DNA of 64,000 nt from Asterias rubens (Eukaryota), in contig NC_047068.1 of NCBI RefSeq assembly GCF_902459465.1, forward strand, positions 5,270,001 through 5,334,000, given 5' to 3'. The notes under the pieces are model-generated. The model did no database searches. It saw only the letters and a program-made list of their open reading frames with translations, and was not told where the DNA came from. Of this stretch, positions 1 through 64,000 are shown piece by piece (positions within the stretch are counted from its first letter, which is position 1; each line of letters opens with the position of its first letter). Position numbers and translations under genes: made by a program.

Positions 1-738
1 TTGAATAAACTAACCGGCTCCAAAGAGCCATCACCTCATGTTTTCAAGAAGAGACAATTACAATGGTGTATCAGGCAAGAGTAAATGTATTTCATACTAA
101 TAATCAATTTATGGTACAGTACGAGTATAAGTATTATATGTTCATGTTTAAGATACTTTCTCAGATCTGCAAGCTAACAAATAAATTACATATGGACAAA
201 GAGCCATGATACACTCAATTTCTCTAAAGCGACTTGTGTGAAAACTTGCTACCCGACCCTTCACAAGTAACCATAACGAAACCTGAAAGTTCAAAGTTAA
301 AGCCATTATACACTTTCGGAACAGAAAACCCCCCAAAAAGTTCACAGATTTACAAATAACTTACCGGGTTTAAAGAAGGTAATGGTAAAAGACTTCTCTT
401 GAAATATTATGACATGAAATGCTTTACTTTTTGATAAAAAATTGAAACAATTATCAATTCTCGACGTCGAGAATTACGGATTTATAGTAAACACAATCCC
501 CATGACATGACACGGCGAAACGTGCAAAAACAAGAGTGGGTTTCCCGTTATTTTCTCCCGACTCCGATGACCGATTGAGCCAAAATTTTCACAGGTTTGT
601 TATTTTATATATAAGTTGTGATACACGAAGTGTGGGCCTTTGGACAAAACTGTTTACCGAAAGTGTCCAATGGCTTTAACCCTAACCAATTCAGAACCTT
701 AAAAATTATCCCTAACCATTTTCAAAATAAATGTAAGT
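1..738 (+). mobile_element. Head of a dispersed element that hosts the 63-bp array (copy 1, interrupted by a MITE at 301-675)
   Basis: The sequence starting TTGAATAAAC.AACCGGCTC recurs at 11014 and 23564. It grades into degenerate AATTAACCCTAACC subrepeats just before the array. Element class not determined. Confidence 0.6.
301..675. mobile_element. Kolobok-like non-autonomous DNA transposon (MITE), subfamily B
   Basis: Termini AGCCATT...AATGGCT with TTAA on both sides (297-300, 676-679). The paralogous site at 11304-11307 has a single TTAA. A related copy lies at 52015-52379. TTAA TSD with RR...YY ends is the Kolobok pattern. Confidence 0.8.
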
Positions 739-3531
739 CTAATTAGCCCTAACCAACCCAAACCCGCCACAATTTACCTTGACCAACCCCGAACCAACTA
801 AATAATTAACCCTAACCAACCCAAACCCGCCACAATTTACCTTGACCAACCCCGAACCAACTAAATAATTAACCCTAACCAACCCAAACCCGCCACAATT
901 TACCGTGACCAACCCCGAACCAACTAAATAATTAACCCTAACCAACCCAAACCCGCCACAATTTACCTTGACCAACCCCGAACCAACTAAATAATTAACC
1001 CTAACCAACCCAAACCCGCCACAATTTACCTTGACCAACCCCGAACCAACTAAATAATTAACCCTAACCAACCCAAACCCGCCACAATTTACCTTGACCA
1101 ACCCCGAACCAACTAAATAATTACCCCTAACCAACCCAAACCCGCCACAATTTACCTTGACCAACCCCGAACCAACTAAATAATTAACCCTAACCAACCC
1201 AACCCCGCCACAATTTACCGTGACCAACCCCGAACCAACTAAATAATTAACCCTAACCAACCCAAACCCGCCACAATTTACCGTGACCAACCCCGAACCA
1301 ACTAAATAATTAGCCCTAACCAACCCAAACCCGCCACAATTTACCTTGACCAACCCCGAACCAACTAAATAATTAACCCTAACCAACCCAAACCCGCCAC
1401 AATTTACCTTGACCAACCCCGAACCAACTAAATAATTAACCCTAACCAACCCAAACCCGCCACAATTTACCTTGACCAACCCCGAACCAACTAAATAATT
1501 AACCCTAACCAACCTTAACCCGCCACAATTTACCTTGACCAACCCCGAACCAACTAAATAATTAACCCTAACCAACCCAAACCCGCCACAATTTACCTTG
1601 ACCAACCACGAACCAACTAAATAATTAACCCTAACCAACCCAAACCCGCCACAATTTACCTTGACCAACCCCGAACCAACTAAATAATTAACCCTAACCA
1701 ACCCAAACCCGCCATAATTTACCTTGACCAACCCCGAACCAACTAAATAATTAACCCTAACCAACCCAAACCCGCCACAATTTACCTTGACCAACCCCGA
1801 ACCAACTAAATAATTAACCCTAACCAACCCAAACCCGCCACAATTTACCTTGACCAACCCCGAACCAACTAAATAATTAACCCTAACCAACCCAAACCCG
1901 CCATAATTTACCTTGACCAACCCCGAACCAACTAAATAATTAGCCCTAACCAACCCAAACCCGCCACAATTTACCTTGACCAACCCCGAACCAACTAAAT
2001 AATTAACCCTAACCAACCCAAACCCGCCACAATTTACCTTGACCAACCCCGAACCAACTAAATAATTAACCCTAACCAACCCAAACCCGCCACAATTTAC
2101 CTTGACCAACCCCGAACCAACTAAATAATTAACCCTAACCAACCCAAACCCGCCACAATTTACCGTGACCAACCCCGAACCAACTAAATAATTAACCCTA
2201 ACCAACCCAAACCCGCCACAATTTACCGTGACCAACCCCGAACCAACTAAATAATTAGCCCTAACCAACCCAAACCCGCCACAATTTACCTTGACCAACC
2301 CCGAACCAACTAAATAATTAACCCTAACCAACCCAAACCCGCCACAATTTACCTTGACCAACCCCGAACCAACTAAATAATTAACCCTAACCACCCCAAA
2401 CCCGCCACAATTTACCTTGACCAACCCCGAACCAACTAAATAATTAACCCTAACCAACCTTAACCCGCCACAATTTACCTTGACCAACCCCGAACCAACT
2501 AAATAATTAACCCTAACCAACCCAAACCCGCCACAATTTACCTTGACCAACCACGAACCAACTAAATAATTAACCCTAACCAACCCAAACCCGCCACAAT
2601 TTACCTTGACCAACCCCGAACCAACTAAATAATTAACCCTAACCAACCCAAACCCGCCATAATTTACCTTGACCAACCCCGAACCAACTAAATAATTAAC
2701 CCTAACCAACCCAAACCCGCCACAATTTACCTTGACCAACCCCGAACCAACTAAATAATTAACCCTAACCAACCCAAACCCGCCACAATTTACCTTGACC
2801 AACCCCGAACCAACTAAATAATTAACCCTAACCAACCCAAACCCGCCATAATTTACCTTGACCAACCCCGAACCAACTAAATAATTAGCCCTAACCAACC
2901 CAAACCCGCCACAATTTACCTTGACCAACCCCGAACCAACTAAATAATTAACCCTAACCAACCCAAACCCGCCACAATTTACCTTGACCAACCCCGAACC
3001 AACTAAATAATTAACCCTAACCAACCCAAACCCGCCACAATTTACCTTGACCAACCCCGAACCAACTAAATAATTAACCCTAACCAACCCAAACCCGCCA
3101 CAATTTACCTTGACCAACCCCGAACCAACTAAATAATTAACCCTAACCAACCCAAACCCGCCACAATTTACCTTGACCAACCCCGAACCAACTAAATAAT
3201 TAGCCCTAACCAACCCAAACCCGCCACAATTTACCTTGACCAACCCCGAACCAACTAAATAATTAACCCTAACCAACCCAAACCCGCCACAATTTACCTT
3301 GACCAACCCCGAACCAACTAAATAATTAACCCTAACCAACCCAAACCCGCCACAATTTACCTTGACCAACCCCGAACCAACTAAATAATTAACCCTAACC
3401 AACCCAAACCCGCCACAATTTACCTTGACCAACCCCGAACCAACTAAATAATTAACCCTAACCAACCCAAACCCGCCACAATTTACCTTGACCAACCCCG
3501 AACCAACTAAATAATTAACCCTAACCAACCC
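739..3531. repeat. 63-bp minisatellite array 1 (about 44 copies)
   Basis: Monomer AACCCTAACCAACCCAAACCCGCCACAATTTACCTTGACCAACCCCGAACCAACTAAATAATT, near-identical copies, no indels seen; the 21-aa periodicity of the minus-strand ORF confirms the period. Confidence 0.98.
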
Positions 3532-3962
3532 CAAACATGCTCAAACTACCCCCACACCCCGACCCTTCCAAAATTAACCCTAACCTACGCCGACTCTCCA
3601 ACATTAACTGACTGACTCATGAAAGGAATATTGTTTCTAAAGTATCATTTTGTGATTCAACAAAAATAGACTCCACCTGTTTGGGCAAACCTGATGGAAC
3701 CGACTCGACCAGAAAGACTCTGCTAGGGTCGAAACATGAGCCCATGTACTATCTTTTGTATATTAATCTCCTGAATTTCAAAAATCTCTCTTCTTTTTTA
3801 GCCAAATGCCGTATTTTGGGGGAAATTTCTAGAAAATACAACAAATGCATCCCAATGTACTCCATACAAACCAGATTTATTTCCTTATATACACAATGAA
3901 GATTATTTGATCCTATACGGTAAAAGATAATTGAATACGATGAAACCACAAATCCAAACACG

Positions 3963-3985
3963 TGACGTCATTGGTTAGTTTGCAT
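3963..3985 (+). promoter_or_regulatory. Putative proximal promoter motifs of lectin copy 1 (CRE, reverse CCAAT, octamer-like)
   Basis: TGACGTCA at 3963-3970, ATTGG at 3970-3974 and GTTTGCAT at 3978-3985, about 190 bp upstream of the ATG. Confidence 0.4.
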
Positions 3986-4164
3986 TTTCATATTTTTCTT
4001 GACTTTTTATTGATTGCATTGTTAAGATTGGAAAGCTCGTGTGCCATTTTCTTTAGTGTTGGTTTAGATCGTTTTATAATTCCATTCTCGTGAAGGTTAT
4101 AATTTTTGCTTGGTGTCTATTTTTGTTTAAACTGGAAGTAGTGTTGTCAGGAGTTGATGTCGTG

Positions 4165-4474
4165 ATGATGGCGAGCAAACTGCTGGGTGTTGTTGGTATA
4201 TTTATAATGGCAAACTACGCTGCCGGCAATGGGCAGTGTGTGGCCTCCATCAGAGGGACACCGCGCCCGCGATGCCCTCCAACTTGGAGCCAGTGGCGAG
4301 ACAAATGCTACAAGGTGCATGACGCTGACGTTACATGGGAAGAGGGCATGCAGCAGTGTGTTGAGTTGGGTGGGGTGATGGTTGTCACTCAATCTAAAGA
4401 AGAGTTACAACACCTTCTCAAGATGTGCAGCTGCGATAGGTACTGGATTGGTTGCAACGACATTCAAACTGAAG
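4165..4474 (+). CDS. Secreted C-type lectin, exon 1 (signal peptide plus N-terminal half of the CTLD)
   Basis: Hydrophobic leader MMASKLLGVVGIFIMANYAAG, then CPPTW..WRDKCY, TWEEG..QCVELGG and YWIG motifs. Phase-1 donor GAAG|GTGTGT at 4474/4475. Confidence 0.9.
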
Positions 4475-5163
4475 GTGTGTACATTTAAAGAAACTTATAA
4501 TTCGTTTTATTTTACAACAAATCGCCAACACCAGGGTGAGGGCAACGGCAATGTTTGTTAGAGACTCTCGAAATGATTTTAAGTTGTCAAAACGGTCCTC
4601 GAAGCGTTTGCACGAAGGGTTCATGAAAACTAAAAATAAATAATAAATTGCTAAAGCTAAAACAAAATTATAGACAAAATCATTTCGCTAGAAATCATTT
4701 CGACAGCTCAGAATGTTTGATTTTTGACGGTGAAAATGAAATATCGCGAGAGCTCGACATAAATTGCAACAAAAGCTCGAGAAAAAATGTGATATTTCGC
4801 TCTCGATTATTGGTTTATTTCGAGCACACACAAAAAATCATTCTAAACACCGAACTGATTGATTGTTTTCATCTCCGTTTCAATGCTCTTTAATTACACA
4901 CAATGAAGCTATCGGACTTTTTGTACCTGTCCGTAAACAAATTTGGTTTACTCGGCAAAATAAATTGTACACATTATGAAACAATTTTTTTATTAAGTTC
5001 CACTAATTTAACTTAGCCTATTGTGTAAGTAATCATTACAAACAACAAAACACAATAATGTTAACTTCGTTTAAATTGATCTTTCAGTACCAACCCACTC
5101 CCAAAATGTAAATAATTATTATATATGCCTAATGAGGCTTGTTTTCTGATTGACTTGTTTCAG

Positions 5164-5381
5164 GTACCTGGGTGTGTTTGGGTGAAGGTACTATTGGCGT
5201 AGATGACAAGAGATGGTATGTAACTCAACCAAATAACCAATTCGGTGACCAATCTTGCGTCGAAGTCTTTGTTTATCCACGAGGCGGCACTTCAGCAGGC
5301 TGGCATGATAGGGAATGTCATCTCCCTCGCAAGTTAATCTGCCAGCGCCCAACAGTATCCTCGGCAATGCTGCACATGTAA
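5164..5381 (+). CDS. Secreted C-type lectin, exon 2
   Basis: Acceptor TTGTTTCAG|GT. The joined CDS is 310+218=528 nt (175 aa) and reads TEGTWVC...QPNN...DQSCV...WHDREC...LIC, the canonical CTLD C-terminal half. Confidence 0.9.
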
Positions 5382-5831
5382 AGAGTGGCTCAACATTCTG
5401 CGCAGACTACTTTTAATGAAGATTAAAGAAAATGTATGGAATCATCCTTCTTGATATTTCAAGCAAATTTTTTGAAGTTCAGTTTCTCTCAAAATATAAT
5501 ATTCCACATTCAATTCTGAAAGTGGAGCAATTGGCCGTTTTGCTATAAAGTTCACTGTGCAGTAAGCCTACAAAAGTTAGATTATGGTTTTAATGATTGT
5601 TAACCTTATTGTTAATAAATTCACAATACCATGCATCGGCAAAAAATGATATGAAGTCATTGTTTCAACAAAAAGGCAGTTTTTAGTTTGGAACAAGGTC
5701 CTTGTGTTTTCCTTTTCTTGAATCGGAAACTTATTCATTTCAAAGTATAAAAGTTTGCTTTGGGAAGCTCAATTCTTGTCTAGTACGTTTTCGGGAAACT
5801 CTTTCATCTTTCATGAAATTTATTGTTTTAA

Positions 5832-6219
5832 AGGCACTGGACACTATTGGTAATTACTCAAAATAATTGTTAGCACAAAAACTTACTTGGTAACATGCAA
5901 TGGAGAGCTGTTGATAGTATAAAACATTGTGAGAAATGGCTCCCTCTGAATTTACGTAATATATGAGAAAAAAAGTAATTTTCCACTATATTTGAATTTG
6001 ACTTCGAGACCTCAGAATTAGATTTTGAGGTCCCGAAATCAAGCATCTGAAAGCACAAAAGTTCGTGTGACAAGGGTATTTTTCTTCCATTATTATCTCG
6101 CAACTTCGACGACCAATTGAATTCAAATTTTGACAGGTTTGTTATTTTATGCATATGTTGAGACACACCAAGTTAGAAGACTGGTCCTTGGCAATTAATA
6201 CCAAAGGTGTCCAGTGGCT
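5832..6219. mobile_element. Kolobok-like MITE, subfamily A
   Basis: TTAA|AGGCACTGGACAC ... GTGTCCAGTGGCT|TTAA; the internal sequence is shared with many other copies in the window. Confidence 0.8.
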
Positions 6220-7107
6220 TTAAAGGAATTTTATCACGTCCTAAAAATATAGAAATAAATCTCAAAGATGTAACATGCATTCCATGTGTGCCGTCCACTG
6301 AAAACTCGGCTTTGCTTGATAAGATCTGTGAGCTTTTAATTTACGATTGTTTTTATTATGTTTCAAATAATGAAGTATAATGTTGGTTTCAAAAGGGGCT
6401 GCTATTTTGACAAAAGGTGATCTCTTTGGTTTGTTCAATGGTGACGTTGTCTAATTTATTCAGAGTAGTGGGTTATTGGATGGATTGGTATTGCCCCCGC
6501 GTGGGTATCTGTTTTGCGAATCGGTTAAAAGCTTAATAGGGCAGCCGTAATGGTACATTATTTTTACCGGGTTATTTGCAAGTTTTAGTTTAAACATTTT
6601 TGTGGCGATATGCGTAGCGGCATTGCAATTAACATTAGTAGTTGAGTATTATTAAACTTTATTTTCGCAATATTTTTGAAACAAAAATATTAATTAAGTT
6701 GAAAACCCAAACCAGGAATATTTTATAAATACAAGGCAAAATCTACTAATTTCTCGCAAACAATAGTGCAACTCAAAGAATTGCCTCTGTGGCCCAGCAC
6801 TATGTTGGTCCTAACAACTAATAACAGACACATTGTTGACGGCTTTGTCTAGGCAGATATCACTGAAATCATAATATCTCAGTTGCGTTTTAGAGGGTTT
6901 TAAACTTTCTGAATGTCGCTTTTATTGACCCCAACCAACTGCACGAATTCTTGGAATTGCCCAATAATAATGTTTGGTCGTACGATTTCGCTTTGTAATT
7001 ATATTGCCTTTGATTTATATTTGAACTATAAACTATTCAAAATATGTAAGTTTAGATAATCTACAAACATTGTATATAATTATGTGAACAGGGTTGAAAA
7101 TATATAT

Positions 7108-7925
7108 AACAACCCCAATCATAGTGTCACTGATGTTGAACTTCTGGTGATTGAAGCTTGCAATGGTGATGACACACACCGCAAGAGTAGAGAATCACAC
7201 TGGATTCACCAACTCAAGACAGTCAAACCCTTTGGACTTAATAAACACTTCAACAGCCCCAATCATAGTGTCACTGATGTTGAACTTCTGGTGATTGAAG
7301 CTTGCAATGGTGATGACACACACCGCAAGAGTAGAGAATCACACTGGATCCACCAACTCAAGACAGTCAAACCCTTTGGATTCAACATAAACACTGGTGT
7401 TAAATAACTTCTCATTACCCTCCACTTCACTTCTGCCTAAGAACTTATATGTTGTATATATTTTGTACATAAAGTATAAATTAATCCAGTTTAAAGTTGT
7501 TTTTATAAATTTATCACTGTAACTATCTGATGTAAGTAACCCCCCCCCCTTTTTTTCCACAGGTCCCTCATACCTATTTTTAAAACCATCATACCTTTGA
7601 TCTTGCTATTCTTATTAATTGACCATTGTTAGTTGCATCATGGTGCAACTTGCTCTCTAATCCTACCCTTTCATGTCTCCCTGCATTGTTGTCGAACAAT
7701 ACATTTACCACTTTTATGGTCCAGTAACCCATCCTTTCATTCTAAACATCCTTTGTCCTCGCCACTTCACTCCTATTGGTTCATAGCCACCAATATTGTC
7801 TCTGAAATAGAAACTTTGATTGGTTGTTATTTTCCCGCTTCTTTCTGGATCCTTTCCTTAATCCCTTTCCCCCTCTCTTTTTCTATAAATGGATATGTAT
7901 TTGCCTCTGAAGAAGGTCCGGATTG
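7108..7925 (+). mobile_element. Penelope-like element 3' end: GIY-YIG endonuclease C-terminus (144-bp duplication) and 3' non-coding region
   Basis: HFNSPNHS...LVIE...RKSRESHWIHQLKTVKPFGLN is typical of the PLE GIY-YIG C-terminus. The region ends at a truncated hammerhead-like start, CTGAAGAAGGTCC, near 7907. Confidence 0.8.
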
Positions 7926-8039
7926 TTCTTAGCTCTCTACTACCGTTTTGAATTTGTGGGTCATTTGAGTTTCTCACCCATCTCTATTTCCTACCAGTGT
8001 CTGTGCCAGACATGTGGATTCTACTGAGCTTGTTGTTGT

Positions 8040-9585
8040 GTGAATTGGATTCTCCTAAAAAGTGATTTTTTCATGATGATTTTTCTGTCCTATGTGTGGT
8101 TTCTACTAAACTTGTACCTGTGCACATATGCTCCATTGAGCTTGGATTATCATCCTTCCAGTCTTATGCAAATGACTGAATCAATACCTTGGGCCAGTCA
8201 AAACCCCAAGATGAATGGAACTGTTCTGCACCAGCAGTCAACCTCAACACAGGCACCACCATGTACCTTGTACTACAGTAGGGCTGAGTTGTTTCGCCTT
8301 GCCCCTGTGTCTAACAAATGGAGGATTCCCAGCGAAACTTATTCCACCATGAAAGACCTGGGCATCTTTCGTTATAGAGGTCGGCGTGCTGGATCCAAAA
8401 TGAGACGAAGATCTTCAAGTTGGAACTGTGTCACATACTCCGACTCCTCCTGCGACCTCATTCAAAGGCCTATACCTCTTCAAACTAGTAAACCTCGCTC
8501 AGTCATAAGAATACCACGTACCCAGGTAAATAATATGCTTACCGGTAATTGCTCTAACCTTAGACCTATACCACGCTCACCCCCACTCCACAACATAACT
8601 GTTCACCTGTGGAATGCAAACTCCATACGGAACAAGACAGTTACTCTCTTAGATCATGTTTTGTCTTATGATGTGGATAATATGGTAATTGTTGAAACCA
8701 AGCTACTTGATGATGATGCTGTAGTCATTGGTGAATTTACCCCTCCTGGTTACGAGTTTTTCAACTACCCTCGTAGAAGCACTACCTATGGTGGAGGCGT
8801 TGGAATCCTTTCTAAAAAGTCCTTGAACTTGAGCCCCCTACCAACTGACATTAATTCTGTTACTTTTGAGCACTGTGTTGTCATCCTAAAAAATCAAATC
8901 CAAGTTGTTGCTCTATATAGGCCACCACCATCACGGGTCAACAAATTCAAGACCTCTGAATTTCTAGAAGAGTTTGAGACATTCTTGGATAAGATATGTG
9001 ACACACCACATAAATCTATCTTACTTGGTGATTTTAATCTGCATTTGGACAAGCCTGAAAAATGGGACACTAGTAAGTTCTGTATTGCTCTTGAGAACTT
9101 TGGTTTTAACCAACATGTTAAGGATCCCACGCATACGAAAGGTCACATCCTTGATCTTGTGATATCTGGTGCTGGTGACAACCTTGTTTATAATGTTGAA
9201 GTTGACCCTGTAACCCATACAATAGCGGGATCACTTGATCACCATTACTTGATAAAGTGCTCTCTTAATTGTGAAAAACCTAACCACCTCAAGATCAGTA
9301 AGACCTACCGTGAATATGGCAAAATGGACCACAACTGTTTCCGTGAACTGCTAAGTGAAAAGGTTGACTCCATTCCTGATAGCGCCGATCCAAAAGTTCT
9401 CGTTCAGTCATTCATCAGCATAACATCTGCTACTCTCAACGACGTGTGTCCTTTGATCACCAAAACCACTACTGTCAGGCATAGACTCCCGTGGTACAAT
9501 GACACTATCCATGGTGCGAGACGTGAACGGCGCAGATTGGAACGTAAATGGAAAAAAAGTCGGTCACAAGAGGACGAACAACTTA
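8040..9585 (+). mobile_element. CR1/L2-type non-LTR retrotransposon ORF2 fragment (APE endonuclease, RT missing)
   Basis: APE motifs WNANSIRNK, IVETKL, GGGVGIL, ALYRPP, LLGDFNLH, PTHTKGHILDLVI and SLDHH, then the linker PWYND...RRRLERKWKK. The reading frame is uninterrupted and cut before the RT. True start uncertain. Confidence 0.9.
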
Positions 9586-11013
9586 CCGTTACATGTCACA
9601 TCTTGATAACTACCGTTTTTATCGTTTGTCCCGTATCATTCCCAAAGGCCTACAGATCAAGTGTATCCCTTCCTTTGGGGATCTTGACCCATCCTTTTTG
9701 AAGAAATGGAACAAGACACTCACTAATACGTCTTTCCGTTTGATCAAGTTGCTGGAAAATCAATGCCAACAATTCATTGATAACCAGTTGCTTGAGATAA
9801 CAGACACTGAGTCTCAACTCCAGGAGTCATGCTCTATTGAAGAGTTTGAACAGTTACAAGATACCATACTATGTAACGTCAAACACTTAATGTCCACCCT
9901 AATGGACACACAGAACAAGAAACGTATGAATGTCCAGGCTAACCACAAGAAACACACCCATAGACGTTTCCACAGTAAGAGAGCCACCATTACCCCTCCT
10001 ACTGTTAGGTCGCCAGAGACCAATACTGTAGTTAACCTGTCTGACATGGTCCTTACTGATCCACAGGTTAAACTCCTCTCAAGGGGTCTTAAGTTTTGCC
10101 CCACACCCAGAGAACCTAACCAACTTCTTTTCCAACAGCACGTGGAGATTTATTGATGATATTTTCTCCATCTGGTGTGGTGACCAAGACAGCTTGGATG
10201 AGTTTATTGACCATATCAACTCATTTCACCCCACCATAAAGTTCACTACCGAACAATCTCTCACCAGTGTGAACTTTCTAGATGTGACAATAACCAAGTC
10301 TCCTAATGGCCTTGTCACAGATGTTTACAGTAAACCCACCGACACCCACCAGTACCTTCTCTCCAATAGCTGTCACCCTGGTCACTGTAAGAAGGCAATT
10401 GCTTACAGTCAGGCCTTACGTATCAGGCGTATCTGTTCCACAGATACCCTGTACAAGAGGCGCTCATCAGAGCTAAGGAAACACCTTGTATCTAGGGGAC
10501 ATAGCGAACGTAGGGTCCAACTTGCTATCAACAGGGCTCTCAACGTACCTCGTCATACTCTGTTGAATAACACGGGAGCTAATAAAGCTCCTAACAATAG
10601 AGTTGCTTTGGTCACTACCTTCCACCCCAAACTACCCAAACTTCCCTCAATTCTCAATAATAAAATGCCTATATACTTCACTCCTCCAGCAGGTTACACT
10701 CAGCCATCCCTGAGGTTCCCATGGTTGCATTCCGCCGCCCCAAGAACCTTGGTGACATACTAGTCAGGGCCAAACTTCCCCCAGGTACAGTCCAAACACA
10801 ACCCCGACAGATATACTGGGCTGTCACAAATGTACCCGTTCCAAATGCAAAACGTGTCTGCACATTAAGCCCTCACTTAAGGTGAAGAGTCATACCACTG
10901 GCTCTTCATACAACATCAAGACCGACTCTGAATGCAGCACGTCTAATGTAGTCTATGTCATATCATGTAAGAGATGTGGGCTACAATATGTGGGAGAGAC
11001 TAAAGACCAAACA
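9586..11013 (+). mobile_element. Penelope-like retroelement (Neptune-like), internally deleted and frameshifted RT plus GIY-YIG N-terminus
   Basis: IIPKGL and VVNLSD..LT...LLSRGLKFCPTP N-terminal motifs. A jump to RFIDDIF...INSFHPTIKFT...FLDV...KPTD...SCHP...KKAIAYSQALRIRRICS indicates the early RT domains are deleted. The fragment ends at VVYVISCKRCGLQYVGETK. Confidence 0.9.
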
Positions 11014-11366
11014 TTGAATAAACCAACCGGCTCTCAAAGAGACATCACCTCATGTTTTCACGAAGAGACAATTACAATGGTGTATCAGGCAAGACTAAAT
11101 GTATTTATTAGTAATAATTAATTGATGTAAAAGTATGAGTGTGATGTTCATGTTTTAAGATACTTTCTCAGCACTGCAAGCTAACAAATAAATTACATAT
11201 GCACAAAGAGCCATGTTACACTGAATTTCTCTAAAACGATTTGTGTGAAAACTTGCTACCCGACCCTATACAATGAACCCTAACGAAACCTGAAAGTTCA
11301 AAGTTAACCCTAACCAATTCAGAACCTTCAAAATTATCCCTAACCATTTTCAAAATAAATGTAAGT
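11014..11366 (+). mobile_element. Head of the array-hosting element, copy 2 (no MITE insertion)
   Basis: Aligns with 1-300 plus 680-738; truncates the PLE endonuclease frame. Confidence 0.65.
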
Positions 11367-14300
11367 CTAATTAGCCCTAACCAACCCAAACCCGCCACAA
11401 TTTACCTTGACCAACCCCGAACCAACTAAATAATTAACCCTAACCAACCCAAACCCGCCACAATTTACCTTGACCAACCCCGAACCAACTAAATAATTAA
11501 CCCTAACCAACCCAAACCCGCCACAATTTACCTTGACCAACCCCGAACCAACTAAATAATTAACCCTAACCAACCCAAACCCGCCACAATTTACCTTGAC
11601 CACCCCCGAACCAACTAAATAATTACCCCTAACCAACCCAAACCCGCCACAATTTACCTTGACCAACCCCGAACCAACTAAATAATTAACCCTAACCAAC
11701 CCAAACCCGCCATAATTTACCTTGACCAACCCCGAACCAACTAAATAATTAGCCCTAACCAACCCAAACCCGCCACAATTTACCTTGACCAACCCCGAAC
11801 CAACTAAATAATTAACCCTAACCAACCCAAACCCGCCACAATTTACCTTGACCAACCCCGAACCAACTAAATAATTAACCCTAACCAACCCAAACCCGCC
11901 ACAATTTACCTTGACCAACCCCGAACCAACTAAATAATTAGCCCTAACCAACCCAAACCCGCCACAATTTACCTTGACCAACCCCGAACCAACTAAATAA
12001 TTAACCCTAACCAACCCAAACCCGCCACAATTTACCTTGACCAACCCCGAACCAACTAAATAATTAACCTTAACCAACCCAAACCCGCCACAATTTACCT
12101 TGACCAACCCCGAACCAACTAAATAATTAACCCTAACCAACCCAAACCCGCCACAATTTACCTTGACCAACCCCGAACCAACTAAATAATTAACCTTAAC
12201 CAACCCAAACCCGCCACAATTTACCTTGACCAACCCCGAACCAACTAAATAATTAACCCTAACCAACCCAAACCCGCCACAATTTACCGTGACCAACCCC
12301 GAACCAACTAAATAATTAACCCTAACCAACCCAAACCCGCCACAATTTACCTTGACCAACCCCGAACCAACTAAATAATTAACCCTAACCAACCCAAACC
12401 CGCCACAATTTACCTTGACCAACCCCGAACCAACTAAATAATTAACCCTAACCAACCCAAACCCGCCATAATTTACCTTGACCAACCCCGAACCAACTAA
12501 ATAATTAACCCTAACCAACCCAAACCCGCCACAATTTACCTTGACCAACCCCGAACCAACTAAATAATTAACCCTAACCAACCCAAACCCGCCACAATTT
12601 ACCTTGACCAACCCCGAACCAACTAAATAATTAACCCTAACCAACCCAAACCCGCCACAATTTACCTTGACCAACCCCGAACCAACTAAATAATTAACCC
12701 TAACCAACCCAAACCCGCCACAATTTACCTTGACCAACCCCGAACCAACTAAATAATTAACCCTAACCAACCCAAACCCGCCACAATTTACCTTGACCAA
12801 CCCCGAACCAACTAAATAATTAACCCTAACCAACCCAAACCCGCCACAATTTACCGTGACCAACCCCGAACCAACTAAATAATTAACCCTAACCAACCCA
12901 AACCCGCCACAATTTACCTTGACCAACCCCGAACCAACTAAATAATTAACCCTAACCAACCCAAACCCGCCACAATTTACCTTGACCAACCCCGAACCAA
13001 CTAAATAATTAACCCTAACCAACCCAAACCCGCCATAATTTACCTTGACCAACCCCGAACCAACTAAATAATTAACCCTAACCAACCCAAACCCGCCACA
13101 ATTTACCTTGACCAACCCCGAACCAACTAAATAATTAACCCTAACCAACCCAAACCCGCCACAATTTACCTTGACCAACCCCGAACCAACTAAATAATTA
13201 ACCCTAACCAACCCAAACCCGCCATAATTTACCTTGACCAACCCCGAACCAACTAAATAATTAACCCTAACCAACCCAAACCCGCCACAATTTACCTTGA
13301 CCAACCCCGAACCAACTAAATAATTAACCCTAACCAACCCAAACCCGCCACAATTTACCTTGACCAACCCCGAACCAACTAAATAATTAACCCTAACCAA
13401 CCCAAACCCGCCACAATTTACCTTGACCAACCCCGAACCAACTAAATAATTAACCCTAACCAACCCAAACCCGCCACAATTTACCTTGACCAACCCCGAA
13501 CCAACTAAATAATTAGCCCTAACCAACCCAAACCCGCCACAATTTACCGTGACCAACCCCGAACCAACTAAATAATTAACCCTAACCAACCCAAACCCGC
13601 CACAATTTACCTTGACCAACCCCGAACCAACTAAATAATTAACCCTAACCAACCCAAACCCGCCATAATTTACCTTGACCAACCCCGAACCAACTAAATA
13701 ATTAACCCTAACCAACCCAAACCCGCCATAATTTACCTTGACCAACCCCGAACCAACTAAATAATTAACCCCAACCAACCCAAACCCGCCACAATTTACC
13801 TTGACCAACCCCGAACCAACTAAATAATTAACCCTAACCAACCCAAACCCGCCACAATTTACCTTGACCAACCACGAACCAACTAAATAATTAACCCTAA
13901 CCAACCCAAACCCGCCATAATTTACCTTGACCAACCCCGAACCAACTAAATAATTAACCCTAACCAACCCAAACCCGCCACAATTTACCTTGACCAACCC
14001 CGAACCAACTAAATAATTAACCCTAACCAACCCAAACCCGCCATAATTTACCTTGACCAACCCCGAACCAACTAAATAATTAACCCTAACCAACCCAAAC
14101 CCGCCACAATTTACCTTGACCAACCCCGAACCAACTAAATAATTAACCCTAACCAACCCAAACCCGCCACAATTTACCTTGACCAACCCCGAACCAACTA
14201 AATAATTAACCCTAACCAACCCAAACCCGCCACAATTTACCTTGACCAACCCCGAACCAACTAAATAATTAACCCTAACCAACCCAAACCCGCCACAATT

Positions 14301-14507
14301 TACCTTGACCAACCCCGAACCAACTAAATAATTAACCCTAACCAACCCAAACCCGCCACAATTTACCTTGACCAACCCCGAACCAACTAAATAATTAACC
14401 CTAACCAACCCAAACCCGCCACAATTTACCTTGACCAACCCCGAACCAACTAAATAATTAACCTTAACCAACCCAAACCCGCCACAATTTACCTTGACCA
14501 ACCCCGA
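11367..14507. repeat. 63-bp minisatellite array 2 (about 50 copies)
   Basis: Same monomer and the same point variants as array 1. Confidence 0.98.
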
Positions 14508-15126
14508 CCCTTTCAAAATTAACCCTAACCTACGCCGACTCTCCAACATTAACTGACTGACTCTATGTAAGCATTATTAGGAAAGGAATATTGTTTCTAA
14601 AGTATCATTTTGTGATTCAACAAAAATAGACTCAGCCTGTTATGGGCAAACCTGATGGGACCGACTTAACCAGAAAGACTCTGCTAGGGTCGAAACATGA
14701 GCCCATGTACTATCTTTTGTATATTAATCTCCTGAATTTCAAAAATCTCTCTTCTTTTTTTTTAGCAAAATACCATATTTTGGGGGAAATTTCTGGAAAA
14801 TACAACAAATGTATCCCCATATACTCCATACAAACCAGATTTATTTCCTTATATACACAATGAAGATTATTTGATCCTTTACGGTAAAAGATAATTGAAT
14901 ACGATGAAACCACAAATCCAAACACGTCATTGGTTAATTTGCATATTCATATTTTTCTTGACTTTTTATTGATTGCATTGTTAAGATGGGAGAGCTTGTG
15001 TGCCAGTTTCTTTTGTGTTTGTTTTGATCGTTTTATAATTCCATTCTCGTGAAGGTTATACTTTTTGCTTGGTGTCTATTTTTGTTTAAACTGGAAGTAG
15101 TGTTGTCATGAGTTGATGTCGTGACG

Positions 15127-15330
15127 ATGGCGAGCAAACTACTGGGTGTTGTTGGTATATTTATAATGGCAAACTACGCTGCCGGCAATGGGCAGTGTGT
15201 GGCCTCCATCAGAGGAACATCACAATGCCCTTCTTCTTGGAGGCAGTGGCGAGACAAATGCTACAAGATGCATTATGCTGACGTTACATGGGAAGAGGGC
15301 AAGCAGCAGTGTGTTGAGTTGGGTGGGGTG
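15127..15330 (+). pseudogene. C-type lectin copy 2, truncated exon 1
   Basis: Homologous to 4168 onwards until GGTGGGGTG, then replaced by an insertion with a stop at 15346-15348. No exon 2 follows before the next repeat unit. Confidence 0.85.
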
Positions 15331-15533
15331 TGCGGCACCATAATGTAGCCAGAGCCCTAAATGTAGCCTGACCTAAATGTAGCCCCAAACATGTACCTAA
15401 ATGTAGCCTGGACCTAAATGTAGCCCCAAACATGTACCTAGATGTAGCCCGGACCTTAATGTAGCCCCAAACATGTACCTAGATGTACCTCGGACCTAAA
15501 TGAACTTAGCCACAGACATGACACTACTGCTTT
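15331..15533. mobile_element. End of an unclassified element with ATGTAGCC/CCTAAATGT subrepeats
   Basis: Begins TGCGGCACCATAATGTAGCC. The same terminus occurs inverted at about 30540-30590 in an unrelated context, and the sequence is duplicated at 16720-16922. Confidence 0.6.
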
Positions 15534-15903
15534 AATAATTAACCCTAACCAACCCAAACCCGCCACAATTTACCTTGACCAACCCCGAACCAACTAAATA
15601 ATTAACCCTAACCAACCCAAACCCGCCACAATTTACCTTGACCAACCCCGAACCAACTAAATAATTAACCCTAACCAACCCAAACCCGCCACAATTTACC
15701 TTGACCAACCCCCAACCACCTAAATAATTAACCCTAACCAACCCAAACCCGCCACAATTTACCTTGACCAACCCCGAACCAACTAAATAATTAACCCTAA
15801 CCAACCCAAACCCGCCACAATTTACCTTGACCAACCCCGAACCAACTAAATAATTAACCTTAACCAACCCAAACCCGCCACAATTTACCTTGACCAACCC
15901 CGA
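15534..15903. repeat. 63-bp minisatellite array 3 (about 6 copies)
   Basis: Same monomer; forms the left end of a 1389-bp tandem duplication. Confidence 0.95.
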
Positions 15904-16946
15904 CCCTTTCAAAATTAACCCTAACCTACGCCGACTCTCCAACATTAACTGACTGACTCTATGTAAGCGTTATTAGGAAAGGAATATTGTTTCTAAAGTA
16001 TCATTTTGTGATTCAACAAAAATAGACTCAGCCTGTTATGGGCAAACCTGATGGGACCGACTTAACCAGAAAGACTCTGCTAGGGTCGAAACATGAGCCC
16101 ATGTACTATCTTTTGTATATTAATCTCCTGAATTTCAAAAATCTCTCTTCTTTTTTTTAGCAAAATACCATATTTTGGGGGAAATTTCTGGAAAATACAA
16201 CAAATGTATCCCCATATACTCCATACAAACCAGATTTATTTCCTTATATACACAATGAAGATTATTTGATCCTTTACGGTAAAAGGAATACGATGAAACC
16301 ACAAATCCAAACACGTCATTGGTTAATTTGCATATTCATATTTTTCTTGACTTTTTATTGATTGCATTGTTAAGATGGGAGAGCTCGTGTGCCAGTTTCT
16401 TTTGTGTTTGTTTTGATCGTTTTATAATTCCATTCTCGTGAAGGTTATACTTTTTGCTTGGTGTCTATTTTTGTTTAAACTGGAAGTAGTGTTGTCATGA
16501 GTTGATGTCGTGACGATGGCGAGCAAACTACTGGGTGTTGTTGGTATATTTATAATGGCAAACTACGCTGCCGGCAATGGGCAGTGTGTGGCCTCCATCA
16601 GAGGAACATCACAATGCCCTTCTTCTTGGAGGCAGTGGCGAGACAAATGCTACAAGATGCATTATGCTGACGTTACATGGGAAGAGGGCAAGCAGCAGTG
16701 TGTTGAGTTGGGTGGGGTGTGCGGCACCATAATGTAGCCAGAGCCCTAAATGTAGCCTGACCTAAATGTAGCCCCAAACATGTACCTAAATGTAGCCTGG
16801 ACCTAAATGTAGCCCCAAACATGTACCTAGATGTAGCCCGGACCTTAATGTAGCCCCAAACATGTACCTAGATGTACCTCGGACCTAAATGAACTTAGCC
16901 ACAGACATGACACTACTGCTTTTATGGTGTTCAAAAAAAGACACTT

Positions 16947-17088
16947 CGCGTCGCGGTCGCCTTCGCCATCGCCGTTGGCGTCGCCGTCGCCTTCGCCATC
17001 GTCGTCGCCGTCGCAGTCGCCTTCGCCGTCGCAGTCGCCTTCGCCGTCGCCGTCGCAGTTGTCGTCGCCGTCGCCGTCGCCGTCGCCT
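16947..17088. repeat. Imperfect (GTCGCC)n GC-rich hexamer tract inside the lectin insertion
   Basis: Directly visible; explains the poly-Arg and Gly-Asp ORFs in the track. Confidence 0.9.
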
Positions 17089-17348
17089 CCGGACTCTTGA
17101 GGGCGCTCTGAAGAAGAGATACAACATCTACTCAAGATGTGCAGCTACGATAGGTTCTGGATTAGTTGCAACGACATTCAAACTGCAGGTGTGTACATAA
17201 TTAAGGAAATTATAATTCATTAGAATTCGGGGCTATTTTTACGACAAATCGCAATATACAAGGCCAAAATGCCAACCGCGGTGAGGGCTACAAGATAAGT
17301 GAGGACAAATCCAACAGTTCACGAAACCAAATGTATCTTTGCCTTTAA

Positions 17349-17712
17349 AGGCACTGGAAAAGTTTGATAATTGTCAAAGACCAGTATTCTCACTTGGTGT
17401 ATCTCAACATCATGCAAAATAAAAATCATGTGCAAATTTGAACTCAATTGGTCGCCGAAGTTGCGAGATAATAATTGAAGAAAAAACACCTTGTCACACG
17501 AAGTTGTGTGCTTTCTCATGCTTGATTTCGGGAATCGAAATCAAATTCAAATATTTTAGTGGAAAATTACTTCTTTCTCGAAAACTACGTTACTTCAGAG
17601 GGAGCCGTTTCTCACAATGTTTTATACTTGCAACAGCTCTCCTGTGCTTTGAACCAAGTAAATTGTTATGCTAACAATTATATTGAGTAATTACCAATAG
17701 TGTCAAGTGCCT
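17349..17712. mobile_element. Kolobok-like MITE, subfamily A, in the lectin copy 3 intron
   Basis: TTAA|AGGCACTGG ... CAAGTGCCT|TTAA; internal homology to 5832-6219. Confidence 0.8.
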
Positions 17713-19437
17713 TTAAGATAACCTGAGTTATCAATGCACCGTTACCAATGACATTATCTTAATGTGGTTAATTATATATTCATAAATACCTCAGACAGTT
17801 TCACTATTCCTATTGGTGGAGAGTGCGTAACGCGGGGTTGTTTAAACCTTTGATAATGACCAGTGTTTATAACCGGTTGTGAGCGGATACTCCGCGCTAG
17901 TCTTGGTGCAAGAGGTTTCTTGTTCCGGGCGATGCGGGCGCTGTCGGTAAGATGGCCGCGCTGTGTGTGAAAAGAAAACGAGAACGTGTTGCACCAAGAC
18001 TATACGCGCATGTGCACGAACGGAGCCGGAAACTGTCGGAAATAAGCGTCTCAGTCGTAACAATGCAACACACGGACGTCGTAGTCGTACGTGTACATGT
18101 ACATACAGAGCTCAAGCACGTCGGAAACGGATACGTTTTACAGTGTGTCTCACTGTACGCCTTTTAACCCAAAAAACATTTATGAATTGGAATAAAACCG
18201 TTTAAAACCTTGCAGGGTCGTTGCCGTGTGATAAAGGCCCTCACACACGGCAACGACCCTGCCGGTTCTCGGCGGCCGTGAAAGAACTCGTCGCTACACT
18301 TTTATTCCCTTCATAAACATTTAACATCATTTACACAACAGTAAACCACTGATTGAAACAATGGACGCACTACTTTAAGTTGTGTGCGTTCCATCCGGTG
18401 GATATGCGAATAAACCCTCTGTATACCCCCATCTTCTGAGTCCCCATGCTACATTAATAAGTATAAGTTGTTATGCCAATAACTCTTTGAAGTAACAATA
18501 CGTCCAGTGAATTTTAAGTACCACCAAGTTTTTAAAATGTGATAAAACCCAAGTTTTAAAAATGTGATCAAACTATATTTCTGATTGACTTGTTTCAGGT
18601 ACCTGGGTGTGTTTGGGTGAAGGTACTATTGGCGTAGATGACAAGAGATGGTATGTAACTCAACCAAATAACCAATTCGGTGACCAATCTTGCGTCGAAG
18701 TCTTTGTTTATCCACGAGGCGGCACTTCAGCAGGCTGGCATGATAGGGAATGTCATCTCCCTCGCAAGTTAATCTGCCAGCGCCCAACAGTATCCTCAGC
18801 AATGCTGCACATGTAAAAGGTGGCTCAATATTCTTGAAAACTATTTTTGTTAAAGGTATAGGCTACACATTGCCTTCGGATCTCTCAAAATGTCGCTGTT
18901 TGCAAATGTTCCTTATCCTGTTTAAAGAGGAGTGATTTACGCAGAACAAACGGTCCAACATTATGTGGAGTAAAATAATTTTGTCTTTAAAAAGTAGAAT
19001 GTGTTCCGTCATGAAAATTACTCCCCCCCCCCCCAAATAAAAAACACATCCAAACTAAATGATAAATAATATTATAAAATAATATTTCCAATCGTATTCA
19101 ATTAATAACAAACGCTTTGTAATCCAATAGCGCCCAATCCGAAGACAACGTGTCATTTAGTGGTTATTTGCTCATGCGCCTTCTTTGTAATCTGGTCTTG
19201 GACCATTTTGCTGTTTAAGAAGAAAAAATTTGTTTGTGGAATAATCTATCTTTATAGTTTTACCAAAGTATTTGGAGATAAGTTTCTCTCAAAAATGATA
19301 TTTAAAATATATTCTGAAAGCGGAGCAATTGCCAACATAATTTATTATTCTATTGTTTTCTATCATTGTTATTATAAAGAGCAAACAAACTGTGATTGTA
19401 ATAATAGTTTCATGATTGTGCGAAAAAAACACCTTTA

Positions 19438-22400
19438 AACTAGACATTAGGTGTTTGTGAACAAACACAAAGCTGTTCCGTGTTGTTTTGCTTTGATTAT
19501 GTGCTTCATCGATGACCAGGGATTTATACTCTGAAAAATGTTTTTAAAAATGTTTAGTAGTTCTTGAGATATGGTCCCACTTCCCGTCACGGTTTTTCAA
19601 AGTCACTATTATGCCTAAGGAGTCTATAACTGAAAAAAGGATTGACATCGGTTGTGTAGTTCTTGAAATATGGTCCCACTTCCGGTTCACCTGGAAATAG
19701 AGGTCAACATGGGGTCACGGGTTTTCACAGTCAATATTAATGTCTTAGGAGTTTGTAACTGAAAAAAATATGAAAATCGGTTAAGTAGTTCTGGAGATAG
19801 GGTCCCACTTCCGGTTAACCCGGAAGTAGAGGTCAAATTAAGGTCACGATTTTTCCAAATTTTTCTCCTATCCCTAAAGAGTCCTTAACTACAAACAAGT
19901 TAAAAATCAGCCCTTTACTTCTTGAGATCTGGTGTTTCAAAGATTTCCCAATTAAATATGCAAATGAGGGTCACGTGGTTGATGAATTAATAACTTAAAA
20001 ACAAAATTTCATTAGGAATTAAACTTAGGTTCAAAGCTTGATAAATGATTTCACTGGTTATGGTTTAGAAGAATAGGCTGAAACAAAAAACAAATTACTG
20101 GTCAGTAGAGGGCGGTATGTAAGATGAGTGGTCTTTCTATATCACCATCTCCTTTTCCTAGTTAATTGTTTAGTTGAAATGTTATCTCAAAAGTTTGATT
20201 AACAAGATGAATAAATGTAAAGAAAACCTAATATTTGACTCAGGATTGTTTGATTTGTTGGTTTCTTGAGTTGAATGCAGTACTTTCAGAGTCCATTGTC
20301 ATGTGACAAACCAATTAATTAAGGATAAAATCCTTGTATTTTGTAGGTGGTTTGATGTTTGATCTAGAACGAAAGGATTTCACTGAACTTTTAACGGCCA
20401 CCAAACTCTGCGCTTACGTTCACCATATTCCGCTTACTGTGCAAGCGCAGAATATAATGTGCGAGCTTGGAAGCACAAACGAAAGAAATCCCTGCTAAGC
20501 AGTCTATTTTGCTTGACGCAAGCGCAGAATTCACTGCTTCTGCTTAGCACTGGTTCTTTGCTTCCAGAGCAGAGCATGACATTGGGCACATTCCCACAGG
20601 ATTTTTCATTATGCAAGTTCCCATCATGATAGGCCTAGGTGACTAGTGAAACTTACCTTCGACTAGTCGCACCTCAAACCCAACTACGACACTTGTTGAG
20701 ATAAATTACGGATTCTCAAGATTTGTGCCGCAATGTGCCGCAAGCGACACATGTTGCGATTAGTAGTAACCAGGACAACTGTTTCACGAAACAGGTAATC
20801 CGGACTTTTTTTGTAGTCAACATGTAGGCACAACTTTAACGGAGTGGGGAAAAACAGTAGTCGCGACTCTAATACTAATTTGTAGTCGCGACTTAAACAC
20901 TAAACCACACTAGTCGCCCTGGCCTACTTTTGCACAAGAAAAGCACGGTTATCCTGCGAAAGCAAACCACATTTTTAAGTCACTGTTTTTGCAGTGAATG
21001 TTACGCAGAAGTTGAGCACAATAGTAATCGCAGCAGATTTTTTGTTGCGAATTGTCACGCTCATCAAGAACACATTCCCTGTGTGCCCAGATGTTAAATA
21101 CGCTTAGCGTAAGCACAATTCCCCGATTATGTAAGCGCTGCGACTCTTTCCTTTTAAAGCCATTGGCCCAGGACCAAACCAAACTAAACACAAAAAGCAG
21201 CTAAACACAGCAAATACCATTCCTCATGTACAAACTGCAAGTTGTGAATCCAGGTATTCTGCTCAATTTCTGCAGTTTATATAAAATGTTTTGCCTTATT
21301 ATTATAAGCAGCTCTATAACATTGAGCCACTCAACCACCAGAGAAACGTCGACCAGCATAATAAAATCTCTGATTTTGTATTCCTGTCAAAGAGTTTTTG
21401 TTTGTCATGGTCTAATTTCCGAAAGTAAAGCGAAATACTAAAATTAGTTTAGGCAACTGGTCCCCGGTGCGAACAAGGTTACTTCACCCGTAAATCGTTC
21501 CAAATCCCAGGCGTTAAAATTACAAGTATACACTTAACACTACATCATTATGATTCACCACAAGACACTTACAGTCTTTACATGCATTGATAGTAGGCCT
21601 ACCATTTCGATGGTTATTTATAAAGTGTATGCCGTGTAAACTTCCAAATCTCAGGCAGGTGTACTCGTCCATGCACGGTCCACTTTTCCTCGTACATGAT
21701 GCCTTTGATCGAAGCCAAATAAGTAAAGAAACAAGTTTGTATGTTTCACATAGGTTTGTCTTCAGTGATAAGGTTTAGAAAGAAAAGGCTGGCACTTTGT
21801 GTTGATTGACAACATACATAGAGCGAAAAAAATGCAAAAATAGCGCTATTTATTAGCAAAAAAAGTGGTTGTACGTAAATCGAAGAACCATGTATATGTA
21901 CGTTGAACTCCCTCCAAAGTGCGTACACCCATTAGAGATCACGCTGCGCGAGGACAACATCAGAATCGTTTTATTTTCCAGGAAAGAAGCATCTCATGAG
22001 CCAAAAATTTGAAAAATAAGAACATGTTGTACTGATTGTTTAAATGTAGGTACATATTTCTTTTTGTAAAAAAAAGTAAAATGTGTGATTCATAATATTG
22101 ATTTCGTCGATACTCTCGGAGGATTTCGAACTCAGATCGCCTGGGTAATAGCACCCGCGCTAAACCGCGGCCCCAATCGATCAATCGACACAGATCGGAT
22201 GATTTTATTCTTTATATAATAAGTGTATTAATTTATGACAAATAATTTCAAGATGACGTGACATAAAAAATTTCTTCATTTGGCACAACTACAATACCCA
22301 GAGAATCAAAATCTGAAAACAATTTGAAAATCGGACGTTTATGTTGGGAGATATGGTGTTAACAAGATTGCCTAATTAAATATTCACCTCGCTGTAAGTG

Positions 22401-22638
22401 GCTAATTAATGAAGATTGTTTACATTTTTTTACTTTAAGGTTAAAGTTTATGTTCTAAGCTCCAATTTAATATAGGATCTAACTCTTTCATATTAACGCT
22501 CTAGGATATTAGGCTTAAAATAAAAACGTGTACAAACCCTATGGGATTTAGGCAGAAACAAAGAATAATAATAATAATAAAAATAATAAAAATCTTGACA
22601 AAAACAATACCTGTTCCGACTAAGTCGGAACAGCTAAT
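19438..22638 (+). mobile_element. Helentron-associated non-autonomous (HINE/DINE-1-like) element ends with nested sequence
   Basis: 5' AACTAGAC, palindrome GTGTTTGT-GA-ACAAACAC (19451-19468) and subTIR AGCTGTTCCG (19471-19480). At the 3' end, an (AAT)n tract and hairpin CTGTTCCGAC-TAA-GTCGGAACAG followed by CTAAT (22611-22638) hold the inverted subTIR. Confidence 0.5.
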
Positions 22639-23159
22639 AAACTCACATTACCTTCGGCAGAATGATATGACGTCAATGTTAAAAGAAAACTCACACACAA
22701 GCCAGTTGTAAAACGTAAGTTTTTTGTATTGAACATATGATTATTATTCTTTCTTTTTCTTAAAACGGAGTAGGAACTTATTAACTTCAAAATTATAAAG
22801 AGTTTGCTTTTTGAAGGTCAATCATTTTTGGAAATTATTATGGTTTTTGCAAATGTTCAATTAGTTTTCTGGAAACTCTTTTCTCTAACTGACATCTCAA
22901 AACAACTATTGTTGAAAATGAATTTTAAGACGCCAAAAAAATAAAGAAATACTTCTCCAAACAACCATGCGTACGCCGTTTATGAAAACTTGGGCCTCGA
23001 TCGATATGATGTGCAACACTTGTTGCTCATATACGTTTGATGTTATGACTGTTTGAAAGTGAAATAATGTTGCATCTCGAACAAAAGGCCTGGAGAGGCC
23101 GGAAGGTTTGCCTGGAAAGGCCGGATGGTTTGTCAATATTTTGACAACTGTACTTTCAT

Positions 23160-23551
23160 CAGTGTCACACTATTGGTAATTACTCAAAATAATTATCAGC
23201 ATAAAACCTTACTTGGTAACGAGTAATGGGGAGCTGTTGATAGTATACAACATTGTGAGAAACGGCTTTCTATGAAGTGACGTAGTTTTCGAGAAAGAAG
23301 TAATTTTCCACGAATTTGATTTCAAGACTTCAGATTTAGAATTTGAGGTCTTGAAATCAAGCATCTGAAAGCACACAACTTCGTGTGACCATGGCGCGAC
23401 AAGGTTTTTTTTTTTTTCCTTTCATTAATATCTCGCAACTTGGATGACCGATTGAGCTCAAATTTTCACAGGTTTGTTATTTTATGCATATGTTGAGATA
23501 CACCAAGTGAGAAGACTGTTCTTTGACAATTACCAATAGTGTCCAGAGTAT
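23160..23551. mobile_element. Kolobok-like MITE, subfamily A (degenerate left end)
   Basis: ACACTATTGGTAATTACTCAAAATAA ... TTACCAATAGTGTCCAG, TTAA on the right. Confidence 0.75.
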
Positions 23552-23563
23552 TTAACGACTACA

Positions 23564-23870
23564 TTGAATAAACCAATCGGCTCTCACAAAGCCATCACCT
23601 CATGTTTTCAAGAAGAGACAATTACAATGGTGTATCACTCAAGACTAAAGGGATCAGTTAATTGATGTAATAACAATAATGATGTAGTATTAATGATGTT
23701 CATGCTTGAATATGTTTTATCAGCACTGCAAGCTAAAAAATAAACTGCACATGTACAAAAAGCCAAGATTCACTCAACTTCTTCAAGCAACTTGACCTTA
23801 ACCAACCCACCCCCTTCAAAGTGAACCCTAACCCCCAACCGTTCAAAATTAACATTAATTTGTGAAGCTT
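23564..23870 (+). mobile_element. Diverged third copy of the array-hosting element head, without an expanded array
   Basis: TTGAATAAACCAATCGGCTC...GAGACAATTACAATGGTGTATC...CAGCACTGCAAGCTAA match; followed only by degenerate CCTTAACCAACCC and AACCCTAACCC units. Confidence 0.65.
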
Positions 23871-24005
23871 CATTAAAGACGAAATACATACTATGGTTTT
23901 GAATTCTCCGAACTTACCATTATATTTCTTACAATCCAATCTACCCAAATCGCCCCATGTCCTTCTTTAAAAAATGAAACCCCAAATAGACTGAATGAAC
24001 CCAGG

Positions 24006-24660
24006 CAGTGGCGTAACTAAGGGGTGGGGCACGGGGGCACCCATTTGATGTCGGTGCCCCCCCCCCGGGTGCCCCGGAGATTGTCAAACTCTTGAGGCAT
24101 GAGAGAGCGAGCATCTAAAATATCTGCTATTCTGCTTCATTTGAGACATTACTTTATTCTTCAGTGTATAGGGTAGGTCCAATATTATAGCTTTTTAATG
24201 TAATAATCTAAATTCTAACCGCTTAGCTTCTTAGACTTGCTTCGAGAGGAATGTACTAATAAACGTGGGTGTTCTGAAGGTCCTTGTTCAACCTCAGCGT
24301 GATCGGACAAACACATATCAAAACGCTCATTTGCTCCGACATTATTTCTGCATTGAGAAATGTGGTGTGTCTGAAGCTACTGGTTGAATCCCAGCGTGAT
24401 CGCAGCCCAATTTTCAAACCACTCCTTGATCTGATATTAATTCTGTGTTCTGAATCAAGGGTGGATACGGGGGGGGGGGGGGGGGTGGGTGCCAACCAAC
24501 CCGTCATTGCTTTGGTGATAACTCAACTGTTTTCCCTTGCATTTTGAAAGAATCTGATACTGCACCACGTCTTAAGAAATGAAAATTTAAGTATTGCCCA
24601 AATAAAAAATGCCCTAATTTAAGGTTTTTTGTTCAGTTTCTTTCATCAGTTATGCCTCTA
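24006..24660. mobile_element. Possible old hAT-like MITE
   Basis: Left end CAGTGGCGTAACT and a weak inverted match AGTTATGCCTCTA at 24648-24660; no 8-bp TSD found. Confidence 0.3.
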
Positions 24661-25330
24661 AGTGGCCTGAGATTGCACAACATAGCTTCTAGAATGTACA
24701 AGTTTTCGTGTGCTGAACCCAGGTGACGTCTTACAATAAAACCACGTGTTTTCATCCTTTAATGGTTTACAGGAACTCCGCTGCCACATTGTCTGAGCTA
24801 CCTTCAAAACAATCGGCACCAGAGGGCGGAATTCTCCCTGAGGATGATTGTTTTTTTCCTCACACACGTAACAGCAGGATCTACCCAGACTTGATTCAAG
24901 TCCCGTTCTCGTGTGGAAGGTCCCTAAGCATACCCGCCACCGTCAATGCAGCTATCGTGGTCCCGAGAATGAACAGGTTTAGGAATGCAGAGCATCACAA
25001 AGAAAGTTTTCTGAGATTGGCACGGGATACGGACATGAGTCAAGACTAGGATCTGAATCTACCAAGCAGTTGGCCATGCAATACATGAGTGTTGCAAACA
25101 AACACACGAAAAAAACAACAACAACCCCAATACCCCAACAAACAAACTAACCCAACGCTCAAAAACACAACATGACACTGCCAGAACAGAATGCTAAATA
25201 TATAATGACAACCTAAATGCAAAGGATTGACTCTAAAGTTTGGAAAACATGTAATTAATTATACCATCATTGTGAAGCTGCCGGATAGTCAATGGCCTGA
25301 CGTTTCGACATAAAAAATAAATATATTTAA

Positions 25331-25688
25331 AGGCAGTGGACACTATTGGTAATTACTCAAAATAATTATCATCATAAAACCTAATTTGGTAACGAGTAAT
25401 GGGGAGATGTTGATAGTATAAAACAAAGTGACGTAGTTTTCGAGAAAGAAGTAATTTTCCACGAATTTGATATCGAGACCTCAAGTTTAGAATTCGAGGT
25501 CTCGAAATCAAGCATCTGAAAGTACACAATTTCGTGTGACAAAGGTTATTTCTTTTCTTCCATAGCTATCTCGCAACTCCGACGACCAATCAAGCTCAAA
25601 TTTTCACAGGTTTGTTATTTTATGTGTATGTTGAGATCACCATCTGAGAAGACTGGTCTTTGACAATTACCAACAAAGTCCGGTGTCT
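25331..25688. mobile_element. Kolobok-like MITE, subfamily A
   Basis: TTAA|AGGCAGTGGACAC ... GTCCGGTGTCT|TTAA. Confidence 0.8.
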
Positions 25689-27340
25689 TTAATACGCTCA
25701 TCAGTATTCACGGTAACCCTAACATACCCCCATTTGAGTGCCCCTTTAAACCCCATTGGTTATGATAATAATCCAAACCACTCGAAAACATCGTTGACTA
25801 CCCAACTGCCACCTAGCAACGAACCCAAGTTCATTCTCCTAACAACAAGTCATTCACATTAATGTTTACCCAGATTTATAATGAATACAATCCGATGAGA
25901 TAAACATCGATAGTCTTACACGACTGATTTGTCATCCATTGTTGACCCAACATTATGCTTCTGTAAATAATCCCTCAAACGTTGTCAAAAAAGTAACTGC
26001 TCTTTTATCCTGTTTAATCTTGCTAATCCCCGCCCAGTGTAGAGACTACGACAACACCTGATCAATCAGATTTATATTCAACGGCTAATCCATGCAGTGC
26101 ACTCTGGAACTAAAGTGACCGGGGAGCGTGGGGGACAAACCACTGAGGTCTATTTCTATGTGAACTTTCTCATTTAAGACGAAAAAACAAATATTGAAAA
26201 CAGGAAGAGACTTATATTCTTCACAAACTAACCGATAGTGTAACATTGCATTCAAGCCTTTCCATCAGTACGCAACACACCGGTGCGAGGGGTTTAAAAC
26301 CAACAAAAAAGCTACCGGGGGCAAAGTGTTAAAAGACCGAGGTAAATAGAGACCGGGACGCAGTTGGACAAATCCTTCCGGTAAATATGCACAAGTGTTT
26401 GCTCCATTGAGAACATAATAACCACAGACATAGAGCTGTCTTTACTCTATGCCACAGAGCATTGCAGTATCAAGGATCCACAGCATATACATCAAGTCAT
26501 GGTGTTTTTATAAATTGATTTGGAGATAATAACTTTGTAACGTAACACTTGATTTAATATTAGCCGAGTGTGGAATCAATGAAACATCATCTTGCTATTT
26601 GTTGTGAGCACCGTCGCGTCGGCTAAGGGGGAAACACAACCGACTGACGGGGCGATGTGATTCGACAGCCCCCACGGGATCTATGAATATAACGCAGTCA
26701 TTAGTGTCACTTGTCGTCAACCATCGAAGATTATTCTCAAATCTTCTAACATTACAACAGGTTGCTAAACCAATACGTTTCTCCAAGGCTTTGCGACATC
26801 ATGTGACTTGACTCTTCGACAGCAGGTGAGCGAGATTGCTTTGCGACTCTTCAAGGGATACACATTGTAGACCTATAAGAATAGTAACCTAATGTACATT
26901 ACATATTTGAGGGACGACTGGACACAATACACCGGTGCTCGGTCTGATCCATGTGTGAGGTTACGTTGCTTAGAGACCAATGCCAGAGACAGCACAGGAA
27001 ATAGCCGTTTGACTTTATGATTATACATGTCTAATTACAAAGACAATCTACGTGATGTACATGTGATCACATTTTGAGCTGTAGTCGTGTGTATAGATCA
27101 ACAGTGAGATGAAGTAAGTGGGAAACATTAATGTGGATGAATCAACTAAACGATCATCATAACTGAACAAATTGGCACACAGTGAACCAATCAAGAACAT
27201 AGACGAGTACAGTCAAAAGTGCTAATGCACTCCTGCACTGATTGGAAATAATAGAGCTGACCGTTACTCGTTGTGGGATGTAGCTTTCCATCCGTCAATA
27301 CCAGCGATATTTCAACGATATAATTAAATCCACAGCTGCC

Positions 27341-29287
27341 ATGAGTACCAAGCCTAGCCCCCGTCCAGCGACCCGATACGCACGGCCGATAGTTAGCGTC
27401 AAACATCGTTTCCTAGCTTGGGACAAACCTCAATTCGTTGTTGAGAACTCCTCTAGAGACATCGGATTCAGTCCTACTCCCTCGAACTCATCTAGGAACT
27501 CTAAAGCACGTAATGTGAAGCTCACAGTAACCAGGAGTGCTGATCGAGTCATACGTGGTCGGGGTGCAATCACAGATGAAAAGTTTGGTCCTTCCACTTT
27601 GCCAAAGAGGAATTCTGCCAATAACCAATCACATTCTAAACCAGTGATTATCAATGATCTGTGGAAGCCATTGAGCTCTCCCCATCCTGTAAGTCATGTA
27701 AAAACGACTGGAGACAACGACTACGTAGTTAGATCCCATCTGACCTCAGAACCCTCGCGGCCAATGTCTGGTTTTGAGAAGTTCAACGCCAGAACTGAAG
27801 CTCAACTCCTGCTTCGAAACCCTCGATCCACCCTCCAACAGTTTCTCCGAAGCCCCGCCGCCAGAACCGCTGAGAGAAATGACAGTGGGAGTCCATATCA
27901 CCATGGTAACCAACATAGCAACAGAATCGGACACGTAGCTGGATATCAGATATATGGTAAAAACGCGCCAAAATCAACCGTCTATAATTTGAATGAACAC
28001 ATTGTTTCCGAAACAGACATGTCGAGTCTGTCGTTCGTTTCTAGTGAGCAAAATAAGGAAAGCTTGGAGAACGTTTCAAGTCCCGATTTGATTTTTGATT
28101 GCAAGCAGAATTGCACAAAGACTGAAAGCAGGTATGTCGAAAGTGTTGTCAACAACAGGAACACTGATATGTCGACTGTCTTGGATACTAAATCACACCG
28201 ACAGGTTGCCAAACAAATCAAAAGGGTTTCTTTTCGAAAAATGTACCAAGGAAAGAGTGTCGACAGGACTGCAATAAACATGCCTTCCTCCGAGGACGAA
28301 GTCGACACTTACACACCAATACGGGTTAGTGTAACGGTCCCATATTCAGCTTGTCGATCAGACGGGGATTTGTCATCGCCAATATCCGTGGATGAAATCA
28401 GCGTAGTTGGACGGGAGAATGGCGTCGAAGAGACAACCAATGACTGTTCTATGTGTCCCATGTGTCGAGCACAAGCTGCGACCAAAGAAGGTGTGTCGGC
28501 CAGATTAGTGCACTCCGAGCATCAGGAAACAGCGACAATTGACAACACAGATGAGACTTCAGTCGACATACTGACAAAGACTGAAAACGCAACGATGAGA
28601 CAAGAAAATGTGACTGGAGGTTTCAAATGTCAAACCACGCAAAGCCAAAGTGACCCGAACCCGGCGTCTTCAAATGAGTCGTCTTCAATCCCGTCTAACA
28701 ACAAACCTGCAACAATTGATTCTTATGGTGAGAAGCTTGAACCCTTGAGCGATAAAAAAGTATCACCCCGCGCAAAACAGTACCATGCTGGACTGGGCAT
28801 ATCAAAGTTTGATTCAAAATCTCTAATCAACCATCAAAACTACACTCCGTATCGTCACAAAGATACTGTACCGAAGAAACGCAATCCAGCAATGGTAGTA
28901 AATGGTAACGGTCTAGCCCGTTCAAACGACCTGGAACGCTACCGTCCAAGCCCTCTACATTCCCGTAGATGGTTCGTAGACGCAGCTCGTCCACTTCCCC
29001 ACTCCAGCCTCAGGAACACCGACCCTGCGTCACAAATCCCTCTACACCTGTCTGTAGAGAGCCTATCCAATAACCACCGAGTGCCTCTTCTCATATGGAA
29101 GAAGATGCAGCAAAGGGAGGGTTTAGTGCCACCACATTATGGAAACACCAGAGCGAGGCTGGGAGGAAACAATGACGGTATGACAATGAATTCAGTTGGG
29201 CATAATCAAATGATGATTCACATCCCAACTGCTGAATACCAGCGGGATGAAATGGACTGTCCCCCGAACACCCCGATACCAGAGTGA
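27341..29287 (+). CDS. Uncharacterised 648-aa Ser/Thr/Arg-rich, probably disordered protein, single coding exon, C-terminal CPPNTP
   Basis: 1.9-kb open frame with higher GC than the flanks. Acceptor-like CCACAG| lies 5 nt before GCCATG. Internal CSMCPMC and KRVSF. No recognisable domain. Confidence 0.8.
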   Translation: MSTKPSPRPATRYARPIVSVKHRFLAWDKPQFVVENSSRDIGFSPTPSNSSRNSKARNVKLTVTRSADRVIRGRGAITDEKFGPSTLPKRNSANNQSHSKPVIINDLWKPLSSPHPVSHVKTTGDNDYVVRSHLTSEPSRPMSGFEKFNARTEAQLLLRNPRSTLQQFLRSPAARTAERNDSGSPYHHGNQHSNRIGHVAGYQIYGKNAPKSTVYNLNEHIVSETDMSSLSFVSSEQNKESLENVSSPDLIFDCKQNCTKTESRYVESVVNNRNTDMSTVLDTKSHRQVAKQIKRVSFRKMYQGKSVDRTAINMPSSEDEVDTYTPIRVSVTVPYSACRSDGDLSSPISVDEISVVGRENGVEETTNDCSMCPMCRAQAATKEGVSARLVHSEHQETATIDNTDETSVDILTKTENATMRQENVTGGFKCQTTQSQSDPNPASSNESSSIPSNNKPATIDSYGEKLEPLSDKKVSPRAKQYHAGLGISKFDSKSLINHQNYTPYRHKDTVPKKRNPAMVVNGNGLARSNDLERYRPSPLHSRRWFVDAARPLPHSSLRNTDPASQIPLHLSVESLSNNHRVPLLIWKKMQQREGLVPPHYGNTRARLGGNNDGMTMNSVGHNQMMIHIPTAEYQRDEMDCPPNTPIPE

Positions 29288-29350
29288 ATGACCACCCGTG
29301 TCAGCTACAAAAACATTTCCATGGACAATTTAAAGGCAAAGAGTAACTCT

Positions 29351-29592
29351 ATATGAATATTAGACTTGCGGGTAAAGCCATGTGTAAAATCTTTTTTTGA
29401 GGGAGTGTTGGCTCTGAAAGAACCGGTTTGGTCTTGACGTTTCGAACAGTATACTCTGCTCGTCTTCAGGAGAAATGAAGAGCAGAGTATACTGTTTTAA
29501 ACGCCGAGACCCAAACGGTTCTTTTCACAGCAAACACTCCCTCAAAAGAGATTTTACACATGGCTTTACCCGCAAGTTTACTCTATTCATAT
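29351..29592. mobile_element. Fold-back (palindromic) Penelope-type element with hammerhead motif
   Basis: Arms of about 118 bp (29351-29468 and 29476-29592) are imperfect reverse complements around a 7-nt spacer. The minus strand carries CTGAAGA...GAAAC-GTC. Confidence 0.75.
29431..29474 (-). ncRNA. Minimal type-I hammerhead ribozyme motif, weakened stem I
   Basis: CTGAAGA-C-GAGCAG-agtata-CTGTTC-GAAAC-GTC-AAGAC; core and stem II intact, stem I only about 3 bp. Confidence 0.55.
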
Positions 29593-29655
29593 TTATATTT
29601 TTAGTTTCCTCTTAGTCTTCACACCATGCGTAGCTTCAAACACCATTCAATTTAA

Positions 29656-29990
29656 AGGCACTTCTTGACACTATTGGTAAATACTCCAAAACAACCGCTA
29701 TAGCATAAAAACTAACTTGGTAACGAGCAATTAACGGAGAGCTGTTGATAGTATAAAACATTGTGAGAAACGGCTTCCTCTGAAGTGGAGTAGTTTTTGA
29801 GAAAGAGGTAACTTCTCACTCAAATATTAAAAGACTTCAGCTGAAGCCTTTTAAATAGAAAGGGTGTTTTTTCTTTCATTGTTCTCTTGCAAATTAATTG
29901 ACCAATTGAGCCAAAATTTTCACAGATTTGTTATTTTATGCATATGTTGGGATAAAGTAAGTGAGAATACTGGTATTTGACAATTACCAA
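29656..29990. mobile_element. Kolobok-like MITE, subfamily A (right end decayed)
   Basis: TTAA|AGGCAC...GACACTATTGGTAA; internal homology to the other copies. Confidence 0.7.
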
Positions 29991-32934
29991 CTACAAAAAG
30001 ACAAGTTTGTATTTGGAGCATACAGGCTTATAGATGCACAATGTGCGTGAATATGTACCATGAACTATCTTTCCAATGGCCTATAATGATTTTGAATTTA
30101 TTATCACATTTTTTTACTACAAATTTTACTTTACAAAGTTTGATTTTTTACAATGATCGAAAAACGAAATGCACAAAAATGCTTGTTTAAATTGCAAGCT
30201 ACATGTCAGTCTAATATAGGATGAGGTATAGGAAGTGGGCATGCTATATAGGGCCTACGGCCATGTCCGAAGTAGCGGCTTTTGGATGTGGCTATGGCTG
30301 CCCTTAGCGTTACCCTAATAGCAACAACCGGAGCCAACCATCGGTCACGGGCTTAATTGCACCTATCAAATGTTAGGTCAGTTTTTGGCCAGTTTGACTC
30401 AACAAATTTGATTGAACTTTTGTTTAAGATTTTAGGAAATTATAAGCGTTTGGTATTGCACGGAAAACGTCAGTGATAAGTGTTAGCTTCACTAAAACTA
30501 CAAACAACCAATGTCGAGATCCTGACATTGTCTCACATTTAGGTCCGGGCTACATTTAGGGCTCGGGCTACATTACGGTGCCGCACACACGTCCAACAGC
30601 CATGTAAAAAAAACAATGTTGCATGTACATGTCTTGTGTGCATTTTTATGTTTGTTAATCGTTTAGAAACAGCATCACTTTTCAAAATTCGTTCAGAGAA
30701 AAAAGTGTACAATGATTTGGGCTATGCAACTGTCTCAAACTATGGTTTGTGACCCACAATATTGGGTACGAGATTAATTTTTTAATTTGTTTTGTTTAGT
30801 GGGAAACATGATAGTTCCCTAAGTTTTCAGTTAAACACAATTATATATAACGAAAAACATAATAATAATATACTCCCCATAACATAATCCTGTTTTAACG
30901 AAATTACCTCTCTGCAGCGGGGGTTTCAAACGGCGCTGGCCGGTTTAAACCTCCGCTGGCACGGGGATGGTTTACGGTTGAGTCCCGGAATATTTCATTT
31001 GGCTGCCGGAAAAAAAAAAGGGTTTTGTTTTGCAAACCGCAGTGTTTAGGGTACAAATAAACGAATCAGAGGCAATATACTCTGGGTAAACCAAAGCTTG
31101 AAACCTTTTTATAAATAAATAATTCACCTGACTTATAATGTTCCTTAGATCACATTTTTGAACATTTATTTTTATAATATAGCTGTTTGATGCAATAAAC
31201 TTGCAAAGATGAGCATGGGTGCAGTTCGTAGTAATAGGAGATTCGTCGTTAATTTTGTTGGGTTTAGTTTGTTGTGGTTTACGAGTAATTACGAAGTTTG
31301 TTAGTGACTCTTGCTGCAGACAAATCTCTTGTTACGCCGTTCATGTTTCAAAACCCGGCCCTTCAGTACTAAATAATCAAATAATCGCTAAAAAAACTGT
31401 TTAGAAAGCTAATGGTGTTGTAACAGCAAACCCATAGCAAAGCTATTGTACATTTTACGTTATTACTTCTGGTTTTTTTTGTTTCAGTCTGCAGAAAATA
31501 AGAAACGCTGTGTTTAAATTATTCTGTTAATAGTTTCTCGTTGGCACTACTTGTGTGTATCTGGGTATCGGAATCAGTAAGCGATACATGCTGTTGCTAG
31601 GCAAAAGTGTCACATCATTGAGCGGGAACTTTATCAAACAATAGAGGGCATTCTTGTCGCAAGAGTTCGATATCAGGTACGCATCACTGACTGTGTTAAT
31701 TTAAAGGTAAACCAAACCATGTGTTTGAGAGCAAACACAAACAAAGGAGTTGGTTTATTTTGGAACATAGTTTGATCCATTACAATATTTGTTGTTAAAG
31801 TCAGATGTATCTTCCACTAAGTATCTGCAAATATTCCCTTTAGACGGAGGGGGTCTTTGTGTGTCAGACATAATTACTCGTAACAATGAATGGGGCTGCA
31901 TCTGAATTGGCGGCTTCGGCTAAAGCTACAACTGTTGCTAAGTGTGTTGCTAAGGACGTCTTACTTCAACGCATATCGCAGAGATCCAGCCGTTGTCGTA
32001 TCTGTGGATACGGAGCGGAACCCAAGTTTAATAGCGCCCTCTTTGGGCTTTGAACTTTGCAGAGACACTGTCCAACTATAGCCTTTTATATCTAGCAGGA
32101 ATAACTTTCATTCCTCTATGCAATAGCTCTTGGTCCACCTCTGATATATTTTTTGGTTTCACATTAACAGTATTTTAACATGAATAAAGTGAGGCAAACA
32201 GACAAGATTGAATGAACTTGAATGGACATTATACACGGATGATGTACTGCCTTATTAGTATCCGATGAAGTGTTCTACCAATTTAATATGGGTGCACCAC
32301 AATAAACTATCTCCTAGCAACCAATGCTAAATGATCAATATTCGAAAATAATCAACAGATATTTAAAGTCTCGCAGCCTTGTTCTTGAAAACGAAAGAAA
32401 CCTAACCTATTTTCGTACAACTAAACTTCAGATTGCTTTTTTAAGTTTTGGGTAAGTCAGCTATTTAGAGTTTCGCTAATTACTTCTAAAAGAAACACCG
32501 AAAATATGAATTGCCCAAACCGATTTGCTGCCAGTTTACTTGAGACATTAATCCACTTCACAAGCCAAATAGGACCAACTTTAAAGCCTAAATTTATCCA
32601 GTCTCCTCAAACGTTGGTGTGGTGCACCCGCTGCCTGTTAAAGTTATTGTGCCACAGCGCCCTCTTTGTTCAATATACTCCAGAGAAAATACCTGCTCCG
32701 ACAACAAACCATTATGGAACCCCACACTTCAGCATGGAGCTGACTAAAATATAATTCAATATTTTTTTTATAAACTAGACAGTCCTATTTGTTCAACTTA
32801 GGGATGCTAAATTCTATATTAAGATGGTAATTATAGGAGATATTATAATGAAACATTCCCGCACCTAAACAGGCTAGGATGAGTGATGTTTGGAGCTTTG
32901 CATGAGGTGGAAAATAAGAAGTTATCATTGCTAT

Positions 32935-33120
32935 AGTAAACTTGCGAGTACAACCATGTGTAAATCTCTTTTTCTATTGAAAAGTGTTCGCTCGGAGAGG
33001 TGCAGTTGTGGTCTCGAAGTTTGGAACAATAGTCTTTGCTTGTCTTCTGAAGACCAACATAGTAGACACCGAAACGTTGAGACCACACTGGCTCCCCTCA
33101 GAGCAAAGCAACACGCCTCC
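32935..33120. mobile_element. Fold-back hammerhead-family element, decayed, cut by a MITE
   Basis: Homologous to 29351-29592 (AAACTTGCG.GTA.AACCATGTGTAAATC). Plus strand GTCTT-CTGAAGA...GAAAC-GTT-GAGAC at 33042-33083 has an unpaired stem II. Confidence 0.65.
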
Positions 33121-33124
33121 TTAA

Positions 33125-33481
33125 AGACATTGGACACTATTGGTAAATGTCAACGACCAGTCTTCTCACATTGTGTATCTGTACATATGCATATAATAAC
33201 AAACCTGTGAAAATTTGAGCTTAATTGGTCGTCGATGTTGCGAGATTAGTGAAAGAAAAAACAACCTTGTCAAACGAAGTTGTGTGCTTTCAGATGCTTG
33301 ATTTCGAGACATAAAATTCTAAATCTGAGGTCTCGAAATCAAATTCGTGTAAAATTACTTCTTTTTCGAAAACTACGTTTCTAACAGTGTTTTATACCAT
33401 CAACAGCTCGCCATTACTCGTTACCAAATAAGATTTTATGCTAATAATTATTTTGTGTAATGACCAATACTGCCACTGCCT
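33125..33481. mobile_element. Kolobok-like MITE, subfamily A
   Basis: TTAA|AGACATTGGACAC ... CCACTGCCT|TTAA. Confidence 0.8.
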
Positions 33482-34893
33482 TTAAAGGGACTTTCACATG
33501 GTTACCTGCAAGTTTACTAGTTTTAATGGATTACTTGTTAGACTTGAAGAGGGCAGTTATTTGGACCGGGGGATTAAATTATAGTTTTTAGTATTTCATT
33601 TAGTAACTTATGTCTCTTTCCTTACTTTGTTATTTAATTATTACTTCATGAACTTAGCAACAGTTTGCATTATAAAAAAACAAGTAAGACAAAAATTCAG
33701 AAATTTATAATATTGCCATAAGGTGTCCATTGGTTTTACCTGTCAAACTCTGCTGTGTATGTGTTGCCAGATTTTACGCGATACGACCTAGTGCATGCAA
33801 CCACACAATGTTTAGCCGATCTTTCTGCACAATTATATAAGTTCGGTGCGCCAACGTTCACATTAATGGAGTAAAAATGTCTGCATATATAAGGTTTTAC
33901 AAAAGGGGCAATTTTAGTTTCATAATGGACTGATTTCTCACCCCTGTGTTCCGACACCCCTCTATATTTTCTTAAATTTTAACCCTATTCCTAACCCTAT
34001 CATAGCTCCAACTCTAGTATGTTAATCGTCGTTTTTTTTAAACATGCTTGTCAGGAATATAGAGCAGTAACTGATTTTCCATAGAGTGAGTCCTTATGAC
34101 ACTAACAAGAACATTACAAGTCTCTATCCAACCCATAGACTCACGCTAAAACGGCGGTAAAAATGACATTGTACTTGAGGATTCTTTCTGAGGGAAATTT
34201 GAAACATGACGATATTGAGTAAGTTCGGGTGAGCGACTAGACTTGACCAGCAACTGTGAGGTACATGTAGCTCTTGAATTGAGCATAGTCGACCATGCGA
34301 GTCCAGTGCATGGTTCGATGTAGTCAATCTCCCTGTGCTCGATGGTTTCTGGTTAATCTCAGTCGGTTTAGTCAAGTATAGTCGCAACCCGAACTTGCTC
34401 CTAGATTTCAACAAAAATGGATTCATGTTATTCTAAGGAAAACGTTTTCATCAGCCAAAAGGTCAAAATCAATGCCATTTTGATTGTATGCTGGCCTGGA
34501 CTTACATACAGGCCAGAAGCACAGAAGCCATGCCCTATGTTGCCCTTGCATTGGCCTGCGTGTCTCTTCAAAAGTTTCCCATAGACCAAACGTTCATAGG
34601 ACCAAACGTTGAACACCCAGCAGGGTGGATATTATTATTATTATAGGAAATGGCGTAGTCCTTTCAAAGATCAAATTCTAGGCATGTGAACATCATACAA
34701 AGTTATGAATGAACAACAAAATTTACATGAATGCACAGACGAATGTGTTTGAAATGTAACATCATTGGATGTATTTGATGTTGGCACATTTCACTGGAAG
34801 TGTGTCAACTTGTAAAAAAAATTCTACTTTCGGTTGGGTAATGTGTAGGCTACAGTAATGTTCTTAAAGTGCCTCTTTGGGTGATTGTTAATG

Positions 34894-35940
34894 TCAAATA
34901 TCCTCGTCGTATGTTGTCATGTCGTGAGGAGTATTCGGCGGGCAAATATGTCCGTACATGGATGGTTCATAACCGAGACACATCGGGCAGTCTACACTAT
35001 GCACCGTACTCATGCCGTCAGATTGAGCGCTACGCCCGCTGCCTTCACCGGGCGTGCTTCGGCTCGATTTATCTAAGATGTCCCCGGCCGTTACATCGGC
35101 ACCTGATCTGCTACGTAATTCTCGAATAATGTCTTCGGATGTATTGTAAGTCAGCTCAAAATCAAACTCATCGCTACGTGTTGAGCCACTGCGTTTGTGT
35201 TTTCTCCTCCAGGTGTCTTCAAGACTGTGATGCCGTCTGTCTCTCCAAGACGATCGGTGAAGACGATCATTCAAACGTTGGTTTCTCCTCTCAGTAGAAG
35301 TTGGTTCTTGTGGCACGGTGGTCTCTGATCTCTTGACGGCCAACCGGCGGATGATGACCCGTTCTCTAGACGAGACAGCCCCCATGTTTACTGCTCGGTG
35401 TGACCGGAAGGTATTCACGGCATCTGCAATGCTAGAGTTGATTGGTGCACCGTTTGAATAACGCATCTTTGGAACTGGTCTGGGTTCCATGGAGCTGAGT
35501 AGAGCCTGACCACGATTTGAGGTATTCCTACCAACTTTCCCAATGCGTAGAGAATCTACAAACTCTGTAGATATCTCTTTATCTTCGTCAACAGACTGTC
35601 CATTCGAAGCATCATTGGCATCTAACATCCAACGATCTCTGTGATGTGTATTCTGTGACTCAACATCCTTGTTCTTGTCCCCTTTTCTTAACGAGGAAGT
35701 TTTTGTACTAATGTCAGTTTGAAGTTCTCTGCCGGTTTGTTGTTTGCGTCCATTTTGTTTTTGTCTCACATCCACAGTTAGACCACATTCCTCCACGCGT
35801 ATCTGAGGTAAGCGTGCTGACCTCCTAGTGCACCTTAACCTCTCACTGCTAGGTTTCTCTTCTTCCGTCACTTTGTCAGAGTGGTTAGTTTTACTAGACA
35901 GAAACACTGGTGTGGTTTTGAAGTTCATACCAAAAGTCAT
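34894..35940 (-). CDS. Uncharacterised 348-aa Arg/Ser-rich protein with C-terminal HSVDCPxC...ICPPNTP motif
   Basis: 1047-nt ORF with GC above the flanks; the C-terminal motif is shared with the ORF at 50504. Confidence 0.8.
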   Translation of the reverse strand: MTFGMNFKTTPVFLSSKTNHSDKVTEEEKPSSERLRCTRRSARLPQIRVEECGLTVDVRQKQNGRKQQTGRELQTDISTKTSSLRKGDKNKDVESQNTHHRDRWMLDANDASNGQSVDEDKEISTEFVDSLRIGKVGRNTSNRGQALLSSMEPRPVPKMRYSNGAPINSSIADAVNTFRSHRAVNMGAVSSRERVIIRRLAVKRSETTVPQEPTSTERRNQRLNDRLHRSSWRDRRHHSLEDTWRRKHKRSGSTRSDEFDFELTYNTSEDIIRELRSRSGADVTAGDILDKSSRSTPGEGSGRSAQSDGMSTVHSVDCPMCLGYEPSMYGHICPPNTPHDMTTYDEDI

Positions 35941-38424
35941 GTTTTAAAAACACATCCTCGTCTTAGATATTCTGTCGACCAATATTTCTTCAAGTCTATG
36001 TTTAAATAATTATTGTCACAACATACCTGTACTTGTAATGATGAACACGATTCCTTGTTATCAAAGTCAATTTACAAGAAGATAAGAATACTTGTAATTA
36101 ATTTCAAAATCCGATGATCCACCACAGATTATAGATAAGTCATGTAAAAGCAGATAGTTTGCGATTCCGGAATCATCAAACACGAATAACTTTTGTCCCT
36201 TCAGAGAGCGACGAATCCATTCAAAGCCATATTGACTCGCATCCTAATTATTATGAAATAATTTCCTGTAATAAAAGAACGCACCTGGTTTCTTTGCACA
36301 AACTGAAAGCAAGTATAGTTCTGTCTATTACTTCTGATGTCCGGTCGTCAATTAAGATAATTGCAGTAATTGCAGAGGTGAATAAGAACATCAAAGAGGT
36401 GAAGATTGTTTGATGATGCCGCCACACCTGTTCACCTGTCCGTGGTGTTCTTGCTGTTGATTGCTGTTGCTTCAACCACAAAGATTCTCTATAGGTCTGC
36501 TTCAGCTTGCCAGACCGGTCCTGTGCGGCCCTCTTGCGGTGCAGGAACTGTCAATGTTACGACTAAAGTTAGCTATATATATTCGAGTTACACTTGGAAC
36601 AACAATGTAACTTCACCATGATGACAATATAATTTCATGACACTTGAGAAATCCGTGTGTGGATTGAAACTCTTACATAGAAATGCAGACCTCCAGCGGA
36701 TTCACCGAACAATGCGAGGCATCCAAAATGTATATGCGTCAATACAGTCATAAAAACGTAGTCATTAGAACAGTTTATTCACAACATCACGTGTGTATTG
36801 TTGTATGTCTATTATACGAACTTGGTTTATGCCTGTCACATTGAGGAGTCTGTGGAATGAATGACCAATTGACACTGTAACAGCAACAAATCACAGCTAG
36901 GAACAGAAGTTTGTTCTGGTGTCTACGCACAACAACGTACACCATTGCTATGGTGGTTACAGCATCACCTAATTCACAAAGCTTTTGTGTTCACTTCAGA
37001 GCATGAAAAACAACACAATGCAAACATGTATTGGTTTACATAGCAATTATTGCAATGTTTAATCAAGCTTAGGGAAGCTTGATATCAAATACAAGGAGAT
37101 CTTGTTTCTTGAAGAAGGTAAATAAGTCTTAAGAATATCGACAACAGAGGGGCAGTTTTCAATTAGAGAATTCCACACTCAACACCATGTGAGCCAGAGC
37201 GTGAAATGCGGTGGTATGAAGAGACTCAACCAGGCCCTATGCATTAAACCAAAACAATAGTTTCATTTTGATTATTTTCTTTTTAGAAACTTACCCTTGC
37301 TCAATACACCTCTTGTTTCAATTACCATTTAAAAACAACCTTTATCCTAAATGTTTCTTTTACCGTTTTCCATATCATACCGACTTCCATTCTATTTAGA
37401 CGCTTTCACAAAATGTATTATTTTGCACAATATCACGTAAAAATTGCAGTTAAATGAAAAAATCAAAACACAATTTAATACTTCTTTTACCTAGATTGTA
37501 TACTTTATATTAGGTAAAATCAGCACTTCACATCTGTGTATCAAAGGTGGGTAAGATCATGTCTAGCAACAATCACTTAGGACTCGGCAGACGACCCCTT
37601 GATGTTTGACTTTTTACCCACATTTTCCATCTTTGACCTTTATATACAAAGCGAAAGAAACTGATACATTCGCTTCCTCCAATTTTGCACAACCCGCCCC
37701 CCCCCCTCCCCCCACAGTGGAATCATTTCAATCGAAAGGTTCACCCTTTGTTTTCCCACGGGAAGATTAATGTCAGCAGCTTTGGTTGGATAGTACAAGC
37801 GGCATTTTAAGAAACATTTCTCTTTGAATTACTGCCATTATGGAAAAATACATCCCTTTTTATCGCAAACAATTTGAATATCTAAGATTATGTGTACATG
37901 TATTCCTTTAGGGATTAATCTTACTTCGTGGACATATTCACTCTGGTTTTTTCCGCAATACCTCAAAAACGCGACCACCTTAAAATGAAACTTTCATTGG
38001 TTCATTTTATTGTGAACAATCTCTTTTATGATAAAAACATCCAAGGGTTCAAAAAACGTATACAGACTCGTATAAGAGAAAATAAAAGTCTTTGAAATCG
38101 GTCTCCAAACAATCGCAACTAAATAAAAAACCTGCACGTGTGATAGCTCCATGGCCTGACTGATCTCATTTTACTTCAAACCAACGCCGTACAAGACATC
38201 GCTTACTATTTTCCTAGCTTTACAAATTTACTTATCGATTATTCCTTTTGACAGTTGATCTATTTGTCAATATCAAGACATGTTTTATAAGACCATCTGG
38301 TTCTTGCTCTATGGAGAAACTAAGTAAATAAAACATGGACGCTTTGCCTCAAACTAACATCACACTCTCGTGGTGGTATTTAGGGTGAGTAACGATTTCA
38401 ACAACAGATTTATTAGCACACAAT

Positions 38425-38559
38425 GGGTGCGTTCGATTAGCTTCCCCGGGTCGACCCCGGTGTGCTCATCCGGGTGGGCCCCCTGAAATGACGTCAAAGC
38501 TATTTGAACGTACCCGGGGCAGACCGGGGTCGACCCAGGGAAGATAATCGAACGCAACC
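38425..38559. mobile_element. Short PIF/Harbinger-like MITE
   Basis: TIRs GGGTGCGTTCGATTAGCTTCCCCGGGTCGACCCC and GGGGTCGACCCAGGGAAGATAATCGAACGCAACC; same TIR as 46556-46994. Confidence 0.7.
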
Positions 38560-38577
38560 TTAATTTTGGTATGTCCT

Positions 38578-38780
38578 GGATGGCGTGTGGTGGTCCAACA
38601 GTCGATATTGTTTTTCTAATCATTTGAGTGTGGGTTCGAGTCCCGGTCGTGGCACATTTGTCTTTGAGAAAGATACTTTTCCCATAACTGTTTTGCCTTC
38701 AGATTAGACATTAAGCCATAGTTCCCGTGAACTAGGGTTGGTGGTTCACACAAAACAACCAGAGCATTTATCATGGAAGA
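38578..38780 (+). mobile_element. Decayed tRNA-derived SINE
   Basis: A-box-like TGGCGTGTGGTGG and B-box GGTTCGAGTCC (38633-38643), followed by a SINE body-like GTCTTTGAGAAAGATACTT. End boundary approximate. Confidence 0.55.
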
Positions 38781-39001
38781 AGCTAGCCTGGTGTTTGTGG
38801 TTCATATCAATCACACATTGTCACATGTTTCATCACTTAAGGTATCATATCAGAAATATATAACAACACAATTCTCCCAGCTATATATGACTGGGACGAT
38901 CCAATCTGGTCAAAACCATTAATTTGTTTAGTATTGTTCTGTGTAAGTGAAGAACCTAAATGCACATAAATCGTCTCCGGCTAACGTATGTTTGTGCGTC
39001 A

Positions 39002-39353
39002 AAGGAACTGGACACCTTTGGTAATTGTCAAAGACCAGTCTTCCCACTTGGTGTATCTTAACTCAATTGGTCGTCGAAGTTGCGAAAGATGAGTGGAAGA
39101 CAAAACACCCTTGTCGCGGAAGTTGTGTGCTTTTAGATGCTTGAATTCGATTCGAGACCTCAGGTGAGGTCTCAAATTCAATTCAAAGATTTTAGTGAGA
39201 AATTACTTCTGTTTCTAAAAAAAAACTACGTTACTTCAGAGGGAGACGTTTCTCACAACGTTTTATACTATCAACAGCTCTCCCTTGCTCGTTACCAAGT
39301 AAGTTTTTATGCTAACAATTATTTTGAGTAATTACGAATAGTGTCCAGTGCCC
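39002..39353. mobile_element. Kolobok-like MITE, subfamily A
   Basis: AAGGAACTGGACAC ... GTGTCCAGTGCCC; internal homology; flanks are decayed TTAA (TCAA and TTAG). Confidence 0.75.
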
Positions 39354-40970
39354 TTAGATGACAATGAGAACTAATGATGAGCAAACAAGATTATTTTTAG
39401 TTTAGCAAACAACAAAAACACCCTCATATAAAATCGCTTCAATCATGGTTTATCAATAAACACGTGAGTGACTTTTATCCAATCATGTTGCATCACGCGA
39501 TAAGACACGCCCACTAAGACGTCACTGACTGCAAAACAACCAATGATTGTAGAGCAATTGAGTCATATTGTTCACGATGGAGGTTGCTATGAGCTGCTAC
39601 AAACCGAATCGTACTATTGATTGACGACGTTAATTTTGTTAGTTGCCGATATCACAACACGAATAATGTCCGCCACACGAATTACAGGAGGAGATATATC
39701 TGTATCATGCAAACATCTGGATCAAAACTAACTGATGTGTAGACTTGTTCCAATCCTTTCGAGTCAGGCTCTAAAACAATCGATGTAGCGCCCTCTACCG
39801 GTGATTAATACAAATACAGGGTCACCAATCAAGACGAACCATGGGGAAATGTGAGCTCGGCTCATCACGCCACAAACCGCTGTCATTGAAGATGATTAGC
39901 TTTATAGTTGATCTACACTAAGCGATGAGAAAACCATCTGCCAAGCATAAAATACAATAATGTAAACCCACAATTTATTTCTGTATCAAAGATTTGAGGC
40001 TCATGGTCTTCGGGGATTGTGGACAAACAATACATTGTGGACAAACAATACATTGTGTCATGTGGTTGTTTACTCGTAACCATGGCTATTAATTTGGGCC
40101 ACCCTTCTAATTTGCTAAGAAGCATTGGGCTCATTGTGTCATTTACTGGTTCAGGTGGTTTTCATTTTGGATGATCAAATTTGAAATTTGTCATTGTCAA
40201 CAAACACACTTGATTTTATTTCAAGAAATTGAGAGACGCTTAAATACAGTATGTAGTTTGAACATATATATCATTTTGATTGATATTTGTATGTGAAGGT
40301 AGCTTAGTTTTGGTATATCTTGACGCTTTGGTCTAGCGCTCTCAATGTATGGAATAAGCGAAGTTTCAAAATTATCCAGCAATTTGTAATGACAATTAAG
40401 CTGGTGCAGTGCGAAACCCGCTGCATTTACGCGCGTTTCTCAGCAAAAAAAACAACACGTTTTCACTCATTTTTGTCATAACTCCTTAATTTATTCCTTT
40501 ACTGTATGAATTTGTTGTTTGCAGAGCCACACACAAATCCGGGAGCTCACCCGGGATTTTTAGAGTGCAGTGCAAAGTGCCTCTCAGATATGCTATATTT
40601 AGAATCCATAGATTATTTTACTTGTGCATAACTAAATTCGGGCAAACTTGACAACATTTAGCCTTATACCATGTTTTAGAACACATATTGTAACAAAACG
40701 ACAACAACGACATCAAATGGGGCATATCAAACAAGAAAAGATGTAAATTAAAAGCATTTTATATACACGATAATGTTCAATGATTTACAGTGATTAAAAA
40801 TGATAAACATACACTGACAAAATCTTGTTGTCAATTATATTATATGGATTGATATAACTAGATGAAAGCGTAAACATATTTAAAAAGAAAATTAAGGTGC
40901 ACATTTCAATGTTGTTTCAACTAGCGATGTCACATGCAGGAACACGTGTTGGTGCCATTTCAAATTAAAA

Positions 40971-41170
40971 TTGCAACACAAAGGCGTTGCCTTCTTGATA
41001 TAGAATATGAATGCAACACAAAGGCGTTGCCTTCTTGATATAGAATATGAATGCAACACAAAGGCGTTGCCTTCTTGATATAGAATATGAATGCAACACA
41101 AAGGCGTTGCCTTCTTGATATAGAATATGAATGCAACACAAAGGCGTTGCCTTCTTGATATAGAATATGA
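40971..41170. repeat. 40-bp minisatellite, 5 copies
   Basis: Unit ATGCAACACAAAGGCGTTGCCTTCTTGATATAGAATATGA. Confidence 0.95.
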
Positions 41171-41661
41171 ACTATTTTATTTTGTTGTGATTGGTAATTA
41201 ATTTATTTGTATCCAAGTAGCTAACACTGACTAATAAATTACATCATCATGAGCTTTCGTAGCAACCACTACTTCATCAGATGCAATTAAGGGGACAGGC
41301 CATAGTTATATTATCTTTCTCAGTAATAAAAAGTAATGTTAAATGAATAAATTGCCATTCCTGTGATAAATTACAACCCTGCTTCCTTTAAAAGCATAAC
41401 ATTGTCCTTCAGCTTGCATGCATTTATTAGTCAGTCAATATGTTTTAAAGGTGGGTTTTAGGTCACTAGCTGCTATAAAAACATTTATGACATTCTTTAG
41501 TCGGACCATCAATGTACCCTTATGGACTATATATGAACATCACACAAGACAAACCTCACGTTTAAAGGGACACATTGCTTGCGGATTGGCTGCTGGGGTA
41601 TAAAAGGCGTTTTCAATAAAAATTAAAAAAATAATACGGTTGGAAAATAATTGTTTTTGTT

Positions 41662-42062
41662 AAACACACTGGTCACTATTGGTAATTGTCAAAGACTAGT
41701 CTTCACAGTTGGTGTATCTCAACATTTTATGTACAAAATGACAAACCTGTGAAAATTTGAGCTCAATCGGTCGTCAAAGTTGCGAGATATTAATGAAAGA
41801 AAAAACACCCTTGTTGCACCATGGTCACACGAAATTGTGTGCTTTCAGATGCTTGATTTCGAGACCTCAAATTCTAAATCTGAGTTCTCAAAAAATTACT
41901 TACTTGGAAAATTACTTTTTTCTCGAAAACTACATTACTTCAGAGGGAGCCGTTTCCCACAATGTTTTATACTATCAACCTCTCCCCATTACTCGTTACC
42001 AAGTAAGGTTTTATAAAAATAATAATTTTATGTAATTACCAATAGTGTCTACTGCCTTTTAA
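41662..42062. mobile_element. Kolobok-like MITE, subfamily A
   Basis: TTAA...CACTGGTCACTATTGGTAATTGTC ... TTACCAATAGTGTCTACTGCCTTTTAA. Confidence 0.75.
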
Positions 42063-42407
42063 AGATATTATCATAAAAGTATAATAATGATTCTATACAT
42101 ATAAACATTCCTTGAAATTGTGTGGATTTTGTGTAATTTCATGACAGAACAAGGTTACTCTACAAAATGGCAGACCGTGGTTCCATCAGTTGTATTTCAA
42201 GAGGCAAAGTTTTGGTTTTATTTTATCACCGCTCACTACTGTGTATGGACAAGTATTGAGAAAGACCAAGAGTAACACGCAGCAACAATTTGAAAGGTGA
42301 AGGCAACATACCAATTAAACTTAAACTCGGCTGAACAACAGTTCCATTTACACCACATAATAATCTCAATGTCTTAACTTACACAATTACATTCCATGTA
42401 AATGACG

Positions 42408-43688
42408 CTAAGATGCGTACAAGCTCTTCACTCTATGAATCAAACTATCCATCTGCATTCTAAGATTTAAAGTTTCAAAATCTTCCAAGTCATCCAAACT
42501 GTCTGCCTCACTGACAGGTGGAGTCAAACTCCCCTGAAACGACAACCGATTCCAATTATAAACCGAGTTAATAGCAGCCAGATTCATATGTGGATGAGAT
42601 GGTTCGACAGTCCGACTTTGCTTTAACTTGGTAATGTTCATCAGTGTATACTTGGGGCAGTAAGCTGGTGGGTGCCGGCTGGACTCGAACCGGCGGTCTG
42701 CCGGTATGACGGGCCAAGGGTTCACGGGACGATCTGTGCCGTGGTCAAAGCTGGTGAATGGGGATGGCAGCTGTCTTTGGACGGGGTGTGTGTGCTGGAG
42801 ATGACGGGTGCATAGTCGTTTCGTTTCGTGTTGTTTGGTTGACCAGCAATTATTCTTTCTTTTGACGAAGAAAGGACGCGGTACATGAAGCGTCTGAGCG
42901 AACTCAATGCGAGTGTTCTTGGCCGTGTATGCGTTCGAATCCCAGGTACCGTCACCAGCAATGCGTATGGAATCAGAATTGTTGGTAGAGGTGGAAGGAA
43001 GTAAGGAGTTCTTGCTACCAAATTCCGTTTGCTTCGTATGTTCCCTATTCACAAGACGTTTTATTTTCTCTGATGGTTTATGGAAACTAATCGGCTCACG
43101 GTGTTTATTCGATTTGTCCTTAGCAACAGGCTTAAAAAGTATGTCCACCCTCGTCACATGTTGGTGTGAGCAGTTGCCATGACTACCTTCCTGCCCTCTG
43201 TTGAGCTCTCTGTCCACTCCATAGCTAGAGGAGGATTTTAAAGTCAAAGTTGAATCACCATTACTCCTTTCTACAGCTTGGGGAATACTTATAGAATACC
43301 TGTCCCTTTTCTCCACAGTTTTCCCATTCACATATCCCTGGAATGAAACACTAGTCCGCCTGCTTGATGGATCTCGGTTACTTGACTCAGATTGGTTATC
43401 AGGGAAAATGATTTTCACAGTTGTAGCTTCCGTGCCGTTCTTTTTCCTCCTTCTGCCCATCTCAAACGAAAGAGCCTTATCCGTCTTGAAGCTTTCCCTT
43501 CTATCCATGGAAACTCTCCTGTGTCTCTCTCCTCCCTCAGGTTTCTTTATTCTTGGATGTTTCTCTGTTGCATCTATGATTGGTAGAGGAGTCACAGGTT
43601 TCCTTGATACCACCAGTAGGTTCTTATCAGCACTGCACGGTAGTCGTAACTGCTGGCTCGTACCAAGCCGTGAATACAACGTCTCCAT
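42408..43688 (-). CDS. Uncharacterised 426-aa basic, probably disordered protein, single coding exon
   Basis: 1281-nt ORF. Minus-strand acceptor TCTGTTTTAG| lies 17 nt upstream of the ATG. The C-terminus has LTPPVS and an acidic/amphipathic tail. No known domain recognised. Confidence 0.8.
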   Translation of the reverse strand: METLYSRLGTSQQLRLPCSADKNLLVVSRKPVTPLPIIDATEKHPRIKKPEGGERHRRVSMDRRESFKTDKALSFEMGRRRKKNGTEATTVKIIFPDNQSESSNRDPSSRRTSVSFQGYVNGKTVEKRDRYSISIPQAVERSNGDSTLTLKSSSSYGVDRELNRGQEGSHGNCSHQHVTRVDILFKPVAKDKSNKHREPISFHKPSEKIKRLVNREHTKQTEFGSKNSLLPSTSTNNSDSIRIAGDGTWDSNAYTAKNTRIEFAQTLHVPRPFFVKRKNNCWSTKQHETKRLCTRHLQHTHPVQRQLPSPFTSFDHGTDRPVNPWPVIPADRRFESSRHPPAYCPKYTLMNITKLKQSRTVEPSHPHMNLAAINSVYNWNRLSFQGSLTPPVSEADSLDDLEDFETLNLRMQMDSLIHRVKSLYAS

Positions 43689-46555
43689 CTTAGAACTATC
43701 TCAGCCTAAAACAGAGTCCAGTTATTCAGTCAGCAAACTTCAAATCTCATTCTGACAATGAGCCTCTGGAGATGATAGTCTGGTTGCGATGGTGGCCATC
43801 CCTCAAAGTGACAGATGTAATAGAGTTTGACGGCATTATAATCCAATGCTGCAAGGTACTCTATTTTCGACCCAACCGTAAAAGGTCTGCACCCGTGGCT
43901 AAATGTCTGACAATAGACCTGGAGAGAGAGCCCGGTAATCATGAAAATAAACTTTTACATTCCGAAGAAAATTGAGAACAGTTTGCCACAATGTTGTCAT
44001 CGTGTCCATAACACTTTTGCTTTGTCTGTTTCATAAAGGTTGAACCGAAGTGATAGAGTTGGAGTAGATCGCCATTGGGCCCCTTCATTTGGTGTCGAAT
44101 TCAATTTGTGTAGTGGTGTTCATCCTTAGATCACCACATCAAGCATCATTGTGGTAGGTTGGTTAAGACAACTCCAGTCTTGTCAGTTATCTTCAAAACA
44201 CATCACTGATATGTGTTATTACAGACATGAACAACCTCCACTTCACCCGTCCAAACAGAAATCCCAAAGAACAATTAATATTCAAGCTTTTCAACCTTTA
44301 TTCCCAACAGCAGCGAGTGACAATCACTGTATTATCTACAGCGCTAATTGAGTTCTATTATCACGAGAAGGGTGGCCAAAGGTTGTATGGGTTTACCCTT
44401 CCGGCCTAGGGTGACCGTTGTGCGGAGCTATTGTCCCGGTCTTCTCCTTGCCGACGCCTCGGTGGCATCCCCTTATCCTAGCCATGAAGACGTTCACTGG
44501 GTGTTGAATCAGCAATCCAGTCACTAATGGGACAAATGCCCTTAAAACTACCGGATATGAAGGGATGTAAACACGGTGTATAAACCAGCACTTCTGGCAT
44601 CGCTCTTACCCGATATTTACCAAGTGCCATTAGCTATGGGTTGTCGGGGCGACAGATGATGAGTTGTTATTTAGAGTCATAAACATGCACGTATAACGGT
44701 GTTTATCATACCAAAGACCTCCCCGTTAATAGCCCATATAGCCCATATAGCCCATCGTTTTCTAGTTGCTAAAACACCCCATTGTTCAATGTAGGCAATG
44801 TTTTCCATTAATTTTTGAAGTCAGGAAAAGAGTAAAAACCGCTATTGACCCTCCTTCACGGTGTTCAAATAAAAAAATAAAAAAAACATAATTTAATACA
44901 GAATAAACTAATATTAGGAATATTATTCTAATATCTGTACCAATAATCACATTAAAGTGAGATTTAACATCAATGTATTAAAACATTTAATTCAGTAGAT
45001 TTTGGTGTGTTCCGTTTTTAGTTTGCACGGTATTCTTGTCATTTCATTTTAATCTGGTTGCAAAGTAAAGGACCTTCAAAAGCAAACTCAATGAAACCAA
45101 TGGATGTATAGAGAGATGTAGGGATGTACAAGGACGTTCCTATATAGAGGCAGATTGCCCAAAATGCGTCAATATACACCTTATGACGTCACAAGCCAGT
45201 AAGAATTAAGACCATTTGTAATTGCATGACTTAATTGTATATATTCATCAGTAAAACTTCAATATAAACAAAACCGACCACAAACAATATCACAACTGTT
45301 GGACCAATAGGCATTTAATGAGAAGTCACTGAATGTCAGTCAAGATTAGACGTCTCCACAGTGAGACGTCTTGTTTTGCCTCCCTGTTCATCTTTACTCT
45401 GATTCCCACTTAACTTATATACCGTAAAACTCGGTAATCTTCTTTACTGCTGAATGTGATATCGGATTATTCCTCTTTAGGGAGGATAAGGGAGGATGAA
45501 TTCTGGTGGCCAGAGTTAAGACTTCAATAGACGTAACAGGTCTCAATGGTTAACCAGCACCGAGACGGGACCCGTACCCAGTGGTACCATGAAGGAAGGG
45601 TAGGGAGGTACTTAAACCTTCCTCAAATCTAATAAATCACAGTGCAGCCCAATTTCTGTGTATCATTTTGCAAAAGGTATTACTGGTTTTCCTCAGCACA
45701 ACAGCATCCTACAGATTTATGGGTTTTTTTTATGTCATACAATATACACAAATTTATTAATAGGTTCTACAAGAGCACTATACCAATGTTTCCGATTAGC
45801 AGATGGATAGCAACTACGTTTTAATATCAATTTACATCAAATTGATGAGGCTTGAAGAGCTTAGACTTTGCACTCGGTAAAACCACGCGCTAGATTGTGA
45901 GCCATTGCGATTTGATGATTAGATTTTAATTGTTTGCAATGATATTAATATCCCCTTTAATTTCAGAATTAAAATGGGCTACATTCGTACCTTCAAATCT
46001 CTCAATTGTTTGCCGTTTGGAATTGTTCCTTATCTTTTTAAAAGGTTGTTTCTGCACAAAATAATCATAAATTTGCGTCTTGAAATACGCCCATCGGTGG
46101 AGCATGGTCCACCATAGAGTCAACAAATAGCGGACTTAATATGTCATGAAATAAAAATATAAACACAGTTTCAAGGGACATTATGAACATCATCATAATT
46201 ATTCTAGTGTTAAATTAATATTTACTTCAAAGCAAACTGGTTTTTTTGTGCACAAAGCAACCGATCCAAATACAACATGTCTTTAAAAAGGTACAATTTT
46301 CACGATTTAACAAGCATGAACACGAAAGAAGAACCATCCATTGGTGAACAATTTTAAAATAACAAACTTTATCCTGGTTAGTATAAATTTGTCTGTGCGT
46401 TCATCCATGTTTTATCCAGAGTTTTTTTGAATTATTTTACGCATTCTACAATCACGTATCTCTGCTGCAACATTAAACTCACGAGTCAAGACTCCAAGCA
46501 TCCAATGAGGACAGAGTGGGGCCAGGGGAGGGGAGGTGTTACCACGCTACATATT

Positions 46556-46994
46556 GGGTGCATTCGATTAGCTTCCCTGGGTCGACCCCGATGTGCCGTA
46601 TTTTATTTTTTTCCATGACGAAATGGGCACACAGTTACCCCACGTTCGTCCTCGAACCAGGAACAAAACCAGGACACGTCACCACGTGAGCCTTCCCGTG
46701 GTGACGTCAGTGCACCTCGGGCCAGCCCCAAGAGCCCCACTTGGGGATAGGGTCACTTGGGGCTGACCCGAGGTGCGCTGACGTCACGACGAGAAGGCTC
46801 ACGTGATGATGCGTCTGGTTTTTTTCCAGGTGGAGCGTGGGTAAACATTTGCATACGTTCGTACTGGAAAGGGAAAACAAAATAGGCGACTTTTCCAGGA
46901 CGAACGTGGGGTAATTGTATGCATACATTCGTCCTGGAAAAAAATAAAATACGCAACATCGGGGTCGACCCAGGGAAGCTAAACGAACGCACCC
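46556..46994. mobile_element. PIF/Harbinger-like MITE
   Basis: TIRs of about 35 bp, GGGTGCATTCGATTAGCTTCCCTGGGTCGACCCCG and CGGGGTCGACCCAGGGAAGCTAAACGAACGCACCC, with 3-bp ATT on both sides and internal inverted subrepeats. Confidence 0.75.
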
Positions 46995-47417
46995 ATTATC
47001 GAACATCGAATGGCGGTCACATGCTCATAATAATTGTTTCTTTGTCAAACCCAAAATTAAATAAAAAGTGGCAATTAAAGGTGCATCCTGGTTAAAACGT
47101 ACTGTCTATACCAACGAGATGTCAATCTTTTTTGTATTGAAGTTTTCTTTGCTCTAATCATACACACAAACTACTTCTCCCCCTTTCTCATATTACAGAT
47201 GCCATTTTCATTTGCCAACACGCAACTTTATTACAATACGCTGCATGCGCAAGTACGGAGCTCAAGAAGTGCCATATCACTTAAAACGATAATCTACAAC
47301 TTATTGTATTATGTACATGTATTGCTGTGGCGTTCTTATGATAACTTGTCTTGCTATTTTATTATACTATTTTATTATACCACAGACCGAGTAGATTTTT
47401 CGGAATTCGGGAGACTT

Positions 47418-47690
47418 AAAGGTGTCTAGACACCACGTTCCAGACACTGCACACTACTGGTACTCCAAATAAGTGTTAGCATTAAAACTTAACTCGGTAA
47501 CGAGCAATGGAGAGCTTTTGTTGTTATAAAACCATGAAAAACGGTAAGTTAAGTACACCATTTTGTGAAACAAGTGGGGTTTTTCTTTCCCTTTTTATTC
47601 TCTCGCAATTTTGATTTGTTATCGTACGCAAAATGTTGGGATACACCAAGTGAGAATACTGATCTTTTTTCCAAACCTGTCCAGTACCTA
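47418..47690. mobile_element. Degenerate Kolobok-like MITE
   Basis: TTAAAGGTGTC...ACTCGGTAACGAGCAATGGAGAGCT...GATACACCAAGTGAGAATACTG homology. Confidence 0.6.
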
Positions 47691-50503
47691 TAAGAAGTAA
47701 TCCAAAACCGTATTATGGTCTTGATAAAGTGGTATGCCGTACTACAGTCCGTAATGCAAGTCATGTTGAAGGCTAGACTTGGTGAGCTGTGTATACCAGC
47801 GGAACTCTACCTTTCTTGTTGTCTGGGGACCAATTCTTCTACTGACTTAGGAATTCATTACTTGTTAGGTCGTCCGTGTTGTCTCAAGGCTTCTGTGTCT
47901 CATCATTCATTCATTCATTCATTCATTTCTTTATTCAATACTCCACCTAGTGGTACAAACTTTGTCAAACCTTATTATCTCTCTGCCAAACTAATTTCTC
48001 GCTGGATAACGCAGCAAAGAAATTTCTTAAAACCAATTTCAATGAGGCAACCTTGTTCTCTGGAGCGTTTCCTGTAACCAAGGTGATAAAGAGCCTTCTT
48101 GAGTTTTCAATTCTTGGGATCCTGGCTCTCTGGTACACCTTTCACAAGTCGGCGCCTGTGGTCTCTCTTGGCGATTGCCTTGCTTACGTATCGTAATCAA
48201 GGGGACGATATTGTCCGCTTTTTGTCCAATGGTGATGAAAATGCCCGATTTAAATTCCTATTGTGACTTTGTGCACTCAAGGGGGCCGGTCTATCGATAC
48301 CGCGGGACCATCGCGGACCCACAAGCAGCCACAAGCCAAGAATCCAAACAATCGATTTTCTGTTTTTCTTTTCTTTAGAAAATTGGCAGAACAACTAGCT
48401 ATTGAAGGCTACATAGAAGAGTTTACGGTGCGCTACGCTAGCAACAACAACCTGTATCTACCAGGCGTGGACTGCTCGTTTTAACACCTTCATTAACAGC
48501 ATGAAAACGATCTGATCTGCTGACGAGTTTCTGAAGTTTCTTTTACATTTAGGACCAAACCAGCTTACCATGGAGGAATTAAACAGCGTGTCTAGTGAGT
48601 TTTAAGGTTCGTATCAAACAGAAGTTTGATATTTGCGAAGTTGTTGAAGGACAAACTTAACCAGGCAGAATGCCTTTAAACTGCTTGGTGTTATGTTGCA
48701 CTACTAGTGCTTTTTAATTATTAATGAACTTCCGAGGCTCAACGATGGCATCTACTCGTTAGTACTAGAGCTCCACATCAGCCACTTATGGCTGTGAACA
48801 TTCAGCGCTATACAGGTGTTGTTGAGAGTAAATCACCAGGGAAACGCCGTCATATGTTCCTGTTTTGGTCATTTCCCATCGACTAGAGAATCCATTAGAC
48901 TCCTCATCAAGTAATGACACGAGGAGCTATACCAGATGATAAAGAAGATGAAATGTAATGAGAAAGAAGGAGAGAATATTGATGTCTTAGGACTTTGGTT
49001 TGATCCAAATGGTCATCATTCATCATCTACCCCTCAGCCATCGAGGACCTGACCGGGTGAATATGTCTGCTGTGACGCTTCAAATTCACCCTCCCTGCAT
49101 CGAGAAACAGGTGCGTTCAATTGATTTTCATTTCCACTTTTTTCCTAATATTATGATATGTTGAGGGGCCTACATGGAGAGTCGAACGCTTTATATAGGA
49201 TATGACTTATTTATTTTTAGAATTTCCTTTTCATTTAATTTGTGTAAAACGTCGCCAAACAAATTGTTTACAAAAGAAGGGTGATATAAATCAATAATTT
49301 GTTCCGAGACAGAACAGCGACATGTATGTACTATAAAACCATCTCGTAGTTTTGCATTACATTGGCATTATACGCTTTAACTTCTTTACGAAGATTCGAA
49401 TTGTCGATGGGAACGTCTTGAATGATATAAAGATTCACGAGGAGAGGGACATGGCATGAACCATGGAAAGGAAAGCTGGCATGACGTTAACAAAGCAAAC
49501 AACAACAACATCAACAACGACAACAATATTGCAACGTCATTTCACTACATTAACCCCTCCTTTGTACTTGTAAAAAAAAAGCGAATCGACAAACCATTAA
49601 TTATCCATTTATCTACATGGATCGTTCATAATGAAAAAATTGGCACCAGGATTCTAACATTCATATTATAAAAATTGCAGGCTGGCATACGCATGAAACC
49701 TATGTTGATGCTTTTAAATGTTGATTTGGGGGGTTTTGTACAATTTCGGACAATAAAAAAAAGACATACCAAATTTTAAAGATCGATGTATGATGTTGTC
49801 ATCTTTCTCAATTTCAAATGATTTAAGCGGAACTTTGCTTTGCCCGCGAAGTTTATGGTTTGGTACCAATTTCTTTTACCAAGTTGGAATTGTCACACTC
49901 TAAAATATGATAGTCAAAACAACACTGATTAGTCATATGAGACATGATTTTGATGTAAGGGAAATCTAAAATATGTGTCATGCGACTAATTAGTGTCAGT
50001 TGTTTTGACTAATGTATTTTTAGAGTGCACGATCATTCAGGAGAGCCTTAATGATGTTTGGGGTTTTGTTTTAACTCTTCCGTCGGCTCAAGATGAAACG
50101 AAGTCCTTTGAAATATGAACCCGTTATGAATGGACAGGGTCGAGGTTGTTAAGCTCTCGATGAATATTAGGTTTCCAATCTTTATTGCGCGTGATTGAAT
50201 ATCAACTGCAAACTCTTAATTAATTCTTTCTAGCCATTGATTAAGCTTTTCATTGGTCAATAATAAACCAAGCGAAAACTTCTTAGAAATGCAACAGATA
50301 AAGTCCTCTCTCCAATAGACAGGGATGTATTGTTTGAAATGAATCCACGTTAGCTGTGCGATGACAGATCAGTCTAAGGGCTTTCTCTTGAGTCAAATAG
50401 TTTGATAAGTCAAATATAATATTATTTTCTCTTGTGAATTTGCAGATGTGACAACCACCGTGATTTCGTCGACATCAAGACACCGAGAAGCAACCTCTTC
50501 AAG

Positions 50504-51844
50504 ATGCCAGTGAAGCTCCTTGCAACCAACCCTTTCACTGAACCAGCCCGCCTGGAATATGAACCGTCACCCTCACCAGCAACGCGCACCTATCGCTGGA
50601 AAAGACCCCTCGGAGTTCTACCCCAGCATCTAAGACCGAGTAACAACCAAACCCGAGGGGGACTCGTGTTGGCTGGACGGTCAAACAATCAGGCCAGGTT
50701 ATCAGATGCCAGACAGTTGTACAGCATGACACAGGTCGCTACTGAGCATCTCAAATCAGCTTCGCAGCAAGGTTTTCGGGAGGAGACTAAGAGTTGTGAT
50801 TTAGACTCTTACAGACTTGGAACTCCATCGTATGGTGTCAATAATAACAATCACACAAATCAAAAGAGCAGTAGTAGCAAAACACAGTTGCCAAATATTA
50901 AACCAGATGAAGGTTCAAGACATGGCTTTGAGTACAGAGTCGGTAGACAAACATACAGTAGGACCGAAGTATTGTTGAAACTTCAGCGGAGACGGAAACA
51001 CGTTGGACGGCAAGGTGGAGCAGACAGTACCGGTGTAGCTGATGGGAGACTTAGTAAAGATTTACCCGGTATCAATATGAGAGAATCACCTCCCGACTCA
51101 CGTGAAGCCAGCTCCATCACTAGACTGACGAACAATTCATCAGATTCTGGGTGTTACAGTAGGGAATCTACAGGTGCAAAGAGTCGAAGCCCGCCCTCTA
51201 AAGGTAGAAAAGTCGACTGTTCCTTGATATCCAAAGTAGGTCAAACTATTGACTCTAGTGTGAGTGAGGTTTCCCTATACAGCTCAACTGATATACAACA
51301 TGAATCCAATCGACATAAAGCTCGTATAGGATTCGTTGAGGTGGCTACCCCACTCAATCGAGACAAGGATGATGTAGAGATTCTAGAGGATCGATCAGCC
51401 AGCACATCCAGCCCTGTAGTGTCGAACGATGTCGACAGTGTTTGTGAAGAGCTGCAGAAGATTGTCCTGCAACGTTCAACACCTCAGAACCTCATCTGCG
51501 ATACTGCATGTGCTACACACTACCGTGAGGAGAACAACCTCTCACAAGCCTCACACATCTCAGATAAAGATCGGTTGGTGAGGGCTATGCAAGCTCTTCA
51601 ACCTCCCGTACCTCACGTCGTGTGGCCAGAGAACAAATACTACACCCCTCATACTGTGTTTGTTTACGGCAGTCCGTCCCGGTTGGCACCGATGGTCATA
51701 CCGTCTCATAGCGTCGATTGCCCGCAGTGCAAGCTGTACCAAGCATCCTCATACGGGGACATTTGTCCACCTAACAGTCCAACTCCCTGGATGCAAAAAG
51801 AATACGGGTTTTATCCAGTGGAGAGACACTTTTTATCTAAATGA
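50504..51844 (+). CDS. Uncharacterised 446-aa Ser/Arg-rich protein with C-terminal HSVDCPxC...ICPPNSP motif
   Basis: 1341-nt ORF. Strong acceptor TTTTCTCTTGTGAATTTGCAG| at 50445 starts the exon. Motif shared with the ORF at 34894. Confidence 0.85.
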   Translation: MPVKLLATNPFTEPARLEYEPSPSPATRTYRWKRPLGVLPQHLRPSNNQTRGGLVLAGRSNNQARLSDARQLYSMTQVATEHLKSASQQGFREETKSCDLDSYRLGTPSYGVNNNNHTNQKSSSSKTQLPNIKPDEGSRHGFEYRVGRQTYSRTEVLLKLQRRRKHVGRQGGADSTGVADGRLSKDLPGINMRESPPDSREASSITRLTNNSSDSGCYSRESTGAKSRSPPSKGRKVDCSLISKVGQTIDSSVSEVSLYSSTDIQHESNRHKARIGFVEVATPLNRDKDDVEILEDRSASTSSPVVSNDVDSVCEELQKIVLQRSTPQNLICDTACATHYREENNLSQASHISDKDRLVRAMQALQPPVPHVVWPENKYYTPHTVFVYGSPSRLAPMVIPSHSVDCPQCKLYQASSYGDICPPNSPTPWMQKEYGFYPVERHFLSK

Positions 51845-52014
51845 ACTATTTTAGAAGAGACTTGACGGGAAATGAAGCAATACAACTACACCCTGATAAG
51901 TCATTGTGCCTTCAATTCAGTATAAATATTATTCCTTCATTTGTTTGTATTTATTCTACTATTAAACCATTTTAATGTTCATGTTTTGCCATCGGATACG
52001 AAAAACCTGCTCAA

Positions 52015-52379
52015 AGCCATTGGACCCTTTCGGTAAACACTATTGTCCAAGGCCCACACTTCGTGTATCACAACTTCTATATCAAATAACAAACCTGTGA
52101 AAGTTTAGGCTCAATCGGTCATCGGAGTCTGGAAAAAATAACGGGAAAACCCACCCGTGTATCCGCGCGTTTCGCCGTGTCATGACATGTGTTTAAAATA
52201 AATCCGTAATTCTCGCTAACGAGAATCGATATTGTTTTACTGTTTTCTCAAAAGGTAAAGCATTTCATGGAATAATATTTCAAGGGAAAACTTTCACCAC
52301 TACCTTCTGTAAACCCTGTAAGTTATTTGTAAATCTGTGAACTTTTTTTTTCTTTCTGTACCGAAAGGGTCCAATAGCT
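52015..52379. mobile_element. Kolobok-like MITE, subfamily B (inverted relative to 301-675)
   Basis: AGCCATTGGACCCTTTCGG ... CCGAAAGGGTCCAATAGCT|TTAA. Confidence 0.8.
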
Positions 52380-53400
52380 TTAACGGGCTAAACTTATACA
52401 TTGTAGTTTAAAAACGTGTTAATAACGCACGTTTTGAAACTACAAATAACGGTTATTAAAGTGTTTATGGTCGGAGTTAATGAAGACAGTAGAGTAGAAA
52501 TATATAAATCAGAACTGTTGGTCAAATTTACTATTACATACAATTCTTGCCCTGACAATTATTTTGTTGATCAGGCTGAAGCCCGGTTTATTACTTCTTG
52601 CAAATGCGTATGCGAAGCAAATTTTGACGTCACATCCTTTGCGGGAAATGTTTCGCAGGGGTTGATCACGACTCAACTGTTGCAAATTAATTTGTGGCGT
52701 CAACATTCGTATTATATTCGCAGGAAATATGAACCGGCGGGCTTTAATAGTCGGCCAATGTTATAGAGATCGGCCAACATTCAATGGAATGTCATACATG
52801 TTTTATGAAACTGTCGACATATCACACACAAAGATGTGGTTGTCGGCCGTCGTTTGTAATGCTGCATAATTAATCAAAAACACAAACGTGTACATTTATA
52901 GATGTTCATACAGACACTCCGTAGAGTTAGTTTAGATTTTCACCGTTGTTTGCATTTTATTGTACGGAAGGAAGGAATGGCCTACGTCTTTTACGCCCAC
53001 TACTATCAGGATTTGTATTATAACTATAGCCCCGCCCCCGCTCCTCGTTATTTAGAATATCATGTAACCGCATCCAATGATAGATCACTTAACCAAAATG
53101 CATATCTAAAATGTTATAAGGGTTTTCAATTCTAAAAGTTTTAACCAACATGTTGTTATTCCGCCTATAGCGAGATGTACAATTTTAATTTTGGTACCTT
53201 ATACAATGCAAGAATCCCGGACAAAAAGTCAACCGATATTCACTGATCCGTGGAGAGTATGAACATCCATTTTGAACAAACTTTATTTGGTTTTTTTCTG
53301 CTGTTGCAAGCTGCTCACCAAAAAGGGTATCGAAACGCAAAACACAAGTTTATGGCCGTCTTTTCGGCTGTTCAAAACGGCACGCCACAAGCGGGTGATG

Positions 53401-53535
53401 TATCAATGTACATGTATTTGCGGTACGCACTGGATGGTTATGTCCTTTTGAGAACTTGTCTTACTTTTTATTCTACTGCCGCGGAGTAGATTTTTCAGAA
53501 TTCGGGAGACTTCTCAGTCCTAGAAAGAACTGTCC
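53401..53535 (+). mobile_element. Partial copy of the 58.9-kb fold-back element family (left arm only)
   Basis: TATCAATGTA...TATTCTACTGCCGCGGAGTAGAT...TTCGGGAGACTTCTCAGT...AAAGAACTGTCCT matches 58924-59073. Confidence 0.65.
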
Positions 53536-54447
53536 TGCTTATTGGCTGATTGGTGAAGGTTTTAGAGACTGCCATTTTGTGTTTTCATCTATTATTTTGT
53601 AACTACTCTAGATGAACAATGTTGTGTAAGTTTTAACCATCATGATGCATCATGTCAATGGTTTTCTTTTGACACACGGTGGTGTACGGGTACATTGTAC
53701 CCCCGACACCCCCCCCCCCCCCCCCATCTATGCCATTCCGTCCATGACGTCAGAGGTCATAGAGTTCAACTTCTGACTGCATCATCTCCTCAATACCGAG
53801 TCTGCATTTTCCATTTTGATACACATCAACATGAACATAACATGACAAGATGTGACCAACCATTTTAATGAAATTTGTAGAAACTTGTTTTTGGATGAGT
53901 TTAATTGAAAAACTATGGAGGACGAGAATGATTGTACTCTTTCCAACAAACAAACAAATTAATAAGCAACCACACCAAAATAATGATGTGTCTTTATAAA
54001 TTGTTAACGTTAAAATTATTATTCTCCTTTTTGCTTATTAAACTTAAATCATATATCAAAGTAATTATCTTTGTACATTTTAACAGCCAATAAAACAAAA
54101 TAGACAAATATACTGAAGAGTTGTTGACTTGATATCATTCCATCTCTGTTTTGTTTTGTACAATGAATCACAGGCAACCAACAGGTTTTTGCTCTAAGGG
54201 TCATGCCTATACAGTTTCAGTATCGGTTAACTATTTAATCACTAGCTTATTTGATTTATGTATAGAAATAAAGCTGATCGAATGAATGAAAAACTGGAGA
54301 TGAAAGTTTCTTAAAGACAAAGTACACCTATTTTTTTGTAAACCGTTCGATTATTAAAATCCTATAATAAGCATTTAACTTCAAATAATTGTCGCGTTTT
54401 TGAAAACTCGCCGAGAATCCGGAGTGAATAATGTCTGTGCAGGAGAA

Positions 54448-54636
54448 CGACGGATGGTTCTGCGACGGTAAAGATGACATTTGGCGTCATCTGCGCATGC
54501 GTCGGCTTTGAGGACGTTCGTCCCTCAATTTCTACGACAGTACTTGGGATGAATCTTCGTTGTGCTGAAAACGACAACGTTTAGCTGAACAACCGTCGAA
54601 GAACCATCCGTCGCCGAAAACGAAAAGTCCCTAATG
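54448..54636. mobile_element. Inverted-repeat MITE-like element (possibly Harbinger-type)
   Basis: 20/21-bp inverted repeat at 54448-54468 and 54593-54613; right terminus GTCCCTAAT. Confidence 0.5.
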
Positions 54637-54732
54637 CCTATATAGGAAAACACAACCTGAGAAACGTTACCGCAGAAACGCTTCTCAGATTCAAATTTTA
54701 GGGCATAACATTTAAAATGTTTTTAAGTAACC

Positions 54733-54811
54733 ACTATACTATACTATACTATACTATACTATACTATACTATACTATACTATACTATACTATACTATACT
54801 ATACTATACTA
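54733..54811. repeat. (ACTAT)n pentanucleotide microsatellite, about 16 units
   Basis: Directly visible. Confidence 0.98.
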
Positions 54812-56323
54812 CAAAAGGCATTTATAAAGCGATCTTACAAAAAAAATGTATCAGTGCTTTACACAGAGAGAAAAATAGCAAAATCAAGATAAACATTCAA
54901 CATGATAAAGAGTCATATAAATAGGTTATGAGAGCTTTTCTGAAGGCTGCTAATAAAGATGAATGGCGTATATTGTAGGGTAATCGGTTCCACATAGTAG
55001 GCCCTGCAGCAGAGAAACCCCAGTCACCAGATGAAGTGCGAGAATGGGGGATGATCAGAACTCTGTTATCTTTGGCAGATCGCAGTCCTTCTCTAGTTGG
55101 AACATACGGATAAACGAGTTCTTTGAGACAACGCGGAGCATCTGTGTCGGTGATACATTTAAAAACAATTGTGAGAAGTTTGAACCAATTAAAAGCTGCT
55201 AGTATAGGCTTCTAACCAACAGTTTTAATTGCCAATAATTTTAAGAGAGACTACCGAACGTATACCTTCCCTTTAAGAAACTAAATTTGCGCATCAACGA
55301 AACTTCCCAAAGATTGACCTTTTAGTCTAAAGCATTATAATACTTACAAAACATCTTGTGTAAATTTGATTTCAACGAAATCATAAAAGGCTAAATGGTT
55401 TCTCTGAAATCTCCCGGAAAACAGTCATACTCAAGTTTCGTTAAAAGCATTTTGTTTAAGCTCTTATGACAACAATCTTGTTTCTCGAACATGGAAGTCA
55501 AGAACTGTTGACGCAGTTACGGCAATTAATATGATTGTCCATCAGTCACTCCTGCTGACTGGATATAATAGAGATCAATTATATCAAGAGATCTTGTAAA
55601 GGTCTTTAAGATTATGGAAATACAGCAATGGGTGGTAGTGTACCTCACACCGTGGAGTTGGTACGCCCTGATACTGGGGTAGATATTCACGCGCGTATCT
55701 ATTCATTAGTCACTGATTGACGTGTGCATTGAATGTGCATTCAGTGAGTGACATACAAACTACAATATAATTAAAGTGACAGGCATTAATGACGTCACCT
55801 GAAACAATAGCCTTCCTTCCGTGTGATAAATGAAAGGTGGGGAAGTCTTTAACGAATAAAAGTTCATTTGATGGAGGGAGGGTTTCTTTGAATACCAGCG
55901 GGAATAAACTAATAAGGACGATTGTCCCAATTGTAGAAAACGCTTTATTGGACATAAGACGATAGGCCCCTCAAACCAGCATGGGTTCTCTATTAAGTTT
56001 TGATTCTTAGAAAGTAACACGCATGCGATTATCAAAGCACTGATGGTCAATAGAGTTCATCATCAGATTCAGTTAAGGAGTGAAAGTTGAGGAGGGACAT
56101 TTTATTTGAAGACGAACCCAAGACGGACGCACCACTCTGAAAACTCTCTTCTCATTCCACTATCTCTTTGGTTTTGAGATGTTAGTAATGAAAGAAGGCT
56201 CGCGCATGTTGAACTGTAAACTCTAATGATATCAACTGTCTTTCTTCGCTGAGTTTTTCTCACAAGATAATTTATCTGCGGCCTGTAGTTTTACTGAACA
56301 TTGAGAGCAACCACACCATCATC

Positions 56324-57415
56324 ATGGCGCCTTCAAATGCACCACACATCTACCTATCTCCTCCAACAGAATTTTCTTCCGAGACAGTCCGAAAATACAT
56401 GAGCCTGAACAGAAGTACCTCTCGGACATCATGTATTACCGATACAAAAAGCTGCCCCGAGATCAGCAGCGGGTCACGGTGCCCTTCACCGCCGTCTAGT
56501 GACAGCGATCGACCCGTAAAGACACGGAGGAAGTCTGCCTGGACTCGCTCTTACACGGACCTCAGCGGAGATATGATAAGGGTACCCTATGGACAAAGTA
56601 GCAAGATGCAAAGGGTGTTGATGACCGGGAATGTCGCTGCCCAGAAACGTCTTGATATGGAGCTCAAGAAGCTATCCGTGGCAAAGCTTAAGAGGGAGGA
56701 GGAACTGACTTTGGAGAAATTAGATTTCATCGAGTCGGCATTCAAGAAGAGTGTTGCCATCGCAAAGGGACTTCAGAGGGACTATGACGCGATAGAACGC
56801 GTGGCATCTCGACACCGTGAAGTGGATCATCTACCACGAATATCAACAGCAAGATGTAGTTTGGTATCACGTTATTCACCTCACAGCTCGGTTGCATCTG
56901 CCGTTCAGACCACCACCAAGAAGCTTCAAGAACCCGGTGCAGATCATGAAGAGTCACAATCAGTGGTAAAGTTCCCAGTCATAACCACCGAGACACCCGG
57001 CATTGCAAACCAGTCTCCTGAACGGGGCTTCGTTCTATGCCAGAACAGGCGACTCTTGAAACAGGGCGAGACTATGCATGACCTGATTGAACATAACATG
57101 ATAAGCACTATCAAGCATGTTGGAATCCATCTTAATGTAGATGAACCTAACACCCCAAGGCAGCCTAAAGTCTTAGATGAGAATCCCATTGAGGCAAAGA
57201 GTTCTTCTTGTGACGATGAGAGATTCACCCGTCTCCAGGGTTCCTTAGTCCCGATGTGGGAGACAACAAGCTGGAACGAACGTCTCCAAAGAGAGAAAGA
57301 TGAAAGAGTGCTCCTTGGGATTGTGACGCCATCAAAGCCTACTAAAGACAATAAGATACGACTTGCTAGTAGCAAACGGGACACATTTGGAGTTCATAGG
57401 GACTCATTTTATTAA
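56324..57415 (+). CDS. Uncharacterised 363-aa protein with Ser-rich N-terminus and a probable central coiled coil
   Basis: 1092-nt ORF with good start context ATCATGG. AAQKRLDMELKKLSVAKLKREEELTLEKLDFIESAFKK is heptad-like and charged. Confidence 0.8.
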   Translation: MAPSNAPHIYLSPPTEFSSETVRKYMSLNRSTSRTSCITDTKSCPEISSGSRCPSPPSSDSDRPVKTRRKSAWTRSYTDLSGDMIRVPYGQSSKMQRVLMTGNVAAQKRLDMELKKLSVAKLKREEELTLEKLDFIESAFKKSVAIAKGLQRDYDAIERVASRHREVDHLPRISTARCSLVSRYSPHSSVASAVQTTTKKLQEPGADHEESQSVVKFPVITTETPGIANQSPERGFVLCQNRRLLKQGETMHDLIEHNMISTIKHVGIHLNVDEPNTPRQPKVLDENPIEAKSSSCDDERFTRLQGSLVPMWETTSWNERLQREKDERVLLGIVTPSKPTKDNKIRLASSKRDTFGVHRDSFY

Positions 57416-58927
57416 TTGATATATTATATAAAATTGAACTTCTTCAAAGTACATGTAAATGTTATTGAATATTACAAAACGAATATGAATCAATGTTGAT
57501 AAAAACTGATTGCTTATCGTATTGATCACCGGACAGTGTTCTAGAATTATAAAGATCCTGGTTTTCATTTTATTTATTGAAACCTACTGTACTTAAACCT
57601 GTTAAATACAAATTATGTGAATTTATAGAAACTGTATCAATTTACTTACTTAATCTTAAATATTTAGAATCAAAAACATATTTGATCTGACCATTTACGA
57701 AACTTAAAAGCAGCCTTTTGTATTCAGCAGCTTTGCATCTTTAGTTAAAAATCGTCATTCAATTTCAAATTTGAGGCATGAGAATTTAAGTAGCACAGGC
57801 ATATAATATTCAAATCAACTTAAGCAATGCGAAATCTGCCTTTACCATGCGTAGGACTCAACTACATTTCAGTGAATGGCTGTTACGAAATTAAATAAAG
57901 TTCTGGGTGTTTTTCCTAAATGAAAGCTGTGCACCTGTCATAATCACATGAGACAAAAGACCAATAATTGCTCACACATTGCGTAAAATTAATTCGATCT
58001 ACTGTTTTAAGATCTCCGAACATGACAGAAAAATCTAGAATATTTAAATTATTATTTCTTTCAAGTTTCCATAGCTGAATTTTACAAAATAATAGCTAAT
58101 GATTATATACGGCGAATTATTGCTAAGCAAAGTGTGATGATAGAATACACTGTCACTATGGTAACTCTGACAACTCATCTTAAGAAGAATCCTTTAAAAT
58201 GCTTAGTAAAATCGAGCCTTGGACCCTTCACAAAGAGTTAATTTATCTTAACTGCGAACTCTTAATTAAATTGTAGCCTACTAAGTGTGATGTCGCAATA
58301 CAAATCACTTTGACAGTGATCACAACTCATCTTAAAGATGAAGTTTTTGAGAAATCGAACCTTAGCATCGTGGGCTCCATGTTAAACACTAGAAAGTTAA
58401 CGCAAAGTTCAGACACATTTTCTGTCTTAAGATGTTTTATTGACTCCTTGCAATGACGGCCCCTTGCAATGACGACACATGACGTCATTGCATGATATCT
58501 ATCAATGGTTCTTTCTAGATTGTTTGTCAATTCGTAGCCTTTCATCAAGGCGTTGGTGGTTTTATAGCAGAGCTGTGTAAGCGTGAAGTGTCAGGAAGGC
58601 ACGCACGCTTAGTGGCAAAGCCGCGTGGCATTTTCCAACTTGATTTTGAAATGTTGTTTTGAATTGTTCATGTACATGTATAATCAAATATAAAATCTGT
58701 ATTTGTGATGCAAATCAGTAAAGTGAATGACGCAAGTCATTGTTACGCAAGAAAACATCATACCAGAAAAAAATCAACCAATTATTTCAAAATTATTTAA
58801 AATGAACACGGGGCAATTCAATGATCAAAGCAGGTGCTTCAAATTGTTTAATTCCTGGAATATCAACCACAGATGTTGTAAATTATTGTGAATAATAAAG
58901 ATTTGAGGCATTGCATGGTGAGGTATC

Positions 58928-59339
58928 AATGTATATTTGGTTTGCGGTAACACTATGTGTGTATCTACTTGCCAGGTAGAGTTGTTCTTAGGGAACTGTC
59001 TTGCTTTATTCTACTGCCGTGGAGTAGATAATCGGAGGTTCGGGAGACTTCTCAGTTCTGAAAAGAACTGTCCTATTTTTTAACTATTACCAGGGCGGAT
59101 GGTATAGAAATTAGACTGGACTACTACTTTAGCTTATAGGATCGTAATTAACTGTACTGCCGCGGAGTCAGTTCTGAAATTGGTCTCAACGTTTCGACTA
59201 GCTTGCTCTAGTCATCGTCAGGAGACTGATTATCTACTCCACGGCAGTAGAATAAAGCAAGACAGTTCCCTAAGAACAACTCTACCTGGCAAGTACATGT
59301 AGATACACACATGGTGTTACCGCAAACCAAATATACATT
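58928..59339. mobile_element. Fold-back element with inverted arms of about 105 bp enclosing a hammerhead ribozyme
   Basis: Arms 58928-59033 and 59228-59339 are near-perfect reverse complements; the hammerhead sits at the inner edge of the right arm. Confidence 0.8.
59183..59226 (-). ncRNA. Minimal type-I hammerhead ribozyme (Penelope/retrozyme type), apparently intact
   Basis: GTCTC-CTGACGA-T-GACTAG-agcaag-CTAGTC-GAAAC-GTT-GAGAC: 5-bp stem I, CUGANGA and GAAA core, 6-bp stem II, loop-less palindromic stem III (ACGT) and NUH site GUU. Confidence 0.75.
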
Positions 59340-59649
59340 AAATAATAAAGACTTATCTATTGATGTAAATAAACGAAACGTATATGTAAGTGTACGGTTT
59401 TTTTTTGATGATTAAAGAGCATTTTCCTTCTGATTTATTGAAACAAAATCATTCTTGAAAAGTAAGTTTTCCGAAATGTCTACAACTGAGTCAAATTCCC
59501 TCTGGGAACCAACTAAGACGTTTTTAAGATTAAAGTTTGAGGCACAAGAAATGGGCAGGTATTCAGCCAAATAACTAATAGTGAATCCTTTGAACACTAG
59601 AGGTTGTGGTTATATACAAACAAATAGATAAAAGGAGCATTTAGAAAAG

Positions 59650-60155
59650 GAAAAACAGACAAACCTGTCAGATTATGGGAGATCAGTCTTACCAACAATC
59701 TTTAAAACCGTCACCATGGTGACCATCACTGTGCCGTAAAATGCGGGCCATTACATGAGAGGGTTATTATGGGATATATCATTGAACCGACCGTTATAAA
59801 CCAGAGGAACGATGAGGGCAGGAGATCCCCCCCCCCCCACATTTTGGTAAACCATTTCTTCTGATATAGCGCCCTCTTTTGAATCATCCTCCTTTAGCCT
59901 GAAAAACAGACAAACCTGTCAGATTATGGGAGATCAGTCTTACCAACAATCTTTAAAACCGTCACCATGGTGACCATTACTGTGCCGTAAAATGCGGGCC
60001 ATTACATGAGAGGGTTATTATGGGATATATCATTGAACCGACCGTTATAAACCAGAGGAACGATGAGGGCAGGAGATCCCCCCCCCCCCCCCACATTTTG
60101 GTAAACCATTTCTTCTGATATAGCGCCCTCTTTTGAATCATCCTTCTTTAGCCTG
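59650..60155. repeat. 251-bp direct tandem duplication (2 copies)
   Basis: 59650-59900 repeated at 59901-60155 with few differences, mainly poly-C length. Confidence 0.95.
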
Positions 60156-61413
60156 TGTTTATTTCCCATCCGGGGGACAGAATCTCCGTGAGACCGATTA
60201 CAGATTTCATTTCCCTAGGACATCGACATTGGCATACAATGTTCAAATCACAACCTGGGCATAAATTTCACCCCGCATTGGTCCAGAGGTATAAACATCA
60301 CACAACCATAAATATGAATCATTCTATTCAAATTCAACTTGAACGAACAGCATGAATATAAACGGAAAGTGGTAGACAGTGCAACAGGCGACTTATTAGG
60401 AGTTGTAGAACGAAAAAGAAAAATCCGTCGGCGGCTCCCTTGGAGGGCTTTAAAAGACAAACACACAACTTTTTCCGTAAATCAAAGGTTTTGCCTTCCT
60501 TTATGAACTAAAAAAATTTCCAATGTTGTTCCCTTGGGGTTGTTGACCTTCCCCCAACCTATAACAAATTGTGAAAAGAAAATGAAATTAAGCTGTCTGA
60601 AAATATTATGTTTGGTTTGTTTTCAAGAAGAGTTTGGGGGTAATTTTATTTGAATATTTTTGAATGTTTTAGCAATATTTACAATGGTGGCTACTGGAGC
60701 TTTGTGGTGCACCCTCCAACAACATGAGTGCGCCCTCTCGTGGTGTGTAAACTATTGTTCTTTGCTTTTATACACACAATACAATCATAGTGTCATGCGT
60801 CAATAAAGAGGAACCCAATTAATTGTTTTTATAAATAAACCAACAAACATTGTCCACTGTTTATCGTCAGTGTTGTCATGTAAACCGAAGTATCCATCGC
60901 AAAGACTTCAACTTCAACAGCAGATTTGGTCTGACATCTGTTAGTTTCAAAATGTTGACACAAACAAAAAATGAGAAAATAGAATTACTGTTGCAAACTG
61001 CTAACCAACCAAAGGGACCTCTAGTATAAATGCAAATAATAGTTAATTTATGTTTCGACCCTGGCAGAGATTTCTCGAAGTCTAAAAATAAACAATGATT
61101 TTTTTAAAGAAATAACCGACTAACAAAAACCGGAACCTGAACATTTGAAAGAATAATTTTGTATTTTTCATTTTGATGCAATTTCACTCAAAGCATTCAC
61201 AACTTCACAACCAGATTTTAAATAAATACCTTTACTTTATTATGTGTGTATTTTACCATCATATTTTTCCAAGTCAAACTCCAATCTGTAGTCAGATTGA
61301 TAAACAAAATAATAGAAACACCGGGCTCCTCCTAGCCAACAGATCAAATCGCCATTGGGGATAAGAATAAACTATTGCTTTTGTAAACTTTTATGTGAAA
61401 CCATAAGTAATAA

Positions 61414-61767
61414 ATCTTGGGGAGTGTTGCCTCTAAAAAGAGCCATTTGGTCTCTCCATCTTGGGGAGTGTTGCCTCTAAAAAGAGCCATTTGGTCTCTC
61501 CATCTTGGGGAGTGTTGCCTCTAAAAAGAGCCATTTGGTCTCTCCATCTTGGGGAGTGTTGCCTCTAAAAAGAGCCATTTGGTCTCTCCATCTTGGGGAG
61601 TGTTGCCTCTAAGAAAAGCCATTTGGTCTCTCCATCTTGGGGAGTGTTGCCTCTAAAAAGAGCCATTTGGTCTCTCCATCTTGGGGAGTGTTGCCTCTAA
61701 AAAGAGCCATTTGGTCTCTCCATCTTGGGGAGTGTTGCCTCTAAAAAGAGCCATTTGGTCTCTCCAT
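61414..61767. repeat. 44-bp minisatellite, 8 copies, inside a decayed hammerhead-family fold-back element (about 61384-61855)
   Basis: Unit TTGGGGAGTGTTGCCTCTAAAAAGAGCCATTTGGTCTCTCCATC; unit and flanks are homologous to 29351-29592. Confidence 0.92.
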
Positions 61768-63359
61768 TTCGTACAGTACTCTCTATCTCTTCTTCAGGAG
61801 AAAGCTCGTCTTCCCTCAAAAGAGAATTATAACATGGTTGTACCCGCAAGTTTACCATTGTTTAAAGTTTTTGATGTCATCCTTCACATGCAGAACCTCA
61901 AACATCACTTATTGTGGATAAGTTCATTTTCGACAAATGGAGATGAGATTCCGTTAGTTATAATTGGCAAAAGACTTTAACATTACGCTAAAATTTGTGC
62001 AACAGCATAATCTAATTGCGTTAAAAAAAAATCGACGTGACGCCTGAGGTAAATGATTGAGGTAAACACTTATCCCGCTTCTTAAAGAAGTCGATTACGA
62101 AAACATTGCAATGTGTCTTCATTGAAGAACTTGAACATGAAATGACAAGAAACTAGAATTCTACTGATTTGCTGACTATAGTTCTTATTAATATCCAGGA
62201 AAATGCCGAGTGAAGTAAGATGTCTATTTCCACATCTTTCAAATCTTGAAATAATATGACATAACCACATAATCAACATGCATTACTGTTCTGAAACTTT
62301 GCATCATGTAAAACCCCAATTCAAGATTACGTTTCTTACAATCCTTGGTATTGAGAAGAATCGGTGGTGAGGTTAGTCTTGACATTATAAACAGTCTTCA
62401 TGAGACAAGTCTGAAATAGACATGAGGGTTGAGGACATTATATACTTCGCAGAAGATATATCAGATTAACAACTCTATATGGTAAAGGTTTTCTCGGAAA
62501 ATTCCAGCAAAAATACATTCAATTTCATAATGCGCATTCAAACTCACACATTTCCCCCATCCACTCAAATTCAGGTTTTTACTCCAATAATGCAATAAAT
62601 TAATTGTTTGTTTTTCGTGCAGACATGATTTCATTTTTCTCATTCAGATTCGCTTCAGTCATTCTTCATTTATATGAATTCCTATAAGAATTCAAAACTT
62701 CAGTTTGATCATTCCCAAATTGAATTTATACGAACTATTTTCACTTGATAATGATGAAATTGAATGGACGACCAGCTCTTGCTGTTGGCATTTTTACGAA
62801 ATTGAATTAGGCTTGCGGCCAAGTGAAATTGAATGACCTTATGTTGACAACTGCTAAATTGGTGAAATTGAATCACTCCTGTTGACTGCTGCAAATTGAT
62901 TCCACGGAGCATTAATTTTCAAACGAAATGAGCCGGGTGATAAACTGAATGAATTTTGGCAATAATTACATCATAGGCAGTACTTGCCTTTTACTTTCTA
63001 GTGACTGGCCAGCAGGACCAGTCAGTTTGTCATATCACTTGTCTGGCAGTTTTGTTTTACTAGTCCATCATTTCATATTTAATAGAGGTGCTTTTCAACG
63101 CTGAACCAGCCAGCCGAACCACCTGGAGTGAATTTTGACTCGACTTGCATTCGGCCAGCAGACCATACGTGAGAATAGCTGCTTACAGATCATTCACAAT
63201 AACTGTTGCAGTGTGCATGTGTAATCAAACTGTTGTGTACGGAAATCAATTTGTGAACTGACGCTCACATTATTTTGTTAACTCATTATAAACGCGGATT
63301 TATCTATTTACAGCACTTGGCTATGTTAGTATATATAGTTTGTTAATTTGATTAATTAA

Positions 63360-64000
63360 CTACACGAATGTGTACTTTCTCTGGTGTAATTTCTTAGGGT
63401 TACACGTCATACCGTCAAGCCAACCTGAGACACCCGATGAGGATTTCAATCTATTGGCACTACGAGCAATCAGTTGCTCAACAGCCATCATATCACTCTT
63501 AGATCTCGTCAAATTAAACAGTTCATTAGTAGTCCTGATTGAATCAGATGCACCTGGTTTATTGACAGAGGTTTTGTGACCATTTAAGCGGTTTCTGGTC
63601 TCGTTTTGCTGAATTACATTCGTGTTTTGGTCCATGATAACGTGGGGAAACTTGCGGTAGTAAAAGTTCCCGTTGTTGGGTTGCAGAGTCGCCTTCTTCG
63701 TGGAGATGATGAGGCGAGAGCTGCCAAGGAGCTGGCCGTTTTCATCACCTGGAGACCAATCCCCTGATCCTGTCTTGGACGTCTTGCCGATATAAGACGA
63801 TGCGTCTAGAGTGGTTTTAGAGCGGGGTGTCAGTAGACTGGTAAGGGGCACGGGTAGATCACAGGATGTCTTCTCTCGTTGCATTACATGAGGATGTTTG
63901 ATGTTTGGAATCTTCGGTAACATGATGGCTTTTTGAAATCGGTTGCGTTGACTACCGGGAATATCCCTGTTGAGCTCACGAATCCCTGGTAGTTTGTCGC
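63360..64000 (-). CDS. 3' part of an uncharacterised disordered protein; frame stays open to the window edge
   Basis: The 25 codons upstream of the ATG at 63923 have no stop (DKLPGIRELNRDIPGSQRNRFQKAI), so the CDS probably starts beyond 64000. Composition resembles the neighbouring orphan ORFs. Confidence 0.7.
   Translation of the reverse strand, partial: DKLPGIRELNRDIPGSQRNRFQKAIMLPKIPNIKHPHVMQREKTSCDLPVPLTSLLTPRSKTTLDASSYIGKTSKTGSGDWSPGDENGQLLGSSRLIISTKKATLQPNNGNFYYRKFPHVIMDQNTNVIQQNETRNRLNGHKTSVNKPGASDSIRTTNELFNLTRSKSDMMAVEQLIARSANRLKSSSGVSGWLDGMTCNPKKLHQRKYTFV

What the first reader, a model, noticed from the sequence alone, without database searches (positions are those of the whole stretch)
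34894..51844. Unrecognised protein family defined by a C-terminal Cys motif, HSVDCPxCxxYxxSxYGxICPPN[TS]P
Seen: the 348-aa ORF ends HSVDCPMCLGYEPSMYGHICPPNTP (34927-35001, minus) and the 446-aa ORF ends HSVDCPQCKLYQASSYGDICPPNSP (51707-51781). That is 17 of 25 positions identical, while the rest of the two proteins shows no similarity by eye. The 648-aa ORF has the motif in two parts: CSMCPMC (28445-28465) and a terminal DCPPNTP (CPPNTP at 29258-29275). Inference: a small module with H, CxxC and a distal C (possible Zn knuckle) plus a proline-directed phosphosite, kept under selection on fast-evolving disordered scaffolds. I do not recognise it as a named domain.
Basis: partly seen in the sequence, partly recalled or inferred. 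Interest (0 to 1): 0.8.

Follow-up and report, generated by a model that had tools for sequence, protein, structure and literature searches.

The report
Echinoderm disordered-protein family with Cys-Pro tail
Three neighbouring starfish genes for floppy, unstructured proteins share a short cysteine- and proline-rich tail motif. The motif has been kept across sea stars, sea urchins and sea cucumbers, matches no named protein domain, and looks more like a docking and phosphorylation tag than a self-folding zinc knuckle.

Summary
The 25-residue motif lies at the stated coordinates in the 348-aa ORF (B) and the 446-aa ORF (A), with 17/25 residues identical (pairwise E 8e-10; profile-profile E 2.5e-12). 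The hexapeptide CPPN[ST]P occurs three times in the six-frame translation, where 0.0035 is expected, each time at the C-terminus of a long ORF.

The window is Asterias DNA.
- A has orthologues in asteroids, echinoids and holothuroids, with an ~85-aa conserved C-terminus.
- B and C (the 648-aa ORF) have orthologues in other asteroids, and B also in one further genome.
- Gene order and orientation (E, A, D, B, C) are the same in Acanthaster.
- A is transcribed and spliced, with a 5'UTR intron.

There was no Pfam or PDB match. An exhaustive profile search of 1.84 billion proteins found 12 real members. Every member with a source name is echinoderm; several carry no name.

The zinc-knuckle reading is doubtful:
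- The second Cys of CxxC is Ser in all three holothuroid-type sequences.
- Type C keeps only DCPPN[ST]P at its end.
- Residues that could not bind zinc are as invariant as those that could.
- AlphaFold2 gives no confident fold (pLDDT 42-45).

My best reading (0.45) is a bipartite docking motif carrying a P-x-[ST]-P phospho-acceptor. The family is real and undescribed, and its function is unknown. Interest is moderate.

The parts
50504..51844 (+). Gene A coding sequence (446 aa, single coding exon). Orthologues occur in asteroids, echinoids and holothuroids.
   Evidence: Start codon confirmed: in-frame stops lie upstream in the spliced mRNA.
49111..50445 (+). GT..AG intron in the 5'UTR of gene A. 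The upstream non-coding exon ends at 49110 and the coding exon begins at 50446.
   Evidence: contigs of runs X4 (2230 nt, depth 125) and X1 (1664 nt, depth 24) skip this stretch and continue through the ORF to about 52042. Junction letters were checked.
51587..51841 (+). Conserved ~85-aa C-terminal region of type A (residues 362-446), running from VPHVIWP through TVFVYGSPS and the Cys motif to YGFYPVER.
   Evidence: column identity is 0.64-0.66 here against 0.08-0.33 over most of the protein. 31 of the alignment's 36 invariant columns fall in this region.
51707..51781 (+). 25-aa Cys-Pro motif of gene A (HSVDCPQC...GDICPPNSP).
34894..35940 (-). Gene B coding sequence (348 aa). Orthologues in Asterias amurensis, Patiria, Acanthaster, an ENA asteroid-like contig and GCA_039555335.1.
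   Evidence: The RNA runs that carry the spliced A transcript also hold B.
34927..35001 (-). 25-aa Cys-Pro motif of gene B (HSVDCPMC...GHICPPNTP).
27341..29287 (+). Gene C coding sequence (648 aa). Orthologues in A. amurensis, Patiria, Acanthaster and an ENA contig.
28445..28465 (+). CSMCPMC in gene C. S-M-C-P-M-C-R is invariant in all orthologues. It may be a detached first half of the motif.
   Evidence: local identity block 0.72 against 0.38-0.44 in the flanks.
29219..29275 (+). C-terminal HIPTA ... DCPPNTP of gene C. H-I-P-T-A and D-C-P-P-N-x-P are invariant in orthologues.
42408..43688 (-). Gene D (426 aa). An interleaved disordered-protein gene without the motif. It lies upstream of B both in asteroids and in GCA_039555335.1.
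   Evidence: The AYCPKY seen in Asterias is not conserved in orthologues.
56324..57415 (+). Gene E (363 aa). The downstream neighbour of A, without the motif. The EPNTP seen in Asterias is not conserved in Acanthaster.
   Evidence: A weak E-like ORF lies downstream of A in Apostichopus.

Best explanation
A, B and, less securely, C are paralogous genes in an old, collinear echinoderm gene cluster. Each has a single coding exon. They encode basic, hydrophilic, intrinsically disordered proteins whose only shared element is a C-terminal bipartite linear motif: H-S-[VL]-D-C-P-x-[CS], about 8 variable residues, then G-x-x-C-P-P-N-[ST]-P. In type C the motif is reduced to D-C-P-P-N-[ST]-P. I read it as a docking peptide that recruits one common folded partner to different disordered scaffolds. 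The invariant P-x-[ST]-P would be a proline-directed (MAPK-type) phospho-acceptor that switches the interaction. The cysteines would then contribute contacts, or a partner-shared metal, and not an autonomous zinc fold. Shown here: conservation, disorder prediction, synteny and transcription. Inferred: docking, phosphorylation and the existence of a partner.
For: Amino-acid-level selection:
- Invariant H, D, C, P, G, C, P, P, N and P show saturated synonymous variation across eight genes.
- A and B profiles align with 97.7% probability, E 2.5e-12, over 32 columns and nowhere else.

The conservation pattern fits a linear motif:
- Residues that cannot bind metal (S, D, P, G, P, P, N, P) are as invariant as H and C, in contiguous runs, while the putative ligand C2 varies.
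- Type C retains only the fused core DCPPN[ST]P at its extreme C-terminus, invariant in 5 sequences.

Disorder:
- AlphaFold2 mean pLDDT is 44.6 for the 85-aa A C-terminus and 41.9 for full-length B.
- All cluster proteins have GRAVY -0.7 to -1.1, pI 9-10, and 65-70% disorder-promoting residues.

Other points:
- P-N-[ST]-P is present in every member. P-x-[ST]-P is the textbook ERK/MAPK minimal consensus (own knowledge).
- The genes are real: a spliced transcript exists in two run sets, and the order E-A-D-B-C with the same orientations is kept in Acanthaster.
Against: - No partner, phosphorylation or binding was tested.
- His plus three Cys with fixed spacing (H-x3-C-x2-C-x11-C) is kept in most members, and CPxC is the classic zinc-knuckle turn.
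- Three members give sub-threshold hits to a treble-clef Zn-finger model (best E 0.031).
- The AlphaFold2 alignments were shallow (14 and 5 sequences), so the low pLDDT is weak evidence against a fold.
- In type A the motif sits in an 85-aa conserved block, and AF2 weakly pairs two flanking strands (residues 23-28 with 74-79 of the model, pLDDT about 50-54). That could be a small domain.
Confidence: 0.45

Rival explanations
1. It is an autonomous small zinc-binding module (an HCCC knuckle, the first reader's idea). His and the CPxC turn plus the distal Cys would chelate one Zn(II) and fold the C-terminus into a compact knob.
For: The H-x3(4)-C-x2-C-x11-C spacing is kept in A of asteroids, echinoids and the P0004 group, in all B, and in P0025. 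CPxC is a zinc-knuckle hallmark (own knowledge). There are sub-threshold hits to zf-Tbcl_FmdE in 3 of 14 members. Spare ligands exist: invariant H371 in A and invariant His in GH[IV]CPP in B. The loss of one Cys is therefore not fatal to this reading.
Against: C2 is Ser in Apostichopus (AGC codon) and in two related sequences, with the rest of the motif intact. Type C has one Cys at the terminal site, and its CPMC lies about 265 residues upstream. Non-ligand residues are equally invariant. AF2 gives no confident fold. No Pfam or PDB zinc-finger match reaches threshold.
Confidence: 0.3
2. The cysteines are sites of chemistry and not of structure. They could be S-palmitoylated for membrane anchoring, act as a redox-sensitive or Cu(I)-binding switch, or form a metal bridge shared with a partner protein, as in the CD4-Lck zinc clasp or the FNIP1-FEM1B cysteine degron.
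For: The proteins lack signal peptides and folds but keep Cys next to Pro. B adds Met and a second His (H, C, M, C, H, C). C has C-S-M-C-P-M-C, which is a soft-metal ligand set. The analogies are from memory only.
Against: Nothing here tests lipidation, redox or copper. Met is not conserved in type A. This is compatible with the docking reading and is not fully distinct from it.
Confidence: 0.12
3. Only A and B form a family. The 648-aa protein C shares CPPN[ST]P and CPMC by convergence or chance, so the 'three-member family' is overstated.
For: hhalign of A against C aligns 11 columns, probability 17%. B against C aligns 8 columns, probability 4%. The exhaustive profile search did not recover C-type proteins.
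Against: The expected count of CPPN[ST]P in the five ORFs is 1e-4. It sits at the C-terminus as in A and B. It is invariant in C orthologues. C is the immediate neighbour of B in three asteroid genomes. C also shares a VP-x-x-IW motif with A.
Confidence: 0.2
4. The ORFs are not functional genes, for example decaying repeats or mis-called ORFs, and the motif has no function.
For: There is no known domain. The sequences are low in complexity. Two large RNA runs show almost no reads on ORF A.
Against: Orthologues with intact ORFs occur across three echinoderm classes. The motif shows synonymous-only variation. A spliced transcript exists at depth 125. Synteny is conserved.
Confidence: 0.02

Closest known systems
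CPxC zinc knuckles, zinc ribbons and treble-clef fingers (e.g. Pfam PF23475 zf-Tbcl_FmdE)
   Same: There is a C-P-x-C turn preceded by His and followed by a distal Cys. Three family members give weak sub-threshold hits.
   Different: The second half-site has a single Cys inside C-P-P-N-[ST]-P instead of a second CxxC or HxxC. C2 is Ser in holothuroids. Type C lacks the knuckle at its tail. No model reaches its Pfam cut-off, and no confident fold is predicted.
Proline-directed phospho-acceptor motifs (MAPK P-x-[ST]-P; CDK [ST]-P-x-[KR])
   Same: P-N-[ST]-P is invariant in every member and lies in a disordered tail.
   Different: The surrounding invariant residues (C-P-P-N, H-S-V-D-C-P) go far beyond a kinase consensus. 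There is no basic residue at +3 for CDK. Phosphorylation was not tested.
Intermolecular cysteine-metal clasps (CD4/CD8-Lck zinc clasp; FNIP1 Cys degron bound by FEM1B)
   Same: Short Cys-containing peptides in disordered tails could need a partner to complete a metal site. That would explain conserved Cys without an autonomous fold.
   Different: The analogy is from memory only. There is no sequence similarity and nothing was tested here.
Vertebrate single-coding-exon disordered proteins with short conserved boxes (MACIR/UNC119_bdg PF15435, INKA/FAM212, C3orf70)
   Same: These are the top language-model feature neighbours of the A C-terminus (score 0.65-0.71). They have a similar architecture: a disordered protein with a small conserved box.
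   Different: The scores are below the tool's chance level (0.8). There was no Pfam hit at E<=10 and no hit in the exhaustive profile search. The family is not a member of any of them.

Membership tests
Zinc knuckle / small Zn finger | Four metal ligands (Cys/His) invariant in all members | tested here: not met
   C2 of CPxC is Ser in P0006, P0011 and P0021, with an AGC codon in Apostichopus. The type C tail has one Cys. Spare His residues could compensate, so metal binding as such is not excluded.
Zinc knuckle / small Zn finger | Match to a curated Zn-finger model above threshold | tested here: not met
   The best match is PF23475, E 0.031, in 3 of 14 members and below its cut-off. PDB profile search: nothing.
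Zinc knuckle / small Zn finger | Compact fold predicted or observed | tested here: inconclusive
   AF2 pLDDT was 44.6 and 41.9 with no confident structure at the motif. The alignments had only 14 and 5 sequences, and no metal was modelled.
Zinc knuckle / small Zn finger | Stoichiometric Zn(II) binding | not testable with these tools
   Needs peptide biochemistry.
Short linear docking motif (SLiM) in a disordered region | Lies in intrinsically disordered sequence | tested here: met
   Low pLDDT throughout. Composition: GRAVY -0.7 to -1.1 and 65-70% disorder-promoting residues.
Short linear docking motif (SLiM) in a disordered region | Short contiguous residues conserved while the flanks diverge, across orthologues and paralogues | tested here: met
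Short linear docking motif (SLiM) in a disordered region | A defined folded binding partner | not testable with these tools
   No interaction data are available.
MAPK-type phospho-acceptor (P-x-[ST]-P) | Consensus present and conserved | tested here: met
   P-N-S-P or P-N-T-P is present in all A, B, C, P0025 and P0026 sequences.
MAPK-type phospho-acceptor (P-x-[ST]-P) | Phosphorylated in vivo or in vitro | not testable with these tools
   No phosphoproteome was accessible.
Pfam DUF4722 (PF15849) | Score above the gathering cut-off, shared by family members | tested here: not met
   Only P0025 matches, at 13.6 bits against a cut-off of 27, E 0.057. None of the other scanned members match.
MACIR / UNC119_bdg (PF15435) | Pfam model match | tested here: not met
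   The only link is an atlas feature score of 0.71. There was no hmmscan hit at E<=10.

The most novel reading that the evidence does not exclude
The Cys-Pro tail is an echinoderm-specific regulatory tag, either a metal- or redox-assisted docking peptide or a degron, gated by MAPK-type phosphorylation. It would place a whole syntenic cluster of disordered proteins under one control system. That system might act in gametes, embryos or larvae, because expression is sample-restricted and fragments of gene A appear in two marine metatranscriptomes.
Probability: 0.15. Interest if true: 0.6.

Novelty: new variant of a known kind. Interest (0 to 1): 0.42.

Why it matters
The motif has been conserved since the echinoderm classes split (about 450-500 million years ago by my own knowledge). 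It sits on proteins that otherwise evolve almost beyond recognition, which implies a specific and still unknown binding or modification event. The family has no domain annotation, no structure and no literature.

The motif is short enough for immediate peptide experiments: Zn binding, kinase assays and pull-downs. Sea stars and urchins are tractable oocyte and embryo systems in which MAPK and CDK signalling is well studied.

The locus is also a clean example of an old, collinear cluster of lineage-restricted disordered-protein genes. Identifying the partner would annotate several 'uncharacterized LOC' genes in every echinoderm genome.

Tried and rejected
- **Pfam.** No family matched any of the five cluster ORFs or eight relatives, nor the 14 C-terminal pieces. 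The DUF4722 lead (P0025, E 0.057) was not shared by any other member and is rejected as chance. DUF1642 (gene D) and IPP-2 (gene E) are weak and below their cut-offs.
- **PDB sequence profile search.** Only one chance hit, E 1.5.
- **ESM Atlas feature search.** Tried twice. The best score was 0.71 (MACIR), below the tool's own chance level.
- **Fold search.** Not run, because both AF2 models were of low confidence and would give meaningless matches.
- **Literature.** Searches for the motif string, DUF4722/PF15849, the assembly accession and six gene or protein accessions all returned zero papers.
- **D and E as degenerate motif carriers.** AYCPKY in D and EPNTP in E are not conserved in orthologues, so this is rejected.
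- **Recent gene conversion between A and B.** Rejected, because 11 of 17 identical residues use different codons.
- **Rfam at gathering thresholds on 26000-60000.** No family was found.
- **Taxon of several sequences.** I could not identify the source of the ENA and Logan sequences P0004, P0010, P0022 and P0025, nor of GCA_039555335.1. From memory I believe that assembly is a brittle star, but this is unverified.
Full report
**1. Observation**

The ORF listing finds the 648-aa ORF (27341-29287, +; here C), the 348-aa ORF (34894-35940, -; B) and the 446-aa ORF (50504-51844, +; A). Two more long ORFs are interleaved with them: D (42408-43688, -) and E (56324-57415, +).

- HSVDCP...CPPNTP at 34927-35001 (-).
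- HSVDCP...CPPNSP at 51707-51781 (+).
- CPPNTP at 29258-29275.
- CSMCPMC corresponds to residues 369-375 of C, that is 28445-28465.

The statistics support the observation:
- BLASTP of B against A gives 17/25 identical, E 8e-10, and nothing else of note.
- CPPN[ST]P is expected 0.0035 times in the whole six-frame translation and 1e-4 times in the five ORFs. It is seen three times, always near a C-terminus.

**2. What the genes are**

The window is sea-star DNA. B and C are 99% and 97% identical to Asterias amurensis proteins, and A's own sequence is in the database. Earlier notes of this scan call the genome Asterias rubens.

*Type A*
- A has full-length orthologues in Acanthaster and Patiria (56-58% identity).
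- It has C-terminal matches in Diadema, Lytechinus, Strongylocentrotus and Apostichopus, and in several unnamed ENA and Logan sequences.
- The A alignment is almost unalignable over most of its length (column identity 0.08-0.33). Its last ~85 residues are strongly conserved (0.64-0.66) and hold 31 of the 36 invariant columns.
- So in type A the 25-mer sits inside a longer conserved tail: VPHVIWP, then TVFVYGSPS, then the motif, then YGFYPVER.

*Type B*
- B is conserved along most of its length among asteroids (52-64% identity).
- A 31%-identical relative, P0026, lies in assembly GCA_039555335.1 and keeps HNLDCPLC...GHVCPPNTP.

*Type C*
- C has asteroid orthologues only.
- In them S-M-C-P-M-C-R, H-I-P-T-A and D-C-P-P-N-x-P are invariant.

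*Reach of the family*
- An exhaustive hmmsearch with the C-terminal profile (A3) against 1.84 billion cluster representatives found 14 hits at E<=1e-3. Two were obvious repeat artefacts.
- The 12 real hits are type A, type B and one divergent 548-aa protein, P0025, whose motif is HTNVDCPYC...TTCPPNTP.
- No hit carries a non-echinoderm source name. Several have no name at all.
- Pfam, a PDB profile search and the literature are blank.

**3. Are the three types one family?**

Profile-profile comparison of A and B gives 97.7% probability, E 2.5e-12, over 32 columns. That link is solid.

A against C aligns only 11 columns (E 1.4e-3, probability 17%), and B against C only 8. On sequence statistics alone C is therefore not proven. 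Four things favour common descent:
- the tiny chance expectation of the hexapeptide;
- its C-terminal position;
- its invariance in C orthologues;
- C's position next to B in three asteroid genomes.

The C tail reads as if the 15 residues between the two 'CP' of the A/B motif had been deleted (HSVD-CP...-CPPNSP becoming D-CPPNTP). This is inference.

D and E do not carry the motif. Their look-alike bits (AYCPKY, EPNTP) are not conserved in orthologues.

**4. Locus organisation**

In Acanthaster (one scaffold, loci L001 and L005) the order and orientation are E(-) A(-) D(+) B(+) C(-), followed by a further ~363-aa gene X(+). In the opposite reading direction this is exactly the Asterias order C(+) B(-) D(-) A(+) E(+).

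Other genomes keep parts of this arrangement:
- Patiria keeps D(+) B(+) C(-) X(+).
- X is not in the window.
- In GCA_039555335.1 a D-like ORF lies upstream of the B-like gene, as in asteroids.
- In Apostichopus a short ORF downstream of A weakly resembles E (E 0.006).
- In Lytechinus and Diadema the gene downstream of A is a different disordered protein. It contains CECPNCRDKKATQE, reminiscent of C's CSMCPMCRAQAATKE. This is suggestive only.

**5. Expression and gene structure**

Contigs of two run sets were laid on 48900-53400. X4 gave a 2230-nt contig at depth 125 with 3 mismatches. X1 gave a 1664-nt contig at depth 24 and about 2% divergence, so probably a sister species. Both contigs skip 49111-50445 with GT..AG ends and then run through the whole ORF A to about 52042.

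- The intron lies in the 5'UTR. Upstream in-frame stops leave the ATG at 50504 as the start.
- Intron sequence is covered only at depth 2-6 in X4.
- Two deep raw RNA runs (X9, X10) have almost no reads on the ORF, so expression is restricted by sample.
- Two marine metatranscriptomes hold 7-10% of A's words.
- B is held at 0.71-0.77 by the same runs X1 and X4-X6. This is consistent with co-expression but does not prove it.

**6. Selection**

Codon alignment of the motif from eight genes shows free synonymous change at the invariant residues (CAC/CAT, GAC/GAT, TGC/TGT, all four CCN, AAC/AAT). Within Asterias, 11 of the 17 residues shared by A and B use different codons. This is long-term purifying selection on the peptide. 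It is neither DNA-level conservation nor recent gene conversion.

**7. Zinc knuckle or linear motif?**

For a metal site:
- H-x3-C-x2-C-x11-C is kept in most members.
- CPxC is a knuckle hallmark (own knowledge).
- Three members give sub-threshold hits to a treble-clef finger model.
- Spare His residues exist: H371 in A, and GH[IV]C in B.

Against an autonomous knuckle:
- The second Cys is Ser in Apostichopus (codon AGC, one base from TGC) and in two related sequences, while every other motif residue is kept.
- The type C tail has one Cys, and its CPMC lies ~265 residues away.
- Non-ligand residues S, D, P, G, P, P, N and P are as invariant as H and C, in contiguous runs, which is the signature of a peptide read by a partner.
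- AlphaFold2 gives mean pLDDT 44.6 for the 85-aa A tail (14 sequences) and 41.9 for full-length B (5 sequences), with about 50 at the motif. The shallow alignments make this weak evidence.

All five cluster proteins are basic, hydrophilic and rich in disorder-promoting residues.

P-N-[ST]-P is invariant and fits the P-x-[ST]-P MAPK consensus better than the CDK consensus, because no basic residue stands at +3 (own knowledge).

**8. Verdict**

This is a real, expressed, undescribed protein family. It is echinoderm-restricted as far as detectable. It is defined by a bipartite Cys-Pro C-terminal motif on disordered scaffolds and embedded in an old collinear gene cluster.

| Reading | Confidence |
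|---|---|
| Docking peptide with a proline-directed phospho-switch | 0.45 |
| Autonomous Zn knuckle | 0.30 |
| Cysteine chemistry (lipidation, redox, partner-shared metal) | 0.12 |

None of the three can be decided without peptide biochemistry. Interest is moderate: nothing like a new mechanism has been shown, but this is a cleanly defined, testable, deeply conserved motif with no annotation.

Noticed in passing
window 740-3536, 11368-14530, 15534-15926: Three arrays of one 63-bp satellite (98% matches; 44, 50 and 6 copies) cause the strong GC skew. They also create spurious 931-aa and 1060-aa ORFs on the minus strand. The arrays bracket a region whose ORF 8040-9701 looks by eye like the endonuclease part of a non-LTR retrotransposon.
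   Followed up: partly
window 51920-52520: A repeat directly 3' of gene A has enormous RNA coverage: word depth up to about 9e5 in X4, and 230-450 reads per strand in X9 and X10. Many 'opposite strands' joints (52034/52035 with 52350-52355) indicate a transcribed fold-back element. Gene A's transcript contig ends at its edge (about 52042).
   Followed up: no
window 26000-60000: Rfam at gathering thresholds finds no family here. First-stage notes nevertheless propose hammerhead ribozyme motifs at 29351-33120 and 59183-59226.
   Followed up: partly
L006 19086-20174 (Patiria); L005 from 20877 (Acanthaster): A sixth cluster gene, X (~362 aa), lies beyond C. It carries DPPPNSPPP, like CPPNSPTP but with Pro in place of Cys, and IPLRIWEP. 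No counterpart exists in the Asterias window.
   Followed up: partly
A residues ~369-375 (window ~51608-51628); C residues ~581-588 (window ~29081-29104): A second shared short motif, [VI]P-x-x-[IS]W, appears in several cluster proteins: VPHVIWP in A, VPLLIWKK in C, IPLRIWEP in X, and IPIFSWRP in the urchin gene downstream of A. It hints that more than the Cys motif unites them. I did not test this statistically.
   Followed up: no
L002 15379-18895 (Lytechinus); L008 16833-19419 (Diadema): The urchin gene downstream of the A orthologue is a disordered protein with CECPNCRDKKATQE, resembling C's CSMCPMCRAQAATKE. It ends in ...SDCAACVAGVSC. Similarity to C-type is weak (E 0.002 in a small database).
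   Followed up: partly
L007 16226-16729 (Apostichopus): A short ORF downstream of the sea-cucumber A orthologue weakly matches the coiled-coil-like part of gene E (27% over 55 aa, E 0.006). The A-E adjacency may therefore predate the asteroid-holothuroid split.
   Followed up: no
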